Positions 1-64,000 of a stretch of DNA of 64,000 nt are shown here, piece after piece; positions within the stretch are counted from its first letter, which is position 1, and every line of letters begins with the position of its first letter. Position numbers and translations under genes: made by a program. Below the pieces are notes generated by a model, which saw only the letters and a list, made by a program, of their open reading frames with translations, searched no databases and was not told the origin of the DNA. Source of the DNA: an uncultured delta proteobacterium (GTDB lineage: Bacteria > Desulfobacterota > Binatia > UBA9968); assembly GCA_963847445.1 (NCBI GenBank), contig CAWJZV010000046.1, forward strand, positions 32,001-96,000, read 5' to 3'.

Positions 1-420
1 TATATTCACGTGCGTAAAACCGGCGCGTTGATCCGCGCTTCGCTGCGCTTGGGCGCGCAGGTGGCCGGCGCCAAGCCGGCTGAGCTGAAGCGCATCGCGC
101 GCTTCGGCGAGTATCTCGGCTTGGCATTTCAAATCGCCGACGACATCCTCGATATTCTGGGCGAGACCGCGCCCGGCGAGCGGGCCGAGTCGGGACACAG
201 CGAGTGGAACAAGGCGACTTTTCCGTCGGTGATCGGCATTGGCGCGGCGCAGGAACGGCTCAAGGAGTTACGCCGGCTATGTTTGCGCGAATTGGCTCCC
301 TTCGGCACCGGCGCCGAGCCGTTGCGCGCGATTACCCGGCAGATTGCCGCTCGGGCATTGAACAGGAATGACGAAGTTCCAACCAAGGAGATGCAGGACC
401 TAATATGGCGCGATTGCTAG
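1..420 (+). CDS. ispA: Polyprenyl synthetase / geranyltranstransferase, 3' part (5' end outside window)
   Basis: KTGALI and GLAFQIADDILD (second aspartate-rich motif), KATFP; directly upstream of dxs. Confidence 0.9.
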   Translation, partial: YIHVRKTGALIRASLRLGAQVAGAKPAELKRIARFGEYLGLAFQIADDILDILGETAPGERAESGHSEWNKATFPSVIGIGAAQERLKELRRLCLRELAPFGTGAEPLRAITRQIAARALNRNDEVPTKEMQDLIWRDC

Positions 421-2321
421 ACGGTATCGAATATCCGTGCGACATGCGCAAACTCAGGATCGACGAGTTGCCGCAGTTGGCTCAGGAGATCCGCGAAGAA
501 GTGATTTCGGTGGTGTCGGAAGTGGGCGGCCACTTCGCTTCAACTTTGGGTGCGGTGGAGCTGACCCTGGCGCTGCATTACGTTTTCAATACGCCGGAAG
601 ACCGCATCGTTTGGGACACCGGCCATCAAACCTACGCTCATAAACTCCTCTGCGGCCGGCGCGACCGCTTGGCGACGATCCGCCAGTTGGGCGGTCTGAG
701 CGGCTTTCTCTCGCGCGAAGAGAGCGAATACGACACCTTTGGCGCCGGTCATGCCGGCACATCGATTTCCGCGGCGCTCGGTATGGTCGAGGCGAACGCG
801 CTGGCCGGCGGCAAGCGCAAAGTCGTCGCGGTGATCAGCGATGGCGGTTTGAGTGCGGGATTGACGTACGAAGGACTCAACTCGGCCGGCCATCTGGACC
901 GGGACTTGATCGTTATTCTCAACGACAATGAGCACTTTATCGATCCGCGGGTGGGCGCGGTGTCGTCGTTTTTGAGCCGGCAGTTTACCACCGATCTGGG
1001 CCTGCGGCTGCAAAAAAACCTTTCGAGTTTGCTTAAGAGTTTGCCCAGCGGCGAGCAAATCAAATACGCGGCGCGCAAGATTCGCGATTCATTTTTGAGC
1101 TTGGTTACGCCGGGATTTCTCTTCGAGAGTTTGGGCTTTCAGTATGTCGGTCCCATCGACGGTCATGATATCGGCGCGATGATCGCGACTTTGGAAAACA
1201 TCAAAAGGGTCGAGGGGCCGACCTTGGTTCATGTCTTGACTAAAAAGGGCAAGGGTTTCGCACTGGCGGAACAGAACCCGATCAAGTTTCACGGCGTCAC
1301 GCCGTTTCACGTGCTCACCGGCAAGGCGAAAAAAGACAAAAGCCCAGTGCCCACCTACACCGAGATCTTCGGTCAAGCGCTGGCGCGCCTGGCCAAGGAA
1401 AATCCCAAGATCGTCGGCATCACCGCGGCTATGGGCAGCGGCACCGGCATCGATAAGTTGCAGCGCGAGTTGCCGGAACGCACCTACGATGTCGGCATCG
1501 CCGAACAGCATGCGGTCACGTTCGCCGCCGGTATGGCGACCGAGGGTTATGTGCCGGTGGTGGCGATCTATTCGACTTTTCTACAGCGCGGCTACGACGA
1601 GATTCTCCACGATGTTTGCTTGCAGAATCTTCACGTGGTGCTGGCGCTTGATCGCGGCGGTTTGGTCGGCGCCGACGGTCCAACGCACCATGGCGTTTTC
1701 GATTTCGCCTATATGCGTTCGATCCCCAACCTGGTCATCATGGCGCCCAAGGACGAAAACGAGTTGCAGCATATGCTCAAGACCGCCATCGACCATTCGG
1801 GGCCGATTTCATTGCGCTATCCGCGCGGTGAAGGTTGGAATGTCGCGCTCGACGAGCGGATGCACAGTCTGAAGATTGGCAAAGCGGAACTGCTGCGCGA
1901 CGGCACCGATCTGGTCATCGCTGCCATCGGCAACACGGCGATTCCGGCACTTAGAGCCGCGCAAGATTTGGCCCCGCTGGGCATCAACGCGGCGGTGGTC
2001 AATGCACGCTTCGTCAAACCGCTGGATGAACACCTGTTTCGCGATCTACTGACCAAAGTGCCGCGGCTCATCACTGTCGAAGATCATGCGATCAGCGGCG
2101 GTTTCGGCAGCGCGCTGGTGGAATTTCTCGCGGATGACGGCATTGCCGGTGTGGATGTCAAACGGCTCGGTGTGCCGGATCGATTCATTCCCCATGGCAC
2201 CCAAGACGAACTCAAGAAAATCTGCGGCTTCGACAAAGATGCCATCGCTCAGGCGGCCTTGCAGATGATGCGCCGTGGCAAGAAGAAAATTAGAGAGGGA
2301 TGGGAAAGAGGCAGCGCTTAG
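405..2321 (+). CDS. dxs: 1-deoxy-D-xylulose-5-phosphate synthase
   Basis: GHQTYAHK, GPIDGHD, DVGIAEQHAV, DRGGLVGADGPTHHG motifs; 638 aa. Confidence 0.97.
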   Translation: MARLLDGIEYPCDMRKLRIDELPQLAQEIREEVISVVSEVGGHFASTLGAVELTLALHYVFNTPEDRIVWDTGHQTYAHKLLCGRRDRLATIRQLGGLSGFLSREESEYDTFGAGHAGTSISAALGMVEANALAGGKRKVVAVISDGGLSAGLTYEGLNSAGHLDRDLIVILNDNEHFIDPRVGAVSSFLSRQFTTDLGLRLQKNLSSLLKSLPSGEQIKYAARKIRDSFLSLVTPGFLFESLGFQYVGPIDGHDIGAMIATLENIKRVEGPTLVHVLTKKGKGFALAEQNPIKFHGVTPFHVLTGKAKKDKSPVPTYTEIFGQALARLAKENPKIVGITAAMGSGTGIDKLQRELPERTYDVGIAEQHAVTFAAGMATEGYVPVVAIYSTFLQRGYDEILHDVCLQNLHVVLALDRGGLVGADGPTHHGVFDFAYMRSIPNLVIMAPKDENELQHMLKTAIDHSGPISLRYPRGEGWNVALDERMHSLKIGKAELLRDGTDLVIAAIGNTAIPALRAAQDLAPLGINAAVVNARFVKPLDEHLFRDLLTKVPRLITVEDHAISGGFGSALVEFLADDGIAGVDVKRLGVPDRFIPHGTQDELKKICGFDKDAIAQAALQMMRRGKKKIREGWERGSA

Positions 2322-3050
2322 ACTTGCTCTTGGTCGAACGCCAACTGGTGGCGAGCCGGGAAGAAGGGCGGCGGCGCATTCTCGCCGGCGAGGTTCTAGT
2401 CAACCGACAACCGGTCACCAAAGCGGGCAACTTGATCGACCGCGCGGCGCCGATCACGGTTATAGCCGCGCCTCCCTATGTCAGCCGCGGCGGCATCAAA
2501 CTGGAGAAGGCGCTGCGCGAGTTTGCCATTGAGGTCGCCGGCAAAAGTGCCATCGACATCGGTGCTTCCACCGGCGGCTTCACCGATTGTCTGCTCGTTC
2601 ATGGCGCCGCCAAGGTCATCGCGGTGGATGTCGGTTATGGCCAACTCGATTGGAAACTGCGCAACGACCCGCGCGTCGTGGTTCTCGAAAAAACCAACAT
2701 CCGTTATCTGGAGCCGGCGCGGTCTGCCGTTCATTCCGACACTCGCGACCATCGATGCCTCGTTTATTTCGCTCAAATTGATCCTGCCGAAAGTACATTC
2801 GCTAATTGCCTCAGAAGGGACTGTCGTGGCGCTGATCAAGCCACAGTTCGAAGTGGGTAAGGGTAAAGTCGGCAAAGGCGGCGTGGTGCGCTCGGCGGAA
2901 GAGCATCGCCGGGTCATCGATGAAATATCTCTAGCGGCGGTCGACTGCGGTTATCGGGTCCTGGCCGTTACCGAATCGCCGCTCATGGGACCCAAGGGCA
3001 ACAAAGAATTTTTGCTCCATCTCAAAATGAATTCGCTCGCGACGGTTTGA
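2300..3050 (+). CDS. tlyA: TlyA family rRNA methyltransferase (one frameshift near 2715)
   Basis: S4 domain RLDLLL, YVSRGGIKL, DIGASTGGFTD in ORF 2300; DASFISL, LIKPQFE, SPLMGPKGNKEF in second frame. Confidence 0.93.
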
Positions 3051-3107
3051 ATTTTCACGCGACTGTACCGAGCGCGGCGCAGCGGCAATCAAAGACGATG
3101 GATGTAT

Positions 3108-3247
3108 CTCCCGCGAAGCCGCGAAGCGCAGAAGGTGACGGGCCGAAGCCCGTCATCCCGAGCGAGCGCGAGGGATCTAGAGAGATTTCTCCCTCTGGTC
3201 GAAATGACAACAATTCCGAACTTGGCGCCTTTGCGCCTTGGCGGGAG
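3108..3247. repeat. Composite palindromic intergenic repeat (GTCATCCCGAG...GATTTCTCCC...GTCGAAATGAC core inside CGCRAAG-type terminal inverted repeats)
   Basis: Similar copy at ~44147-44283 and partial core at ~57338-57365. Confidence 0.8.
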
Positions 3248-3335
3248 GAACATCGCGAATCCGACAGGCATTTACTGTCGGGAAATTTGTTCTAGCAGCT
3301 AACAATTCGATCCATAGCAATCTAAGACTATCGCC

Positions 3336-4067
3336 ATGCCATCGTTCAAGAAAATTGCCCACCGCGGCGCCTCGGGACAATATCCGGAAAATAGCCGGTT
3401 GGCCTTTGAGAATGCAATTGCCGCGGGCGCCGATATGATCGAGCTCGACTGCCAACTGAGCGCCGATGGCCATGTGGTGGTGTTTCACGATGAGCGGCTC
3501 GCGCGTACAACCGGCGCCCGCGGGAAAGTTTATGATAAGACGCTGGCGCAACTGCGCGCCCTCGACATCGGCAAGTGGCGCAAGCCGGCCTTTCGCGGCG
3601 AGAAGATCTTGACCCTGGAAGAGGCGCTGGAAATTTTTGCCGGCAACGTCGATCTATGTCTGGAAATTAAAGTCGCCGCCGGTGCGCCGCCCGGCATCGA
3701 GTTGAAGCTGCTGTTCATCCTGAGCCACTACGATTACTTGGAGCGGACGGTGATCTCGTCCTTCGATTACCGCAGCTTGGCCAGGGTGCGGGAGTTGGCG
3801 CCCGAGGCGGCCCTCGGAGTCATTCACGGAGCCGGCATCCGGGAAGATCCCATCGCCGCCGCCGAGCGGCTTGCCGCGACGTCAATCCATGTGCAAAAGC
3901 AGCTCGCGCAACGTGAATTTTGCCAGCGCGCCTGGCAGGCGGGCTTAGATCTCTACGTCTGGACCGTCAACGATCGGCGTGAGATCGAGATGTTCATCGA
4001 TTTGGGTGTACAGGGGATTATTTCCGATTATCCCGAAAAGCTATGTCTGATTGGCCGCGCTGGTTGA
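3336..4067 (+). CDS. Glycerophosphodiester phosphodiesterase
   Basis: IAHRGASG.YPENS, IELD, VVFHD, WTVND, IISDYP motifs. Confidence 0.93.
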   Translation: MPSFKKIAHRGASGQYPENSRLAFENAIAAGADMIELDCQLSADGHVVVFHDERLARTTGARGKVYDKTLAQLRALDIGKWRKPAFRGEKILTLEEALEIFAGNVDLCLEIKVAAGAPPGIELKLLFILSHYDYLERTVISSFDYRSLARVRELAPEAALGVIHGAGIREDPIAAAERLAATSIHVQKQLAQREFCQRAWQAGLDLYVWTVNDRREIEMFIDLGVQGIISDYPEKLCLIGRAG

Positions 4068-4183
4068 TTGACAAAACGTTGGCGTTTTTTGTCCTGTTGC
4101 TAGGTGCTCGTAATACCCTCATTCCAGCACTCGTTTCACCCTTCGCCAATTAGTGCAAACAGTTAGATTTAAAAGTGTTTTAC

Positions 4184-4211
4184 TTGACTTGAATGATTTA
4201 TCAGCTAAAAT
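4184..4211 (+). promoter_or_regulatory. Putative sigma70 promoter of the rpsU operon
   Basis: TTGACT-N16-TAAAAT about 50 nt upstream of rpsU in an AT-rich patch. Confidence 0.5.
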
Positions 4212-4260
4212 CGAATCCGGTTTATGTGCGGTCTGCCTGGATCGGGGGTGAGTCATTTCT

Positions 4261-4455
4261 ATGACCGGAGTTCGTGTTCGAGATAACGAGTCGATTGAAA
4301 GCGCCATCCGCCGCTTTAAAAAACTATGCGAAAAAGCCGGCATCCTCGCCGAATTGCGTAAACGAGAACATTACGAGAAGCCTAGCGTAAAACGTAAGAA
4401 AAAAGCGATTGCCGCAAAAAAACGCGCCCTACGACGCGTGCGTCATGCGTTTTAA
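4261..4455 (+). CDS. rpsU: 30S ribosomal protein S21
   Basis: RRFKK...[22 protein letters not shown]. Confidence 0.98.
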
Positions 4456-4482
4456 GCGTCGAAATCGAGAGCCAGCGCAGCA

Positions 4483-4929
4483 ATGGACTTAAAAGCGGAG
4501 ATTCAACAAGCCGTGAAAGCCGCCATGAAAGGCGGCGACACGGTGACGCTCTCATCCCTGCGCTTGTTGTTGGCGGCGCTGCAGAACGAAGAGATTCGCT
4601 TGCGCCGGGCGCTGAGCGCCGATGAGATTCACAGAATTATCGGCACTCTGTGCAAGCAGCGCGGCGAAGCGATTGAGTTGTACCGTAAGGGTGGGCGCGA
4701 GGAGCTGGCGGCCAAAGAAGAAGCCGAGCTCGTGATCCTTCAGGGGTTTCTCCCGCAGCAACTTAGCGACGACGAGATCAAGTCGGCAGTTCAAGCGAGT
4801 ATCGACGAGGCCGGCGCCAGTGGGCTTGCCGACTTCGGAAAAGTTATGAAGTTAGTAATGCCCAAGGTGGCGGGACGCAGCGACGGCAAACGGGTTAGCG
4901 AGCTCACCAAGGCATTGCTGGGCGGTTAG
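4483..4929 (+). CDS. yqeY: GatB/YqeY domain protein
   Basis: AMK, KQR.EAIELY.KGGR, LPQQLS, GKVMK, GRSDGK; follows rpsU. Confidence 0.92.
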   Translation: MDLKAEIQQAVKAAMKGGDTVTLSSLRLLLAALQNEEIRLRRALSADEIHRIIGTLCKQRGEAIELYRKGGREELAAKEEAELVILQGFLPQQLSDDEIKSAVQASIDEAGASGLADFGKVMKLVMPKVAGRSDGKRVSELTKALLGG

Positions 4930-5092
4930 GGCATTGGGATTGGGCTCGCTCGGGCTAGCGGGTGCTTGAGCGGTCCAGCCCGATGCCAATGGATGTCGCC
5001 CGGTTTCCCGGACAATATATCGACTGTGCGAACATGGCGAGCGGCCGGAGCGATTAACGATCGGTGCCGCCAACGCGGGTGGGTGCCAGCTG

Positions 5093-5626
5093 GTGAATTG
5101 GGTCGATTTGATTCTGCTTGCCGTTCTTGGGATATTTGGCCTTCGAGGGTTCTTCCGAGGTCTCTTCCGTGAAATCTTATCACTGGCCGGACTCATCGTC
5201 GGTTTCCTGGTTGCCGCGCGCTACGGCGATGTGGCGGCGCAGTACGCCGCGCAGCATTGGAAGTTTGCCCCGATAATGCTCAAGGGTGCGGGCTTTGTCG
5301 CGATCTTCTTTGTGATTTATTTCGGCTTTAGCGTCGCCGCTTGGCTGCTGCATCGTTCGGAAAAAATGTTGTTTCTGAAATCTGTCAATCGCGTCGGCGG
5401 CATCGCCATCGGTGTCGGCAAGGGCGCGGCTGTGGCGGCGCTGGCGATCTTCTTGTTCAGTTCCTCTTCATTGCTTTCCCAGCCCACCCGTGACTCGCTT
5501 GCAAGTGCTTATTTGGTGCCGCCGCTGTCTCAACTGGGGGAAACTTTGATCAAGGCGGGTAAGGAGCGAATCTTCACCGGCGCTGGCGCCGCGCCGACGC
5601 CGGCCGGAGGGCGGCAGGCGATCTAG
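5093..5626 (+). CDS. cvpA: CvpA family (colicin V production) membrane protein
   Basis: NWVD...G..RGLFREILSL and NRVGG motifs; 4 hydrophobic segments. Confidence 0.88.
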   Translation: MNWVDLILLAVLGIFGLRGFFRGLFREILSLAGLIVGFLVAARYGDVAAQYAAQHWKFAPIMLKGAGFVAIFFVIYFGFSVAAWLLHRSEKMLFLKSVNRVGGIAIGVGKGAAVAALAIFLFSSSSLLSQPTRDSLASAYLVPPLSQLGETLIKAGKERIFTGAGAAPTPAGGRQAI

Positions 5627-7373
5627 TTATTAGCCATGATTAGCCAGGATAAAATCGCCGAAATTCGCAATCGCGCATCGATTGTCGAAGTGATTTCCGA
5701 CTACGTCACGCTCAAGAAAGCCGGCCGCAATCACTTGGGACTTTGTCCGTTCCACGGCGAGAAGACGCCGTCGTTCACGGTCAACGAAGAGAAAGGGATC
5801 TATCATTGCTTTGGCTGCCATGCCGGCGGCAGCGTGTTTCAGTTTCTCATGGAGTACGATCACCAGAGTTTCCCCGAAGCGGTGGAACAGGTGGCCAAAC
5901 GCTACGGCATCGTCATCGAACGATCGGACGCGGGCAATTATCAGCGCGACCTGGGCGAGCGCGAAAATCTTTTCCGCATCAACGAGCGCGCCGCGGCTAA
6001 CTATCAGCGCATTCTGTTCGATCATCCCGAGGGCAAGGCTGCGCTGGAGTATCTCAAGCGGCGCGGCGTCGACGATGCCATCGCGCGCAAGTTCATGTTG
6101 GGCTTCGCACCGCAGGGCGGTTCGGGACTGGTCGGTCTGGTCAAGAAAGAAAGTTTAGCGTTGGCGGACGCGATCAAGCTCGGTCTGGTCGGCCAGCGCA
6201 ACGCGCAACAGTATTACGAGAAGTTTTTCGCCAGGGTGATGTTTCCCATCGCCAACGCGGCGGGCAAGATCGTCGGCTTCGGCGGCCGGGTGATCGATCA
6301 AGGCATGCCGAAGTATCTGAACTCGAGCGAGACGCCGCTGTTTCACAAGGGTTCGACGGTTTACGGTCTGCACCAGGCCAAGGAAGGCATCCGCCAGGCC
6401 GACCGGGTTGTCGTGGTCGAAGGTTATCTCGACGTGATCGCTCTGGCGCAGCATGGCATCGGTTACGCCGTGGCGACTTTGGGCACGGCGCTGACCGTCG
6501 AACATGTGCGCGCGCTTGTCGCGTTATACCAAGAATATTATCGCATTATTCGACGGCGACGATGCCGGGCTGAAGGCGGCGGCGCGCAGTTTCGAGATTT
6601 TCGTCGAAGCCGGTTTGCTCGGCCGCGCGGCGTTTTTACCCAAAGACGAGGATCCGGATAGCTTCGTCCGCCAGCAAGGCAAGGACGCCGTCGAGAAGCT
6701 GCTCGATCAAGCGGTGCCGATGGCCGATTTTTATTTTTCCTGGCTGCAGCGGCGCGACGGCAGCACCATCGAAGGCAAGAGCCAGACCGCCGCTGAGATT
6801 GGCCGGTTGCTCGCCAAAGTGACCAATCCTTTCGAAGTCGATCTGTTGATTCGCCGGGCGGCGGACCTGGGCGTACGCGAGGAGCTGTTGCGCCGGCCGG
6901 TCGGCGAATGCTGCCAATAGGCGGCCGGTGCTGCCGAACCGTCCATCGGCTGTCGTTGCGGCAACGGCGCCGAGTGACAGCCGCGACGATATTGCCGAGC
7001 GCTCGCTGGTCGGACTGGTGCTGCGCGTGCCGGCGTTACTTGAGAAATTGGCTCGGGAAACGCGCGCGCGCCAATGTTTTAGCGACAAATGGCGCCCGGT
7101 GGTTGACGCGATCATCTTGGAATGGCAAGAAACAGGGAACATCGACATTGGCGCGATCACCCAAAAGTTGCCAGAGCAGCGGGTCAGCGAATTTGCCGCC
7201 TTGGTGTTGGAAGCCGAGAACAGGTCCGATGCCGAATGCGCCAAGATGGCCGGCGATTGCCTGAACCACTTGCAGCGCAAATACTTAAAAATCCAAGAGC
7301 GCGATTTGCGCATCGCCATACGTGCCGCGGAAGAGAAACGTGACGAGATTGCCAAGAGAGAAAGGATACTAGA

Positions 7374-9245
<1,872 letters not shown>

Positions 9246-9302
9246 AACGTGGAGCCATCAAACACGCAACCCGAAACTCCTAACCCGAAACGAATTATTT
9301 TA

Positions 9303-9379
9303 GGGCCCATAGCTCAGTTGGTTAGAGCCACCGGCTCATAACCGGTTGGTCCCTGGTTCGAGTCCAGGTGGGCCCACCA
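9303..9379 (+). tRNA. tRNA with CAT anticodon, most likely tRNA-Ile2 (lysidine-modified)
   Basis: Cloverleaf GGGCCCA...TGGGCCC ACCA, anticodon loop CTCATAA, T-loop GTTCGAGTC; position after rpoD is typical of ileX. Confidence 0.92.
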
Positions 9380-9425
9380 ACTTCTTCCCTTTGTGTTTTT
9401 AACTGTTTGCCCTTCCGTGGCCCTG

Positions 9426-9580
9426 CTATCCTCTGCTGGGGTCACGGTTTGGGTCACGGTTTTTGACACACAATCCCAAGCATCTTAGCAAGCTGTCGAC
9501 GGCATCGCTGCGCACGAATCGACCGTAGTGTTTCTCGATCATCGCAACGCTGGTGCCGCAGTATTCGCCAGCCACATGAT
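9426..9580 (-). pseudogene. C-terminal remnant of a tyrosine recombinase/integrase
   Basis: EYCGTSVAMIEKHYGRF resembles the box II / catalytic Tyr region; adjacent to tRNA 3' end; tandem GGGTCACGGTTT x2 at 9439-9462. Confidence 0.65.
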
Positions 9581-9681
9581 GTTGACGCCATTGGCTAGAC
9601 CGGCGCTGATAAACATGTGTCGGCAAGCGTAGAGTTTGCGCTCTCGTACAATTGCCATCACTGCGCAGGAAAGTTGCAGAA

Positions 9682-9876
9682 CTAGGATGCCGAATCGCAA
9701 CTAGAGGGCGTACTAACACATGCCGTAACCTTGCTCCAACCACTCGACAATCCATTAGCAATATTTGTATTCTTAATGGCGACCCAAAAAACGAGCGCCA
9801 CCAAAACCACGATCAAAGTGTACTCAACGAGACCTTGACCATCTTCTTCGATTGACAAACGTTTCAACAGCTCCAT
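9682..9876 (-). CDS. flp: Flp family type IVb pilin
   Basis: EEDG/QGLVEY prepilin motif followed by a hydrophobic helix; 64 aa; GGGGG RBS. Confidence 0.9.
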   Translation of the reverse strand: MELLKRLSIEEDGQGLVEYTLIVVLVALVFWVAIKNTNIANGLSSGWSKVTACVSTPSSCDSAS

Positions 9877-10045
9877 TTAAATTCCCCCTTTCTAGCGACT
9901 CCTTACCGTATTTTAATCTGAGTCGAGACCAACTAATCGCCAACTCCTTTCGCCTGATACAAAGCTCACGCCGCGGCTAACCATCCGTATGGCAAAAGCG
10001 ACTGGATATGCTGGACCGTAGCGCCTATCAGTTGAATCCTGGTGT

Positions 10046-10097
10046 AATAACAAAGCTTGACTCCCGCCTGGAATAACATAGCTTGACTCCAGCCTAG
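10046..10097. repeat. 26-bp tandem direct repeat (2 copies) upstream of flp
   Basis: AATAACAAAGCTTGACTCCCGCCTGG / AATAACATAGCTTGACTCCAGCCTAG. Confidence 0.8.
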
Positions 10098-10156
10098 CAG
10101 ACGAAATGGCTGCGGGCCAATAGGGTTCAGGTTTCCGTGTCTTTGCTTTAATCAAT

Positions 10157-10172
10157 AACAAAGGCTGTGCCA
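10157..10172 (-). promoter_or_regulatory. Near-consensus sigma54 promoter for flp
   Basis: TGGCACAGCCTTTGTT (GG-N10-GT instead of GC). Confidence 0.5.
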
Positions 10173-10595
10173 GCCCGTTCCGACGTCGATTTAGCTTTGC
10201 TTTAGGCGACTTAGCTGGCCAACGGATTTCAAAGTGATTTCGTTGTCAGACTTTTGGTCATACACCGAAGGAAAAATACTGACATTGAAGTAAACCCATT
10301 TGACTAGCGGTCCGGGAGAATCAAAATGGGCAGGGCTCAATTCCTGCGGTTCTCGGCATCCCAGACCGGAAGCATGCCAGTGTCATGACTCCGCATTCGT
10401 TCGGCAGCATCAGTCATGGTGTGTCGCGATTTCCACGTCGCGTGCCAGGATCTCTTTTACCTGCATAGTTCCTCCCGAACTGTTGAAACTACGCTGCCTG
10501 GCGAAAACGAAATTACTTATTCCAAAATTAACAAGATGCGATGCGTGGTAATGAAAAATCCAGCTCGAGAACCGCGCAGGCTCGAACAATATTCA

Positions 10596-10952
10596 TCAAT
10601 ACTCTGCGCGCTCACGCCGTAAGCGCTCGGTCTCCCGACGCTGCCGATCGATCTCGTCCTGATTGCGTTGGATCTGATCTTGTTGCCTGTAGTTTTCGTT
10701 ATTCTGCCCTTGGAGCTGATCACCGACCAGCGCACCGGCTCCTAGGCCAAGCGCACCACCAACAGCGGCTCCGGCACCCGGGTGGCCGACGGCTGCGCCA
10801 ATGAGACCTCCTGCTGCCGCACCGCCGAGCGCGCCGATCCCTGCTCCCTTCTCTCTCGTCGTCAACGAGCCTCCGGCACAACCTGCGCCGAACAGAGTTA
10901 TGACGATAAGTAACAACGTTAAATTCTTGGTACCTGAGTTGCTGTTCTTCAT
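10596..10952 (-). CDS. Glycine-zipper lipoprotein
   Basis: Lipobox GAGC, then GAGIGALGGAAAGGLIG...GAGAAVGGALG glycine zipper and Gln-rich coiled coil. Confidence 0.85.
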   Translation of the reverse strand: MKNSNSGTKNLTLLLIVITLFGAGCAGGSLTTREKGAGIGALGGAAAGGLIGAAVGHPGAGAAVGGALGLGAGALVGDQLQGQNNENYRQQDQIQRNQDEIDRQRRETERLRRERAEY

Positions 10953-10989
10953 ATAAACTCCTTCCCTTTCTGTAACACCGCTCTCTATG

Positions 10990-11357
10990 CTAATGGGCAG
11001 ATATCAATCCCATCAGTTCGCCCGTGGAAAAAGGCTTCGCGAGCACATTTACCTCCGGTCTGTCTTTCTCCTGTTCGATCTCCGACTCCAACCACTCCAG
11101 ATCCGCGCTCATGTAGATGGTTCGAACGTTGAAATTACTGACTTTCCTGATTCGACTCACGAGCTCCACGCCGTTTTCTCCCGGCAACTGAAGATCCGAT
11201 ATCACCAGATCTGGCCTGAACCGCAGATAGATGGAATATCCTTCCGCCGCATCCTTAGCTATTCGGATTTCATATCCTTCGGACGTGAGCCGTTCCTGAA
11301 GGATAAAGGATAAATTTTCATCGTCCTCTACGAGTAAGACTTTCAATGTTTTTTCAT
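10990..11357 (-). CDS. Single-domain response regulator (receiver)
   Basis: LLVEDD, DLVISD, MSA, KPF; ATG at 11357 behind a GGAGG RBS needs a 1-nt fix in an A run. Confidence 0.88.
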
Positions 11358-11460
11358 GTGGCTCTCCTCCTCACTGACTCAAGCAATTGCCGCATGGAAT
11401 TCTTATTGCCAACTTCTCTAATCGATCGGAGATTTGGCATCAGGCTTAATATTGAATGAG

Positions 11461-11476
11461 CGCAAACCTTATGCCA
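11461..11476 (-). promoter_or_regulatory. Sigma54 -24/-12 promoter
   Basis: TGGCATAAGGTTTGCG (GG-N10-GC) upstream of the receiver and lipoprotein genes. Confidence 0.7.
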
Positions 11477-11785
11477 GCTAGTACGACGCCGATTTTGTAA
11501 AGTTATTGTCACGGCTGGCGGGTGGAGAACCCTTCATAGAGGGAGATTTTCCTCCGCCCGCGGAAATTCTTCAAAGGCAGGATAAGCGATCTGCTTTAGC
11601 GGAATATATCTGAGACCAATTTAATTCTGGATTGATTTTGTACTAGAAGATGCGCTTGGTCGGCGCCTCCATCGCAAGATCTCACAAATTAGTCCTAGCG
11701 GGCTGATACTTCTGGCTGATACTTCTATAGTTACCTTCGCGGCGACTGATCATAATCACCTCATTCAGCTAAATAGATGGGCACT

Positions 11786-12415
11786 TCATGTTTTTGCTTT
11801 TTTCCCCGGTGCTTCAAACTGCTTGTCCTTCATCTTACTGACGAGATCTTGGTAGGAAGACTTACCGATAACGCGGTTAAATTGCGAGCGATAGTTATTG
11901 ACCAGGCTGACATTCTCAATCACGGCGTCGTAAATCTTCCAGCCGCCGCTGGTCTGGTGCAGCTTGTAATCGATGGCATATTCTTCACCTTTTTTTGTCA
12001 CGATCTTGGTATTCACTTCGGCGAAATCTTTGTCCTGCTTCTCATTTGCCACGACAACCTTTTCTCCATTATAAGACTCGATCGCGTCGACGTAGGATGA
12101 TTCCACAAGATCCGTGAAAAGCTTGACGAACTCCTGCTGTTCAGCCGGGTTTCGCCGCTGCCAGTGGGATCCAAGAGAACGCTTGGCCATCTCGGCAAAG
12201 TCAAAACTTGGTCTGATGGTCTGTCGTAGTCGATCGAGCCGCTCCGATTTAACGCTTGAATCCGTGAGAATCGCCAGAACTTTTTCGATTGTGGCTCGCG
12301 TCTGATCGCTCGGCGCCCCCGCGTTTAGCGGCAACGCAACGAACAGGAAACTCGCGGTAAGTAAGAAAAGAAGCCAGCGTTTGTGCGTCGGATAGTAGTT
12401 CATTCGTGTCCTCAT
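11786..12415 (-). CDS. MlaC/Ttg2D family periplasmic lipid-binding protein
   Basis: Signal peptide, FDFAEMAKRSLG..W, WKIYD..IENVSLVNNYRSQF. Confidence 0.9.
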   Translation of the reverse strand: MRTRMNYYPTHKRWLLFLLTASFLFVALPLNAGAPSDQTRATIEKVLAILTDSSVKSERLDRLRQTIRPSFDFAEMAKRSLGSHWQRRNPAEQQEFVKLFTDLVESSYVDAIESYNGEKVVVANEKQDKDFAEVNTKIVTKKGEEYAIDYKLHQTSGGWKIYDAVIENVSLVNNYRSQFNRVIGKSSYQDLVSKMKDKQFEAPGKKAKT

Positions 12416-12453
12416 GCTAATGGCAAGTCGAAATATTCGCTGCGTTCTAAAAC

Positions 12454-12509
12454 TGCATCACTTATGCCGATAGATTATCCCGGCAGCTAGATGAGCAAGT
12501 GAGATGCCA
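12454..12509 (-). promoter_or_regulatory. Two tandem sigma54 -24/-12 promoter matches upstream of the mlaC-like gene
   Basis: TGGCATCTCACTTGCT (12494-12509) and CGGCATAAGTGATGCA (12454-12469). Confidence 0.65.
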
Positions 12510-12659
12510 AGAGGAGGGTGCAAGATGAGCGTGAAGTTACAGTGTTTTTTGGTTAGTTAAAGAGGAGCTTGCGAGATGACGTGAAAGTGTTTTTCATACT
12601 GACTAGATAGGAATTTTCCTTCGCTCGCGATTCCCGCGCGTGCGCGAGACAACACAGGA

Positions 12660-12930
12660 TTAGTTGTTGTCCAAGAGAGGGTATGAAGTGCGCATGGCCT
12701 TGAACGGCGACGAAGCTTTGAAGCTAGTCGATAATGACTGGCTTTACGCGATATCAGAATGGGACCGGCGAGCGGACATCGCTCTTGAGTGAAATAAAGC
12801 AGCGTCGTCCTGAAATCACCGTCATCACGATGACATGCCGATCCGACCAGCGATTCCCGCAGCCAAGCGTTTGGCGCTTCGCTTATTTCACCAAACCCTT
12901 GGATCTCAGGAACTCCTGAAGACCATTCAT
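12660..12930 (+). pseudogene. Degraded response-regulator receiver domain
   Basis: Fragments GYEVRMALNGDEALKLV, EIKQRRPEITVITMT, AYFTKPLD in several frames; no start. Confidence 0.6.
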
Positions 12931-13128
12931 AGACTCTCGTAGGCCGGTGAAAATCAATAGACTTTGATGAGTCAACTGCAAGCGTTCGGTTGGCGCATTC
13001 AGCGAGGCCGATTGTTAGGGAGAATCCCTCTCGTGATCACAGGGAAAATCCTCCCCATCGTTTCCTCGGCCCCTTACACTCGGTCAAAAGTCCAGCAAGA
13101 TCAAAGGCCTTATTCAATTTAATTGGTC

Positions 13129-13144
13129 TGGTACAGGCCTTGCA
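13129..13144 (+). promoter_or_regulatory. Sigma54 -24/-12 promoter
   Basis: TGGTACAGGCCTTGCA about 65 nt upstream of the small lipoprotein gene. Confidence 0.7.
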
Positions 13145-13210
13145 CAGCGATAGTTTATCGAGTGCCGTTTTGTTTATGAATTCTAAGTTTCGTTTCTGCA
13201 GGAGGTTGTT

Positions 13211-13469
13211 ATGCGTAAAAATCATTTTATCGTGGGTTGCTTTTTGGTTCTGAGTCTGGGCGCCGGATGCTCAACTCAAACTAGAACGGTTACCAGCGAA
13301 ACTCGAGAGTATCCTTCAGAAGCGGTCGTGGAGCAGCCGCACCGAAACCACGACTACAGAAACTCGCGGTGAATCCGGCGGCGTATTGAGCAGTACCGTC
13401 GATGTGGTGGGCGACGTTCTAGCCCTTCCTTTCCGCGCCGTCGGTGGTTTGTTGAAGGGCATTTTCTAA
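13211..13469 (+). CDS. Small lipoprotein (~85 aa, frameshift near 13338; absent from the ORF track)
   Basis: GGAGG RBS, MRKNHFIVGCFLVLSLGAGC lipobox, Thr-rich linker, C-terminal GGVLSSTVDVVGDVLALPFRAVGGLLKGIF. Confidence 0.7.
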
Positions 13470-13706
13470 CAGCATTTGCGTCACGGTAATGCTTTACTCG
13501 ATGAGCACGCGCAATCCTATTTGAATTGTTTCTCGGTGTTGCTGTCTCCGCGGGAAGATTCTCCGCTTGAAAGTGGTTGATATTCTCCGCGGAACTCTCA
13601 GACCTCCGACCAAGTAGTCTAGAAGTCAGTGAGAGCGTGCGTTGCGGGTTACCAAAGGAACGAGTTTCCTTCGTATTTGGTATTGAATTGTTACAGAGGA
13701 CCGCAA

Positions 13707-14354
13707 ATGAAGAATAGGAGACACTATACCAGCGTTATTACTGGTTTTGCGATTGTCGGACTGATTAACACAACTGGTTGCTCGACATCCGCGACGGAGG
13801 CAAAGAAGTCCATGGGTGCACCGTCACCCCGAGCATCCGCGCCGCAGTCACCGTCGGGTGCGCTAAATTCTCCAGGCTTGACCGCTGACGCTTTGCGTTC
13901 AAGAGAGCAGGACAAATCTAGCTTAGAAGCACTGCGGCGAGGCGATGCCCCACCGACGTCGGGTGATGGCGGGTTAAAAGAAGTGTATTTTGACTTCGAC
14001 CAGTACGATCTCGACAGCGAAGACCGGGCGATTCTGCGCGCCAACGCCGACTGGCTCAAGAAAAATCTCACGGCACGCGTGGAAATCGAAGGTCATTCCG
14101 ACGAACGCGGCACCAACGATTACAATTTGGCTCTCGGTGCCAAGCGGGCGCAAGCGGCCAAAGACTATTTAACGAGCCTCGGTGTTTCGGCGGATCGAAT
14201 CACCACAACCAGCTATGGCGAAGAGATTCCGGCTTGCCGCTCGCAATCCGAAGATTGCCTGCAAAAAAATCGTCGCGACAAGTTTGTGATCACAGGCCCA
14301 GGGAGCAATACGCTAGATCGGGTCGGAATCAGCAGCCGAGAGGGATCTGCATGA
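13707..14354 (+). CDS. pal: Peptidoglycan-associated lipoprotein (OmpA C-like)
   Basis: Lipobox TTGC; VYFDFD, IEGHSDERGTNDYNLALG.KRA, SYGEE, KNRR. Confidence 0.88.
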   Translation: MKNRRHYTSVITGFAIVGLINTTGCSTSATEAKKSMGAPSPRASAPQSPSGALNSPGLTADALRSREQDKSSLEALRRGDAPPTSGDGGLKEVYFDFDQYDLDSEDRAILRANADWLKKNLTARVEIEGHSDERGTNDYNLALGAKRAQAAKDYLTSLGVSADRITTTSYGEEIPACRSQSEDCLQKNRRDKFVITGPGSNTLDRVGISSREGSA

Positions 14355-15199
14355 CCACCTATTGCATCAATGAATCGCTACAATCTGGTGGGATTCCCCA
14401 ACGATTGAACTTTAATGATCAAAATCTCTGGCAGGTGGTTGTCGAGTCGCCGGCGATATTTGTGTTTCTTGACTTCGACGGAACCGTAGCCGAAATCGCG
14501 CCAACTCCGGCCGACGTATTGTTTAGCGAGCCGCGAAAACGTTGGCTCAGAGATTTTCATTCGTTGCCCGGATGCTCCGTTGGAATCGTCAGTGGCCGTC
14601 CCATTGACGAGCTGAAGCGGCTCATCGGTTTAGAACAGATTTTTTATGTCGGTTGCCACGGCTTGGAGTGGGCGGCGCCCGACGGCACGTCCAATTTGTC
14701 ATGGCCGCACCGGGTGATTGTCGATGCGCTACGTTCCTTGCGCGAAGAGATGAGCCGAGCTATGGCGGACGCTGATGGAATTATCCTGGAAGACAAGGGC
14801 ATTGCTCTCGCCTTGCACTTCCGGCAGGCCGAGGGCGACACGGCATGGGCGGCGCGCCAGGAGTTTGTCCGCGCGGTCCATGGCTATCAGCAGCAGGGCG
14901 TTAAACTGGAACTTTTGGCCGGCAATGAAGTTATTGAAGCCAAACCCACAGGCATGACGAAAGCCGATGCCATAATGCAAATCCTCGCACGCTATGCTCC
15001 CACCGCGTTGCCGATCTATATTGGCGACGACCGCACCAATCAAGCAGCGTTTGAAGCCATTGCGGAAATCGGCATGGCTATTCACGTCGAGGAAACGCCA
15101 CGAAAGACCGCCGCCGCTCGATTTCTCAAGAACCCTACCGAAGTATATCTGTTTCTTCGTTGCCTGACCCATATGAGAGAAAAGCGAGACAAAACTTGA
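14351..15199 (+). CDS. otsB: Trehalose-6-phosphate phosphatase
   Basis: FLDFDGT, IVSGR, GCHGLE, EDKG..LALHFR, YIGDD. Confidence 0.85.
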   Translation: MTTYCINESLQSGGIPQRLNFNDQNLWQVVVESPAIFVFLDFDGTVAEIAPTPADVLFSEPRKRWLRDFHSLPGCSVGIVSGRPIDELKRLIGLEQIFYVGCHGLEWAAPDGTSNLSWPHRVIVDALRSLREEMSRAMADADGIILEDKGIALALHFRQAEGDTAWAARQEFVRAVHGYQQQGVKLELLAGNEVIEAKPTGMTKADAIMQILARYAPTALPIYIGDDRTNQAAFEAIAEIGMAIHVEETPRKTAAARFLKNPTEVYLFLRCLTHMREKRDKT

Positions 15200-15626
15200 T
15201 CGCAACTCGCCGGCACTGCTGCGATACGCGCTCGAGCGTCTGACGCCGGCATTACCACAGGACCTTTTGGCCATACCGCGCCAAGCGCATCGAACAGATC
15301 ACTGCAGCGGATTATTATCGTCGTCATTGCCTGCAGCAAAAATTTTCAACCAATTCCGCAGTCGAGCCGCGCGCGATATTAGAAATCGCCGCGGCTTGTG
15401 GCGTTTCGCTGCCAAGGTGGAATGGCCCGAGTTGCTCGGCTAGAAGCGTTCACTGCCGGTTTGACAATTTTCATCGCGCGGTGCTATCAGGCAGATGTTG
15501 ACGCTATCATGACGGTCAACAAGCACGGTGGCGGGGCCTCTAGACAAGCCGCGTCGGGTCCGTCCATGTTTCAAGCAAACTTTCGCAACGCCAGGTTCGG
15601 CGAAAACGTCGGCAGAGGAGAAACCA

Positions 15627-16706
15627 ATGACACAGCAATTGAAAGTCATCGACGGTGACGGTCATATTTTCGAAGATAGCGATGGCATCGCCCGGCACTT
15701 TCCCTACAGCGCGACCGGCGCACGGCTGCGCAGCGGGGTGTTTCCGCTCAACAGCCATATCCAGTATTCCCTGACGCGGACGCCGCCGGGGGCCTTCGCG
15801 ACCAACGCTGAAGGCCGGTTTGTTAACCCCGGTCCCGAGGGTTGGATCAAGTTCATGGAGGAGGCGGAGATCGAGCATGCGGTGCTTTTTCCCACCGCGG
15901 GCCAACGCATTGGCCGTATCGTCGACCGCGACTACGCTTGCGGCGCGGCGCGCGCGTACAACGATTGGTTGGCGGAGACTTATCTGCGGCGCGATTCGCG
16001 TTTCAAAGGGGTCGCGCTGTTACCGATGCATGATGCCGATGCAGCGTTGGCGGAACTGCAACATGCGCACAAAGATTTGGCCATGGCCGCCGTGCTGTTT
16101 CCGGCCACCGGAGTTCATTTGAATCTCGGCGCCAAGCCCTACTGGCCAGTCTACGCCGAGGCGGCGCGCTTGGGTATCCCCGTTGTCGTGCACGGCGGCG
16201 GCCATTGGGATTTAGGAATGGAAACCATGAACGTTTCCACCGGCGCCAACGCCATCGGCCATCCGATGTCACTGGCAATCGCTCTGGCGGAGATGGTGCT
16301 AAACAATTTGTTCGAACGCTTCCCCGGTCTGCGCGTCGCTTATCTGGAAGGCGGTCCGCTGTGGTTTCTCATGGCGCTCGAACGTCTGTCGCGATCCTTC
16401 GAGGCCGGCACGCCGGTCAATCCGCGCGGGGAACTGCTGCAATTGCCGGAGGGACAAACCGTCGCGGAGTACATTTTCGGGCTAGTCCGCGCTGGCCGCC
16501 TGGTGGTGGGGATCGAAGGCGGTGAAAGTGATCTCGCTTACGCGATCAAGGTCGCTGGCGAGCAAGCGTTCATGTTCTCGTCGGACTTCCCGCACGAAGT
16601 GAATCTGCAAACGATCCGAAAGGAGATTCATGAACTGCAGGAGCGCAAGGAAATTAGCGATGGCGCCAAGCAGGCGGTCCTGCGCGGTAATGCCGCCAGG
16701 TTTTAG
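15627..16706 (+). CDS. Amidohydrolase family 2 (ACMSD/LigW-like) metalloenzyme
   Basis: IDGDGH, RAYNDWL, VVHGG, YLEGG, FSSDFPHE, GNAARF. Confidence 0.88.
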   Translation: MTQQLKVIDGDGHIFEDSDGIARHFPYSATGARLRSGVFPLNSHIQYSLTRTPPGAFATNAEGRFVNPGPEGWIKFMEEAEIEHAVLFPTAGQRIGRIVDRDYACGAARAYNDWLAETYLRRDSRFKGVALLPMHDADAALAELQHAHKDLAMAAVLFPATGVHLNLGAKPYWPVYAEAARLGIPVVVHGGGHWDLGMETMNVSTGANAIGHPMSLAIALAEMVLNNLFERFPGLRVAYLEGGPLWFLMALERLSRSFEAGTPVNPRGELLQLPEGQTVAEYIFGLVRAGRLVVGIEGGESDLAYAIKVAGEQAFMFSSDFPHEVNLQTIRKEIHELQERKEISDGAKQAVLRGNAARF

Positions 16707-16911
16707 CTAGCTGTCCTGCGCGGCAACGCCGCACGCTTTTCAGGTTGGCGTCTCCGGTTAACTGAGGAATGAACATCAGGGAATTGACCGCTAGCACGCA
16801 AATCCGGGGATCACGGATTCCTTCATAATTTCTTCATCCACATAGGATGAGCATTCCGTAGTACGAATTACGATGCGTGCAAAGTACCTCAGGTGAAGCT
16901 TTGGTGCATAA

Positions 16912-17648
16912 TCAATTCTGGCCGAGACGTACCATTGCCGCCTTGAGGCTCGCCCGCATACGCTCAAGAGAGTGGGTAAGCTCTTCGAATTCATCGCGCG
17001 ACTCCGAGCTATGGGAACGTCGAGATCCCCCGTGCTGATACGCTCGGCGACCTCGATCAAGCTCTTGAATGGCCGTATTAAGCGATTTGCCAGGAAAGCC
17101 GCGATGATGACCGCTGTGGCGAGCACAAGAGTTAGCGGAATCATAAACAGCAAGAATCGATTATGGATTTCGCGCTCAACGATATCTGACCACACTCCCA
17201 AACGGACCGCTCCTAGCCGCCCCTCGAGAATCGGCCGGCGTATTTCCGTTACAGGCTTCCCTTCTATGCTTATCTCACGTCGGCTGGTTTGACTCTGCTC
17301 ATCGTGACTCAGATTTTTTTGAATCTCCGGTGACAATGATAGCAAACTATTGGCAATAACATTGCCCTCACGGTTTTGAATAATAGCATAAGCAACGCCG
17401 TTTAACTCCCCATATCTGGCAACGAGAGAATGAGGACCTAACGCATCCTTACTCAAGACATATCCGGCGGCAGTATCCGCCATGCTAGTCGCAATCAATG
17501 AGGCCTGTTGGGCGTAGCTTTCTCTCAGTGCACGACCGAGAAAATAGTAAACGATGCTCGCGATAGTCAACCCGACAACGACGATCAAGATGATGAAGTC
17601 TCTTCTCATCGATAGGATCAAACTTTTTCCTTGAGCGTCGAAATCCAC
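16912..17648 (-). CDS. Membrane protein with periplasmic sensor and C-terminal HAMP domain (frameshift near 17005)
   Basis: Two TM helices; IRPFKSL..VAERISTGDLD then DEFEELTHSLERMRASLKAAMVRL in the shifted frame. Confidence 0.65.
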
Positions 17649-18627
17649 CGCGGCTCCTTCTCGTTAGATTGCGTTTGCGGCTCGGCCATTTTTGTTAGCA
17701 GGAGCGAAAACGGCAACATTTTTTGCTGGAACTCCGCGCGTAGCACCTTGTCAAGTATTTCAGGGCTCGTAATTCGACGATCTTTTTTTAGTTTGAATTT
17801 ACCCGAACCCGTTGCGGCAATCTCCTGAAGACGGACAACCATAAATAAACAACCGGGGTAATGTCAACAACTTTAAGGTCAAAAACTACGACAATAGCTG
17901 TTGTGTAAAGTTTTTTTACATTGTCTGCACTGGCCCTATTTTCCTCTCCCGTTTCGCGGCGAAAACTCGTATGCAACGCTGCACAGTACTTGCGGCTACT
18001 GTGCAGCGATCGCAGGCAAATTTAAGAACGGATGCTCCGTGCTTGAATTCTTCACAGATCAGTCAAAAAAACCTACTAGATCGGAAGTCTGAAGAGCCGA
18101 ATTTTATGCCGCGCAAAGCGCCTGCGCATTTACCGCCCAATAGTGACTAGCTGGCTTGTGTTACCCGCGAGCTTGCGTGGTGAATCTGGGTACCGAGCGC
18201 CGGCGCGCCGGCACCGGCATGCGCGGGTTTTTGTCCCATTCGTAGATGGTGTCTCCGGTTGTCGCCATTGTCAGTCTCCTAAATTTTGTCCGATCCGACT
18301 TTGAACTTTTGCCCTCGAACGATTTGATCTGGCCATCAGATAACCGTTCTGGGATCGTGCAACGCTTATCGATCTGGTTGAACGAGTCAAGAAAAGGGAT
18401 GGCGTAGCCTTAAATCCTTCGCGGTATAGAGCAATGAAGAAATCACGAAATGATTGAAGGACTTGAAACATGACCATTCGAAAAAGGGCCGCTTCGGTTC
18501 CTCTTTGACGAGTTTTCCTGAGTAGGATCGAAGGACCGGCATGACGAACTAAAGATTCACCTAAGGGCGGGAAACTTCATTTAACTTCGAACTAAACAGT
18601 TATATCGAATCAAACCAGGAGAGTCTC

Positions 18628-19827
18628 ATGGCGCAAGAAACATCGAATCCTACAGAGTGGCAAGAGCCGGACAAAGGACAGAACGCGGGCATCGGCAGCT
18701 GGAACCGGCCCAACTCGCCGTACGATAACTTTATGGAAAGCGAAGGCGTGCCGATTTATCGCGGCATCGGTGTCGAGCGGGTGCAGGAGCTGCCGTTCAA
18801 ACCATGGAAGCGGCTCGGCGGCCGGGGTACGTTCATTCAGCTCTATGGCACCGAAGGTCTGTGGGGTTGTTACGTCGTTGAAATTCCTGGCGCCGATGGG
18901 CTCAAGGCCGAGCGCCATATGTACGAAGAGATTTATCTGGTCGTCGAGGGGCGCGGCACCACGGAGGTGTGGGTGGACGGATCGGCGCGCAAGCATCAGT
19001 TCGAGTGGCAGACCGGCTCGCTCTTTTCGATCCCGATGAACGCCTGGCATCGTGTGGTCAATGCGCGCTCGACGCCGGCGGTATTACTGGCGGCGACCAC
19101 TGCGCCGAATATGGTCAACCTGGTGCGCAACAGCGATTTCATATTCAATTGCCCCTACGTTTTCAAAGACCGCTACAGCGACGCCGACGATTTCTTTAAA
19201 CCGAACGAGGAAGTCGTGCCCGATCCGCTGCGCGGCCTTGCCATGAGCCGGACCAACCTCATTCCCGATGTCTTCAACAGCGAGTTGCAGTTGGACAATC
19301 GCCGGTCCCCAGGCTACCGGCGCATGGAACCGCGCATGACCGAAAATGTTTTCTATCAGTTCATCGGCGAGCATGAGAACGGCCGTTATTCAAAAGCCCA
19401 TGCTCACGCATCGGCCGCCGTCTTGGTCTGCATCAAAGGCAAGGGCTACACCTACACATGGCCGGTAAAATATGGCTTGACGCCATGGAAGGATGGCCAT
19501 CGCGACCAAATCATTCGCCAAGATTACGATCACGTCGGCATGGTCAGCGCCGCGCCGATGAGCGGTGATTGGTTCCACCAGCACTTTGGAGTTAGCAAAG
19601 AACCGCTGCGCCTGTTGGGTTGGTACGGCCCGAACAATCACCGCGCCCAGCAACCGGGACGGCCGGGCGAAAAGGCGATCGATGAAGGCGCCATCGACGT
19701 CCGCGACGGCGGCACGGCGATCCCCTACGACGAGGAAGATCCGTTTATTCGGGCGGAGTATGAAGAGACGGTGAAACGAGAAGGGGTGGCTTCGCGGATG
19801 GCGGATGATTTGTTTCGACGGAAATAG
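18628..19827 (+). CDS. Bicupin protein (gentisate-dioxygenase-like fold)
   Basis: ERHMYEEIYLV..G.G, IPMNAWH, AHAH and WFHQHF cupin motifs. Confidence 0.8.
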   Translation: MAQETSNPTEWQEPDKGQNAGIGSWNRPNSPYDNFMESEGVPIYRGIGVERVQELPFKPWKRLGGRGTFIQLYGTEGLWGCYVVEIPGADGLKAERHMYEEIYLVVEGRGTTEVWVDGSARKHQFEWQTGSLFSIPMNAWHRVVNARSTPAVLLAATTAPNMVNLVRNSDFIFNCPYVFKDRYSDADDFFKPNEEVVPDPLRGLAMSRTNLIPDVFNSELQLDNRRSPGYRRMEPRMTENVFYQFIGEHENGRYSKAHAHASAAVLVCIKGKGYTYTWPVKYGLTPWKDGHRDQIIRQDYDHVGMVSAAPMSGDWFHQHFGVSKEPLRLLGWYGPNNHRAQQPGRPGEKAIDEGAIDVRDGGTAIPYDEEDPFIRAEYEETVKREGVASRMADDLFRRK

Positions 19828-19904
19828 TTGGGACGGCGCCGCTTATTATGTTGCCGACGCCATGCCCGCGGGATCGCCAGGCATACGCGATTGATTGACG
19901 GATA

Positions 19905-20912
19905 ATGGGAGAAACCATGTTGAGTCTAAGAAGTTGGCTGATTTGTTTTGCTGTTGTGGCCGTTTTCGCCGCTCCGGCGCTAGCACAAAGCCTGCCTAAA
20001 GTCCGCGCCGCCTATACTTCTATAGGCATCCAATTCGATCCGGTTTACATCATGAAGGAGCTTGACCTGCCGCGTAAGCATGGCTTGGACGTCGAGGTGC
20101 TGTTTGTTCCGGTGAGCTCAAGAGCGCTTCAGGCGGCATTGGCGGGCGAGATTCAGTTTCTCACCAGTGGCGGCGTGGCCAATATCAACGCGAATGCGAC
20201 TGGCGCCGATTTCGTTGGGCTGACGGCGACGCTTAATACTTTTGCATTCAAGATTCTTGGCGGACCGGAGATTAAGAAGCCGGAACAATTGAAGGGCAAG
20301 AAGGTGGCGATTTCCCGGCTGGGCGGCGCCAGCGATTTTTCCGTCCGCTATGCGCTCACCCACTGGGGCCTGGTACCCGACAAAGACGTTGCCCTTCTCC
20401 AAGTGGGCGGCGAGCCGGAATCGGTTCTGGCATTGCAAAACAAGGCGGTGGATGCGGCGATTTTATCGGAACCCTTCTCCACGGTTGCCACGCGAGCGGG
20501 CGCGGTTGTAGTTGCTGACTTAAGCCAGCTCGGCGTGCCTTACACGATGCATGGATTCGGCGTGCGCAAGAGTTTTATTCGCGCCAATCGTGATGTCGTC
20601 GTCCGATTCATGAAAGCCTATCTCGAAGGCATCTATGTTTTTAAAACCAACAAAGACCTGGCGCTCAACGTCCTGAAAAAATACACGCGGCTCGACGATT
20701 TGTCCCTGGTGCAAGTGTCCTATGACGAGATGTCCCAGCGACTGATCCGCAGGGTTCCCTACCCTGACCGCGAAGGCATTCAGACCATCATCGATCAACT
20801 CGCCAAGACCCGCCCGCAAATGAAAAGTCTAAACCCCAATGACTTCATCGACCCGTCGATCTTGAAGGAAATCGAGGACAGCGGCTTCATTAAAAAGTTG
20901 TATGGAAATTAA
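19905..20912 (+). CDS. NMT1/THI5/SsuA-like substrate-binding protein
   Basis: Signal peptide, KHGLDVE, LKGKKVAISRLG, GLVPDKDV. Confidence 0.88.
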   Translation: MGETMLSLRSWLICFAVVAVFAAPALAQSLPKVRAAYTSIGIQFDPVYIMKELDLPRKHGLDVEVLFVPVSSRALQAALAGEIQFLTSGGVANINANATGADFVGLTATLNTFAFKILGGPEIKKPEQLKGKKVAISRLGGASDFSVRYALTHWGLVPDKDVALLQVGGEPESVLALQNKAVDAAILSEPFSTVATRAGAVVVADLSQLGVPYTMHGFGVRKSFIRANRDVVVRFMKAYLEGIYVFKTNKDLALNVLKKYTRLDDLSLVQVSYDEMSQRLIRRVPYPDREGIQTIIDQLAKTRPQMKSLNPNDFIDPSILKEIEDSGFIKKLYGN

Positions 20913-21790
20913 TTGATTACGGTTTCCGACCAGCAATCAAATGTGATTGCTCGCCTGCACATGGTTCAGAAACGATTGTCAGGACTGTCGGGTCCGAGCC
21001 CGCGGACTCCGCCGATGTACTTGAAGCCCTAAACGCTGCCGCTCGGGCAAATCATGTGATGATTTTGTGCAAACTATCTGAAGGGCTACACCGAGGTAAA
21101 AAGGGCCGGATTTCTCCAGTCCTCGTCTTTTTACTAGGTAACGCGTCACGTTGCGTCTCCAGGCTCCCCGTGCTGCGCGGGACCAATGAGAAAGCACGGA
21201 TTGAATGCTCCTCTTTACTTGGAGCAAAGGCACGCTGAGCCTTGCGTCTTTTTTTGTCGGCTTTGATTGCTTCCATGGATTGACGCCTTCCTACTTGTGA
21301 GAAAAGCAAGCTACGTACCAAAACCGACACTTATGCAATATCGATGGGTTAGAAGGTAATGTGTCTCCTAGGGGACATTTTTTGAGACAGATTTGCGATA
21401 TTGAAGGATATTCTCGTACAAATTTGGTCCATGTCTGCCATCTACTGAGCCAATCCGATCGTTTCTTTCCCGTCATGCTGGGGCTGATCTTGCGCGTCAC
21501 CGCGCCGAACTTGCAGGTCACCGCATCTGTAAGGTTATTGATCGGTGTGTCCATGTCGGTGACTGCACGCCGTTACGGAAGTAGTTAAAATCCGCACATC
21601 CTCGATCAGTCGCTGGAAATATTCGCCGTACTGACTGGTGTCGAAACTGTTTGGCGTGTTGCGTGGTGACTCCAAAATCGGCGCGACAAATTCTCATTGC
21701 GGTCAGTCGCAGGGCCGTGCTAAAGGCTCCGTAGGTGATGGGTTAACGTGGATATTTACTCGATTCCGTGCCGTGAAAGGGCTGTGAAAA

Positions 21791-22816
21791 ATGAAGAATG
21801 CCTCCTTCCGTCCGACCGTGAGCTTTCGCTTTAGCGCAATGCTGTTTGTCGGCTACTTGCTGGGCGGTGAAGTCTTTGCGCAAGTTCCATCCGCCAAGCC
21901 CGAAAAAAATCAGCTAGAGGTCGCGATCGCGGCATGGGGGGCGACATCGATTCCCACGGCGGTTGCGCTCGATGGCGGGTACTTTGCCAAGCATGGCCTG
22001 GCTGTGAATATTTCCGTGGTGGCGGCGAGCACATCGGTGCAGGCACTGATCTCGGGTAGAGTCGATATTTATCAAGGCGGCGCCACGGCGATCGGCGGCA
22101 ATCTCGGTGGGGCCGATATCATTTACGTCGGTGCTTCGGTGGATAAGAGTTCTCTGATGTTGCTTAGCCAAAAGGGCTTGACATCGTTCGAGCAATTCCG
22201 CGGCAAGACGATCTCGACAACCTCTCCCGGCGCGTTCGGCGAAATCGTCGTGCGCATGACGGCGCGCAAACATGGCATGGAAGTGGGCAAAGATGTGAAG
22301 CTGATCTATCACCGGACGCCCGGGGAAGCTTTGTCGACCTTTCTGGTTGGCAATGCCGACGGTTTGGTGATCGGCCCGCCGCACACCGATCTGGCCAGGC
22401 AAAAAGGCGCCACGGTGGTCGTCGACTATTACAAAGAAGGGGTGAAAATCATCGGTCCGGGCACCGCGGTGATGCGGGAGTTTGCTCAGAAAAATCCGAA
22501 TACGATCAAAGCCTATTTCATGGGGCATCTCGACGGCCTGAAACGCGCCATCGATGACGAGGAGTATGCAAAAAAGCTTGACACCAAGTATTCCAAGATT
22601 ACCGACGCAGCGTTACTCGCCGAAAATTACCGGCAAGGCTTGCGGGTCTGGAACAAAGACATGAGCGTCGATCCGGCGGCGATTCGCGTGGTGCTCGAAA
22701 ACTCACCGGACGACAAGGGAAAAGGCGCCGACCCGAAGCGGTTTTATGACAACTCGATAATCCAGGCGGTCAATCGCGATTACGCTTCGAGGCTATTCCC
22801 TGGGGAAGTGAAGTAG
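21791..22816 (+). CDS. NMT1/THI5/SsuA-like substrate-binding protein
   Basis: Signal peptide, GYFAKHGLAV, RGKTI, VGKDV. Confidence 0.85.
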   Translation: MKNASFRPTVSFRFSAMLFVGYLLGGEVFAQVPSAKPEKNQLEVAIAAWGATSIPTAVALDGGYFAKHGLAVNISVVAASTSVQALISGRVDIYQGGATAIGGNLGGADIIYVGASVDKSSLMLLSQKGLTSFEQFRGKTISTTSPGAFGEIVVRMTARKHGMEVGKDVKLIYHRTPGEALSTFLVGNADGLVIGPPHTDLARQKGATVVVDYYKEGVKIIGPGTAVMREFAQKNPNTIKAYFMGHLDGLKRAIDDEEYAKKLDTKYSKITDAALLAENYRQGLRVWNKDMSVDPAAIRVVLENSPDDKGKGADPKRFYDNSIIQAVNRDYASRLFPGEVK

Positions 22817-22954
22817 GGCAGGGCGGATAGCTTGTTTCGGCGGAAATAGAGAACTGGTTCGCGCGTAACGGAACGACTAGGGAATGTCAGTGAGACATGG
22901 ATAGATTGCAAAGTACCCAGTCTGTTTAGAAAGTAAGGCGTGGCCCTGGCCCCG

Positions 22955-23258
22955 GTCACTGCGCGCCCATGTCGAGGGCGCGGTGCGCGGCATGAAAGAC
23001 AAAGCCTTCGCGATCAAGACCATGGGCAAGTATTTTCGCACCGACGACAAAGAAGTGCTCGACGAAACTTACGAGTTGAGCATCAAGACCGGCTTCACCG
23101 TGCCGCCGTATCCGGCGGGCATTCCCGGTCTGTTGCAAGACTTGGAAAGGACTACGCCCAAAGCTAAAACCGCCAAGCCTGAGGAGTTCATCGACAACCG
23201 GCTAGTGCGTGAGATGGATCAGAGCGGGTTTGTGAAGTCGCTGCTGGCGGGGAAGTGA
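22955..23258 (+). pseudogene. 5'-truncated NMT1-type substrate-binding protein
   Basis: Only the C-terminal third is present (LRAHVEG...KYFRTDD...PEEFIDNRLVREMDQSGFV). Confidence 0.7.
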
Positions 23259-23372
23259 GCGGAGCTGAACGGCGACGATAATATTCGAATAGAAATTACC
23301 AAGCCACACCGGTTCGTCTCTCTGCCAGCGATGAAATCATCGGGGAATTTTGAAAAAGCAGCTTAGCAATGG

Positions 23373-24956
23373 CTACAGGTCGTTGCCTGCGTAAGACATA
23401 TTAAAGCTTTTATTCACAGCGGAAAATCGGGCACGATGTTTTTGAGCAGGGCAAACGAGAGCGCGGGCCAGTTCGACAAATGACGGGTCTTTGACTTTCA
23501 CGCGGTAGAGTTTGCCTTCGCGGTCAACCATCACCCAGTGCAGGATCGCGCCGCGCCAGCCTTCGACCATCCCGAAGGCCGGTTCGAAAGCGGGCAGTGA
23601 ACCGAGCGGATTGGCAATCGCGCCGTCGGGCATTGCCGCGAGCGCCTGCTTGATCAGACTCACCGACTCGCGGACTTCTTCGACGCGCACCATCGTCCGC
23701 GCGTGCACGTCGCCCGACTCGAACACCGGCACGTGGAACTTCAGCGCGCTGTACGCCGCAAAGGGATGATCGCGCCGCACATCAACGTCCAGGCCCGAGG
23801 CGCGCGCCACGTAGCCCAGCACGCCGTGATCGGTCGCCGTCTTGAGGGTCAGACGACCCGCGCCCTCCAGGCGATCCATCAGCATGGTGTTGCTCAGGCT
23901 GATGTCGACGATTTCGTTGAAGTCGGCCAGGATCGAATCGAGTTCACGCGCCAGATCAAGTCCGATCGGCAGATCGTGGCCCACGCCGCCCGGCACGATC
24001 CCGCCGCGCAGCAGCCGGTTGCCGGTCAGGCGTTTGTTCAAGCGCAGCAGCCGCTCGCGGATGCGGAAGCAGTGCGAGTGGGCGACGGCAAAGCCGGTGT
24101 CGTTGCAGATCTCGCCGAAGTCGGCGATGTGGTTGTAGAGCCGTTCCATCTCCAGCAGGATGACGCGCAGATACTTGGCGCGGGCAGGCACGTCGCAGCC
24201 GGCCAGCGCTTCCACCGCCTGGCAGTAGGCCAGCGAATGACCGATGGTCGTGTCGCCGGAGATGCGCTCGGCCAGTTCCACGCCATCGGCCGGCGCAGCG
24301 ACCTTCGAAGAGTTTCTCCGTGCCTTTGTGCGTGAAGTAGAGGCGAATCTTCAGATCGATCACCGTCTCGCCGACCACGCTGAAGCGGAAGTGGCCCGGC
24401 TCGATGATGCCGGCATGCACCGGCCCGACCGGAATCTCGTAGACGCCCTCGCCGCCCACCGGCAGGAAGGGAAACGGCGTGCCGTCGTCCTCGAATTTCT
24501 CCGGCGGCGACGGCGTCTTTGCGCAGCGGAAAATAATCTTCCGGCCAGAAAGCGTGGCGCACCAGCGGGCGGGGATCGGGGTGGTCCATGGCTTCGATGC
24601 CGAACAGATCTTTGATTTCACGCTCGAAGCGCGAGGCCGGATAATAGAAGGTCGCCATCGAAGCGATGGTCGGGTCTTCGGCGGGCAGGTTTTTCGTGGC
24701 GTGCACGAACCAGTTCTCGCGGTCGTTGGCGAAGAGATAGTGGACTTCAAACACGCCCTTGTCGGCGCGGCGGTCGTTGGCGACCATCAGCCGCAGTTCG
24801 GCGTTGAAATCGGCGCGGAGAATCTTCGCCAGGTTGAGCGCATCGCCGCGCGCAATTTGAAAGTGCAATTCGTTGCCACGCAGGATGTGGACATTTTTGA
24901 CGCGGTTTTTGAAATTTGTCCGCAAGCGCGGCTTGGAGTTGGGTGAAGTTGGTCAT
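23373..24956 (-). CDS. hyfG: Ehr/Hyf large subunit (NuoC+NuoD-like) lacking NiFe cysteines; frameshifted
   Basis: FEREIKDLFGI, PVGPVHAGIIEPGHFRF, HKGTEK, ERISGDT, ELERLYNH-like, VEGWRG, NKSFNMSYAGNDL. Confidence 0.9.
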
Positions 24957-26468
24957 TTTGAAATAATCCCCACACTTTGATTGAGCAAGGTCGCCAGCGG
25001 CGCGGGCAGGGTCAGACCGAGCGTGACCAGCACAGCCACGTTAATCAACAGCAAGCGCAATGCGCCACGAGAAGCGTTCCGCCGGGCGTTCTGTGTTTAT
25101 TTCTTCTTCCGATGGCGTGCCGTACAGCATCTTGTTCAGATGACTGATGAACGAGACAAAGACCACCGCCAGCAGAGCCAGCGCCGCGCCCATCAGCCAG
25201 GGATGGTTGAGCGCGAAACCGGCGCGGAAGAGGGCGAACTCCGCGATAAAGATGCCGCCCGGCGGCAGGCCGATCAGGGTCATCAAGCCAACGGCGAACA
25301 GCGCGCCCGTCCACGGCATGGTTTTGAGCAAGCCGCGCGTTTTTGCGATCAGCGGCGATCTGTATTTGTGTTCGATGTTATCCACCAGGAAGAACATCAG
25401 CGACTTGGCGGCGGTGTGATTGACCAGATGCAACAGCGCGGCGAATGTGCCCAGCGGCCCCAGCGCCAGGCCGAGACAGATCAGGCCGGTATGTTCGATG
25501 CTGGAATAGGCCAACATGCGTTTGTAGTTCGTCGCCAGCACCACGCTGAAGGCGGCGATCAAGCAGCGAGAGCAGACCGAGCGCCATGAGCAGGTTGTTG
25601 GTGTAGCCAACTGCCCAGGGTCGCATCGGCCACCACCTTCCAGCGCAGAAGCGCGTACATCGCCACCGCGAACAAAGCCGACGACATCAGCGCGGTCAGC
25701 GGCGCGGGCGATTCGCCGTAGGCATCCGGCTTCCAGGTGTGCATCGGCGCGATGCCGGCCTTGGTCCCGTAGCCGATCAGCAGGAAGACAAACGCCAGGC
25801 GCATCACTTCGGGATGCAGGGAGGGCGCGGTGGCGAACAGCACGGTCCAGTTGAGGGCGTTTTCCGCGCGCCCCGACAGTGAGACAAAATCGAAGTAGGC
25901 CAGCACCGTGCCGGCAAAGGCCAGCGCGATGCCGACCGAGCCGATCAGGATGTATTTCCACGAGGCTTCGACGGAGGCTTTGTTGAGTTTGAGCGGGATG
26001 ATGAAGGCCGAAAATATGGTGGTGGCTTCGATCGCGATCCACATCACGCCGACGTTGTTGGCCGAGACCGCCAGCAGCATCGCGGCGATGAACAGGTTGA
26101 TGAAAACGTGATAGCGGCGCAATTGGTTGGGACCGTAAGCCAGTTCGCCCCAGTGCGGATTTTGGATCGGGCGCCCGAGGCCGGGGCTGAGAAATAATGT
26201 CAGCGTGGCAACGGCTGTCACGCACACCATCAGCAGGGCGGAGAGACTGTCGGCGCGCAGAACCTCGTCGAGGTTGAGCCATTCGAGCTTGAGTCCCCAG
26301 GTTGGGGTCTGACCGCCGATGACTTGCGCCACGAAGCCAAATGCCGCGCCGAGCGAAATAAGCGAAAGCCACGCGCCAATCCAGCCGACCAAGGCGCGAT
26401 ACGGGCGGACGAGAGACGCCAATCAAGGCGGCGAGTAAGGGAGGCAAAATCAGGAAGAAGAAAGTCAT
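24953..26468 (-). CDS. hyfF: Hydrogenase-4 subunit F-like antiporter subunit (frameshifted)
   Basis: WIAIEATT, EASWKY, GYGTKAGIAPMHTWKPDA, KRMLAYSSIEH, NHTAAKSLMF; ATGA overlap with the large subunit. Confidence 0.9.
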
Positions 26469-26478
26469 GGAGAGTCTC

Positions 26479-27140
26479 TCAGTGTTTGAGTTCGTTCAAC
26501 TGGTCAACGTCAATGGATTCAAACGTGCTGTGAATGTGATAGACAAAGACCTGCATCACGAGAAAGCCCATCAGCACGTCGAGGAACACGCCCAGTTCGA
26601 CGATGAGCGGGATGCCGAAGGTGCCCAGCACGGCCAGCAGGGCGATGCCATTCTCCATCACCAGAAAGCCGACGATTTGGGTCAGCGCCTTCTTGCGCGT
26701 GATGACGACGAATAGCCCGACGAAGATCAAGCCCCATCGCCAGCGGCAAGCCGCCGCGCGTGGGCAAGTCGCTGACCAGGACCAGCGGACGGGTGATAGC
26801 GTAGGCCAGCAGCACGAGCAGTCCGGCCAGGATCAGCGAGGTGGCCACGTTAACGTAGGGCTGTAGCTCGCGCTCGATCGCCAAAGCGTTTTTCCATACG
26901 CTCCAGATAGCGCGGCAGGATGAGGACCTTGAGAACGAAAAGCACAGCGGCGACAAAATACAGTTCCGGATCGTGGCCGAAGTAGCCAATGATGACAAAC
27001 ATAACCGTCAGCGCGGCCGACTGCCATTGAAAGACGCTCGTGTAAGCGTGCAAACTTTTGCGCCACAGCAAGGTAATGCCAAATAGCAGGACTACGCTGG
27101 AGCCGAGGGTGGAGAGTTGAGAGAAGAGGCTATCGTTCAT
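26479..27140 (-). CDS. hyfE: Hydrogenase-4 subunit E-like membrane protein (frameshifted)
   Basis: KVLILP, RKKALTQIVGFLVMENG, PLIVELG..LD. Confidence 0.88.
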
Positions 27141-27151
27141 AGGTTATCCGT

Positions 27152-27203
27152 GTAGCGCGAGATTCATCTCGCTTTATTTGGTGCGAGTTAAATCTCGCGT
27201 TAC
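27152..27203. repeat. Inverted pair of GTAG-type REP-like palindromes
   Basis: GTAGCGCGAGATTCATCTCGC ... GCGAGTTAAATCTCGCGTTAC between hyfC and hyfE. Confidence 0.6.
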
Positions 27204-28142
27204 TTCAAAAGAAATGACGACGTGACCGCCAGCAGTGCCAGCACAAACGACATGCCCAGCAGTTCCGGCACGCGGAACAGGCGCAGTTTGGCGATGCGCG
27301 TTTCAACCACGGCTACCACTACAGCCCAACATCGCAAGTTTGAGAATGAGCGTCACGACAGCAATTGCCAGCGCCGCGGGGGTGAGCGTCAGTCGCCAAG
27401 CCCCACGGCACGAACAGGTTCGCCAGCAGGGAGAAGAAGATGGTCAGTTTCAACCATGACGCCCATTCAATCAGCGCCAGGTAGCGGCCCGAATATTCCA
27501 GAATCATGGCCTCGTGGATCATGGTCAGTTCCAGATGCGTGGACGGGTTGTCCACCGGCAGGCGTCCTGTCTCGGCCAGTGTGACGATGAAGAGCGCGGC
27601 GAAGGCCAGCAGATGACCAGGGCTGAGCGCCGAGCCAGGCTGCGTCAACGTGGCGGTAACGATGTGCCCCAGATTGGTCGAGCCCGCGCCCAGCGCCAGG
27701 CCAAAGATGGCCAGGGCAATCGTCGGCTCGGCGATGGCGGCCACGGTCATCTCGCGGCTGGCACCCATCCCGCCGAAGGCGGTGCCAGGATCCAGTCCGG
27801 CCAGCGCCAGGAAGAAAGTCCCCAGCAGCAGCAGATAGACGACCACCAGCAGGTCGCCGATATCGTCAAAGGGCAGGGGCGCGGCGATGAGCGGGACGAG
27901 GAAAGTCACTGCCACCGCGCTGGCAAAGACGATGTAGGGCGCAAAGCGGAACAGCCACGAGGCGTTGTTCGACATGACCACTTCTTTGCCGAACAACTTG
28001 GCGAGTTCAAAGTAGGGCTGCCGGAGGGCGCGCCGCGCCGATTTTGCAGGCGGGCTTTTACCCAGCGCACAAAACCCACCAGCCCCGGCGCCAGCAGCAG
28101 CGCCAGCAATGCTTGAGAAAATTCGAGAAGATAACCAGTCAT
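27200..28142 (-). CDS. hyfC: Hydrogenase-4 subunit C / HycD (NuoH-like) membrane subunit (frameshifted)
   Basis: KARLQNRRG, FGGMGASRE, AETGRLPVDNP.THLELTMIHEAMILEYSG. Confidence 0.9.
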
Positions 28143-28222
28143 ATCAAAGTCTCCATAGCCGCTGGAGTTTATCGGCAGATTTCGCAGATGGGCCAAAAAT
28201 CGGCGGAATCGGCGGTTTTGTT

Positions 28223-30265
28223 CTAAAACCACCTCGCGGCTAAAAGCAAAATAATCAGAATCACCGTGACATACACCAGATATAAATGGAGCGAACCCGC
28301 CTGCAACCGCCGCACCTGGCGCGCCGCGAATCGCACCAGCCGCAGGAACGGGTCGTACAGCAAGCGCTCGAACAGCGGCGTGATTTCGCTCTTGTATTCG
28401 ATGGACTGGACAAAATATTTCGAGTCGGGGTGGAATTCAATCGTCAACTCTTTGGTCGGGCGGTAAAGTTCGGCGAAGACGCGGCGCAGCGGTTCGGCAA
28501 ACGCAGTGGCGGTGTATTCCATGCGCGGGGTCTGTCCCGTGCGGCCACAGCCCCAGGTGTCGCTCACGCGCAAGCGGCGATTGACGCGCAGAATCCACAT
28601 CACCAGCGGGATGAGCGCGAGGAGCATCAGCAACCCGAGCATAACCAGCGTGGGGGACATTTGCCCAAAAGCGGCAGGAGATCTGCACCGACACGTTAAA
28701 CGTGAAGGTCTGACGCGTATCGGGCAGACCGCCGAGGCCGTTCAGGACTCCGCCGACTACCAACAGCGGCAACGCACCACAAAGGGAGCGGCCAGCGAGG
28801 CCCAGCCCGACGCAAGCCAGCGCCAGGATCGCCCATGCCGATGCGCATCGAGAGCGGCGCCTCGTGGGCGTGTTCCGCTTCGTGGGAACGCGGGATGGCC
28901 AGGAAGGTGATGCCAAAGGCTTTGACGAAGCACGCCGCCGCCAGGCCGCTGGTCAGCGCCAGCATGCCCACCGCGATCGGCATCAACACCGCCACTTCAG
29001 GCACGGGGATGTTGAAGCCGCCCAGCAGGGCTTGAAACACCAGCCATTCCGAGGCAAAGCCGTTGAGCGGCGGCAGGGCCGAGATGGCGGCGGCGCCAAT
29101 CAAGAAGAAGAACGCCGTCCAGGGCATCCGCTTGATCAGCCCGCCCATCTCCTCCATGTTGCGCGTGTGCGTGGCGTGCAGGACCGAACCCGCGCCGAGG
29201 AACAGCAAGCCCTTGAAACTGGCGTGGTTGATGGTGTGATACAGCCCGCCGATGAAACCGAGCGCGGCCAGCGTCATCAGTCCGTAACTGTGGAAGACCA
29301 GCCCCGCGCCGATGCCGATCAGGATGATGCCGATGTTCTCGACCGAGTGATAGGCCAGCAGTCGCTTGAGGTCATGCTCCATCAGCGCATACAACACGCC
29401 GAGCAGCGCCGAGACCGCGCCAATGCTCAAGGACCAGTCCGCCCCACCAGACGGGACCGCCGCCGAGCAAATCCAGCGCCACGCGCATCAATCCGTAAAT
29501 GCCCATCTTGATCACCACGCCCGACATGAGCGCCGAGACGTGACTCGGCGCGACCGGATGCGCCATCGGCAGCCAGATATGCAGCGGCACGATGCCCGCC
29601 TTGGCGCCGAAGCCGAACAACGCCAGCAGGAAAATTGCATCGCGGGTCAGCGGCGCGAGCAAGGCCGAGGTCGAGCGCATAGCCACAAATGAAGCGGTCA
29701 ACTCGCCGCCGGAGAGCAGGAGGAACATCGCCACCAGCGCGGCAAAGCCCGCATGGGTCATGGCAAGATACCAGTTGGCGGCGCGCACCGTGCCAGGCTG
29801 GTCGTTCTCGGTCAGCACCAGCCAGTAGGCCGAGAGCGACATCACTTCCCACATCAGCAAAAAGGTCAGGGCGTTGTCGGCCATCACTTGCAGGCTGAGC
29901 GACAGCAGCAGCACGTTGAGCATCGCGCCGAGCATCCGCAGGGAGTAGCGGCCTTCATAGGCCGCTGAGTAGCCGAAGCCATAGAGCGAAGCGGACGCGC
30001 CGACCAGGCCGATAACGATCAGAAAGAACGCACCCAGCCCGTCGAGCCGTAGGGCAAAGCCTGTCAGCGGTAGAAAAGATGGGATGGAAAACTGAATCAG
30101 CTCACCCGATGCCAGAGCCGCGACTCCCAGAGCGAATCCCGCGCCTGCGCCGATGACCGCTCCCAGCGCGGACAGTCCGCGACTGAGAACGCCGCGTCCA
30201 AAGACCAGCGCACCGACTGCGCCCAAGGCGTAACCTGAAAGCATCAGCAGGAATAGGGACATCAT
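28223..30265 (-). CDS. hyfB: Hydrogenase-4 subunit B-like antiporter subunit, copy 2 (frameshifted)
   Basis: [67 protein letters not shown]. Confidence 0.9.
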
Positions 30266-30292
30266 AAGGTGTAAGCGGTTGGCAAATTTACT

Positions 30293-32370
30293 TTACTGGC
30301 CTGTCCACAACGACGCGACCAGCATCAGTACCAGCATGACGAAAAGATAAGCCACGTAGCCGTGCAGGGAACCGGACTGAAACCGCCGCACGCGCAGGCT
30401 GATCCATTGCGTGACGTCCAGCAACGGCGCGTAGAGAAACTCTTCGAACCACGAGCGGATGTCGCTCTTGTACTCGATGGACTGCACGAAGTATTTGGAC
30501 TCGGGGTGGAAGTCAATCGTCAGTTCTTTGGTCGGGCGATAGAGTTCGGCAAAGACGCGGCGCAACGGTTCGGCAAACGCAGTGGCGGTGTACTCCATGC
30601 GCGGCGTCTGCCCGACGCGGCCACAGCCCCAGGTGTCGCTGACGCGCAGGCGGCGGTTGACGCGCATGACAGCCATCACCAGCGGCGCAAGTCCCAGCAC
30701 GATCAGCAAACTGAGCGCGATCAGCGTCGGCGAGATTTGGGCGAAGCCTTCGGGCATTTGCAGGGAAAGGTCCGCGGAAAACGTCGGCGCGACGGCGGGC
30801 AGTCCGCCTATCCCGGCGACGACGCGCCCCAGGATCGGCACGATGACGGTGGGCGTCAGCCCCAGCAGCGACGCAGGCGAGGACGAGCAACCCCATGCCC
30901 GATCCGCATCGAGAGCGGGCGACTTCGTGCGCGTGCGCGGCTTCGTCCGAGCGCGGGATGGCCAGGAAGGTGATGCCGAAGGCTTTGACAAATCCGGCGG
31001 CGGCCAGACCGCCCGTCAAGCGCCAGCAGCCCGACCGCGAGGGTCATCAGCGCGGCGACAACGGGCTGCGGAATGCTCACGCCTGGCAGCAGCGATTGGA
31101 ACAAGAGCCATTCGCCGACAAAGCCGTTGAGCGGCGGAAGGCCGGCAATCGCCACCGCGCCGATCAGAAAGAACAACGCCGTCCACGGCATCCGCTTGAT
31201 CAGCCCGCCCATCAGGTTCATGTCGCGGGTGTGCGTGGCGTGCAGGACCGAGCCGGCGCCCATAAACAGCAGCCCCTTGAAGGCGGTGTGATTCAGCGCG
31301 TGATACAGCGCGGCGACGAAGGCCAGCGCCGCCGCTGTCGGCAGGCCGCGCGCGCCGAACAGCAATCCCGCGCCGACACCGATAAAGACGATGCCGATAT
31401 TCTCGACGCTGGAGTAGGCCAGCAGACGCTTGAGGTCGTTCTCCATCAGCGCGTACAGAATTCCCAGCAAGGCGGAGACCGCGCCAACGGCCAGCACGAG
31501 CGCGCCCCACCAGGTCGGCCCGCCGCCGAGCAAATCCAGCGCGACGCGCAAAATGCCGTAGACGCCCATCTTGATCATCACGCCGGACATCAACGCGGAA
31601 ACGTGACTCGGCGCGGCAGGATGGGCGCGCGGCAGCCAGACGTGAAGCGGCACGATGCCCGCCTTCGAGCCAAAGCCGAGGAAGGCCAGCAGGAAGATCA
31701 GGTTGCGCGTCGTCGCCGAGAGCGAGGCCGCGCCTGCGCGCAGATCGGCAAACGCGCCCGTCCCGCCATTCATCAGCAGCACAAACGCGGCCAGCAACAG
31801 CGCCAGCCCGGCGTGCGTCATGGCGATGTACCACAAGCCCGCGTTCCGTACTCGCTCTTCGCCTGATTCGGTGATGACGAGAAAGTACGAGGCAAGCGAC
31901 ATGCCTTCCCACATCAGCAGGAACGTGAGCACGTTGTCGGCCAGCGTGACGAGGCTCATCGTCAGCAGAAACAGATTGAACATCACGCCCAGCAAAGGCA
32001 GCGAAGCGCGGCCATCGTTATATGCGGCAGTGTACCCCGCGCCGTACAAGGCGGCAGGGATAGCGCCAACGCCTATGAGGACGAGGAAAAACGCGCCGAG
32101 CGCATCGAGCCGCAAAGCGAGGCCGCCTCCGAGCGGCAAAAGTTCAGGGACGGAAAGTGCAAACGAGGTGCCCGTGGCGATCACCGTTGCCCCAAGCACC
32201 AGCCCCGCGCCGGCGCCGACGACCGCACCGAGCGCCACCAGCCATCGCCCGATCGACTTCCGGCCGCCCATCATTGCGGCGAGAGCGCCAAGCCCGTAGG
32301 CTATGAGCATTAAGAAAAAGAAGCTTTGCATGAAGGTCAAGAAAAAATCCGCGAGTTGGGATTCAATCAT
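30293..32370 (-). CDS. hyfB: Hydrogenase-4 subunit B-like antiporter subunit, copy 1 (frameshifted)
   Basis: [57 protein letters not shown]. Confidence 0.9.
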
Positions 32371-32882
32371 TTTTTGTGCGGACGTCGATCAAGTGCCGCC
32401 AAGATGCCGTTTAGAATATCGGTTGGCTCGGGCGGGCAGCCTAGGACAAACACGTCCACCGGAATAACTTGATCGACACTGCCGATGATCGCGTAGCTGC
32501 CTTTGAAGACACCACAATGTTTCGCGCAATCTCCCACTGCTACCACGAGCTTCGGGGCGGGGGTCGCATCGTAGGTCTTAAGCAGCGGCACTTCCATGTT
32601 TCGAGTCACCGGCCCAGTCACAAGCAGCATATCCGCATGGCGCGGCGAGGCCACAAAGTGAATTCCGAACCGCTCGCTATCGTAAACGGGGCCAGTGAGC
32701 CCGCTGATTTCAATCTCACAGCCGTTGCACGAACCGGCATCCACTTCCCGAATGGCCAAGGCGCGGCCTAGATGACGCTGGATCTCGGCCGCCGTTTTTC
32801 TAACTATTTCAACGAATTTATCCGAGCTGTCGCTCAGCGGCTCGGTCACAAGGCCGGTGCGGAGAATTTTCGAGAACAGCAC
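32367..32882 (-). CDS. Ehr/Hyf small subunit (NuoB-like Fe-S protein)
   Basis: DAGSCNGCE, SPRHAD, VGDC, GCPP; GTG start overlaps the TAG of the upstream ArsR fragment. Confidence 0.9.
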   Translation of the reverse strand: MLFSKILRTGLVTEPLSDSSDKFVEIVRKTAAEIQRHLGRALAIREVDAGSCNGCEIEISGLTGPVYDSERFGIHFVASPRHADMLLVTGPVTRNMEVPLLKTYDATPAPKLVVAVGDCAKHCGVFKGSYAIIGSVDQVIPVDVFVLGCPPEPTDILNGILAALDRRPHKK

Positions 32883-33107
32883 TAGTCGCGTCCCTCCTTG
32901 CGCAGTTCGCGCAGCATGGTTTGCGTATCTTTCAGGTGGTTTTCGAATATGAGGCGAGCAGTTTTGAGTAGATCTCCGACTAGAGGATCCCGGATTGCGT
33001 ACTTGACCGTCGTACCCGAGTTTTCGCGAGGCAACGATATTCTTGCCTCGTAGCACGGCAAGCTGCTGCGAGACTAACGGCTGGTCAACCTTGAGTTCGT
33101 CCTGCAT
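32882..33107 (-). pseudogene. 5'-truncated ArsR-family regulator (Rv0081-like)
   Basis: VSQQLAVLRGKNIVASRK, then Y.IRDPLVGDLLKTARLIF in the shifted frame; N-terminal helices missing. Confidence 0.7.
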
Positions 33108-33311
33108 AAACGATAAAGCTCCCCAATCCTAGAACTACCACCATGGGTTCGACCCTCCACAGGTCGCGTCTTAGTGATCTTGCCTCCCCAAGAGTTAAAC
33201 GGTACTGTTCCACAACTTAGTCCTCAACGTGAGATGACGTTCTTTAATAAAGTTCTTCCCTACGAACAAACTTTTCAGTCAAAGCGTCGGCAAGCCATTC
33301 GCCACAGCTCC

Positions 33312-33647
33312 CTATAGACCGGTAGCTCCTTTAGACTTCAGGTATAGTATTAGCTCTTTATTTAGCCCCTTGGACTCTGAAAAATCAGCTCCGGTTGCTA
33401 TCGCGCCACCGAACACGGTGCCCCTCAGATTTGCTTTTTTGAAGCTGGTGTTGATCAGCATTGTGTCGGATAAATCGGCGTTCGTTAGATCGCTCGCCGC
33501 GAGTTTTCCATAGTTTAACCGGCAACCCTTAAGATTGGCCTGTCTAAGGTCTAAGTTGGAGAGGTCCATGCCGGTGAGATAAAGGTTTCTGAGATCGACA
33601 CCGGCCAGGCTTTCGTGTTTTTCAATTTTTTGTAGAATACGTTTCAT
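33312..33647 (-). CDS. Pentapeptide repeat protein
   Basis: A(D/N)L-type repeats (ANLKG, SDLTN, ADLSD, ANLRG, ADFS). Confidence 0.85.
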   Translation of the reverse strand: MKRILQKIEKHESLAGVDLRNLYLTGMDLSNLDLRQANLKGCRLNYGKLAASDLTNADLSDTMLINTSFKKANLRGTVFGGAIATGADFSESKGLNKELILYLKSKGATGL

Positions 33648-33681
33648 CTCGTTATCTCCCTGCCATCGGTTATTCCGATGT

Positions 33682-34278
33682 CTATGTCGTTGGCGCAGCC
33701 TTTACGACGAAATGCGCGCGCCGATTCTTTGCCCAGCACGCCTCATTTTGCTCCTTGCACAGAGAAAGCTCTTCACCGTAGCTGATTGTCGTCAGCGTAG
33801 CCGGCGAAGTTCCCAGATCGATGAGATAACGCTTCACGCTTTCTGCTCTCTTCGCTCCCAAAGCAAGGTTATACTCACTGGTTCCACGCTCGTCGCAGTG
33901 TCCTTCAATCTGGACTGTGGCTAGAGAATTCGCCTTAAGCCACGCCGCATGACCCTTAAGGATATCCCTGGCTGCTGGACTAAGATCGGAACGATCGAAG
34001 TCAAAGTTGACGTCACGAAGAGGACCTTCGTCAACACCTTTGCCCAAAGTTCCCTTCTGAAGAGCCTCGAGACTTGAGACTTGTGCAGGCTTAGAAGGCG
34101 CCGACGAAGGTGGTTTCTGCGCGGCTGCAACTTTCTGCGGCACGGCTGCCTCTGACGGTTTCGATGCCGTCTGCTGAGAACAACCGACCAAGAGAAATAG
34201 CGCTATGAAAAAAAGGTAAAACCCAGTGAAAGGGTGGGTGCTCTCACTATGATTTGTGTACATTCGATCTACCTCCAT
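33682..34278 (-). CDS. pal: Peptidoglycan-associated lipoprotein, second paralogue
   Basis: Lipobox LVGC; VNFDFD, IEGHCDERGTSEYNLALG, SYGEE, WAKNRRAHF. Confidence 0.9.
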   Translation of the reverse strand: MEVDRMYTNHSESTHPFTGFYLFFIALFLLVGCSQQTASKPSEAAVPQKVAAAQKPPSSAPSKPAQVSSLEALQKGTLGKGVDEGPLRDVNFDFDRSDLSPAARDILKGHAAWLKANSLATVQIEGHCDERGTSEYNLALGAKRAESVKRYLIDLGTSPATLTTISYGEELSLCKEQNEACWAKNRRAHFVVKAAPTT

Positions 34279-34378
34279 TTTAGACTGTCCCTTTCCTGAT
34301 GTCCGACCTCGCGGTGATTAACCAAACGCTTTTCCTGTTCTCTATCCGTTCCGCTTGCATTGCTGACACTAGCTGCTC

Positions 34379-34836
34379 CTAAAGAGAATCTGCTAGATGA
34401 GGGCGTTTTTCTCCGGGCGATTCAGTTCCCAAAATCTTTTTCCCACCCGACGGAAATTTTGCTTCATCCGCAAACAGCGCCACGGCCTGTAAGGTTTCTC
34501 TAATGGTCTGTCGCTTCGCTGGAAGAACGACAAAAGCCGTAGCCTTTTCTTTCACGGCTCTAACGAGGGTCGGCTTCGCGATGAGGGAAATGACTGCGAC
34601 GACAGGCACTGTCCCGGCCATTGCCAGGCATTCATCCAATATGACACGTCTCTTTAGGGTAGCGTAGGAAAAATAATGATGACGTGCGGCTTGTATAACG
34701 GAAATACGCCCCTGGCGCGGTGAGGCGATTCGAGGGCCGCAACCTCATAACCTTCGCCTCTCAACATCGCGAAAAGCTCAATGTCTGGCTGTTCACCAAT
34801 CAATAAGACTCTTTTTTTCTCCCGTGGCATTGTCAT
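34379..34836 (-). CDS. Atypical (pseudo-)receiver domain protein (frameshifted)
   Basis: RVLLI, LRGEGYEV, PHVIII, VPVVAVIS receiver-like pattern without the phospho-Asp or KP. Confidence 0.5.
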
Positions 34837-34965
34837 CTTCTTTGCTCCCTCCGTCGGTTTAAGAGCTGTGCCGTGTTTTTTCGGATAGTCGGGTGAGTGA
34901 TCAGCCGTTCCAACGGCCAGAAAACCTTCCACTTGTTTTTCTCGTACGACCAGAGCTGTTGACAG

Positions 34966-35319
34966 TTATGGTCGGTTGCGCTGCTCGTCCTTATCAAGGA
35001 GGTCGATTTGTTGGAGCATCGACATGGCCTCCTCGACATGGGCTTGAAAATATCGCCGCATGATATCGAGCACCTCGATTAGCAGCGGGTCGCGGACGGA
35101 ATAAAAAACCTGGTTGCCTTCCTTACGACTGCTAACGATCTGTTTTGCCCTCAAGATCGAAAAATGTTGTGAGGCGTTTGCTTGTTCGATTCCCAATCGC
35201 TCGATGATGGCTCCGGCGGGAAGTTCGCCGTTCCGAAGAACCTCAACAATCGCAATCCGAGTAGGATGTGCTAGCGCTTGAAAGATGTTGGCTTTAAATT
35301 GCCGAAGATTGTCAGGCAT
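34966..35319 (-). CDS. ArsR/SmtB family transcriptional regulator
   Basis: FKANIFQALAHPTRIAI, SQHFSILR, RKEGNQVFY. Confidence 0.92.
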   Translation of the reverse strand: MPDNLRQFKANIFQALAHPTRIAIVEVLRNGELPAGAIIERLGIEQANASQHFSILRAKQIVSSRKEGNQVFYSVRDPLLIEVLDIMRRYFQAHVEEAMSMLQQIDLLDKDEQRNRP

Positions 35320-35366
35320 ATGGCTACTTTTCAGTAGTGACGTTCTCACAGCATGTCATAATATTA

Positions 35367-35395
35367 TTATATTCGCAATATCTTATATACGAATA
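35367..35395. promoter_or_regulatory. AT-rich inverted repeat, candidate ArsR operator
   Basis: TATTCG-N14-CGAATA about 50 nt upstream of the arsR start. Confidence 0.45.
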
Positions 35396-35709
35396 CACAG
35401 AAATAGCTTCTAGACACGAGCCTGGCACGAAAATCAGCGTAACTAATTAAAAAACTTAAACTTTTGCAGAATGAAAGCTTTACTTGGCGAAATCGACCCC
35501 AAAGCCATAGGTGCCAAGGGCGGGGCAGGGTTTGCGCGCCATGGTTATAATCGTGTCGTGGTAATCTTCTTCAGTGGTAACGGTGTCTTTCATCCGCAGT
35601 TTTTTCATGAGCCGATAGGATGTTGCACTTTGGTTTATTGGCGCCATCAGATAGGCCAAGCTTTCGAGCAGGGCTTTGAGCATGTTCTCGATCACCGGCG
35701 CCTGGTCAG

Positions 35710-37319
35710 TCATCGGAGCTCGACGATGACACCTTCATCGCTGCGCAATTGGATCTCGTCGCCAAGTTGCTCCTGGCTCCGGTCGAGATGAGTTGAAAGC
35801 AGTAACACGGCCTGTGCGTCGAGAGTGCTCAGGTCGAAGTTACGCGCGTGCGGCACGAAGTTGAGGACGATCAAAAGTCGGCGATCACCGGACTTGCGCA
35901 CGTAGGCCATCACGTTATCGATGACCGGGAGCGAGGCGAATGCGCCGACGGACAAGGCTGGCTCGGCGCGGCGCAGCTCGATGAGGCGGTGATAAAGCGT
36001 GAGAATCGAGTTGGGTTGATCGCGCAACGCGCCGACGTTGATGGTTTTGCAGTCATCGGCGAGCGGCAGCCAGGGCGAGCCGGTCGTAAAGCCGGCGCAA
36101 TCGCCGCCGGTCCATTGCATCGGAGTGCGCACTGGATCGCGACCGAGGCCTAGGCCGGGAACGTTCTTTCTCGAAAGGATCGCGCACCTGATCCGGCGCA
36201 ATCGACACATCGTGCATGCCGAGTCTCATCGCCGTAGTAGATCGTCGGCGTGCCGCGCAAAGTCAGCAGCAGCATCGCCGCCACGCGCGCTTGCGCGGCG
36301 CCGACCCGGGTGGCGATGCGCGGCTTGTCGTGATTGCCGAGCACCCAGTTGGGCCAGGCATACGACGGCAGCATCGCTTCGTAGCGCTCGACCGCGGCGG
36401 CAACATCTATTGCGTTCCAGGACAAGCGAATCAGTTGAAAATTGAATGGCAGGTGCGCTCCCTTGCCGCTTGCGCCGTAGTAGGCCATCAGCCGTTCCAG
36501 CGGAAGATAGATCTCGCCGACTAACATGCGATCGTCGTATTCGTCGATCACCGCGCGCATCATGGCGACGATTTCTTGCACTTCCGGGCAGATCCGCCGT
36601 GTACGTCGTGAGCAGCTCGCGATACGGGCGACATGCCTGGGCGGAAATCCGGGTTGGGCGGATTGTCGCGGTACTAGCGTGTCTTTCGCGAGATGGTGCA
36701 TGACGTCGACGCGAAAGCCATCGACGCCGCGATTGAGCCAAAAGCGCAGCACGTCGAGCATCGCTTGCCGCACTTCGACATTGCGCCAGTTGAGATCGGG
36801 CTGCTCTTTGAGGAACGCGTGATAAAAATATTGCTCAGTTGCTTCGTCCCATGTCCAGGCCGCGCCACCGAAGTTGGAGCGCCAGTTGTTCGGCGGCCCG
36901 CCCTCCGGAGCGGCATCGCGCCAGATATACCAGTCGCGTTTCGCGCTGGAGCGCGACGATTTCGCTTCGATGAACCAGGGATGGCGATCCGAAGTATGAT
37001 TGGGAACGTAGTCGAGCAACAGCTTCATGCCGCGGGCGTGCACCTCGGCCAGCAACGCGTCGAAGTCTGCCAGCGAGCCGAAAATCGCATCGATATCGGT
37101 GTAGTCGCTGACGTCGTAGCCGAAATCGGCCATGGGCGAGGGATAGATCGGCGAAATCCAGATCGCGTCTACGCCGAGCCATTGCAGGTAGTCGAGCTTC
37201 TGGCGAATCCCGGCCAGATCGCCGATGCCGTCGCCGTTGCTGTCCATAAACGAGCGCGGATAGATTTGGTAAACGATGCCGCGCTCCCACCAGTGAAATG
37301 ACTGTTCGGTTGAGTTCAT
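35710..37319 (-). CDS. GH13 alpha-glucosidase / oligo-1,6-glucosidase family (frameshifted)
   Basis: YQIYPRSFMDSNGDG.GD, DYVPNHTS, QPDLNW, GFRVDV, VGEI, GNHD, YYGDE, RDPVRTPMQW. Confidence 0.92.
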
Positions 37320-37873
37320 TTAGGCTTGACACTCGCTGAAGTAAAAGTTGGCAATGGGTCATATGGAAGTTCTGGTCGGTTCTCTCTTTTTGACAATCCA
37401 GATGCAGAATGCGCGAAAGATCTTGTTCAGATTCCAGTATATACGGTCCGCTGCGAGAAAAAGGCGCTCTTATTTAGTTTGTCTGAATGTAGCGGTAGTC
37501 GGCAAAGGAAGACGACTCGAAGTTTGTCGACTCAGTAGCACGAGAGACGACGACATTACAACCCGATTATCGCCGGCGTGATCCCGGTGGTAAGTAGATA
37601 TCGCGCTATTGCTCGCCAGACACTTTAAGCGATCGCTCAAACCGTCGGGATTAGGGATTGGAGTCGCCAGCTCGATGGCGACGGGTACCTGCGAAAGCTC
37701 GGGGAGGGCTTTGAGCACGGCTTGCAGGACGATATTTGCCCGCCGTGCAAGCTGTCAAGGATGATTTGTTAAGAGCCATGATTTGCTGGTGCGCCAAACC
37801 TGAGGTGTGTTAAACGATAAGGGAGTCGAGCTGGACCGCGCATCTATTAAGTAAGCCAGGAGGTGATCCTGCC

Positions 37874-38930
37874 ATGAGGACGACTATCTCTATCGGTTTT
37901 GTTTTTTTTCGCCTTACGGACGGCGCCAGCTGATGTGGACGCCGCTGAAACCGCGTATTTCCAAGGCAAGACGATCACGCTTCAGGTTGGCGCCCCGGCT
38001 GGCGGCAGGCAGGATCGCATCGCGCGAACTTTGACCAAGTACCTGGCGAAGTATACGCCGGGTAATCCAACCTTTCTGATTCAAAACAAAACCGGCGGGC
38101 AGGGCATCCCGGCGATGCTGGCGCTCAGCAAGGGAGCGACGGACGGCAGTTTCCTGTCGATGGTGATTTCGTCGTATTTGGAGGCTCCTTACTTCGGCGC
38201 GCCGGGCGCTACTTACGATCCGCGCACCTTCGTGTACGTCGGCGCGCCCAGCACCGGCAAACAGCGCAACGTGCTATTTCTCCATCAGCGCGCGGGTATC
38301 AAAACTCTGGACGAGCTGCGCAAGCGCGAGGTCACGCTCGGGGCTCAGGGCGTCGGCAACCGCAGTTATCTTTACGCCCGGCTGATCGCCGATCTACTGG
38401 GCCTGAAAGTTCGCTGGGTCTTGGGCTATGACAGCTTGCAGCTCTACGTCGCCTTGGAGCAGGGCGAAATTCAGGGACGGGTGAACGACGCGGCCTCGAT
38501 GATGACCGATCGTCCGGAGTTGTTTGCCAAGCGCGAGGTGGTTGCGCTGGTGGCCATGACTCTGCCCGAAGAGTTGCCGCCGATGAAACATGCGATCTTC
38601 GATGGCGTGCCGTCGATCATGCAGTTCGCCAAGACCGACGTGCAAAGAAATATCATTCGCAAGATCAACTCCACGGACCGGTTGGGTGCCGCCATGGCCT
38701 TCCCGCCGGGAACTCCCGAGTCGATTCGCAAGATCCTGGAAGAGGCGTTGCTCAAAGTCGGCAACGACCCGGCGTTTCGCAAAGACTGGGAAGACGTGGT
38801 GCTCGAGGGCAACCCGTTTGAGCAGATGTTTAATGGCAAAGAAGTTTTCGAAGACGTGAAACAGTACACCGATTGGCGGCCGGAAATCATCAGTATGTAT
38901 AAACGGCTGGCCCATGAAGCTCCTAAGTAA
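37874..38930 (+). CDS. TctC/Bug family tripartite tricarboxylate transporter binding protein
   Basis: YFQGKTITL.VG..AGG..D..AR, PGNP, GY.....ALEQGE, PPGTP; frameshift in the signal peptide. Confidence 0.85.
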
Positions 38931-39012
38931 CCAACGATAGTACAAACGTCTGCGGCCCTGTCTGCTTTGGCGCGGGTTAAATCTGCGCTAAGCCATTTTC
39001 AGGAGAATTCAT

Positions 39013-40015
39013 GTGAAGTGCTTATTGGCTGGCTCGCTATCGTTTTCGCTCGCATTGCTTGTATGTTCATTGCGCCCGGGCCGATGCCGCGGCGCCACTG
39101 ACGAAAGTGCTCCTTACCACCGGTTCGTCGAGCGAGCGGGAAGGTGCGCTGTATGTCGCCCAGGACCTAGGTTACTTCCGTAAGTATGGTCTCGACGTTA
39201 CCCTGGTGCAGGTGCGCAACGGCCCGGTCGGCATGGCGGCGCTCAGTTCCGGCGAGTCGCTACTCCATTGGGGCTCGGTGTCGGCGGCGAATCTCGGCGC
39301 GATCGCCGAGGGCGCCGACTTAGTTTTCGTCGCCGGCTTCATCAATCGCTTGACCGGCGCCTTTGCGGCTAATCCAAAGATCAAGACGCCGGCAGAGTTG
39401 AAGGGGCGAAGCGTCGGCGTCAACAGCTTGAGCGGCGGCACTTGGATCTTTACCATGCTCGCCCTCGATCACTGGGGGCTGGTGCCGGAGCGGGACAAGA
39501 TTCAAGTCCGCGCGCTGGGCGACAATTCGGTGGTCTCGCAGGCGCTTCTCGCCGGCAATGTCGACGCTGCTTATCTGAGCTACACCTACGCCAAGATCGT
39601 CCAGAACAAGGGCTTCCGCGTGCTTGCCGATTTGGAGAAATTGCCCATCGCCTACCAGGGCACCGGTATCATCACAAGACGAAGCACCATCGCTTCCGCA
39701 TCGTCGTCTACGGCGATTGAAAACGTCATCAAAGGATTGCTCGACGGCGTCGCCTTCATTCGCAATCCGGAAAATAAGCCGCAGGTCATCAAGAGCTTGG
39801 CCAAAGGTCTGCGGCTCAAACGCATCGAAGACGCCGACGAAGGCTATCAAAACATGCTCGGCATCTACGAAAGAAAAATTTATCCCAATGCTGACGGCGT
39901 GCGCAACGTCATCCGCCTGCTCGGCGCCGGCAACGAAAAGATCCGCCGCCTCAAGGCCGAGGAATTGGTCGACGATAGCGTGGTGAAAAGGTTGGAAAAG
40001 GATGGGCGGTTCTAA
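39013..40015 (+). CDS. NMT1/THI5/SsuA-like substrate-binding protein
   Basis: GYFRKYGLDV, LKGRSVGV, GLVPERD; frameshift in the signal peptide. Confidence 0.85.
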
Positions 40016-40039
40016 ATGCAAGATTCGCAATCGGACAAT

Positions 40040-40165
40040 TAATCGCAAAGGGCGCAAAGAACGCAAAATTCGGAAAGGACAGCTCACCACGAAGGACACG
40101 AAGAGCACGAAGGAGGAGACTTAACTTCCGAACCTTCGTGTCCTTCGTGCCTTCGTGGTGAAGAC
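40040..40165. repeat. Composite palindromic repeat (CGCAAAG module plus CACCACGAAGGACACGAAG inverted repeat)
   Basis: CACCACGAAGGACACGAAGAGCACGAAGG ... CCTTCGTGTCCTTCGTGCCTTCGTGGTG between convergent genes; same left arm at ~52588. Confidence 0.8.
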
Positions 40166-40228
40166 ATCTTCACAGTAAACGCGGAAGAACCGTTATTATT
40201 GCCGCAGTGCCGCATAGCGAACTCATTA

Positions 40229-41056
40229 TCACCTCGCTTTCACAGGATCGACTTTGCGGGTTTCGCACGTGCCGGGGAACAAGCCATGGTTGGAGAGGAA
40301 CTCGATCATGAAGCGATTGAACAGCCAAGGCTGCTCGATCTGACAGGCGTGGCCGGCGCCTGGTAGGACTTTCAACTCGCAGTTGGGAACCCGGGCTTGG
40401 AGCGCGAAGGAGCTCGGATGGCTGCCGTCTTCGCTGCCGGTGAGGATGATCATCGGGCAGGCGATGCGCTCGTGATGGCCTTCGGGGTAGGGCTGGGCGA
40501 GAGCGCGAAACTGGTGAATGATCGTCTCGGCATCGGCATATTCGTTGCGCTCGCTGAACATGTTGGCGAAGAAGTGCGCCATCGGAGTTATGCGGAACGC
40601 CGCGCTCATGTCTTCAAAGGTGTAGCGCCAGCGATAACCGATGCCTTCGGCGGTATAATTATCGATGCGTTTCTTGGTGAATTCCTTCGTCGGGTTGTAG
40701 CCGGTGCCGCATAGCACGAGCGCCGCGGTTTTGTCCGGCCGCTGGTGGTACATGAATGGCGCGATCGACGAGCCCACCGAGCAGCCCGCCAGGATCGCTT
40801 TCTCGCCGGGTGCCACCTCGTCGATCGCTTCCCAGCAGGCCTGCGCCATGTCGTCCATGGTCAGCCCGGCGTCGGCCTTGGGCGAGCGGCCATATCCCGG
40901 AATATCGATGGCGATGCAGCGGTACCAAGTCGACAAATGCGCCATCTGGTAAATCCAGCAGGACTGATCCATCGGGTTGGGATGGACGAAAGCGATCACC
41001 GGTCCGGTGCGTCCCATCCGTTCGTAATAAAGCGGTCCGTGAATATGTGGGGCCAT
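40229..41056 (-). CDS. Alpha/beta hydrolase
   Basis: DIPGYGRS, GCSVG nucleophile elbow, GSED, GAGH. Confidence 0.9.
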   Translation of the reverse strand: MAPHIHGPLYYERMGRTGPVIAFVHPNPMDQSCWIYQMAHLSTWYRCIAIDIPGYGRSPKADAGLTMDDMAQACWEAIDEVAPGEKAILAGCSVGSSIAPFMYHQRPDKTAALVLCGTGYNPTKEFTKKRIDNYTAEGIGYRWRYTFEDMSAAFRITPMAHFFANMFSERNEYADAETIIHQFRALAQPYPEGHHERIACPMIILTGSEDGSHPSSFALQARVPNCELKVLPGAGHACQIEQPWLFNRFMIEFLSNHGLFPGTCETRKVDPVKAR

Positions 41057-41096
41057 AAAAGTCTCCCGTAAGTGCGCAAGAGAAATACTTGCGAGG

Positions 41097-41258
41097 AAAA
41101 TCCGAAATCCTAATATCGAAGTTCGAAACAAACTAAGAGGCAAATAAATCTCAAATTGGAAAATCCAAAACATCGAGTCCGGATTAAGCTCGCTTCGAAT
41201 TTGCCTTGTTTGGGTTATTCGAATTTGTTTCGAATTTCGATATTCGTGCTTAGAGTTT
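41097..41258. repeat. Long imperfect inverted repeat with 7-mer periodicity
   Basis: AAATCCGAAATCCTAATATCGAAGTTCGAAACAAA ... TTTGTTTCGAATTTCGATATTCGTGCTTAGAGTTT. Confidence 0.7.
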
Positions 41259-41267
41259 TCTGTTCGC

Positions 41268-42365
41268 CTAGACGTTGAATGGATTGTCCTTGCCCAACCC
41301 CTTCATCAAGTCGGGCTGGTCGCCCTTGTTCAACGACTGGGCCAGTTCGAGCAGGTAATCTTCCTGTTCGATCGCTTCGTATCGCGCCATCGAGTTGTCA
41401 GGCGCCAGCGGCTTGCCGCCGATGAAGTGAAATGAATGGCAGTCCCAGTCGTAGAATTCATCGCCGCGGCTGCAGATTTCCTTCCAGCGGATTCCCACCG
41501 GGCTGCGATGCAGACCGGTGCGCGCCGGTAGCGCTTCTTGTTCTTCGAGGCTGAGATTGAGATCGGCTTTGTAAGCTTTCTCTTCGGGAATACCCTCCCA
41601 CATGCGCCGGTAGTCGGGCAGAAACTCTTCCTGGCGAACCGTCAGCGCGGTGTGCATGTCCCACCAGGTGCCATGGCCGGAGACGCGCTCGTCGACTTTG
41701 TCCACCAACTTGTAAACCAGGCGGCCGCCGGCGCGCAGACGCAGGACCAACGTGCCTTCGGCGGTCCTGGAGTTTTGTTCCGCTTCGATGCCGCAGTATT
41801 TTGCAAAGAACGCGGCATTTTTCGCCAAGTCGCGCGCGCCGAAGACGGCGTGGCTGATGCGCCCGACACCTTCTTCCGTGGCGATGTCCATTGCGCCCTC
41901 GGGCATTTCTACCGGCGCCCAGAACTCGTATTGATTGCCGTCCGGGTCGGCAAAATAGATCACCGTGCCGTCGTCGCCATCGGCGGCGGTATGGATCGCA
42001 TCGGTGTGCGGAACTTTGTGGCGGTCGAGCCGGCGCAAGTGTTTGTCAATGTCCTCGGGCCGGATGTAAAAGCCGCAGCGCGGCAGATCCTTGCCCAGCT
42101 CCTTTGCCGGCGGATAAAACTCGGGCTGGAGAAATGCGCCGATGCGGCAGGAGCCGCCGTCCCACCAAAGGAAGCTGGTGATTTTGATATTTCGTTTGCG
42201 CGCGGCGGTGGTGAGGCCAATGATCGGCTGCCGGGTGATGCCAGTGGAGTTCACCGCCCAATCGACCCAGGCGCTCATGTTATTGGTGCCGACGACAAAG
42301 TGATCGATCCAATGGACCGCTCCGCGGGGTTCGACGCTGTTCATAGTAAATACCTCCATGTCCAA
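41268..42365 (-). CDS. Two-domain VOC (glyoxalase/extradiol dioxygenase fold) protein
   Basis: IDHFVV, IYFADPDGNQYE, ISHAV, HTAL. Confidence 0.75.
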   Translation of the reverse strand: MDMEVFTMNSVEPRGAVHWIDHFVVGTNNMSAWVDWAVNSTGITRQPIIGLTTAARKRNIKITSFLWWDGGSCRIGAFLQPEFYPPAKELGKDLPRCGFYIRPEDIDKHLRRLDRHKVPHTDAIHTAADGDDGTVIYFADPDGNQYEFWAPVEMPEGAMDIATEEGVGRISHAVFGARDLAKNAAFFAKYCGIEAEQNSRTAEGTLVLRLRAGGRLVYKLVDKVDERVSGHGTWWDMHTALTVRQEEFLPDYRRMWEGIPEEKAYKADLNLSLEEQEALPARTGLHRSPVGIRWKEICSRGDEFYDWDCHSFHFIGGKPLAPDNSMARYEAIEQEDYLLELAQSLNKGDQPDLMKGLGKDNPFNV

Positions 42366-42375
42366 GTGTTAAGTG

Positions 42376-42448
42376 GGTTCAAAACGTTCAAGCCGTTCAA
42401 GCCGTCCAAAAGGTTCCAGGGGTTCCAGTCGTTCCAATTGTTCCAGCA
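42376..42448. repeat. Degenerate 9-mer tandem repeat (GTTC[AC]A...)
   Basis: GTTCAAAAC GTTCAAGCC GTTCAAGCC GTCCAAAAG GTTCCAGGG...; similar tracts at ~51225-51262 and ~61327-61370. Confidence 0.7.
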
Positions 42449-42511
42449 CTTGTTTCCGGGGCGAGCTGTACCAACGGGGTGTGTTGGTGTCAAGCCGAAT
42501 TTCATGCTGGG

Positions 42512-43012
42512 TTACGACCTCAGTAAATGCCCAGGGCCAATCCCGCTGCTAGCGTGGCGCCGATTTCTTCGCAGCGTTGGAGATCGAACTCGCCGATCTG
42601 TTTCTTCGCCAAGATCTCGTCGGGCGTTTGCGCGTAGGTGCAGACGATTATTGGCTCGGCGATCGGCTTTCAAGCGCCAACCGGCGGCGATGCGCTGAAT
42701 CTGCCGGGCGGCGTTCTCACCGTCGCTGCCGGCGCAAATCATCGTCGCGTAGGGGCGGCCGACGATGCGGTCGAAGGCCGGGTAATAGGTGCGGTCGAAG
42801 AAGTCTTTCATGACCCCTGACATCATCGCGAGGTTCTCCGGCGTGGCGAAGATGTAGCCGTCGGCCTGGAGCAGCTCGCTTGGGCCGGCTTCGCCGGCGT
42901 GGATGAGATTCACCGCCACGTCCGGCTCGCTCTGAGCACCGCTGGCGGCGGCCTGGGCCATCTGAAAAGTGCCGCTGGTCATGGAGTGAAAGACGATGAG
43001 AAGTTTTTTCAT
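42512..43012 (-). CDS. Flavodoxin/WrbA-like flavoprotein (frameshift near 42660)
   Basis: LIVFHSMTSGT, ADGYIFATPEN, MKDFFDR, AGSDG. Confidence 0.85.
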   Translation of the reverse strand: MKKLLIVFHSMTSGTFQMAQAAASGAQSEPDVAVNLIHAGEAGPSELLQADGYIFATPENLAMMSGVMKDFFDRTYYPAFDRIVGRPYATMICAGSDGENAARQIQRIAAGWRLKADRRANNRLHLRANARRDLGEETDRRVRSPTLRRNRRHASSGIGPGHLLRS

Positions 43013-43021
43013 TGGGAGGGA

Positions 43022-43143
43022 TTTAACCACAAAGGGCACAAAGTTCACATAGGAAGAAGAGTCGGATTCGGAGTGTTGGCCGCAAAGAACGCAAATAACG
43101 CAAAAGGATTTCCGAAAAGTAGGGGCGGGTTTGAAACCCGCCC
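43022..43143. repeat. Composite repeat ending in a GTAG REP (GTAGGGGCGGGTTTGAAACCCGCCC)
   Basis: Same module order in reverse orientation at ~46840-46950. Confidence 0.75.
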
Positions 43144-43186
43144 TTTTTAATCGCCATTGTTCGTAGAAGCAAGGCGTGCTTTGCCA

Positions 43187-44114
43187 TTAGGAAAGGCTCG
43201 CGATGAGATTATCGATGAAACCTTCGTCGTCCAATTCTTTTAGCCAGTGCAGATCCCAGAGCGTCAGCGGATTTTCCACCGTCGGGCCGTATTCCTGGGC
43301 GGCGATTTCGTCGGTGTTCACGATCGCTTCGATGGTCGGGTAGGGTTTGACTTGCAAAAGCTCGGCGATGGAGTCGACCTGGCGGCGCAGTTCGCCGTGG
43401 TCGGTGAGCTGCATCAGGCGCATCGGTTCCTCGGCGATGATTTCCATGGCTTCGTCGCGCCGGTAAATCAACAGCGCGAGCGCGTGGATCACGGCTTTGA
43501 GGTAATCCTTCATCAACGCCGAGTTGTTTCTGCCGAACTCGGCAAGACACGCCTGCGCGAACAGGCTGACGATTTCCGCTTCGCTGGCGGGAAAGGTTTT
43601 GAGCCCGGCAGCGATGGCGGCGGGCAGATAAATCGGCGCCATGAAGCAGGCGGCGCATTCGCCGCTGACGACCTTGCGCCACTGCTGCCAGCGGCCGACT
43701 TCTTTGTCAGGCACGATGATCGTCTTGACCGAGTTCTCCAGTCCTACCTTGCGCAGCCACAGAGTGATGCGGTGCGGCCGGCCGAGATCGCGCACGGCCA
43801 TAGTTTTGCCTTTGAGATCGTCGAGGGAGTTAAATGACTGCGGCACGACCAACTTGCAGGCCGCGCTGAATCTGCGGCGCGCAGAATAGCGTGGTCTTTT
43901 TACCTTTGGCTGCTTCGGTGTGGAGATACTCGATATGCTCGATGATCACGTCGCAGGCATGATCGAACAACGCCGCTTCGAACTCGCGCTGCGGTTCGAT
44001 GTGAACGACTTCGACATGGACGCCGTAGTGGCGTTCGGCCAGGGCTTTGATGCAGTAAATAACCGGCGTGCGGTCGTGGTCGCGGTAGGCGAGGCGGATG
44101 GTGCGCATGGTCAT
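43187..44114 (-). CDS. NMT1/THI5-fold protein without signal peptide (frameshift near 43855)
   Basis: DLKGKT, YLKAVIH, KPYPT.EAI, WLKELDDEGFID. Confidence 0.7.
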
Positions 44115-44146
44115 TTCGTTCGACAGCCGAGCTGATTCAAAGATAC

Positions 44147-44283
44147 TATCGTCGCAAAGGCGCAAAGCGCGCAAAGTGACGGGCGATGCCCGTCATCCCG
44201 AGGGAACACGAGGGATCTGAGATAGATTTCTCCCAAGGGTCGAAATGACAAAGATTCCGAGCTCGGCATTTTTGCGGGAAATA
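44147..44283. repeat. Second copy of the composite GTCATCCCGAG palindromic repeat
   Basis: GTGACGGGCGATGCCCGTCATCCCGAG...GGGATCT...GATTTCTCCC...GTCGAAATGAC matches 3108-3247. Confidence 0.8.
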
Positions 44284-44310
44284 TTTCTTCGATGCCGTGC
44301 GCGAGTATTC

Positions 44311-45045
44311 TTAAAACGGCCCCACCGGCACGCCGGGCCATGATTTGAGCAGCTCGCCGTAGCCCGCGATGTTGTACCGTAGCCCGAGCTTGGAAAGCAC
44401 CAGCCAGAGCATCGCCGGGTTGCTGGCGACGATGGGCAGTTTCAATTCGTGTTCGAGTTTTTCGAGAATCGGTATCGGATCGAGCAGGGCGCCTTGGAAA
44501 TAGATGGCGTCGACGTTGGGGTATTCGCTCAATGCTTTTCGGGTCATGTCTTCGACGTCGCTCGACGTGAGCTTTTGCGCGTCGGTGTGGGCGCGCAGGA
44601 TTTGCGGCGGATAGAACGATTCGATTTCGAATGCCGCGAGGTAGTCGTAGTACATTTTCTTCAACCGGTCGTCCACCGGTGTCATGAGCAAGAGTTTTCG
44701 CGCGGAAAAGGTTTTGAGCGCCGCTACCGATGAGCGTAACGCCAAGGTGACTGGCACCTTCAACGCCGTTGTGACTTGCTCCCACATGCCGGGGTTGAGC
44801 GCTTCCTTGGGCGCGCCGCTGATAATCAGGCCGTGCCAGTCGTTGGTTTCAATGAGCTGGCGCGATTGCTCGATCAACGCATCGACCTTGCCCTGGGCAT
44901 CGTAGAGTGACGTATGGGTGCCGGATTCCTGCATGAAAGTGAAGTCGATGTCCGCGGGAATGAACTTCTTGAAGCTCGCGTGGTGCGGGCTCGACGGCGC
45001 GCTGGAGCCGAGGAAACCGATTTTAGTCGGTGCGGTTTGAGACAT
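44311..45045 (-). CDS. Arylmalonate decarboxylase / maleate isomerase family (Asp/Glu racemase fold) protein
   Basis: ALK.F.ARK..LMTP, DAIY, LE.EL.LP.V.SN.A.LW, GYGELL. Confidence 0.75.
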   Translation of the reverse strand: MSQTAPTKIGFLGSSAPSSPHHASFKKFIPADIDFTFMQESGTHTSLYDAQGKVDALIEQSRQLIETNDWHGLIISGAPKEALNPGMWEQVTTALKVPVTLALRSSVAALKTFSARKLLLMTPVDDRLKKMYYDYLAAFEIESFYPPQILRAHTDAQKLTSSDVEDMTRKALSEYPNVDAIYFQGALLDPIPILEKLEHELKLPIVASNPAMLWLVLSKLGLRYNIAGYGELLKSWPGVPVGPF

Positions 45046-45112
45046 GGATTCCTCCGAGGTTCAGAGCGTAAAATCTTAAGCCTCTACGGTTATATGGCGG
45101 TCAATTCGCTTC

Positions 45113-45298
45113 CTACTGTTCCGAGGCCAGCGAGCCGCGCACGCCCCAGTCTTCTTTCGGAGTGTCATGGAATAGAATATTCAGCGACTCGGGTTTGATG
45201 TTGGCGACTTCGGCGAAGTCCTTGGAGATACGTTTGACCAGCTCGTTTTTCTGTTCCTTGGTCTTGCCGGGAAACATGTAGATGTGGACGACGGGCAT
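45113..45298 (-). CDS. 4-oxalocrotonate tautomerase family protein
   Basis: Catalytic Pro1, GKTKEQK, EDWGVRG; 61 aa; GGAGG RBS. Confidence 0.9.
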   Translation of the reverse strand: MPVVHIYMFPGKTKEQKNELVKRISKDFAEVANIKPESLNILFHDTPKEDWGVRGSLASEQ

Positions 45299-45554
45299 AT
45301 GAACCTCCCTGTGCGGCGAATGGCCTAGCCATATGCAAGGGCGCGCCGAAAGGCAATAGAAAAGTAGCGCTGCGATGCTTGACAGCTGCGGGCGGTTGGG
45401 ATGATGATGCGATCCAATAAACGAGGCATTGCGCGTACGAGGTGTTAATCCCGCACGCGACCAAAGGGGAGGCTCGCTCGCTTTGGATTATCATTTTAAT
45501 GGCGCCCTGCAGCAAGTTGCGGGGAATGTTTAGATTCAATCTCGGAGCGGATTT

Positions 45555-45743
45555 ATGGAAAGAACTCTAGTTACCTGGCTGGGTTTTTCGCTATCGGAAC
45601 GGCTCTCGTTCCTGATCAAGTCGGGCGTGTTTCTGTCGATCTGCGGCGCCACGCTGTTTGTCGCCTTGGCGTCGAGCTATCCAGCGGTGCACGACACCCT
45701 GCACAATGTCCGCCACGCCCTCGCCGTGGTTCCTTGTCACTAA
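45555..45743 (+). CDS. cbtB: CbtB-like cobalt transporter subunit
   Basis: One TM helix then VHDTLHNVRH...PCH C-terminal motif. Confidence 0.75.
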   Translation: MERTLVTWLGFSLSERLSFLIKSGVFLSICGATLFVALASSYPAVHDTLHNVRHALAVVPCH

Positions 45744-46729
45744 AAGCGCTTGCGGCATCCGCCGGTTTCGTCGTCGTCTTACTCTTTGGCGTTGTTGCCG
45801 GCGCCGAAGAATTTAATATTTTTCTTAAGACGACGCCTAAAATAGAACTGCTGCGGCCGTTTGCCGATCCGGTGAATCTTTCTCTGCTGGTGACCCATGC
45901 GGATGGCCGGCCGGTGGCGCAGGGCAAGGTCGCGATCGTCCTTGACGCGCCGAAGCCCGGCGCCTTCCTATCCACCGATTTTCCCCTGGTCGAAGGCAGC
46001 CGCTTGCTCGAGTTGGACTTGCCGCTGCGCCGGGGACGCGCCGAGTGGAAATACCTTTTTCCGATTCGCGGCAATTATCGGCTGTCGGTCAATTTCGTCG
46101 CTGCCGATGGTCAAGGGACGATCAAGGATTTTCCAATTCCTGTGCTGGAGGAGCGCCAGAAGTGGCTTTGGCTCGGGCTTTTTTGCGCCGGATTGTTTCT
46201 AGTTGGTTTCATCGCCGGGCGGATATTTACCACACCCGGCCCGGGCGGGATGACAACGGCATTGCTGGCGCTGTCACTGGCCGTCGTCGGCAGCGTCGGC
46301 GGACATGACCCGGCGTCGCCGACACAAGATGTTTCGAACCCGCAGAGCGCGCTGGAAATCGATGGCGCGGTCGTCGGCAAGTTAACCGGTCTGCGCTGGC
46401 GTTCGACCGATGCTCCTGTGGTCAACAGGCAACTGTCGTTAACGATCACTCATCTGGAAAAGCGCAAGACCATGTTTGCCGTCGACAAGGTGCTGGTGGC
46501 GGGTGAGTTCGACTTGAAGTTTCACTATCCCGATGGCGCGGAGTATCGCGTGAATGCCGTTGCCGAGGCCCCCGGCCAAGCGCCGGTTCGCGCCGAGCGA
46601 TTGGTGGCGGTTACCGGTGTCGAGCCGGCGCTGGCAGCGCAAATTCCCGCGCTAGTGTTTTTTCTGGCGGTGATCGCGCTTGGTCTGGGCGCCGGCCGTT
46701 TAAGCTTGCGCTATCGTCGTAGCTGCTAG
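45734..46729 (+). CDS. Uncharacterised exported/membrane protein coupled to cbtB
   Basis: Signal peptide, two beta-rich soluble segments each followed by a TM helix ending G..AGR; overlaps the cbtB stop. Confidence 0.65.
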   Translation: MSLKALAASAGFVVVLLFGVVAGAEEFNIFLKTTPKIELLRPFADPVNLSLLVTHADGRPVAQGKVAIVLDAPKPGAFLSTDFPLVEGSRLLELDLPLRRGRAEWKYLFPIRGNYRLSVNFVAADGQGTIKDFPIPVLEERQKWLWLGLFCAGLFLVGFIAGRIFTTPGPGGMTTALLALSLAVVGSVGGHDPASPTQDVSNPQSALEIDGAVVGKLTGLRWRSTDAPVVNRQLSLTITHLEKRKTMFAVDKVLVAGEFDLKFHYPDGAEYRVNAVAEAPGQAPVRAERLVAVTGVEPALAAQIPALVFFLAVIALGLGAGRLSLRYRRSC

Positions 46730-46839
46730 CGGAGTGTCTCACGCTGTCAGTCGTTCGTCTGGATTGACTCTCCACGAAGGTTACGAAGGTTTGGCATGAG
46801 CCAATCTGCCGGTACAACGCGCCACCGTTGCCAATCAGA

Positions 46840-46950
46840 GAGGGCGGGTTTCAACCCCGCCCTTACGACTTTTTTGCGCCCTTTGCGTTCTTTGCGGCCA
46901 TTCTTCTCTTCGGTTGCGGCTTCGCTGCGCTAGGCTCTCTGTGGTGAAGC
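46840..46950. repeat. Composite repeat (REP + CGCAAAG + CACCAC modules), reverse orientation
   Basis: GGGCGGGTTTCAACCCCGCCCTTAC, CTTTGCGTTCTTTGCGGCC, CTCTGTGGTGAA. Confidence 0.7.
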
Positions 46951-47066
46951 CTTTTCCGGTCGATCGAGGTTAATAGTTATGTCGAAGTATCGGTGCCTTG
47001 ATTTAAGAGCCGCTTCACTCGCGGATGAAACTTCGTTGGTGGTGGGAAATCCGGACAGAGCAAGCG

Positions 47067-47507
47067 TTAGCGCTGTTCAAGAATGGCTTTCAGCCGCGTG
47101 AGATCCTTCTGGTTCGCTTTGCGCATGGCTCTGGCCATGAACGGGGCGACGAGTTTGGCGAAGCCGGTGGGATTGCCGCGGTTACGCAGGGTCATGCGCG
47201 TGCTGCCGTCGGTGATGGTCTCCCAGGTGTAGCTGGTTTCCATGGCGAACGGTCCGTGCGACGTGCGCATGACTAACCGCTTGCCCGGAACCAGTTCGGC
47301 GATCTCGTAGGTATAGGCCAACCGGCGGCCGAGGAAGTGGGCGACGAAGGCGAGTTGCGAGCCGACACGCATGGGCGGCGAGGTTCGCCACTCGACCAAT
47401 TTAATATTGACGTACCACTGAGGCGCGTTGTCGGGATTGCCGGCGTAGGCAGCGACCTGCTCGCGTGGGCGACGAATCACGATCTCGGTTACAACATCTA
47501 CAGCCAT
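47067..47507 (-). CDS. SRPBCC (polyketide cyclase/dehydrase) family protein
   Basis: I.RP.EQV..Y...DN.P.W, GPF, C-terminal DL.RLKAILE helix. Confidence 0.88.
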   Translation of the reverse strand: MAVDVVTEIVIRRPREQVAAYAGNPDNAPQWYVNIKLVEWRTSPPMRVGSQLAFVAHFLGRRLAYTYEIAELVPGKRLVMRTSHGPFAMETSYTWETITDGSTRMTLRNRGNPTGFAKLVAPFMARAMRKANQKDLTRLKAILEQR

Positions 47508-47579
47508 CGGTTTTTCTTGTTCGATCTGCGATTTGGCAATTCAAGCACTAAGGCGGGCTACGGGTTCTTTAGAACGCTA

Positions 47580-48441
47580 TCAATCGCAATACCGGCCCAG
47601 CACGTTGGGACCGTCCAAGACGCATTGGAGCGGTTCGTATAACTCGCCGCTGTGGATGCTCGCCAACTCGACGCGGCCGAGATGGGGCGCTGAGCGTTGG
47701 TGGCGGCTCTCGCTCTCATAGCTCGCCGGTTCGACCAAAAAGGGTCAGCAGATGGTTCGCCAGTTCGATGCGCGAAATGACTCGCGTGGCCGAGACATGG
47801 CGAATGCCGGCTTCGCCGCTCTCGGCCATCCGCATCACGCGCAATGCCAAATCATGGGCCCAAACCACCGAGCGATATTCGTCGTGAACTATGGTCACCG
47901 GCAGATTCTTGCCGATGCGATAGCGCAGCCAATCCCAGTGGCCGGTGCGACCATTGGGCGATGGACCGATCGCCAAACCGACGCGGATGACCAACGAGCC
48001 GGGCCGGGCCAGAACCATTGCTTCGGCCTCCACCCGCGTTCTGCCGTAAACGCTGATCGGACAGGGCCGCGAGTCTTCATCGTAGACACCGTCGCCGCCA
48101 AAGACGTGATCGGAGGAGACGTAGACGAGCCGCGTTTTGTCCGGCAATGCGTCGAGCACCCGTTTGAGATAAACGATATTCACTTCGCGCGCCCAATCGG
48201 GTGCGACTTCGCAGCGCGGCACATCGCACACCGCATGGCACTGAATGAATAATTCGGGTTGGTGCTGTTCAAAAACCGTCGCCGGCCACGCCGGATCTTC
48301 CAGATTCAACACCGGCCATCGGCGGATGGTCTTCGCCCGGTTGGCGCGGGTGACAAACGGCAAAACCGTGTCGGGGAACAAATTGGCGATGCCATAGCCG
48401 AGGATCGACGTGGCGCCGAAAAGCAGGGTGGAGGGGGGCAT
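47580..48441 (-). CDS. RmlD-like extended SDR / sugar-nucleotide-binding protein (frameshift near 47730)
   Basis: FGATSILG, VSSDHVF.G, Y.E...P.P.SVYGRTR (K->R in YxxxK). Confidence 0.75.
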
Positions 48442-48452
48442 TGAGCCTAAAC

Positions 48453-48713
48453 TTATGCTGGCGATTTACTCGGATGATTCTTCTGGTCGTGATTTTTCGC
48501 GTTGAGGATTGCTTCGCCCCGCGAGGTTAACACTACCTGCGGATCGTTAGGTTGTCGATTGATCTCGATCAACCCCTCGATAATCGCGTCTTCCCAAATC
48601 GTCTGTCTCGGACAGTGGCTCTGCCACGCTTCCATGGCTTCGTCGTAGGTGCGCGGGCGATTTGCTACCCAGGAAAGAAACTCTAACATCAGAAGATCCT
48701 GCGATTCCGCCAT
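48453..48713 (-). CDS. Small hypothetical protein (possible winged helix)
   Basis: Compact ORF co-oriented in the operon; GLIE...LTSRGEAIL. Confidence 0.6.
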   Translation of the reverse strand: MAESQDLLMLEFLSWVANRPRTYDEAMEAWQSHCPRQTIWEDAIIEGLIEINRQPNDPQVVLTSRGEAILNAKNHDQKNHPSKSPA

Positions 48714-48742
48714 GGCCTTATTAAGTTTAGAAAACCCTACGA

Positions 48743-49714
48743 TTACTTTCCATACAACTTTGCAATATAGCCACTTTTGTCGATTTCTTCGATCAGGCTT
48801 CCATCCATCACATCTTTTGCAAGCGTCAGTTTGGACTTCGGCGATTTGACCGAATCCATGACCGCTTGCACGCCTTTGGCTTCGGGGAACGGTCGTTCGC
48901 GCATGGCGGCGGCGACTCTCGGGTAGCTGTACTCAGGGCCTTTGATGCCTTCGGCGCGGAGGACGGACATCGCCAGCTCTTTGTTGGTCTTGAAGACGTG
49001 AATGCCTTCGATCAATCCCTCGACGAATTTGCTCAAGAGTTCACGTTTGCTGCGCAAGAATTGGGTCGGCACAACCTGGCCGAAGCGGGCGTAGTCGATG
49101 GGCAGTTCCAACATGTCGACCATGACGCGGCAGCAGCCGGAATCGGTGATGATCGGCACGTCGTAGGTGCCGAGCAACGTGCCGTGCAGTTGGCCGGCGA
49201 TCATGGCCGGAACGCGGGTTGTTCCCGTCGCTTGAATAATGCGCACGTCCTTTTCCGGATCGAGGTTGAACTGGCGCAGCAGCATGCGGGTGGTGACATC
49301 CGATGACGAACCGAAGCGGCTGATGGCAACTTGTTTGCCCTTTAGATCTTCCGGCGTCTTGATGTCGTTGCGCACGACGAAGGCGAAGGGGAAACGATTG
49401 ATATAGACACTGATCAGTTTGCCATCTAACGCGCCGACGGACACGGCATTCAACATGGCCGGTACGTCGGAGTCGGCCAGGTCCAGGTCGCCGCCGACCA
49501 TCGCCTGCGCCATGGTCGCGCCGCTGGTGAAATAAATCAGCCGCACGTCGAGGCCGCGCTTCTTCCAGAGTCCGGCGCGCTCGATGGTCTTGTGCAGATT
49601 CTTCGCCACGCCGGTGCCGCTGTAGCCGACGCGGACGAGTTGTTGGGCGGGGGTGGGGGATGCGATGAGCAGCGCTACGAATAAGCTCGGTAGTAAATAC
49701 TTGACTTGCAGCAT
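48743..49714 (-). CDS. NMT1/THI5/SsuA-like substrate-binding protein
   Basis: Signal peptide, KKRGLDV, DLKGKQVAISRFGSSSD, LDPEKDV. Confidence 0.88.
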   Translation of the reverse strand: MLQVKYLLPSLFVALLIASPTPAQQLVRVGYSGTGVAKNLHKTIERAGLWKKRGLDVRLIYFTSGATMAQAMVGGDLDLADSDVPAMLNAVSVGALDGKLISVYINRFPFAFVVRNDIKTPEDLKGKQVAISRFGSSSDVTTRMLLRQFNLDPEKDVRIIQATGTTRVPAMIAGQLHGTLLGTYDVPIITDSGCCRVMVDMLELPIDYARFGQVVPTQFLRSKRELLSKFVEGLIEGIHVFKTNKELAMSVLRAEGIKGPEYSYPRVAAAMRERPFPEAKGVQAVMDSVKSPKSKLTLAKDVMDGSLIEEIDKSGYIAKLYGK

Positions 49715-49792
49715 CGTTGTTCCTTTTCGTAAGGGGTAAGGGTAGAGTCAGGAGTTCGGATCCGAAACGCCTCACCCTTTACCCTTTACGCC

Positions 49793-51204
49793 TCACGAAA
49801 AAAACTTCCCATACTTCTTCACCGCCAACTCTTTCATCTCCTCACTCGATCCGGAGACTTTTGGATAGTCCTTCATCCACTCGTAGGGCCGGGTGGCGTC
49901 GATGACGGCGCGGCTGCTGAAGCCTTTGCGTATCTTTCGGGATCACCGGGTCGAGGGGGCCGCTCCAGGCGCGCCGGATGAAGTCGGTGTCGGCCTGGGG
50001 ATCGGAGCGTGTGCACATGGCCCAGGTGACGTCATTGAGATCGTAGGGGTCGATATCGTCATCGACGACGACGATGTAACGGCCCAGATAGGCGCCGGCG
50101 CCGCATTGGGCCGCGACAAAGCCGGCTTGCTTGGCGTGGCCGGGGTAGCGCTGCTTGATCGATACGGCAGTGAAAAAACGCCCTTGAAAGCAGGCGACGC
50201 CGCGAATATCCGGCACGCCGGCTTTTTCCATGTGATCCCAGATGAACGCCGAGCGCATCAGGTTGTCGTCCGAACCGGCGGGCGGCCGCGACGACGGGCG
50301 CGCCGGTGAGGATCGGATTGTTGCGGTGCATCAAGCGCTTCACCTTGATGATCGGCTCGGTGCGCTCGCCGCTGGCGTAGTAGCCGGTCCATTCGCCGTA
50401 GGGCCCCTCGGGGAGCTGGTTGTCCGGATAGCATTCGCCTTCGATGGTGATTTCCGAAAACGCCGGGATCGGCAGACCGGTGTGTTTGCCGATGACGACA
50501 TCGATGGCTTGGCCGCGGATGCCGCCGGCATATTCATATTCTGACTTGCCCCAGGGCAGGCTGTTGGCCGCGGCGGTGAGCAGCAGCGGATCGTCGCCGA
50601 AGCTGATGGCCACCGGGCAGGGCCGGCCCTGATCGAAATATTTTTGCCGGATGATGCGGCCTTGTTTTCCCGGCGAAATGTAAAGCGCCAGGGTATCTTT
50701 GTCGTGCACCATGACGCGGTAGCAGCCGATGTTGACCCAGCCCTCGTCCATGTCGCGGGTGATGACGAGATGGGCGGTGCCCATGTAGCGGCCGCCGTCG
50801 CCTTCATGCCAATGGGGCACGGGCAGCGACAGCAGGTCAATGTCCTTGCCTTCGTAAACATTTTCCATCACCGGGCCGCTGTCGACGACCCGCGGCGGAA
50901 TATAGGTCGGGTTGTTCAAACGCTGGCGCCAAGCCTGGATGAAGCGATTGCGGTCGTAATCGACGGGCAAATGCGTCGTCAGACACTGGCGCTTGAGCGA
51001 CTGATGGTGCACGCCGACGAGCACCCGGTGGCCGGCGGGATAATCCTTGATCTTGTCGAACAGGATCGCCGAATAGGGCGGATTGCGCGCGTAAACTTCC
51101 GCCACCGCGCCCATTTCATATTTCCAGTCGCAGCCTTCGACGGTGCGCAACTCGCCGAACTCGTCGACCTTTTGCATCCAGCCGCGTAGATCGTTGTAAA
51201 GCAT
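49793..51204 (-). CDS. UbiD family prFMN-dependent (de)carboxylase (frameshifted)
   Basis: HEGDGGRY, NIGCYR, EITIEG, EGPYGEWTGYY, VVVDDDIDP..L.DV.WA..TR. Confidence 0.92.
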
Positions 51205-51439
51205 CTTTCAATCCTTCCTTCGGAGTTCAAGCCGATCAAAACGTTCAAATAGTTCAAACCGTTTTCGGAGGTTCCGGAAATGAGCTGACCCTATTGAACC
51301 TCATTAACGTAATTAGATTTTTCGATAAAGCTCCGCTTTCATCTTGCTAGTCAATCCGTTCTTCGCCAACTTGGCCTCAAAGGCGGCACGAAATTTATTC
51401 CAGGTAGTCGTTGCATCACTTACTCCCGCGCCGCGCCGC

Positions 51440-52573
51440 TCAATTGACTTCGGGAATCTTATACAGCTTTGCCGCGTTGACCGACAGAATCTGCCGCTGC
51501 TCAATTTCGCTCATTCCCGCCAGGCCTTTTGTCACATGCTTTCTGGTATCTGGCCAGCTCGAATCCGCCGCGGGAAAGTGGGTCGACCAAAGAATGTTGT
51601 CTATGCCTATATGCGGCGCATTGATCTTAGCTTGGTCATACCAGGTGGTCAGATAACATTGGCGATGAAACATTTCCGATGGTTTCAACGGATAATCGCA
51701 GTGGTCTTGCTCGTATTGGTGATCGGCATATTCGAGTAAGAATGTGCCCCAGCCGATGGTGCTCCCGGCGAAAACGACTTTGAGCCTGGGAAAGCGCAGC
51801 AGAATGCGCGAGAAAAGTATGTTGGTGAGATCGAATACCGCGCTGGCCGAGCGCGTCGCCGACTGCATCGCCGCGGCCAACTCCGGCGCCAGGTTTGGCG
51901 GAATGGGAAATTGAAATAATTCCGGTGTCGAGCCGGCGCGGAAACAGAGAGGCACCTCTAACTCTTGGCATGTCGCCCATACCGGATCGTAATCGGCGTT
52001 ATTGATGTGCGGCATAGCGCCAAGCTGCATAGGCGCGGCGGGGAAAATTACGCCGCAGTGGCCGCGGCCGACGGCACGGCGGATTTCCGCGACAGTGGCG
52101 TCGATGGGCGACAAGGGCACGATGCACTGGGGGATGAAGCGCTTACTGACGGTCGCCCACTCGTCGATCAGCCAGTCATTGTAGGCCTGGACGCAGGCTT
52201 CGGCCAATGTCGGATCAGCGAGCGCGCCAAAACGCTCCCCGGAAAATCCCGCGAGGCTGGGATAGAGCACACTGTGGCCGATGCCATCCTCGTCCATCGC
52301 TTTGAGGCGCGCCGCGGCATCGTAAGCTGCGTTTGGGATGTCGTCCCATTGTTTCGCCGTCGCGACACGGTCGGGCAACAGGGCGCCGACATCGACCGAT
52401 TGCCCAAGCGCATACGCTCGTCCGTCGACAATCCAGCGGTCAACCCCGCCGGCGCTGCGTTCGATGTGGGGAATACGCGCGCCGAACTTCAGCTTCGACA
52501 ACCGCTCGGTCCAAAGCGCCGGCGGCTCGATGACTTGATCGACGGCGCTGATGATGTGATTCTGTGAGTTCAT
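51440..52573 (-). CDS. Amidohydrolase family 2 homologue with degenerate metal ligands
   Basis: Fold motifs QAYNDW, RFIP, YDPVWA, NAAKLY present, but ISAVDQ, CFRAG, FAGS, WSTHFPA replace the canonical motifs. Confidence 0.8.
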   Translation of the reverse strand: MNSQNHIISAVDQVIEPPALWTERLSKLKFGARIPHIERSAGGVDRWIVDGRAYALGQSVDVGALLPDRVATAKQWDDIPNAAYDAAARLKAMDEDGIGHSVLYPSLAGFSGERFGALADPTLAEACVQAYNDWLIDEWATVSKRFIPQCIVPLSPIDATVAEIRRAVGRGHCGVIFPAAPMQLGAMPHINNADYDPVWATCQELEVPLCFRAGSTPELFQFPIPPNLAPELAAAMQSATRSASAVFDLTNILFSRILLRFPRLKVVFAGSTIGWGTFLLEYADHQYEQDHCDYPLKPSEMFHRQCYLTTWYDQAKINAPHIGIDNILWSTHFPAADSSWPDTRKHVTKGLAGMSEIEQRQILSVNAAKLYKIPEVN

Positions 52574-52584
52574 TGGAAACTAGG

Positions 52585-52915
52585 TTTCACCACGAAGGAC
52601 ACGAAGAGCACGAAGGTCGGAATACTAATGGTCCGAAACTTTTGTGTCCTTCGTGCCTCCTTCGAAAATACACGTACAGCGATCACCTGCGCAACAATGA
52701 GACTCTCTGTTCCGTCATACCGGCGAAGGCCGGTATCCATCCTCCTCCCGCCTCTGGATGCCGGCCTGCGCCGGCATGACGAGTCTAAGGAATGAACCCT
52801 GGAAACGGGGCTTCCGGCATTTTCATGATCTGTAGGTGAGCGTAAGCTCATGAACACTTCGTGGTGAATCGTCCGGTTCTGAACTTTGTGCCCTTTGCGT
52901 TGTTTGCGGCCATTC
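52585..52915. repeat. Nested mosaic of at least four palindromic repeat families
   Basis: CACCACGAAG arm; GTCATACCGGCGAAGGCCGGTATCCA...TGGATGCCGGCCTGCGCCGGCATGAC; TTCATGA...GGTGAGCGTAAGCTCATGAA; CTTTGCG module. Confidence 0.8.
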
Positions 52916-52922
52916 TTCTGCT

Positions 52923-54065
52923 CTAAAGCCGATACAACGCCTGGGCGTTGCCGTACAACATTTTCTTCCGTTCGCCCGGCGACACGCCGGCTAGGGAGCG
53001 TTCGACGAACTGCCACGAGTCGGGATAGGTCGAGGCGATATGCGGGTAATCGGATTCCCACATGATGTTGTCGACGCCGACGGCGTGGCGCAGTTCGATG
53101 CCGGCCTGCTCGTACCAGAAGTTGACATACACTTGCTCGCGTATCAGCTCGCTTGGGCGCCTCTCTAGCCCATGGCGCCAGAGCTGGCGCCGTTCCCATT
53201 CGTGATCGCAGGCCGATTGCACGCAGCTCACCGAGCCGATGCCGGTTTCGGCGAACACCCACTTTGATTTAGGAAATTTGTCAGCGATGCCGGAGAAAAT
53301 TAAGTTGGGCACGATCTGCGCCGGCCATGACGAGGTCGGCACGGTAAAGGCCGCGTGTTGTTGGTACGGCGTGTAGCCAGCCCATTCGGGGAAGGTTAGC
53401 TTGCGCGCCAAACCGGCGGAGGCGTGAAAGTGGATCGGCATCGCCAGCTCCTGGCAGACATCCCATAACGGATACCAGTAGGGCTCGCCGATATGGGGCA
53501 GCGAAGCGACCATCAAACTGGGCAGCGCGAACATGACGATCCCGCGGTGGCCTTTGCTTTCGGCGCGCCGCACTTCGGCGACGATGGTGTCCATGCCGCA
53601 AAGCAGCGGGATCATCGCCAGGGAAATGAAGCGCTTGCTGGCACGGGTGAGTTCGCCTAAGGAATCGTTGTAGGCCTGCACGCAGGCGATCTCGAACTCG
53701 GCGTCGTTGTATTGGTGAAATGAACTCGGGTCGTTGGGAAAAAGCACTTCGGCGTCGATGCCGTCGGCGTCGAGAGCTTGCAAGCGGTCGGCTGCTAGAT
53801 AGGCTTTGGCTGGAACCTCCTGCCAGCGCTGCGGATAAAGATTGCGCTGGGGATCGCCCATCACCGCCGGGCAGTTGCATACACCGCGGGAGCGCAAAGG
53901 TTGGCCATTGACGAACCAGCGCTCGACCCGTCGGCCTTTGCTCTCAATCTCTTTGATTTGCGGGATGCGCTCGCCGAACTGGTTTTTCGACATGCGATCG
54001 AGGAACGCCGTGGGTTCGGTGACGACATGGGAGTCGGCGCTAATCAGGCCGTGGCGAATTTCCAT
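52923..54065 (-). CDS. Amidohydrolase family 2 metalloenzyme
   Basis: ISADSH, QAYND, IHFHA, FAETGIG, WESDYPH, GNAQALY. Confidence 0.9.
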   Translation of the reverse strand: MEIRHGLISADSHVVTEPTAFLDRMSKNQFGERIPQIKEIESKGRRVERWFVNGQPLRSRGVCNCPAVMGDPQRNLYPQRWQEVPAKAYLAADRLQALDADGIDAEVLFPNDPSSFHQYNDAEFEIACVQAYNDSLGELTRASKRFISLAMIPLLCGMDTIVAEVRRAESKGHRGIVMFALPSLMVASLPHIGEPYWYPLWDVCQELAMPIHFHASAGLARKLTFPEWAGYTPYQQHAAFTVPTSSWPAQIVPNLIFSGIADKFPKSKWVFAETGIGSVSCVQSACDHEWERRQLWRHGLERRPSELIREQVYVNFWYEQAGIELRHAVGVDNIMWESDYPHIASTYPDSWQFVERSLAGVSPGERKKMLYGNAQALYRL

Positions 54066-54157
54066 GGCGATTCTCCGGTGTTCTTTTGGATTCCAGCGCC
54101 GCAAGAAAAACTTCGATGTGATTCATTCGCCGCAAACTTGAACCTGCCGACTGAATT

Positions 54158-54838
54158 CTAATCCATTTCCGCCAGCGCCGCGGCGATGGCGCCGTGAAAG
54201 CTCCGTTCGATGGCGAGGGACTCTTCAGCGCCGCGCAGCATTTGCTGCGCGGTAAGATCGTCGACGACGTAACGATTGAAAACTTCGGCGAGCAGATCGG
54301 TATGATCGACGTCGGCGATCAGATGCACCTGGACGTTGATGTCCTGGTCTTTCTTTTTGATGCCAAGTTCAACTTCCTGGCGCTTCACCAGCCGTTGCGT
54401 GAGCGTGCCGCCGGTGACGATGTGGTCGTTGTTGCGCCGTTCCAAGATATGCGAGCAGGCCAGCCCTTCGAGCCAGGGTTTTTCTTGCGCACAGTGAAGC
54501 CAGGCATAAAATGCCGCCCGCGCACCGGGGATCATGTCCGACTCTTTATAGTCGCCCAGGTCGTCCTCGGTGACATGGGCCTTGCCCATGCGCGGGTCAT
54601 AGATGAGCTCGTCTTTCTCATGCTCCCAGATGGCGCGCTTGACGTCGAGCGGCGCCTTGCAGGCCACCGCCGCCCAACAGTCGCGCCGGTTGTTGCTGAA
54701 GAAATTCATGTGCTGGTGGCGAAAAGCGAGTCTGGCGGGATTGAGCGGCACGGCGAGCATGCGCTTGATCTCGGCTGTGTCGTACCACTGGTTGACCATG
54801 ACATTTAATTGCCGTTCGACGTCGGACCATCTGCTCAT
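54158..54838 (-). CDS. Heme-oxygenase-like diiron (PqqC/CADD/TenA superfamily) protein
   Basis: All-helical; EHEKDE...AH, HILER, VH..ADVDH ligand pattern. Confidence 0.65.
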   Translation of the reverse strand: MSRWSDVERQLNVMVNQWYDTAEIKRMLAVPLNPARLAFRHQHMNFFSNNRRDCWAAVACKAPLDVKRAIWEHEKDELIYDPRMGKAHVTEDDLGDYKESDMIPGARAAFYAWLHCAQEKPWLEGLACSHILERRNNDHIVTGGTLTQRLVKRQEVELGIKKKDQDINVQVHLIADVDHTDLLAEVFNRYVVDDLTAQQMLRGAEESLAIERSFHGAIAAALAEMD

Positions 54839-55023
54839 CGGATTTTCCTTCAAAACGAGATTGCCGCGCGCGCTGGCCTCGCGGATCTGACGCGAATATA
54901 TGTCGGCGGCGAAACGGCTGTCAATCAAACCTGGCTAGGGCCGGCGGGGAAAAGCGATGGGACTGGAACTTCGGCTGGAAGTTTCAATGGCGGTTACTTC
55001 CTGACCGACGGCGTGGGTGCACG

Positions 55024-55269
55024 CTAGAGGTTCATGCGACGGTCGATGTGGTTGCAGGCGAACCGGCGCATGTAAGCTTCGGCTTCGGTGGAGGTGTCAA
55101 AGGTGCGTTGGCTGGTGAATTCGAAATAGTGCCCGTCGACAAAGGCGATATGTCCCTTCCAGCTCCAGGAGTAGGTATCGCGATCCCGCTTCATGACCCC
55201 GACGAATGGCTGACTGCGATGCGTATCGGCGATCTTATAGCGGGATTTTTCCTCATTGCTCTGTGTCAT
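55024..55269 (-). CDS. Small hypothetical protein
   Basis: Compact ORF with protein-like composition, co-oriented with neighbours. Confidence 0.5.
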   Translation of the reverse strand: MTQSNEEKSRYKIADTHRSQPFVGVMKRDRDTYSWSWKGHIAFVDGHYFEFTSQRTFDTSTEAEAYMRRFACNHIDRRMNL

Positions 55270-55347
55270 GTCGGTCAGTCTAGTGCTTGCTAGAGGCGAT
55301 AGCAATCATCCGCTGGCGCGGCGCACGGCTTCAAGCGCGCCGCAACT

Positions 55348-56013
55348 TCAAAGTTTTCTTTGGGCGCGCGCAAAGCTCATCATGCGGCCGTGGGGGTGGA
55401 TGCTCGCTTCACCGCTGCAATGAAATCGCTGCTCGGTTCGGCTGTAGCCTGCCGCGTTCATTTGGCTGCTGAACTGGCCGCATCGCTTGCGGCCGGGATC
55501 GGCGAGGATGACTTGGGCGGCCGACTCGGTATGGCAGGCGAGAAATGCCGACAATAGGGCGGGATGACCACGTTCGTAGAGCAGATCGCTACCGACGATG
55601 AGGTCGAAGCGGCCGAGATCGGGATTCGGGCCGGCCCATGGGGCGTTGTGAAATTTGATCGGCGGCAGGTCGTTCAGGTCGCTGTTGAAGCGGAGAAATT
55701 CCTCCGCCAGGGGATGATAATCTGTTGCCGTGATGTCGGCGCCCTGGCGTTGCAGGACTAGACTCGACAAGCCGATGCCGCAGCCGACCTCGAGGATTTT
55801 CAAGCCGGCAAATGTCAAATGACTCATCTCTTGCGCCAGCGCGATGCCCGCCGGCCACACGACGCCGAAGATCGGCCAGGTTGCCGAGGAAATGCCGGCC
55901 CGCTCAGCCCGGCCATCAGGATCCCAATACTGCCGGCGGTTGCAAAGCGCCCGGATCCGATAATCTTCGGCACCGATGCGGTAGGTCGAGGTCTCGACCG
56001 AGTATCCCGGCAT
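55348..56013 (-). CDS. Class I SAM methyltransferase (Methyltransf_16 / lysine methyltransferase-like)
   Basis: VWPAG..LA, ILEVGCGIGL, TATDY, FDLIVGSDLLY, ADPGR. Confidence 0.85.
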   Translation of the reverse strand: MPGYSVETSTYRIGAEDYRIRALCNRRQYWDPDGRAERAGISSATWPIFGVVWPAGIALAQEMSHLTFAGLKILEVGCGIGLSSLVLQRQGADITATDYHPLAEEFLRFNSDLNDLPPIKFHNAPWAGPNPDLGRFDLIVGSDLLYERGHPALLSAFLACHTESAAQVILADPGRKRCGQFSSQMNAAGYSRTEQRFHCSGEASIHPHGRMMSFARAQRKL

Positions 56014-56079
56014 GCCAATGACTCCTTTGGCGTTTCGCTAGAAACGCCGCTGGCGGTTGCGGCAACGATAACGCGGAGG

Positions 56080-56577
56080 CTAGGACAGAGAACGGTGCAT
56101 TTCAAAATTGAGCAGCGCTTGATCGTTACGATAGGGTTCGTTTCGGCCCGTGAGGGCAAAACCGAGGCTCTGATAAAACCGCGCGGCATGATCGTTGTTG
56201 CTGGTAACCATCAGGCACAAGTATAGCATATCTTGCGCGCGAGCCCAGGCGGCCACCGCGTCGACTAACATACGGCCGATTCCCAGACGGCGGTGCGGCG
56301 GCGCAACCCACATCGACATGAGGTGCGCGCGCTGGTAATCGTTTCGATCGCGAACTCCCGCCGCAATACCAACAGCATTGCCGGCGGCCATCGCGAGATA
56401 AGCGACAGAGTTGACGCCGCTCCACTGCGATGCGCGTTTCAGCCAGTCGGCGTCGGTGAGTTTCAATTCTTCAGCATAGGTGGAGCTGAATGCGGTGGGA
56501 GAGTCTTGCAAAGCGCGCAGGCGAATGTTTTTGAAGACCGGCGCGCTTGTCGGACCGATCTGCTCAAGTTGGATCAT
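56080..56577 (-). CDS. GNAT family N-acetyltransferase
   Basis: MWVAP.HRRLGIGR motif A, N..A.RFY.SLGF. Confidence 0.9.
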   Translation of the reverse strand: MIQLEQIGPTSAPVFKNIRLRALQDSPTAFSSTYAEELKLTDADWLKRASQWSGVNSVAYLAMAAGNAVGIAAGVRDRNDYQRAHLMSMWVAPPHRRLGIGRMLVDAVAAWARAQDMLYLCLMVTSNNDHAARFYQSLGFALTGRNEPYRNDQALLNFEMHRSLS

Positions 56578-57053
56578 GACTTGTTCATCGAAGTTCTTAC
56601 TCGATCCTCCGCGATTCGTTTAAGGCCATTCTGCTTCGTCGATACGAACCAGTGCATGTGGCGGCGCAGGAAGAGGCGGTCGACAAGGCGTCCGACGATG
56701 CCGAGGGGCGGCTCCCATTCGAGTGTGTCGCGCATGGTGGTGACGCCGTCGTAAAACTCGAATTCGTGAAAGTGGCGCAGCCATTTGAAAGCGCCTTGAA
56801 CCATCTCGTCGTCAAAACGATGCGGGCGGTCAAGCGCGGTGATCCGCGCGACGAAGCGCTGCTTGATGCCAAGGTGGCGGCCTTCGAAGGCGACCAGGTC
56901 GCCAAGTTCGAGCAATCCTTCGGTACGCCCCGGCGGGACGATGCGTTCCGATGAAAACGCCGCCGATTCGCTGTGGGCGTCTACGTCGCGCGCGAGGTCG
57001 AAACAGAGTTCGATGGGCGCGCGGATTTTTGTTTCGATGACGATGGAAGTCAC
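56574..57053 (-). CDS. SRPBCC family protein
   Basis: APIELCFDLAR.VD.H, F.DEMVQG.F....H.H.F, MRD. Confidence 0.85.
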   Translation of the reverse strand: MTSIVIETKIRAPIELCFDLARDVDAHSESAAFSSERIVPPGRTEGLLELGDLVAFEGRHLGIKQRFVARITALDRPHRFDDEMVQGAFKWLRHFHEFEFYDGVTTMRDTLEWEPPLGIVGRLVDRLFLRRHMHWFVSTKQNGLKRIAEDRVRTSMNKS

Positions 57054-57637
57054 GAATTTCCCGAACTCTTTACCGATATTGCAGGCACTTTAGACAAATA
57101 GGGATCGCGTGTACTTGCGCAAGCCGGGAGGGGTGGGCGACTGACGACATCGCGCCCCGTGAATCGTTTGCCCGGACCGGAATTCCATCGATGAGGACGT
57201 AGACTATCATCTCGCGCCTATTTCCGTCGACAGGCTAATGTTCGTCGCCCCGTTGCATTCGTAGATCTTCTCGATGTGACCTCTCTGGCAATTATAACTC
57301 CATGAGTCTGATTTTGCCGCGGATGGAGTAGATGGATGAGATTTCTCGCCTTGCTCGAAATGACAGAGTTGAATTTGCCGTTAGTCCGAACGAAGCGGGG
57401 TAACTTGCCCGGCAGAACTATTAACGGTCGGCGGTGCGTTGAGAGATCTTATCTCAGCCATTATGACACGATCGCGCTTTGATAAGCTCGGTGGCCGTTA
57501 GGCGATCGGCCGACATGACGTTATATCGGCGCTGCCCGCGCGCATCGTGATGGACTTGCGCGGATCGCCGTTGTCGCCTATTTTCGCCGCTGATGGACAG
57601 TGCTTTATCGTTCGACGCGATCGATGGAGGGTTTCGG

Positions 57638-58603
57638 ATGAAAAGATTGGTTTCGATTGTGTTGCTTTTCTCGGCGCTGTTCGCGCCGATGGCTGGGTTC
57701 GGGGCGGCGCCACGGAGCGGCGCCGGCGAGAAGGTAATCATCGGGTTGCCGACCACGTCGATGAGTATGCTGCCGGTGTTTTTCGCCCACGACAAGGGAT
57801 TTTTCCGGGAGGAGGGAATCGAGCCGCAGCTGGTATTTGTCGGCGGACGGCTGCAGGTCCCCGCTTTGGTAGCGGGCGAGGTCGATTTCAGCGCGTCGGC
57901 GGAAACTGTGTTGCGCGCCGCGGTTCAGGGCCTGCCGCTCAAAGTTGTCGTGTATATGAATTCGCGGATGGCGGTCTCCTTGATGGCTGCGCCGGATATT
58001 AAAACCATCGCCGGCTTGAAAGGACGCTCCATCGCCGTCACCTCTATCGGCGGCAGTTTGGACTATGCCGCGCGGGAAATCTTGGCGAAGAACGGGCTCA
58101 ATCCGGAAAGAGACGCGCGCTTTGTCGGCATCGCGCAGAGCGAGCAGATGCTCGCTTTATCGGCCGGCTCGATTCATGCCGCCATGCTGACTCCGCCCTT
58201 CGATGCGATGATGGAAAAGAAAGGCTTCAGGCGCCTGGTATTCGTCGGCGATGTTCTCGACTACCCACAGGGCGGTCTGGCGACCACCGACAAGAAAATT
58301 CAGGAAAATCCCGCGCAGGTGAAGCGTGTCGTGCGGACGATGGTGCGGTCGCTGATCCGGATCCGGCAAAATCGCGACGAGTTGGTCGGCTACATCGCGC
58401 AACGGTGGAAAATGGCGCCGGAATTTGCCGCGGCCAGCTATGACACCATGCTCAAAGCGTACAGCCCGGACGGCATGACAAGCGCGCAGTCGATCCAAAG
58501 CGTGATCGACTCGATCAAAGGGCGCAATCCCGCCGTCGGTATCTCCCAGGTGGTCAACTTCGCATCTCTCGAAGAGGTGCAGCGCGAAATGAAACTCAAA
58601 TAA
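57638..58603 (+). CDS. NMT1/THI5/SsuA-like substrate-binding protein
   Basis: Signal peptide, KGFFREEG, LKGRSIAV, GLNPERD. Confidence 0.88.
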   Translation: MKRLVSIVLLFSALFAPMAGFGAAPRSGAGEKVIIGLPTTSMSMLPVFFAHDKGFFREEGIEPQLVFVGGRLQVPALVAGEVDFSASAETVLRAAVQGLPLKVVVYMNSRMAVSLMAAPDIKTIAGLKGRSIAVTSIGGSLDYAAREILAKNGLNPERDARFVGIAQSEQMLALSAGSIHAAMLTPPFDAMMEKKGFRRLVFVGDVLDYPQGGLATTDKKIQENPAQVKRVVRTMVRSLIRIRQNRDELVGYIAQRWKMAPEFAAASYDTMLKAYSPDGMTSAQSIQSVIDSIKGRNPAVGISQVVNFASLEEVQREMKLK

Positions 58604-58604
58604 A

Positions 58605-59634
58605 TTATTTCTCGAGCAATCGCTTCATCCGCTCGACGACTTCCTTCGGTTGGGCGATGACTTCGCGGGCGAGAGTTGCCAGCTCTTCGCCGCCGACCGG
58701 GTCGATTTCCAGTCTTCGCTCTTTGGCTTGCGCCTGAAAGTCCGGGTCGGTGATGGTTTTCTTGAACGCGCTCTGAATTATTTTTGCCCGCTCCGGCGGC
58801 AGGCCGGGCGAGCTGACATAGGGACGGCCAAAGGCGCCGACGGCGAGGATGATCGTCGCCAGCCGTATGCCTGCTTCCGGAGTTTTATGTTCGCTCATCA
58901 GCTCCCAGATCGTCGGCACGTCGGCCAACCGTGGGTCGCGCTTCTTACCGGTTTGGATTAGCACGCGGACGAAACCGGACTTGTGCCAGCCGATCAGCGG
59001 TTCGCGGCCGAATAGGGTCTCGATTGAAATCCCCCGGCACTGCACCTCTTCTCGCTCGACGGCCAATTCGATATCAGGACCGTCCTTATAGCCGGTGAGC
59101 GTCTGGAATTTGGCGCCGAGGGTTTCCTCCAACAGGTTGCCGGTGTAGTAGCCGGTCGAAGACGTGCCGGTGGCGCCGCATTTCGGCGGCACGGCCGCTT
59201 TGCGCACGTCGGCGATGGTTTTGTACGGCGTGTTGGCGCGAATATAGATGAGCTGTTCGACCTGGGTCGGACTGCCGAGCCAGGTAAACTTCGGCCAATC
59301 GAACTGCACCTGTTGTCTCCCGACCAGTTGATCGAAATAGAGGCCGCCGCGAATGCCGCCAAGCGTGAGGCCGTCGGGCTTGGCGATTTTGTAAACGTAA
59401 TTGGCGGCGATCATCGCGCCCGCGCCCGGCATGTTCTGCACGATCATGTTGGGATTGCCGGGAATATGTTTGGCGAGATAGCGCGCGATCAATCGCGTCC
59501 ATGCGTCGTCGACGCTGCCGGCGCCGTAGCCGGCGACGATGCGGATGGTTTTGTCTTGGTAGAACGGCGCCTGTGCCGAGGCGTTGACCGAGCGCAACGA
59601 AGACGAGAGCGAGAACGAACAGGATTCGTTTCAT
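58605..59634 (-). CDS. TctC/Bug family binding protein (frameshift in signal peptide)
   Basis: FYQDKTIRIV, IPGNP.MIVQNMPGAG, KPDGLT, GYKDG, DVPT. Confidence 0.9.
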
Positions 59635-59786
59635 GACAACCTCCCGTGCGTGACTTGACCGGAGGCGATCATAGCGAGGTTGCCGGGACGCTTACAAGGG
59701 CGGGAAACGAGAAAATAATTCACCGCAAAGACGCCGAGAGAGAATATTTTCTTCCGACTGCCCTACGCCGCCGCGGTGCAATCCTT

Positions 59787-61304
59787 TCACGACTGTGCCT
59801 TGATAAACTCCGCGGCCCGTTCGGCGATCATCATGACCGTGAGATTGGTGTTGGCGTGGACCACGGTGGGCATGATGGAGGCGTCGCCGACCCAGAGGTT
59901 TTCGAAGCCATGCACGCGCAGGTGTTGATCGACCACGGCCATGGGGTCCGAGGCGGGTCCCATCTTGCAGGTGCCGACCCCGTGGTAGTAGCTCGTGTAG
60001 GACGAGCGCGCGAATTTTTCCCAGTCTTCCTTGGGGTTTGGCGAGAATAGCTCGCCGAAAAACTCACTTAGCGGCGCGCTGCTGGCGAGGCGCTGGACGA
60101 ACTTCATCGCCGCCAGCATCGCTGCGATGTCTTGAGGATGTTCCAAGACCTGCGGATCGATGTTCGGCAGATCGTTGGGATCGGCGCTCTGGAGCGTGAG
60201 CCGGCCGCGGTTGGTTTGCTCCAAGAGATTGCACGAGAAGCCCAACATGTCGCCGATACCCGACAGATTGATCGCCTCGCGGGGAATGATGTGGAAATTG
60301 AGATACTCGCGCGCCGGGTCAGTCTTAAAGTATAACTTCAAGCTCGACCGGCCGCGCATGAGCGGCTTCTTGTTCGCCGGGTTTGATTTGAACGTCATCG
60401 TCAGCATCGGGTGATCTTGATAGTTCTCGCCGATACCGGCCATGTCCTGGACCAGTGGAATTCCATGTTGTTTTAGCTGCGCGCTTGGACCGATGCCCGA
60501 CAGCATCATGATCTGCGGCGAGTGATAGACGCCGGCGCTCAGCACGACTTTGTCCGCGGTGACGGTGTGATCCTGCCCGTCTTTGCGATAGCGCACGCCG
60601 GTGACCCGCTTGCCTTTCAAGAGAAGCGAGCTGACCGAAGCTTCGTCGATGATCGTCAGATTGCTTCGTTGGCGCGCGGGATTGAGGTACATCACCGTTG
60701 CCGACTGGCGCTTGCCGTTTTTACTGTTGCGCGCCACCGGTGCCACGCCGTAGGGATTGGCAATGTTTTGGTCCAAAAATCGCGGCATGCCGAGCTTAGC
60801 CAAAGTTTCGAGCAACGCCTGCTCTTGCTCGCCCATCTCGACGTCGAACAGATGCTTGCGCTTGACGTAGATCGGTCCCGAGTTGCCGTGGATCGGGTCG
60901 TCGGGAAAATCCTGATCGGCCTCCATCCGTTTTAACACCGGCAAGACTTTTTCCCAGGACCAATCGGGATTGCCCTGGCCCGCCCAAGTATCGAGATCGG
61001 CCTTGATCGGCCGCGGTATCGCCATCATGTTGACCGACGACCCACCGCCGGTGATGCGCCCGGCCAGCGAATAGAACTCACTGCCGTCATAGTTGCGCTT
61101 GGTCGGGTACATTTGAATGTACGGGCTTTCGAGCAAGACGTGGGTCGTCTTCTCGGCATCGGCCACGGTATCGGGAATCGGCTGCGGGTCCGGTCCGGCT
61201 TCGAGCAGCAGCACTTTGCGCTTCGGTTCCTCGGAAAGCCGTGCCGCTAATACGCAGCCGGCTGAACCGCCGCCGACAACGATGACGTCGTAATGATCAG
61301 ACAT
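59787..61304 (-). CDS. GMC (glucose-methanol-choline) oxidoreductase
   Basis: GGGSAG, LLEAG, GGGSSVN, LSAG...SPQ..MLSGIG, QDHP, YHGVGTCKMG, DASIMP..V.ANTN. Confidence 0.95.
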   Translation of the reverse strand: MSDHYDVIVVGGGSAGCVLAARLSEEPKRKVLLLEAGPDPQPIPDTVADAEKTTHVLLESPYIQMYPTKRNYDGSEFYSLAGRITGGGSSVNMMAIPRPIKADLDTWAGQGNPDWSWEKVLPVLKRMEADQDFPDDPIHGNSGPIYVKRKHLFDVEMGEQEQALLETLAKLGMPRFLDQNIANPYGVAPVARNSKNGKRQSATVMYLNPARQRSNLTIIDEASVSSLLLKGKRVTGVRYRKDGQDHTVTADKVVLSAGVYHSPQIMMLSGIGPSAQLKQHGIPLVQDMAGIGENYQDHPMLTMTFKSNPANKKPLMRGRSSLKLYFKTDPAREYLNFHIIPREAINLSGIGDMLGFSCNLLEQTNRGRLTLQSADPNDLPNIDPQVLEHPQDIAAMLAAMKFVQRLASSAPLSEFFGELFSPNPKEDWEKFARSSYTSYYHGVGTCKMGPASDPMAVVDQHLRVHGFENLWVGDASIMPTVVHANTNLTVMMIAERAAEFIKAQS

Positions 61305-61529
61305 GAGAAACTCCTAAGAATAATAACGTTCAAGCCGTTCAAATCGTTGAATCGCTGCGCTCCGTTCAAAACGATCTGAATTTAAGGCCTCAGTACCCTT
61401 TGATCATGGGCAATCAGTTTGAGCTAGGCTCATGCCAATTCTTCGAACAGAGTCGTGTTCCTTCAACCCAATACTTTCAGTTCTCCAACTCCGTGACACT
61501 ATGACTCTGTGGCGAATGACCAAACCAGT

Positions 61530-62801
61530 CTAATCCTCACTTTTGAAATCCAACATCCCCTGAAACTCCAAGCCTTCGATCTCCTGCAGCGTTCTCCCGG
61601 CGATGCCTTGGAGGTCGCCGTACATGCCGACGGTCGCTTGCATGACCCGGTCGATTTGTTCTTCGCGTTTGGCCCATTGGCGGGTGATGGCTTTTTTCTC
61701 GCGGTCCAAGTCTTCTTTCATACTTGAGAATGCTTCGACTATCGCTTGAACTCGCTGGCGAAAGCGCGGGCCGGTGAGATAGCCGTAGACCATTTCCATC
61801 TTGGTCTGCTGGCCTTCGCTCGCCTGGCGGGCGGCGGCGACTTCGATCAGGCTTTGGCGCAGGGAGAGGGCCACGGGCAAGGCAACTTTGGGGTCGGCGA
61901 CCCAGACGCCGTCGACGAAACCGAAGGTGTCGACTTCTTTCGGTAGCGCCTGGCTGATGATGACGGCGATCTCGGCTTTGGCCGTGCGCTGATCTTCGCG
62001 CAGTTTGGGCAGCCAGCCGTCGCTCCAATTTTTCGTCCGCTTGGTCTCCCAAAGGATCGTGCCGCAGATCTGGTTGAGCGGCCCGACCACGCGCTGCAAG
62101 ACATCGCCGCCGAACTCGCCCTTGGGCACCGGTTGGATCGTGTCGCGGGGAAACTTCGCAGCCAGCAGCGCCTCGAGTTCTAGTTCCTGAACTTCTCCTT
62201 GAAGTTGCTGCGAGCCTTGTTCGGCGCGCCGCTTCAGCTCTTCGATCTGTCTCTGCATGGCGGTGATGGTTTGGTCTTTCTCCATCACTTTGAATTTCAG
62301 CTCATCTTCGGCTTCCTTCTTGGCTTTGTCGCGCTCGCTGCCGAGATCGGCCTGGACGCGCTTGGCAATCGTTAAGTCCAACTCGCGCATGGCGTCGTCC
62401 AGTTCCCGCTGCTTGCCGATCAGTTCTGCCTGGGCCTGCTGGGCTTCGGCCAGCTTGGCATCTCGTTGTTTCAATACTTCTTGCAGGGTGCTGATTTCTT
62501 TCACTTTTTGGTTGAGATCGTTACCCAGCAGCATCTTGGCTTTTTGCTGCTCTTCGGCGGCGATGCGGACGCGCTCTTGTTGGAGCTTTGCGGCGATCTG
62601 CTGGTCGAGATTAGCTTTGGCTTTTTCAATAGAGTCCGCGCGCTCGTTCAACGACTGCTCGCGCTTGGCCATGTCGGCATCTTTTTGCGCCAGCCGTTGC
62701 TCGAATTGCCGCTTCACATCGGCGAGCAGCGGCGCGGCGAGGGATTCCGTCAGTTTGATTTCAGTCTTGCACTGCGGACATATGATTGTCGGTTCGGCCA
62801 T
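61530..62801 (-). CDS. DUF2130 domain protein (CxxC, coiled coil, nuclease-like C-terminus)
   Basis: IICPQC...I.L.ESLA, QGSQQLQGEVQE, VPKG..GGD, ILWETKRTKNWS..W..KL.ED. Confidence 0.85.
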   Translation of the reverse strand: MAEPTIICPQCKTEIKLTESLAAPLLADVKRQFEQRLAQKDADMAKREQSLNERADSIEKAKANLDQQIAAKLQQERVRIAAEEQQKAKMLLGNDLNQKVKEISTLQEVLKQRDAKLAEAQQAQAELIGKQRELDDAMRELDLTIAKRVQADLGSERDKAKKEAEDELKFKVMEKDQTITAMQRQIEELKRRAEQGSQQLQGEVQELELEALLAAKFPRDTIQPVPKGEFGGDVLQRVVGPLNQICGTILWETKRTKNWSDGWLPKLREDQRTAKAEIAVIISQALPKEVDTFGFVDGVWVADPKVALPVALSLRQSLIEVAAARQASEGQQTKMEMVYGYLTGPRFRQRVQAIVEAFSSMKEDLDREKKAITRQWAKREEQIDRVMQATVGMYGDLQGIAGRTLQEIEGLEFQGMLDFKSED

Positions 62802-62886
62802 GGGGTCTCCTGGGTCCGTGATCGTGATTCGTGATCGTTCCGACGTGAGATTAGCGAAATCACGTCAAAGTGCAAAGGGACGAGCG

Positions 62887-62928
62887 GAATGTTGGAGTAA
62901 TGGAGTAGCGGAGTGTTGGAGTGATGGG
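62887..62928. repeat. 8-mer tandem repeat (GGAGT[AG]NT type)
   Basis: GGAATGTT GGAGTAAT GGAGTAGC GGAGTGTT GGAGTGAT GGG. Confidence 0.7.
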
Positions 62929-62959
62929 GAAGACCCTGAAGATAAACTAGCGGAGTTGA

Positions 62960-64000
62960 TCAGTTCTTTTTACTCTCGCTCATCACCTGGTTGATCAGTT
63001 CTTCCACCGGTTTCATGTTCATCCAGTTGGGGTTCCACATCTCCAGATACTTGACGCCGTCTTTGCGGCGCATGATTGGGTTCACGTCGGCTTTCGGGAT
63101 GTCTATGCGCAGGGAGTCGGTGCTGCCGGCGTTTTCGCCGTCGCGCTGCAGGGCGATCTGGCCGTCGCGGGAGAGCAGCCAGTTGACGAGAATCTTTGCG
63201 GCGTTGGGATGGGCCGGCTTGTCCATGAGTAAATAGGCGCCGCCGATGGCGTCCAGTCCGGGTGCTTCCTTCCAGTTGCCGGTGTCGAGCACCTGTACCG
63301 ACAGTCCCTGGCTTTTGGCGTTGAGCGTGTCGTCGGACTGGCTGAAGAGATAAAGCGCGAAGCGTTTTTGCGCCAGCCAGTCGGTGGCCTGACGATAATC
63401 GCGCGAGTAGGTGATGTCCATTTCGTTAAGCAGGCGGCGCAGATACTGCGGCCCGAGCTCGGGATGGTGATAGAGGAAGCGCGCGCCGTTGCGCCCTTCG
63501 CCGGTCTTGGGATCGGTGGCGACGATCTTGCCTTTCCACTTGGGATTCAAGACATCCGCGAAGGATTTGAACTCGACTCGGGTTCGCCAGCGCGGCGTGG
63601 TAGCTGGCGAAACGTTCGTAGATGCTGGCGGCGGGAACGATGAGATACTTGCCTTCCGGGTCGGAGTAGTGGTGTTTGTTCTGCCACCATTTTGACGGGT
63701 CTTTCACTTCCGGCAGGATCAACGCCGAGTCGATGGGCTGGAGCACCTTGGCGCGGTAGAACGAATGTGCCGAGGTGAGGCCGAAACGGACCACGTCGGC
63801 GAGATATTTGCCGGCGCGCCGCTCGGCCATGATCCGCGACACCAGCTGCGTGCAAGAAAGCGAGACGCTGACGAGCTTGATCTTGGGAAACTGTTTTTGA
63901 AACTCTTTCAAGTAGTCGTGGCTGCCGCAGCCGGAGTAGACCACTTGGCCTTCCTGCTCGGCCGCCTTGAGAGTGCGCTCCCATTCGGTTTGCCAACTGT
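62960..64000 (-). CDS. ABC-type extracellular solute-binding protein (AfuA/FbpA-like), 5' end outside window, frameshifted
   Basis: AAEQEG.V, RIMAERRAG...D, LNPKWKG, APHPNAAK-like, NWLLSRDGQ. Confidence 0.85.

Follow-up and report, generated by a model that had tools for sequence, protein, structure and literature searches.

The two adjacent hyfB genes of an Ehr operon from an uncultured delta proteobacterium belong to an old and conserved HyfB paralog pair that is common to several uncultured bacterial lineages. We found them in the window, i.e. the whole 64,000-nt stretch of DNA that was analyzed (Candidatus Binatia; contig CAWJZV010000046.1, positions 32,001-96,000, assembly GCA_963847445.1). 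The reading that we prefer, to which we assign a probability of about 0.4, is that the conserved pair serves alternative variants of the complex or a two-headed dimer rather than a single longer arm, and that the frame breaks in the genes are errors.

Results

The window carries a seven-gene Ehr operon encoding a small subunit, HyfB-up, HyfB-down, HyfC, HyfE, HyfF and a NuoCD-like large subunit. Using tblastn with the proteins of locus L002 together with Pfam, we obtained the order arsR-fragment, nuoB-like, hyfB, hyfB, hyfC, hyfE, hyfF and hyfG, all on the minus strand. The ArsR-family regulator fragment (32883-33128) is frame-shifted and lies directly upstream of the small-subunit gene; the two genes overlap, its TAG stop (32884-32882) sharing bases with the GTG start of the latter. 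Pfam itself gave no match for this 82-aa piece; by BLASTP 18 of 31 residues were identical (E 2e-10) to those of the ArsR (HTH_5) protein encoded ahead of the L034 operon. ArsR genes adjoin the small-subunit gene on its upstream side in L022, L034 and L039. The small-subunit gene (32367-32882, minus strand; NuoB/HycG-like, PF01058, 1.5e-29) has AAGGAGG upstream of its start, and its stop overlaps the ATG of the first hyfB gene (ATGA). The product has one [4Fe-4S] site, four cysteines are seen in the translation (C..C, C, C), and the L002 small subunit matched 32373-32879 in a single frame with 75% identity (tblastn).

The genes that follow the hyfB pair, likewise on the minus strand, were all broken by frame changes. 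The gene for the NuoH/HycD-like membrane anchor, hyfC (27200-28142; PF00146, 2.3e-37), has three, and its pieces were 54-93% identical to L002 HyfC in frames -3/-2/-3/-1 (tblastn). Two were found in hyfE (26479-27140), which encodes a NuoK-like small membrane subunit 77-83% identical to L002 HyfE across three frames (tblastn), with a PF00420 E-value of 6.3e-05 that lies below the curated cut-off. The second kind of antiporter-like subunit is encoded by hyfF (24953-26468; two frame changes), which lacks an ND3-like tail and matched PF00361 on two fragments; it was 74-85% identical to L002 HyfF (tblastn) but only ~29% to HyfB. The hyfG-like gene (23373-24925; PF00329 and PF00346) specifies a large subunit with fused NuoC- and NuoD-like parts and without NiFe cysteines; it has two frame changes and a compensated pair near the C-terminus. 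The full subunit set of the operon amounts to ~3,300 residues. A promoter scan of 22800-33800 returned two promoter-like sites against 2.5 expected, which is chance level, with none between the hyfB genes. Terminator-like matches in the same region all fell within coding sequence and were uninformative.

The initial annotation had described the system as an Ehr complex, and the large subunit agreed with this. When we aligned it with E. coli HycE (7z0s_E), the HycE segment RVCGICGFAHS fell on RISGDTTIGHS in the window protein, and a motif search of the last 45 residues found no CxxC in either the window subunit or those of the 56 loci compared. Since SGDT takes the place of CGIC, the complex is of the Ehr type and not a hydrogenase; the NiFe-binding cysteines of a true group 4 [NiFe] hydrogenase or of FHL-2 (Hyd-4) are absent. 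The group-4-type subunit set was complete by Pfam (PF01058, PF00329 with PF00346, PF00146, PF00361 and PF00420). We found no third kind of antiporter gene, Fer4-type gene or FdhF gene in 23000-33200 (Pfam, tblastn), and no HyfD, HyfA/HyfH ferredoxin-like or formate dehydrogenase genes in the Pfam-scanned flanks of seven paired loci. In their available portions, PMC10432482, PMC10284858 and PMC6349859 define Ehr by a group-4-hydrogenase-like set whose large subunit lacks the CxxC NiFe ligands, name it in Nitrospira, ammonia-oxidising archaea, Margulisbacteria and others, and state that its function is unknown; two HyfB-type subunits are not mentioned in those portions.

The two full-length HyfB-like genes in tandem that had been reported for this locus proved to be real paralogs. 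Copy 1, of the upstream type (30293-32370, minus strand), runs from an ATG at 32370 to a stop at 30293-30295 and gives ~677 aa when read through its four frame changes (frames -2/-3/-2/-3/-1). Copy 2, of the downstream type (28223-30265, minus strand), runs from an ATG at 30265 to a stop at 28223-28225 and gives ~670 aa through three frame changes (frames -1/-2/-3/-1). They are separated by 27 nt. All matches to Proton_antipo_M (PF00361) exceeded the 21.5-bit cut-off, with E-values of 3.1e-58 for copy 1 and of 8.2e-21 and 2.5e-24 for two fragments of copy 2. The shared charged-residue motifs and the long C-terminal arm noted earlier were seen in both translations, as LMWE, (S/A)KAGIVPLH, LKRLLAY, PPLNGF..EW and an arm motif ending in ELYRP. 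After frame repair the copies were identical at 436 of 662 protein positions (66%) and 1407 of 2042 DNA positions (69%), values which indicate genuine paralogs rather than a repeat introduced by the assembly. Copy 1 was 90-92% identical to protein P0001; copy 2 was 97.5% identical to P0025 in its middle part but only 69% in its N-terminal part.

Among 34 HyfB sequences 82 columns were invariant, of which copy 1 keeps 81 and copy 2 all 82; at columns conserved at 90% or more the copies keep 185/189 and 189/189, respectively. The invariant columns include the equivalents of HycC E135, H215, H222, K239, H328, H332, K336, E391 and K433, residues whose roles are given in PMC9474812. They also include a Lys at the position of HycC Leu208. 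The columns of the buried charged pump residues (TM5 Glu, TM7 Lys, TM8 Lys, TM11 His/His/Lys and TM12 Glu) are thus invariant in the family and align with the named residues of HycC. Judged by its sequence, each copy appears to be a complete, working pump subunit consisting of an antiporter-like core and an ND3-like TMH15-loop-HL-TMH16 module.

The observation that the N-termini have diverged while part of the C-terminal arm is nearly identical was borne out by the substitution rates. Between the window copies, pN was 0.27 in the N-terminal part versus 0.05 in a 74-codon arm core, where pS was 0.37 and DNA identity 184/211 (87%). Between the paralogs the N-terminal 60-90 residues were strongly diverged (pN 0.43-0.44), and columns 571-630 had a pN of 0.05-0.08 versus a pS of 0.46-0.53 (averaged over nine genomes). 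The near-identical stretch is the homolog of the ND3-like coupling loop. A profile of the 34 HyfB sequences aligned to HycC 9-568 (E 3.4e-114) and placed the Cys of TWGCG on HycC Cys537; the family profile was needed, as phmmer against the PDB with each C-terminal tail alone gave chance-level matches and did not reach HycC. Both window copies carry the TMH15-loop-HL-TMH16 module, with ~95% identity. An AF2 model of the upstream-type HyfB of L015 had helices at 533-553, 626-652 and 654-673 with a low-confidence loop after the first, this loop being the least confident region of the model (pLDDT <50 at 555-625), and Foldseek returned 7z0s_C as its closest structure (TM 0.73/0.81). In HycC, residues 500-608 are ND3-homologous and the Cys537 pocket is made by HycD Phe122 and HycE His188 (PMC9474812). 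In both E. coli FHL and P. furiosus MBS the loop inserts where the membrane anchor meets the large subunit. Ion movement is coupled to redox chemistry through three loops, of which this is one, and the solved relatives use the module once per redox head (PMC9474812, PMC7684303).

We rejected gene conversion as the source of the near-identical arm: high synonymous divergence (the pS values above) together with a pN of ~0.05 indicates that selection, and not gene conversion, keeps the arms alike. Some lineage-specific loop changes are shared by both paralogs of a genome (S/T before WGCG, KELT versus K/Q/R-DLS, YK versus YR), and at variable loop columns same-genome agreement was 261/450 versus 1843/3600 across genomes. 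Such parallel substitutions could stem from ancient gene conversion that is no longer visible at synonymous sites, and conservation of the loop could instead reflect some second role.

Related genomes were surveyed for the same layout, and 78 loci were retained out of 551 confirmed matches. The hyfB-hyfB-hyfC-hyfE-hyfF order recurred in other genomes, with a tandem hyfB pair in 13 of the 78 loci. Twelve of these pairs were among the 34 loci of the window's subclade. The thirteenth is a separate, independent pair in L048, whose copies are 44% identical and both retain TWGCGY..RMQYT. The order S-B-B-C-E-F(-G) was seen in L004, L015, L017, L022, L025, L032, L033, L034 and L039, with cut versions in L029, L035 and L037. 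In the FastTree and IQ-TREE phylogenies alike, the upstream copies and the downstream copies formed separate clades with 100% support and mirrored branching; window copy 1 fell within the former and copy 2 within the latter (100% support). Purifying selection on both copies was evident from dN/dS values of 0.115-0.241, or 0.12-0.24 when rounded (seven ortholog pairs per paralog). The upstream type occurs alone in L026 and the downstream type alone in L013 and L021, each between S and C and nested among paired relatives, and this secondary loss of either copy suggests that neither is tied to a unique position. Lateral helix lengthening was not seen, the paired copies (677 and 673-675 aa) being no longer than single-copy relatives (672-679 aa). 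The gap between the hyfB genes was 0-25 nt in eight of nine complete pairs by our own start-codon calls. A conserved electron-input partner was sought in the flanks of seven paired loci, where only the ArsR regulator recurs.

Discussion

The best sequence and fold match to the HyfB copies is HycC of E. coli FHL-1 (7Z0S/7Z0T chain C), which likewise fuses a 14-helix antiporter-like core to an ND3-like tail with a conserved Cys (HycC Cys537). A single subunit of this kind is present in FHL-1, and in FHL-2 one HyfB is accompanied by HyfD and HyfF, whereas the window has two HyfB-type genes and no HyfD. Unlike FHL, the window system has a large subunit without NiFe cysteines and an operon without a HyfA/HyfH-type ferredoxin subunit or formate dehydrogenase. 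Canonical Ehr operons, such as Mycobacterium Rv0082-0087, have one HyfB plus HyfF; the founding Ehr papers are reportedly those of Marreiros et al. 2013 and Batista et al. 2013. Among the papers that our literature search reached, none described tandem hyfB genes in Ehr. To this extent the view of the locus as an undescribed Ehr architecture stands; its principle, however, has a solved, if partial, precedent in MbsH/MbsH' of P. furiosus MBS, a hydrogenase-related respiratory complex which, as here, has a duplicated H-type antiporter subunit (PMC7684303). Both H copies of MBS are proposed proton pumps, and the head-proximal copy has the fused TMH15-loop-HL-TMH16 (PMC7684303). Our HyfB profile matched both chains of 6U8Y (X, 2.4e-53; H, 3.8e-36). 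The archaeal MBS pair is much more diverged than the window pair, and MBS includes a sodium module of the Mrp type (MbsA-C, D, E, G), whereas MbsA-C homologs were absent from the window operon (Pfam, tblastn).

In the reading that we prefer, either copy can occupy the head-proximal site beside HyfC, at positions that we infer, so that the operon would yield two variants, HyfC-HyfB(up)-HyfE-HyfF and HyfC-HyfB(down)-HyfE-HyfF; alternatively, a two-headed dimer with one of each HyfB would be formed. What would set the variants apart are the outer helices of the pump, which evolve fast. In cyanobacterial NDH-1, alternative NdhD/NdhF paralogs lead to alternative complexes on one shared core, and by analogy we favor a solution of this kind for the HyfB pair. 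The NdhD/NdhF paralogs, however, lie at separate, separately regulated loci, whereas the hyfB genes are adjacent in one operon, and no instance is known in the complex I superfamily in which one operon encodes alternative subunits. The multi-antiporter relatives solved so far (MBS, Mrp and complex I) have their pumps in series in one arm (PMC7684303), which also counts against alternative complexes. So do the fixed order of the two genes, the short gaps and the lack of a promoter-like site between them, which suggest that both proteins are made together for a single assembly rather than as isoforms under separate regulation.

It is quite possible that the two HyfB proteins are likewise arranged in series within one complex, one proximal and one distal to HyfC and followed by HyfE and HyfF. 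With three antiporter-like modules, such an arm would move more ions per turnover; comparable arms are those with MbsH'/MbsH in MBS and NuoL/M/N in complex I. Tight linkage, predicted co-transcription, the conserved order and the mirrored phylogenies favor this arrangement, as does the retention of all pump residues by both copies, and a 1:1:1 gene dosage with hyfC suits one complex. In MBS, a hydrogenase-related complex of known structure, the two copies of the duplicated H subunit do stand in series, and pump number has been related to the energy conserved; however, only the proximal MbsH' has TMH15-loop-HL-TMH16, and a lengthened lateral helix spans both pumps (PMC7684303). In the window, the whole module and a short helix are present in both copies, and neither copy is longer than its single-copy relatives. 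The loop of a distal copy would face no head, yet it is equally constrained (pN 0.05-0.08), and the loss of either copy in relatives argues against fixed proximal and distal positions. A similar difference applies to the '2M' forms of complex I, where Chadwick et al. 2018 reportedly found an extra NuoM that arose by duplication and read it as higher pumping stoichiometry. The duplicated subunit there is said to lack an ND3-like loop and the NuoL lateral helix to be lengthened to span the extra subunit, whereas no lengthening occurs in the HyfB pair. That both copies keep a loop used at one site per head argues against a simple longer arm, and the extended three-antiporter arm of the initial annotation was not supported. 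That annotation had also offered two alternative complexes as a second option, which fits at least as well as the first; alternative or two-headed assemblies are at least as likely as a longer arm.

We consider it unlikely that each HyfB has its own head in an obligate two-headed Ehr heterodimer, or that the two are co-expressed as distinct isoforms with, e.g., different ions or coupling ratios. A complex prediction with the cores (residues 1-495) of the two L015 HyfB proteins scored 0.00, was run without controls and counts neither way; the other checks proposed with the initial annotation (alignment, dN/dS and the survey of related genomes) came out in its favor.

The frame breaks raise the question of whether they are real lesions, which would make pseudogenes of the whole operon or of one hyfB copy in this genome. 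There are at least 14 frame changes over the seven operon genes (~9.5 kb), a higher density than in dxs, which is intact over 1.9 kb, and in the GMC oxidoreductase and DUF2130 genes, all of which are single ORFs in the window; since the breaks are denser than in some neighbors, decay of the operon keeps a small probability. Several other genes of the window are split as well (dnaG, rpoD, tlyA, an amylase gene and ubiD), including the essential dnaG and rpoD. None of the seven homologous hyfB pieces contains an in-frame stop, for several shifts the frame is restored within tens of bases, and the lesions are scattered across both copies and all the neighboring genes rather than confined to one copy. 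Because dnaG, rpoD and tlyA are also split, in-frame stops are lacking and the invariant residues are kept (81/82 and 82/82 invariant columns, with the more broadly conserved ones), the breaks look like mistakes made in a noisy assembly rather than decay of the genes, and we regard such decay as improbable.

A role for one HyfB outside the Ehr complex, e.g. as a cation/proton transporter that acts alone or with other partners and shares only the operon, appears very improbable. PF00361 antiporter-like proteins are reused elsewhere, for example in the DAB2 complex as far as the available portion of its description goes, and the strongly diverged N-termini of the copies would suit such a role; however, the head-docking ND3-like loop, needless for a free transporter, is strongly constrained in both copies, and the flanks of the seven paired loci show no further conserved partner gene. 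Even in an assembly error-prone enough to shift frames across the window, it is hardly credible that the second copy arose from a chimeric join or from mis-assembly of a repeat, given only 69% DNA identity, separate orthologs for each copy and the identical layout in 12 genomes that were assembled independently.

Ehr complexes occur widely among uncultured bacteria of soil and groundwater, nitrifiers and mycobacteria, according to the available portions of PMC10432482, PMC10284858 and PMC6349859. For annotation, adjacent 'hydrogenase-4 component B' genes of this kind are real paralogs with separate ortholog groups, and not redundancy or mis-assembly. Intact orthologs from several phyla exist and can be used for expression and structure work. 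The conserved sub-family is a natural experiment in which the pump subunit next to the head has been duplicated together with its coupling loop and either copy can be lost. How pump number and position are connected with coupling across the complex I superfamily is a question that the authors of the MBS study raised (PMC7684303), and the pair is relevant to it. If the two-headed or isoform reading is true, the pair would represent a new diversification of coupling, through duplication of the head-proximal ND3-fused pump and not through addition of distal pumps.

Organization of the operon and identity of the complex

We mapped the operon by tblastn with the intact reference proteins of L002, a related locus with a single hyfB, and found all of its genes on the reverse strand. 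A NuoB/HycG-like small subunit (PF01058; 32367-32882) is followed by hyfB copy 1 (30293-32370), hyfB copy 2 (28223-30265), hyfC (27200-28142), hyfE (26479-27140) and hyfF (24953-26468), the last three assigned by Pfam and the L002 mapping, and by a large subunit that Pfam identified as a fused NuoC+NuoD-like protein (23373-24925). The start of copy 1 overlaps the small-subunit stop (ATGA), and 27 nt separate the two hyfB copies. Pfam and tblastn detected no ferredoxin-like subunit, formate dehydrogenase or Mrp-type genes in the operon. A fragment of an ArsR-like regulator gene, interrupted by frame shifts (about 32883-33128, reverse strand), had 18/31 identities to the ArsR gene preceding the operon in the paired locus L034, and its stop overlaps the small-subunit gene start. 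In three paired loci (L022:9104-9493, L034:9145-9486 and L039:659-1021), too, the small-subunit gene directly follows an ArsR-family gene, and such a regulator may control the operon. In L002, the single-hyfB operon is directly preceded by a 699-aa ORF (L002:7236-9335) without similarity to the operon proteins. Elsewhere in the window we noted many NMT1/THI5-like and TctC-like solute-binding genes (19899-22816, 39017-40012, 47719-54122 and 57551-59630) alongside amidohydrolase_2, UbiD-type decarboxylase, tautomerase and GMC oxidoreductase genes, which together look like a cluster for aromatic or organic acid uptake and breakdown.

When the large subunit was aligned with E. coli HycE (7z0s_E, E 3.2e-39), the NiFe motif RVCGICGFAHS corresponded to RISGDTTIGHS in the window, and neither the window's large subunit nor those of the 56 loci listed had a CxxC in the C-terminal 45 residues. 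The four cysteines of the small subunit were kept. On sequence grounds, the complex is an energy-converting hydrogenase-related (Ehr) complex and not a hydrogenase; PMC10432482, PMC10284858 and PMC6349859 describe Ehr function as unknown. Unlike FHL-2, the complex has no NiFe site, HyfD, HyfA/HyfH or FdhF. A profile of 34 HyfB sequences matched E. coli HycC (7z0s_C) over residues 9-568 with an E-value of 3.4e-114. The equivalents of HycC E135, H215, H222, K239, H328, H332, K336, E391, C430 and K433 are kept in the family, in which the position of HycC Leu208 is a Lys, and all of these are common to both window copies. Both genes are members of the HyfB/HycC family as subunits.

The two copies are diverged paralogs in an indel-rich assembly

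The initial annotation had proposed two full-length HyfB genes with diverged N-termini and a nearly identical part of the C-terminal arm. Both genes were indeed complete once the frame breaks were read through, all the listed HyfB motifs occurred in both translations, and pN between the copies was 0.27 in the N-terminal part and 0.05 over a 74-codon C-terminal stretch. Since the copies share only 66% protein identity (436/662) and 69% DNA identity (1407/2042), they represent paralogs that have diverged, as opposed to a repeat introduced during assembly. P0025, the database protein that copy 2 matches best, resembles it in a mosaic fashion (segments compared, 29372-30265 and 28696-29430): identity is 69% over roughly the first 275 residues but 97.5% over the following 200, with 94% at the tail, and the N-terminal part of P0025 is nearer to copy 1 (75%). 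Helices 1-6 may have evolved rapidly, or the paralogs may have recombined in the past.

The tblastn frames revealed at least 14 frame changes across the seven operon genes, four of them in copy 1 and three in copy 2, with additional compensated shift pairs in copy 1 and at the large-subunit end. We read these breaks as assembly errors, since dnaG, rpoD, tlyA, amylase and ubiD genes are likewise split, in-frame stops are absent from all seven homologous hyfB pieces, and a number of shifts are cancelled by another only tens of bases away. The same reading follows from residue conservation: copy 1 keeps 81/82 and copy 2 82/82 of the columns invariant in 34 family members, and 185/189 and 189/189, respectively, of those conserved at 90% or above. 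A caveat is that the operon is more densely broken than some neighbours, such as dxs, which is unbroken over 1.9 kb. Two or three frames are needed to read each of the tlyA/FtsJ (2294-3047), dnaG (5627-6917), rpoD (7344-9242), alpha-amylase (35713-37319) and ubiD (49845-51207) genes; the whole window is the product of an indel-rich assembly, and ORF-based readings require frame-aware handling. In the alignment of the copies, the first break of each (about 29430 and about 31019) seems to result from insertion of a T into CTGA, giving CTTGA; base calling may have failed systematically in this sequence context.

The tandem pair is conserved and both copies are maintained

Using copy 1 as query against a single genome of each species, we obtained 551 confirmed matches and kept the best 80, which fell in 78 loci. 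The hyfB-hyfB-hyfC-hyfE-hyfF order recurred in related genomes, with a tandem hyfB pair in 13 of these 78 loci. The complete order, from small subunit through hyfB, hyfB, hyfC, hyfE and hyfF to the hyfG-like large subunit, was present in seven loci (L015, L017, L022, L025, L033, L034 and L039), while it was cut at the end in L004 and L032 and earlier in L029, L035 and L037. The pair in L048 is distant and separate. In the window's subclade there were 17 clean loci with a single hyfB between the small subunit and hyfC, and contig ends hide the layout in L001, L003, L009, L018 and L023.

The phylogenetic tree contained 86 rows after exclusion of the fragmented L030, L062 and L063 and of rows below 590 aa (L023, L054, the second copy of L029 and the first of L035). 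Fifteen rows formed an upstream clade (window copy 1, 11 upstream copies, L001, L003 and L026) and fifteen a downstream clade (window copy 2, 11 downstream copies, L013, L018 and L021). Each clade had 100% support in FastTree, with the same result in a 47-row IQ-TREE analysis, and the internal branching of the two was identical. The IQ-TREE analysis gave no clear placement of the two clades relative to the single-copy Chloroflexota and Binatia-type clades, and the pair may have arisen by duplication in place or by insertion of a related gene.

The recorded hosts were Chloroflexota, Acidobacteriota, KSB1, Methylomirabilota and Verrucomicrobiota, with one record labelled Nitrosotalea, a spread indicating either transfer of the whole operon or binning errors. 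The record titled Nitrosotalea sp. (L033) carries a complete paired operon whose HyfB copies branch within Methylomirabilota sequences on short branches, reflecting either a binning error or a recent transfer; Ehr genes in Nitrosotalea are noted in a review. The window's Dxs shares 99-100% identity with proteins named Candidatus Binatia bacterium, on which basis we assign the genome to Binatia. A second Binatia MAG (L006) carries a single-hyfB operon of a different clade from the window's. Among the 120 protein matches listed, 74 were neither upstream- nor downstream-type, and most of these matched single-copy reference sequences best (87-90% identity). The nearest relatives of the window's paired operon are sequences from other phyla, and its G+C content is 0.62-0.64 as compared to 0.53-0.58 in the flanks; both hint that the operon was acquired horizontally.

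Purifying selection on both copies, which the initial annotation had named as support for its reading, was borne out by dN/dS values from seven ortholog pairs per type, which ranged from 0.115 to 0.194 for the upstream type and from 0.128 to 0.241 for the downstream type, indicating that both copies are maintained. The downstream type was lost in L026 and the upstream type in L013 and L021. Each of these loci is nested among paired relatives, which shows that either copy can serve alone.

The near-identical stretch is an ND3-like coupling loop

In the 34-sequence profile, the Cys of TWGCG aligned with HycC Cys537. As described in PMC9474812, HycC residues 500-608 are homologous to the complex I subunit ND3, HycD Phe122 and HycE His188 form a pocket that holds Cys537, and TMH15 and TMH16 are separated by a short lateral helix. 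An AlphaFold2 model of the intact upstream-type HyfB of L015 (mean pLDDT 74.5) had 7z0s_C as its best structural match (TM 0.73/0.81) and followed a HycC-like plan, with a helix at 533-553, a low-confidence loop and helices at 626-652 and 654-673.

For the paralogs of nine genomes, columns 571-630 gave pN values of 0.05-0.08 and pS values of 0.46-0.53, the latter like the remainder of the gene; the window core gave 0.05 and 0.37. Gene conversion as the cause of the near-identical loop was ruled out by these diverged synonymous sites beside the low pN. Selection thus keeps the protein sequence of the loop unchanged in each copy, whereas its synonymous sites continue to diverge. Parallel loop changes were found in both paralogs of the same genomes (S/T before WGCG, KELT versus K/Q/R-DLS, and YK versus YR), and at 50 variable loop columns agreement was in modest excess within genomes (261/450) relative to between genomes (1843/3600). 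This agreement would be explained by two loops that follow a common partner surface, or by conversion in the distant past. The L048 pair (L048:5044-9021) is from a Planctomycetota MAG of a distant subfamily with the small-subunit gene last; its copies share 44% identity and have each retained the loop motif, and the contig ends 342 nt past the second copy.

Placement of the two HyfB proteins

PMC9474812 and PMC7684303 indicate that solved relatives use one such loop per redox head. MBS contains two H subunits that arose by duplication, MbsH' and MbsH. Of these, MbsH', next to the head, is the only one to possess TMH15, loop, lateral helix and TMH16, and the lateral helix length matches the number of pumps spanned (PMC7684303). 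The window complex is not of the MBS type, as it carries this tail on both copies and has no Mrp module. The paired copies are 677 and 673-675 aa long, and single-copy relatives are 672-679 aa. The whole module on both copies, without extra length, favours a head-proximal role for each. By inference, each copy would take the head-proximal place, and the operon would yield two variants of the Ehr complex or one two-headed dimer, a tentative reading to which we give a probability of about 0.4. Placement of both copies in series in one HyfB-HyfB-HyfF arm is only slightly less probable: the pair is tightly co-transcribed in a fixed order, and all solved relatives with several pumps offer a precedent for it.

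Our literature search, whose coverage did not extend to the founding Ehr papers, found no description of a tandem or duplicated hyfB in Ehr. Duplication of pump subunits is familiar in this superfamily, but a conserved pair with the coupling loop on both copies is not, and the intact orthologs found here make the hyfB pair amenable to testing.
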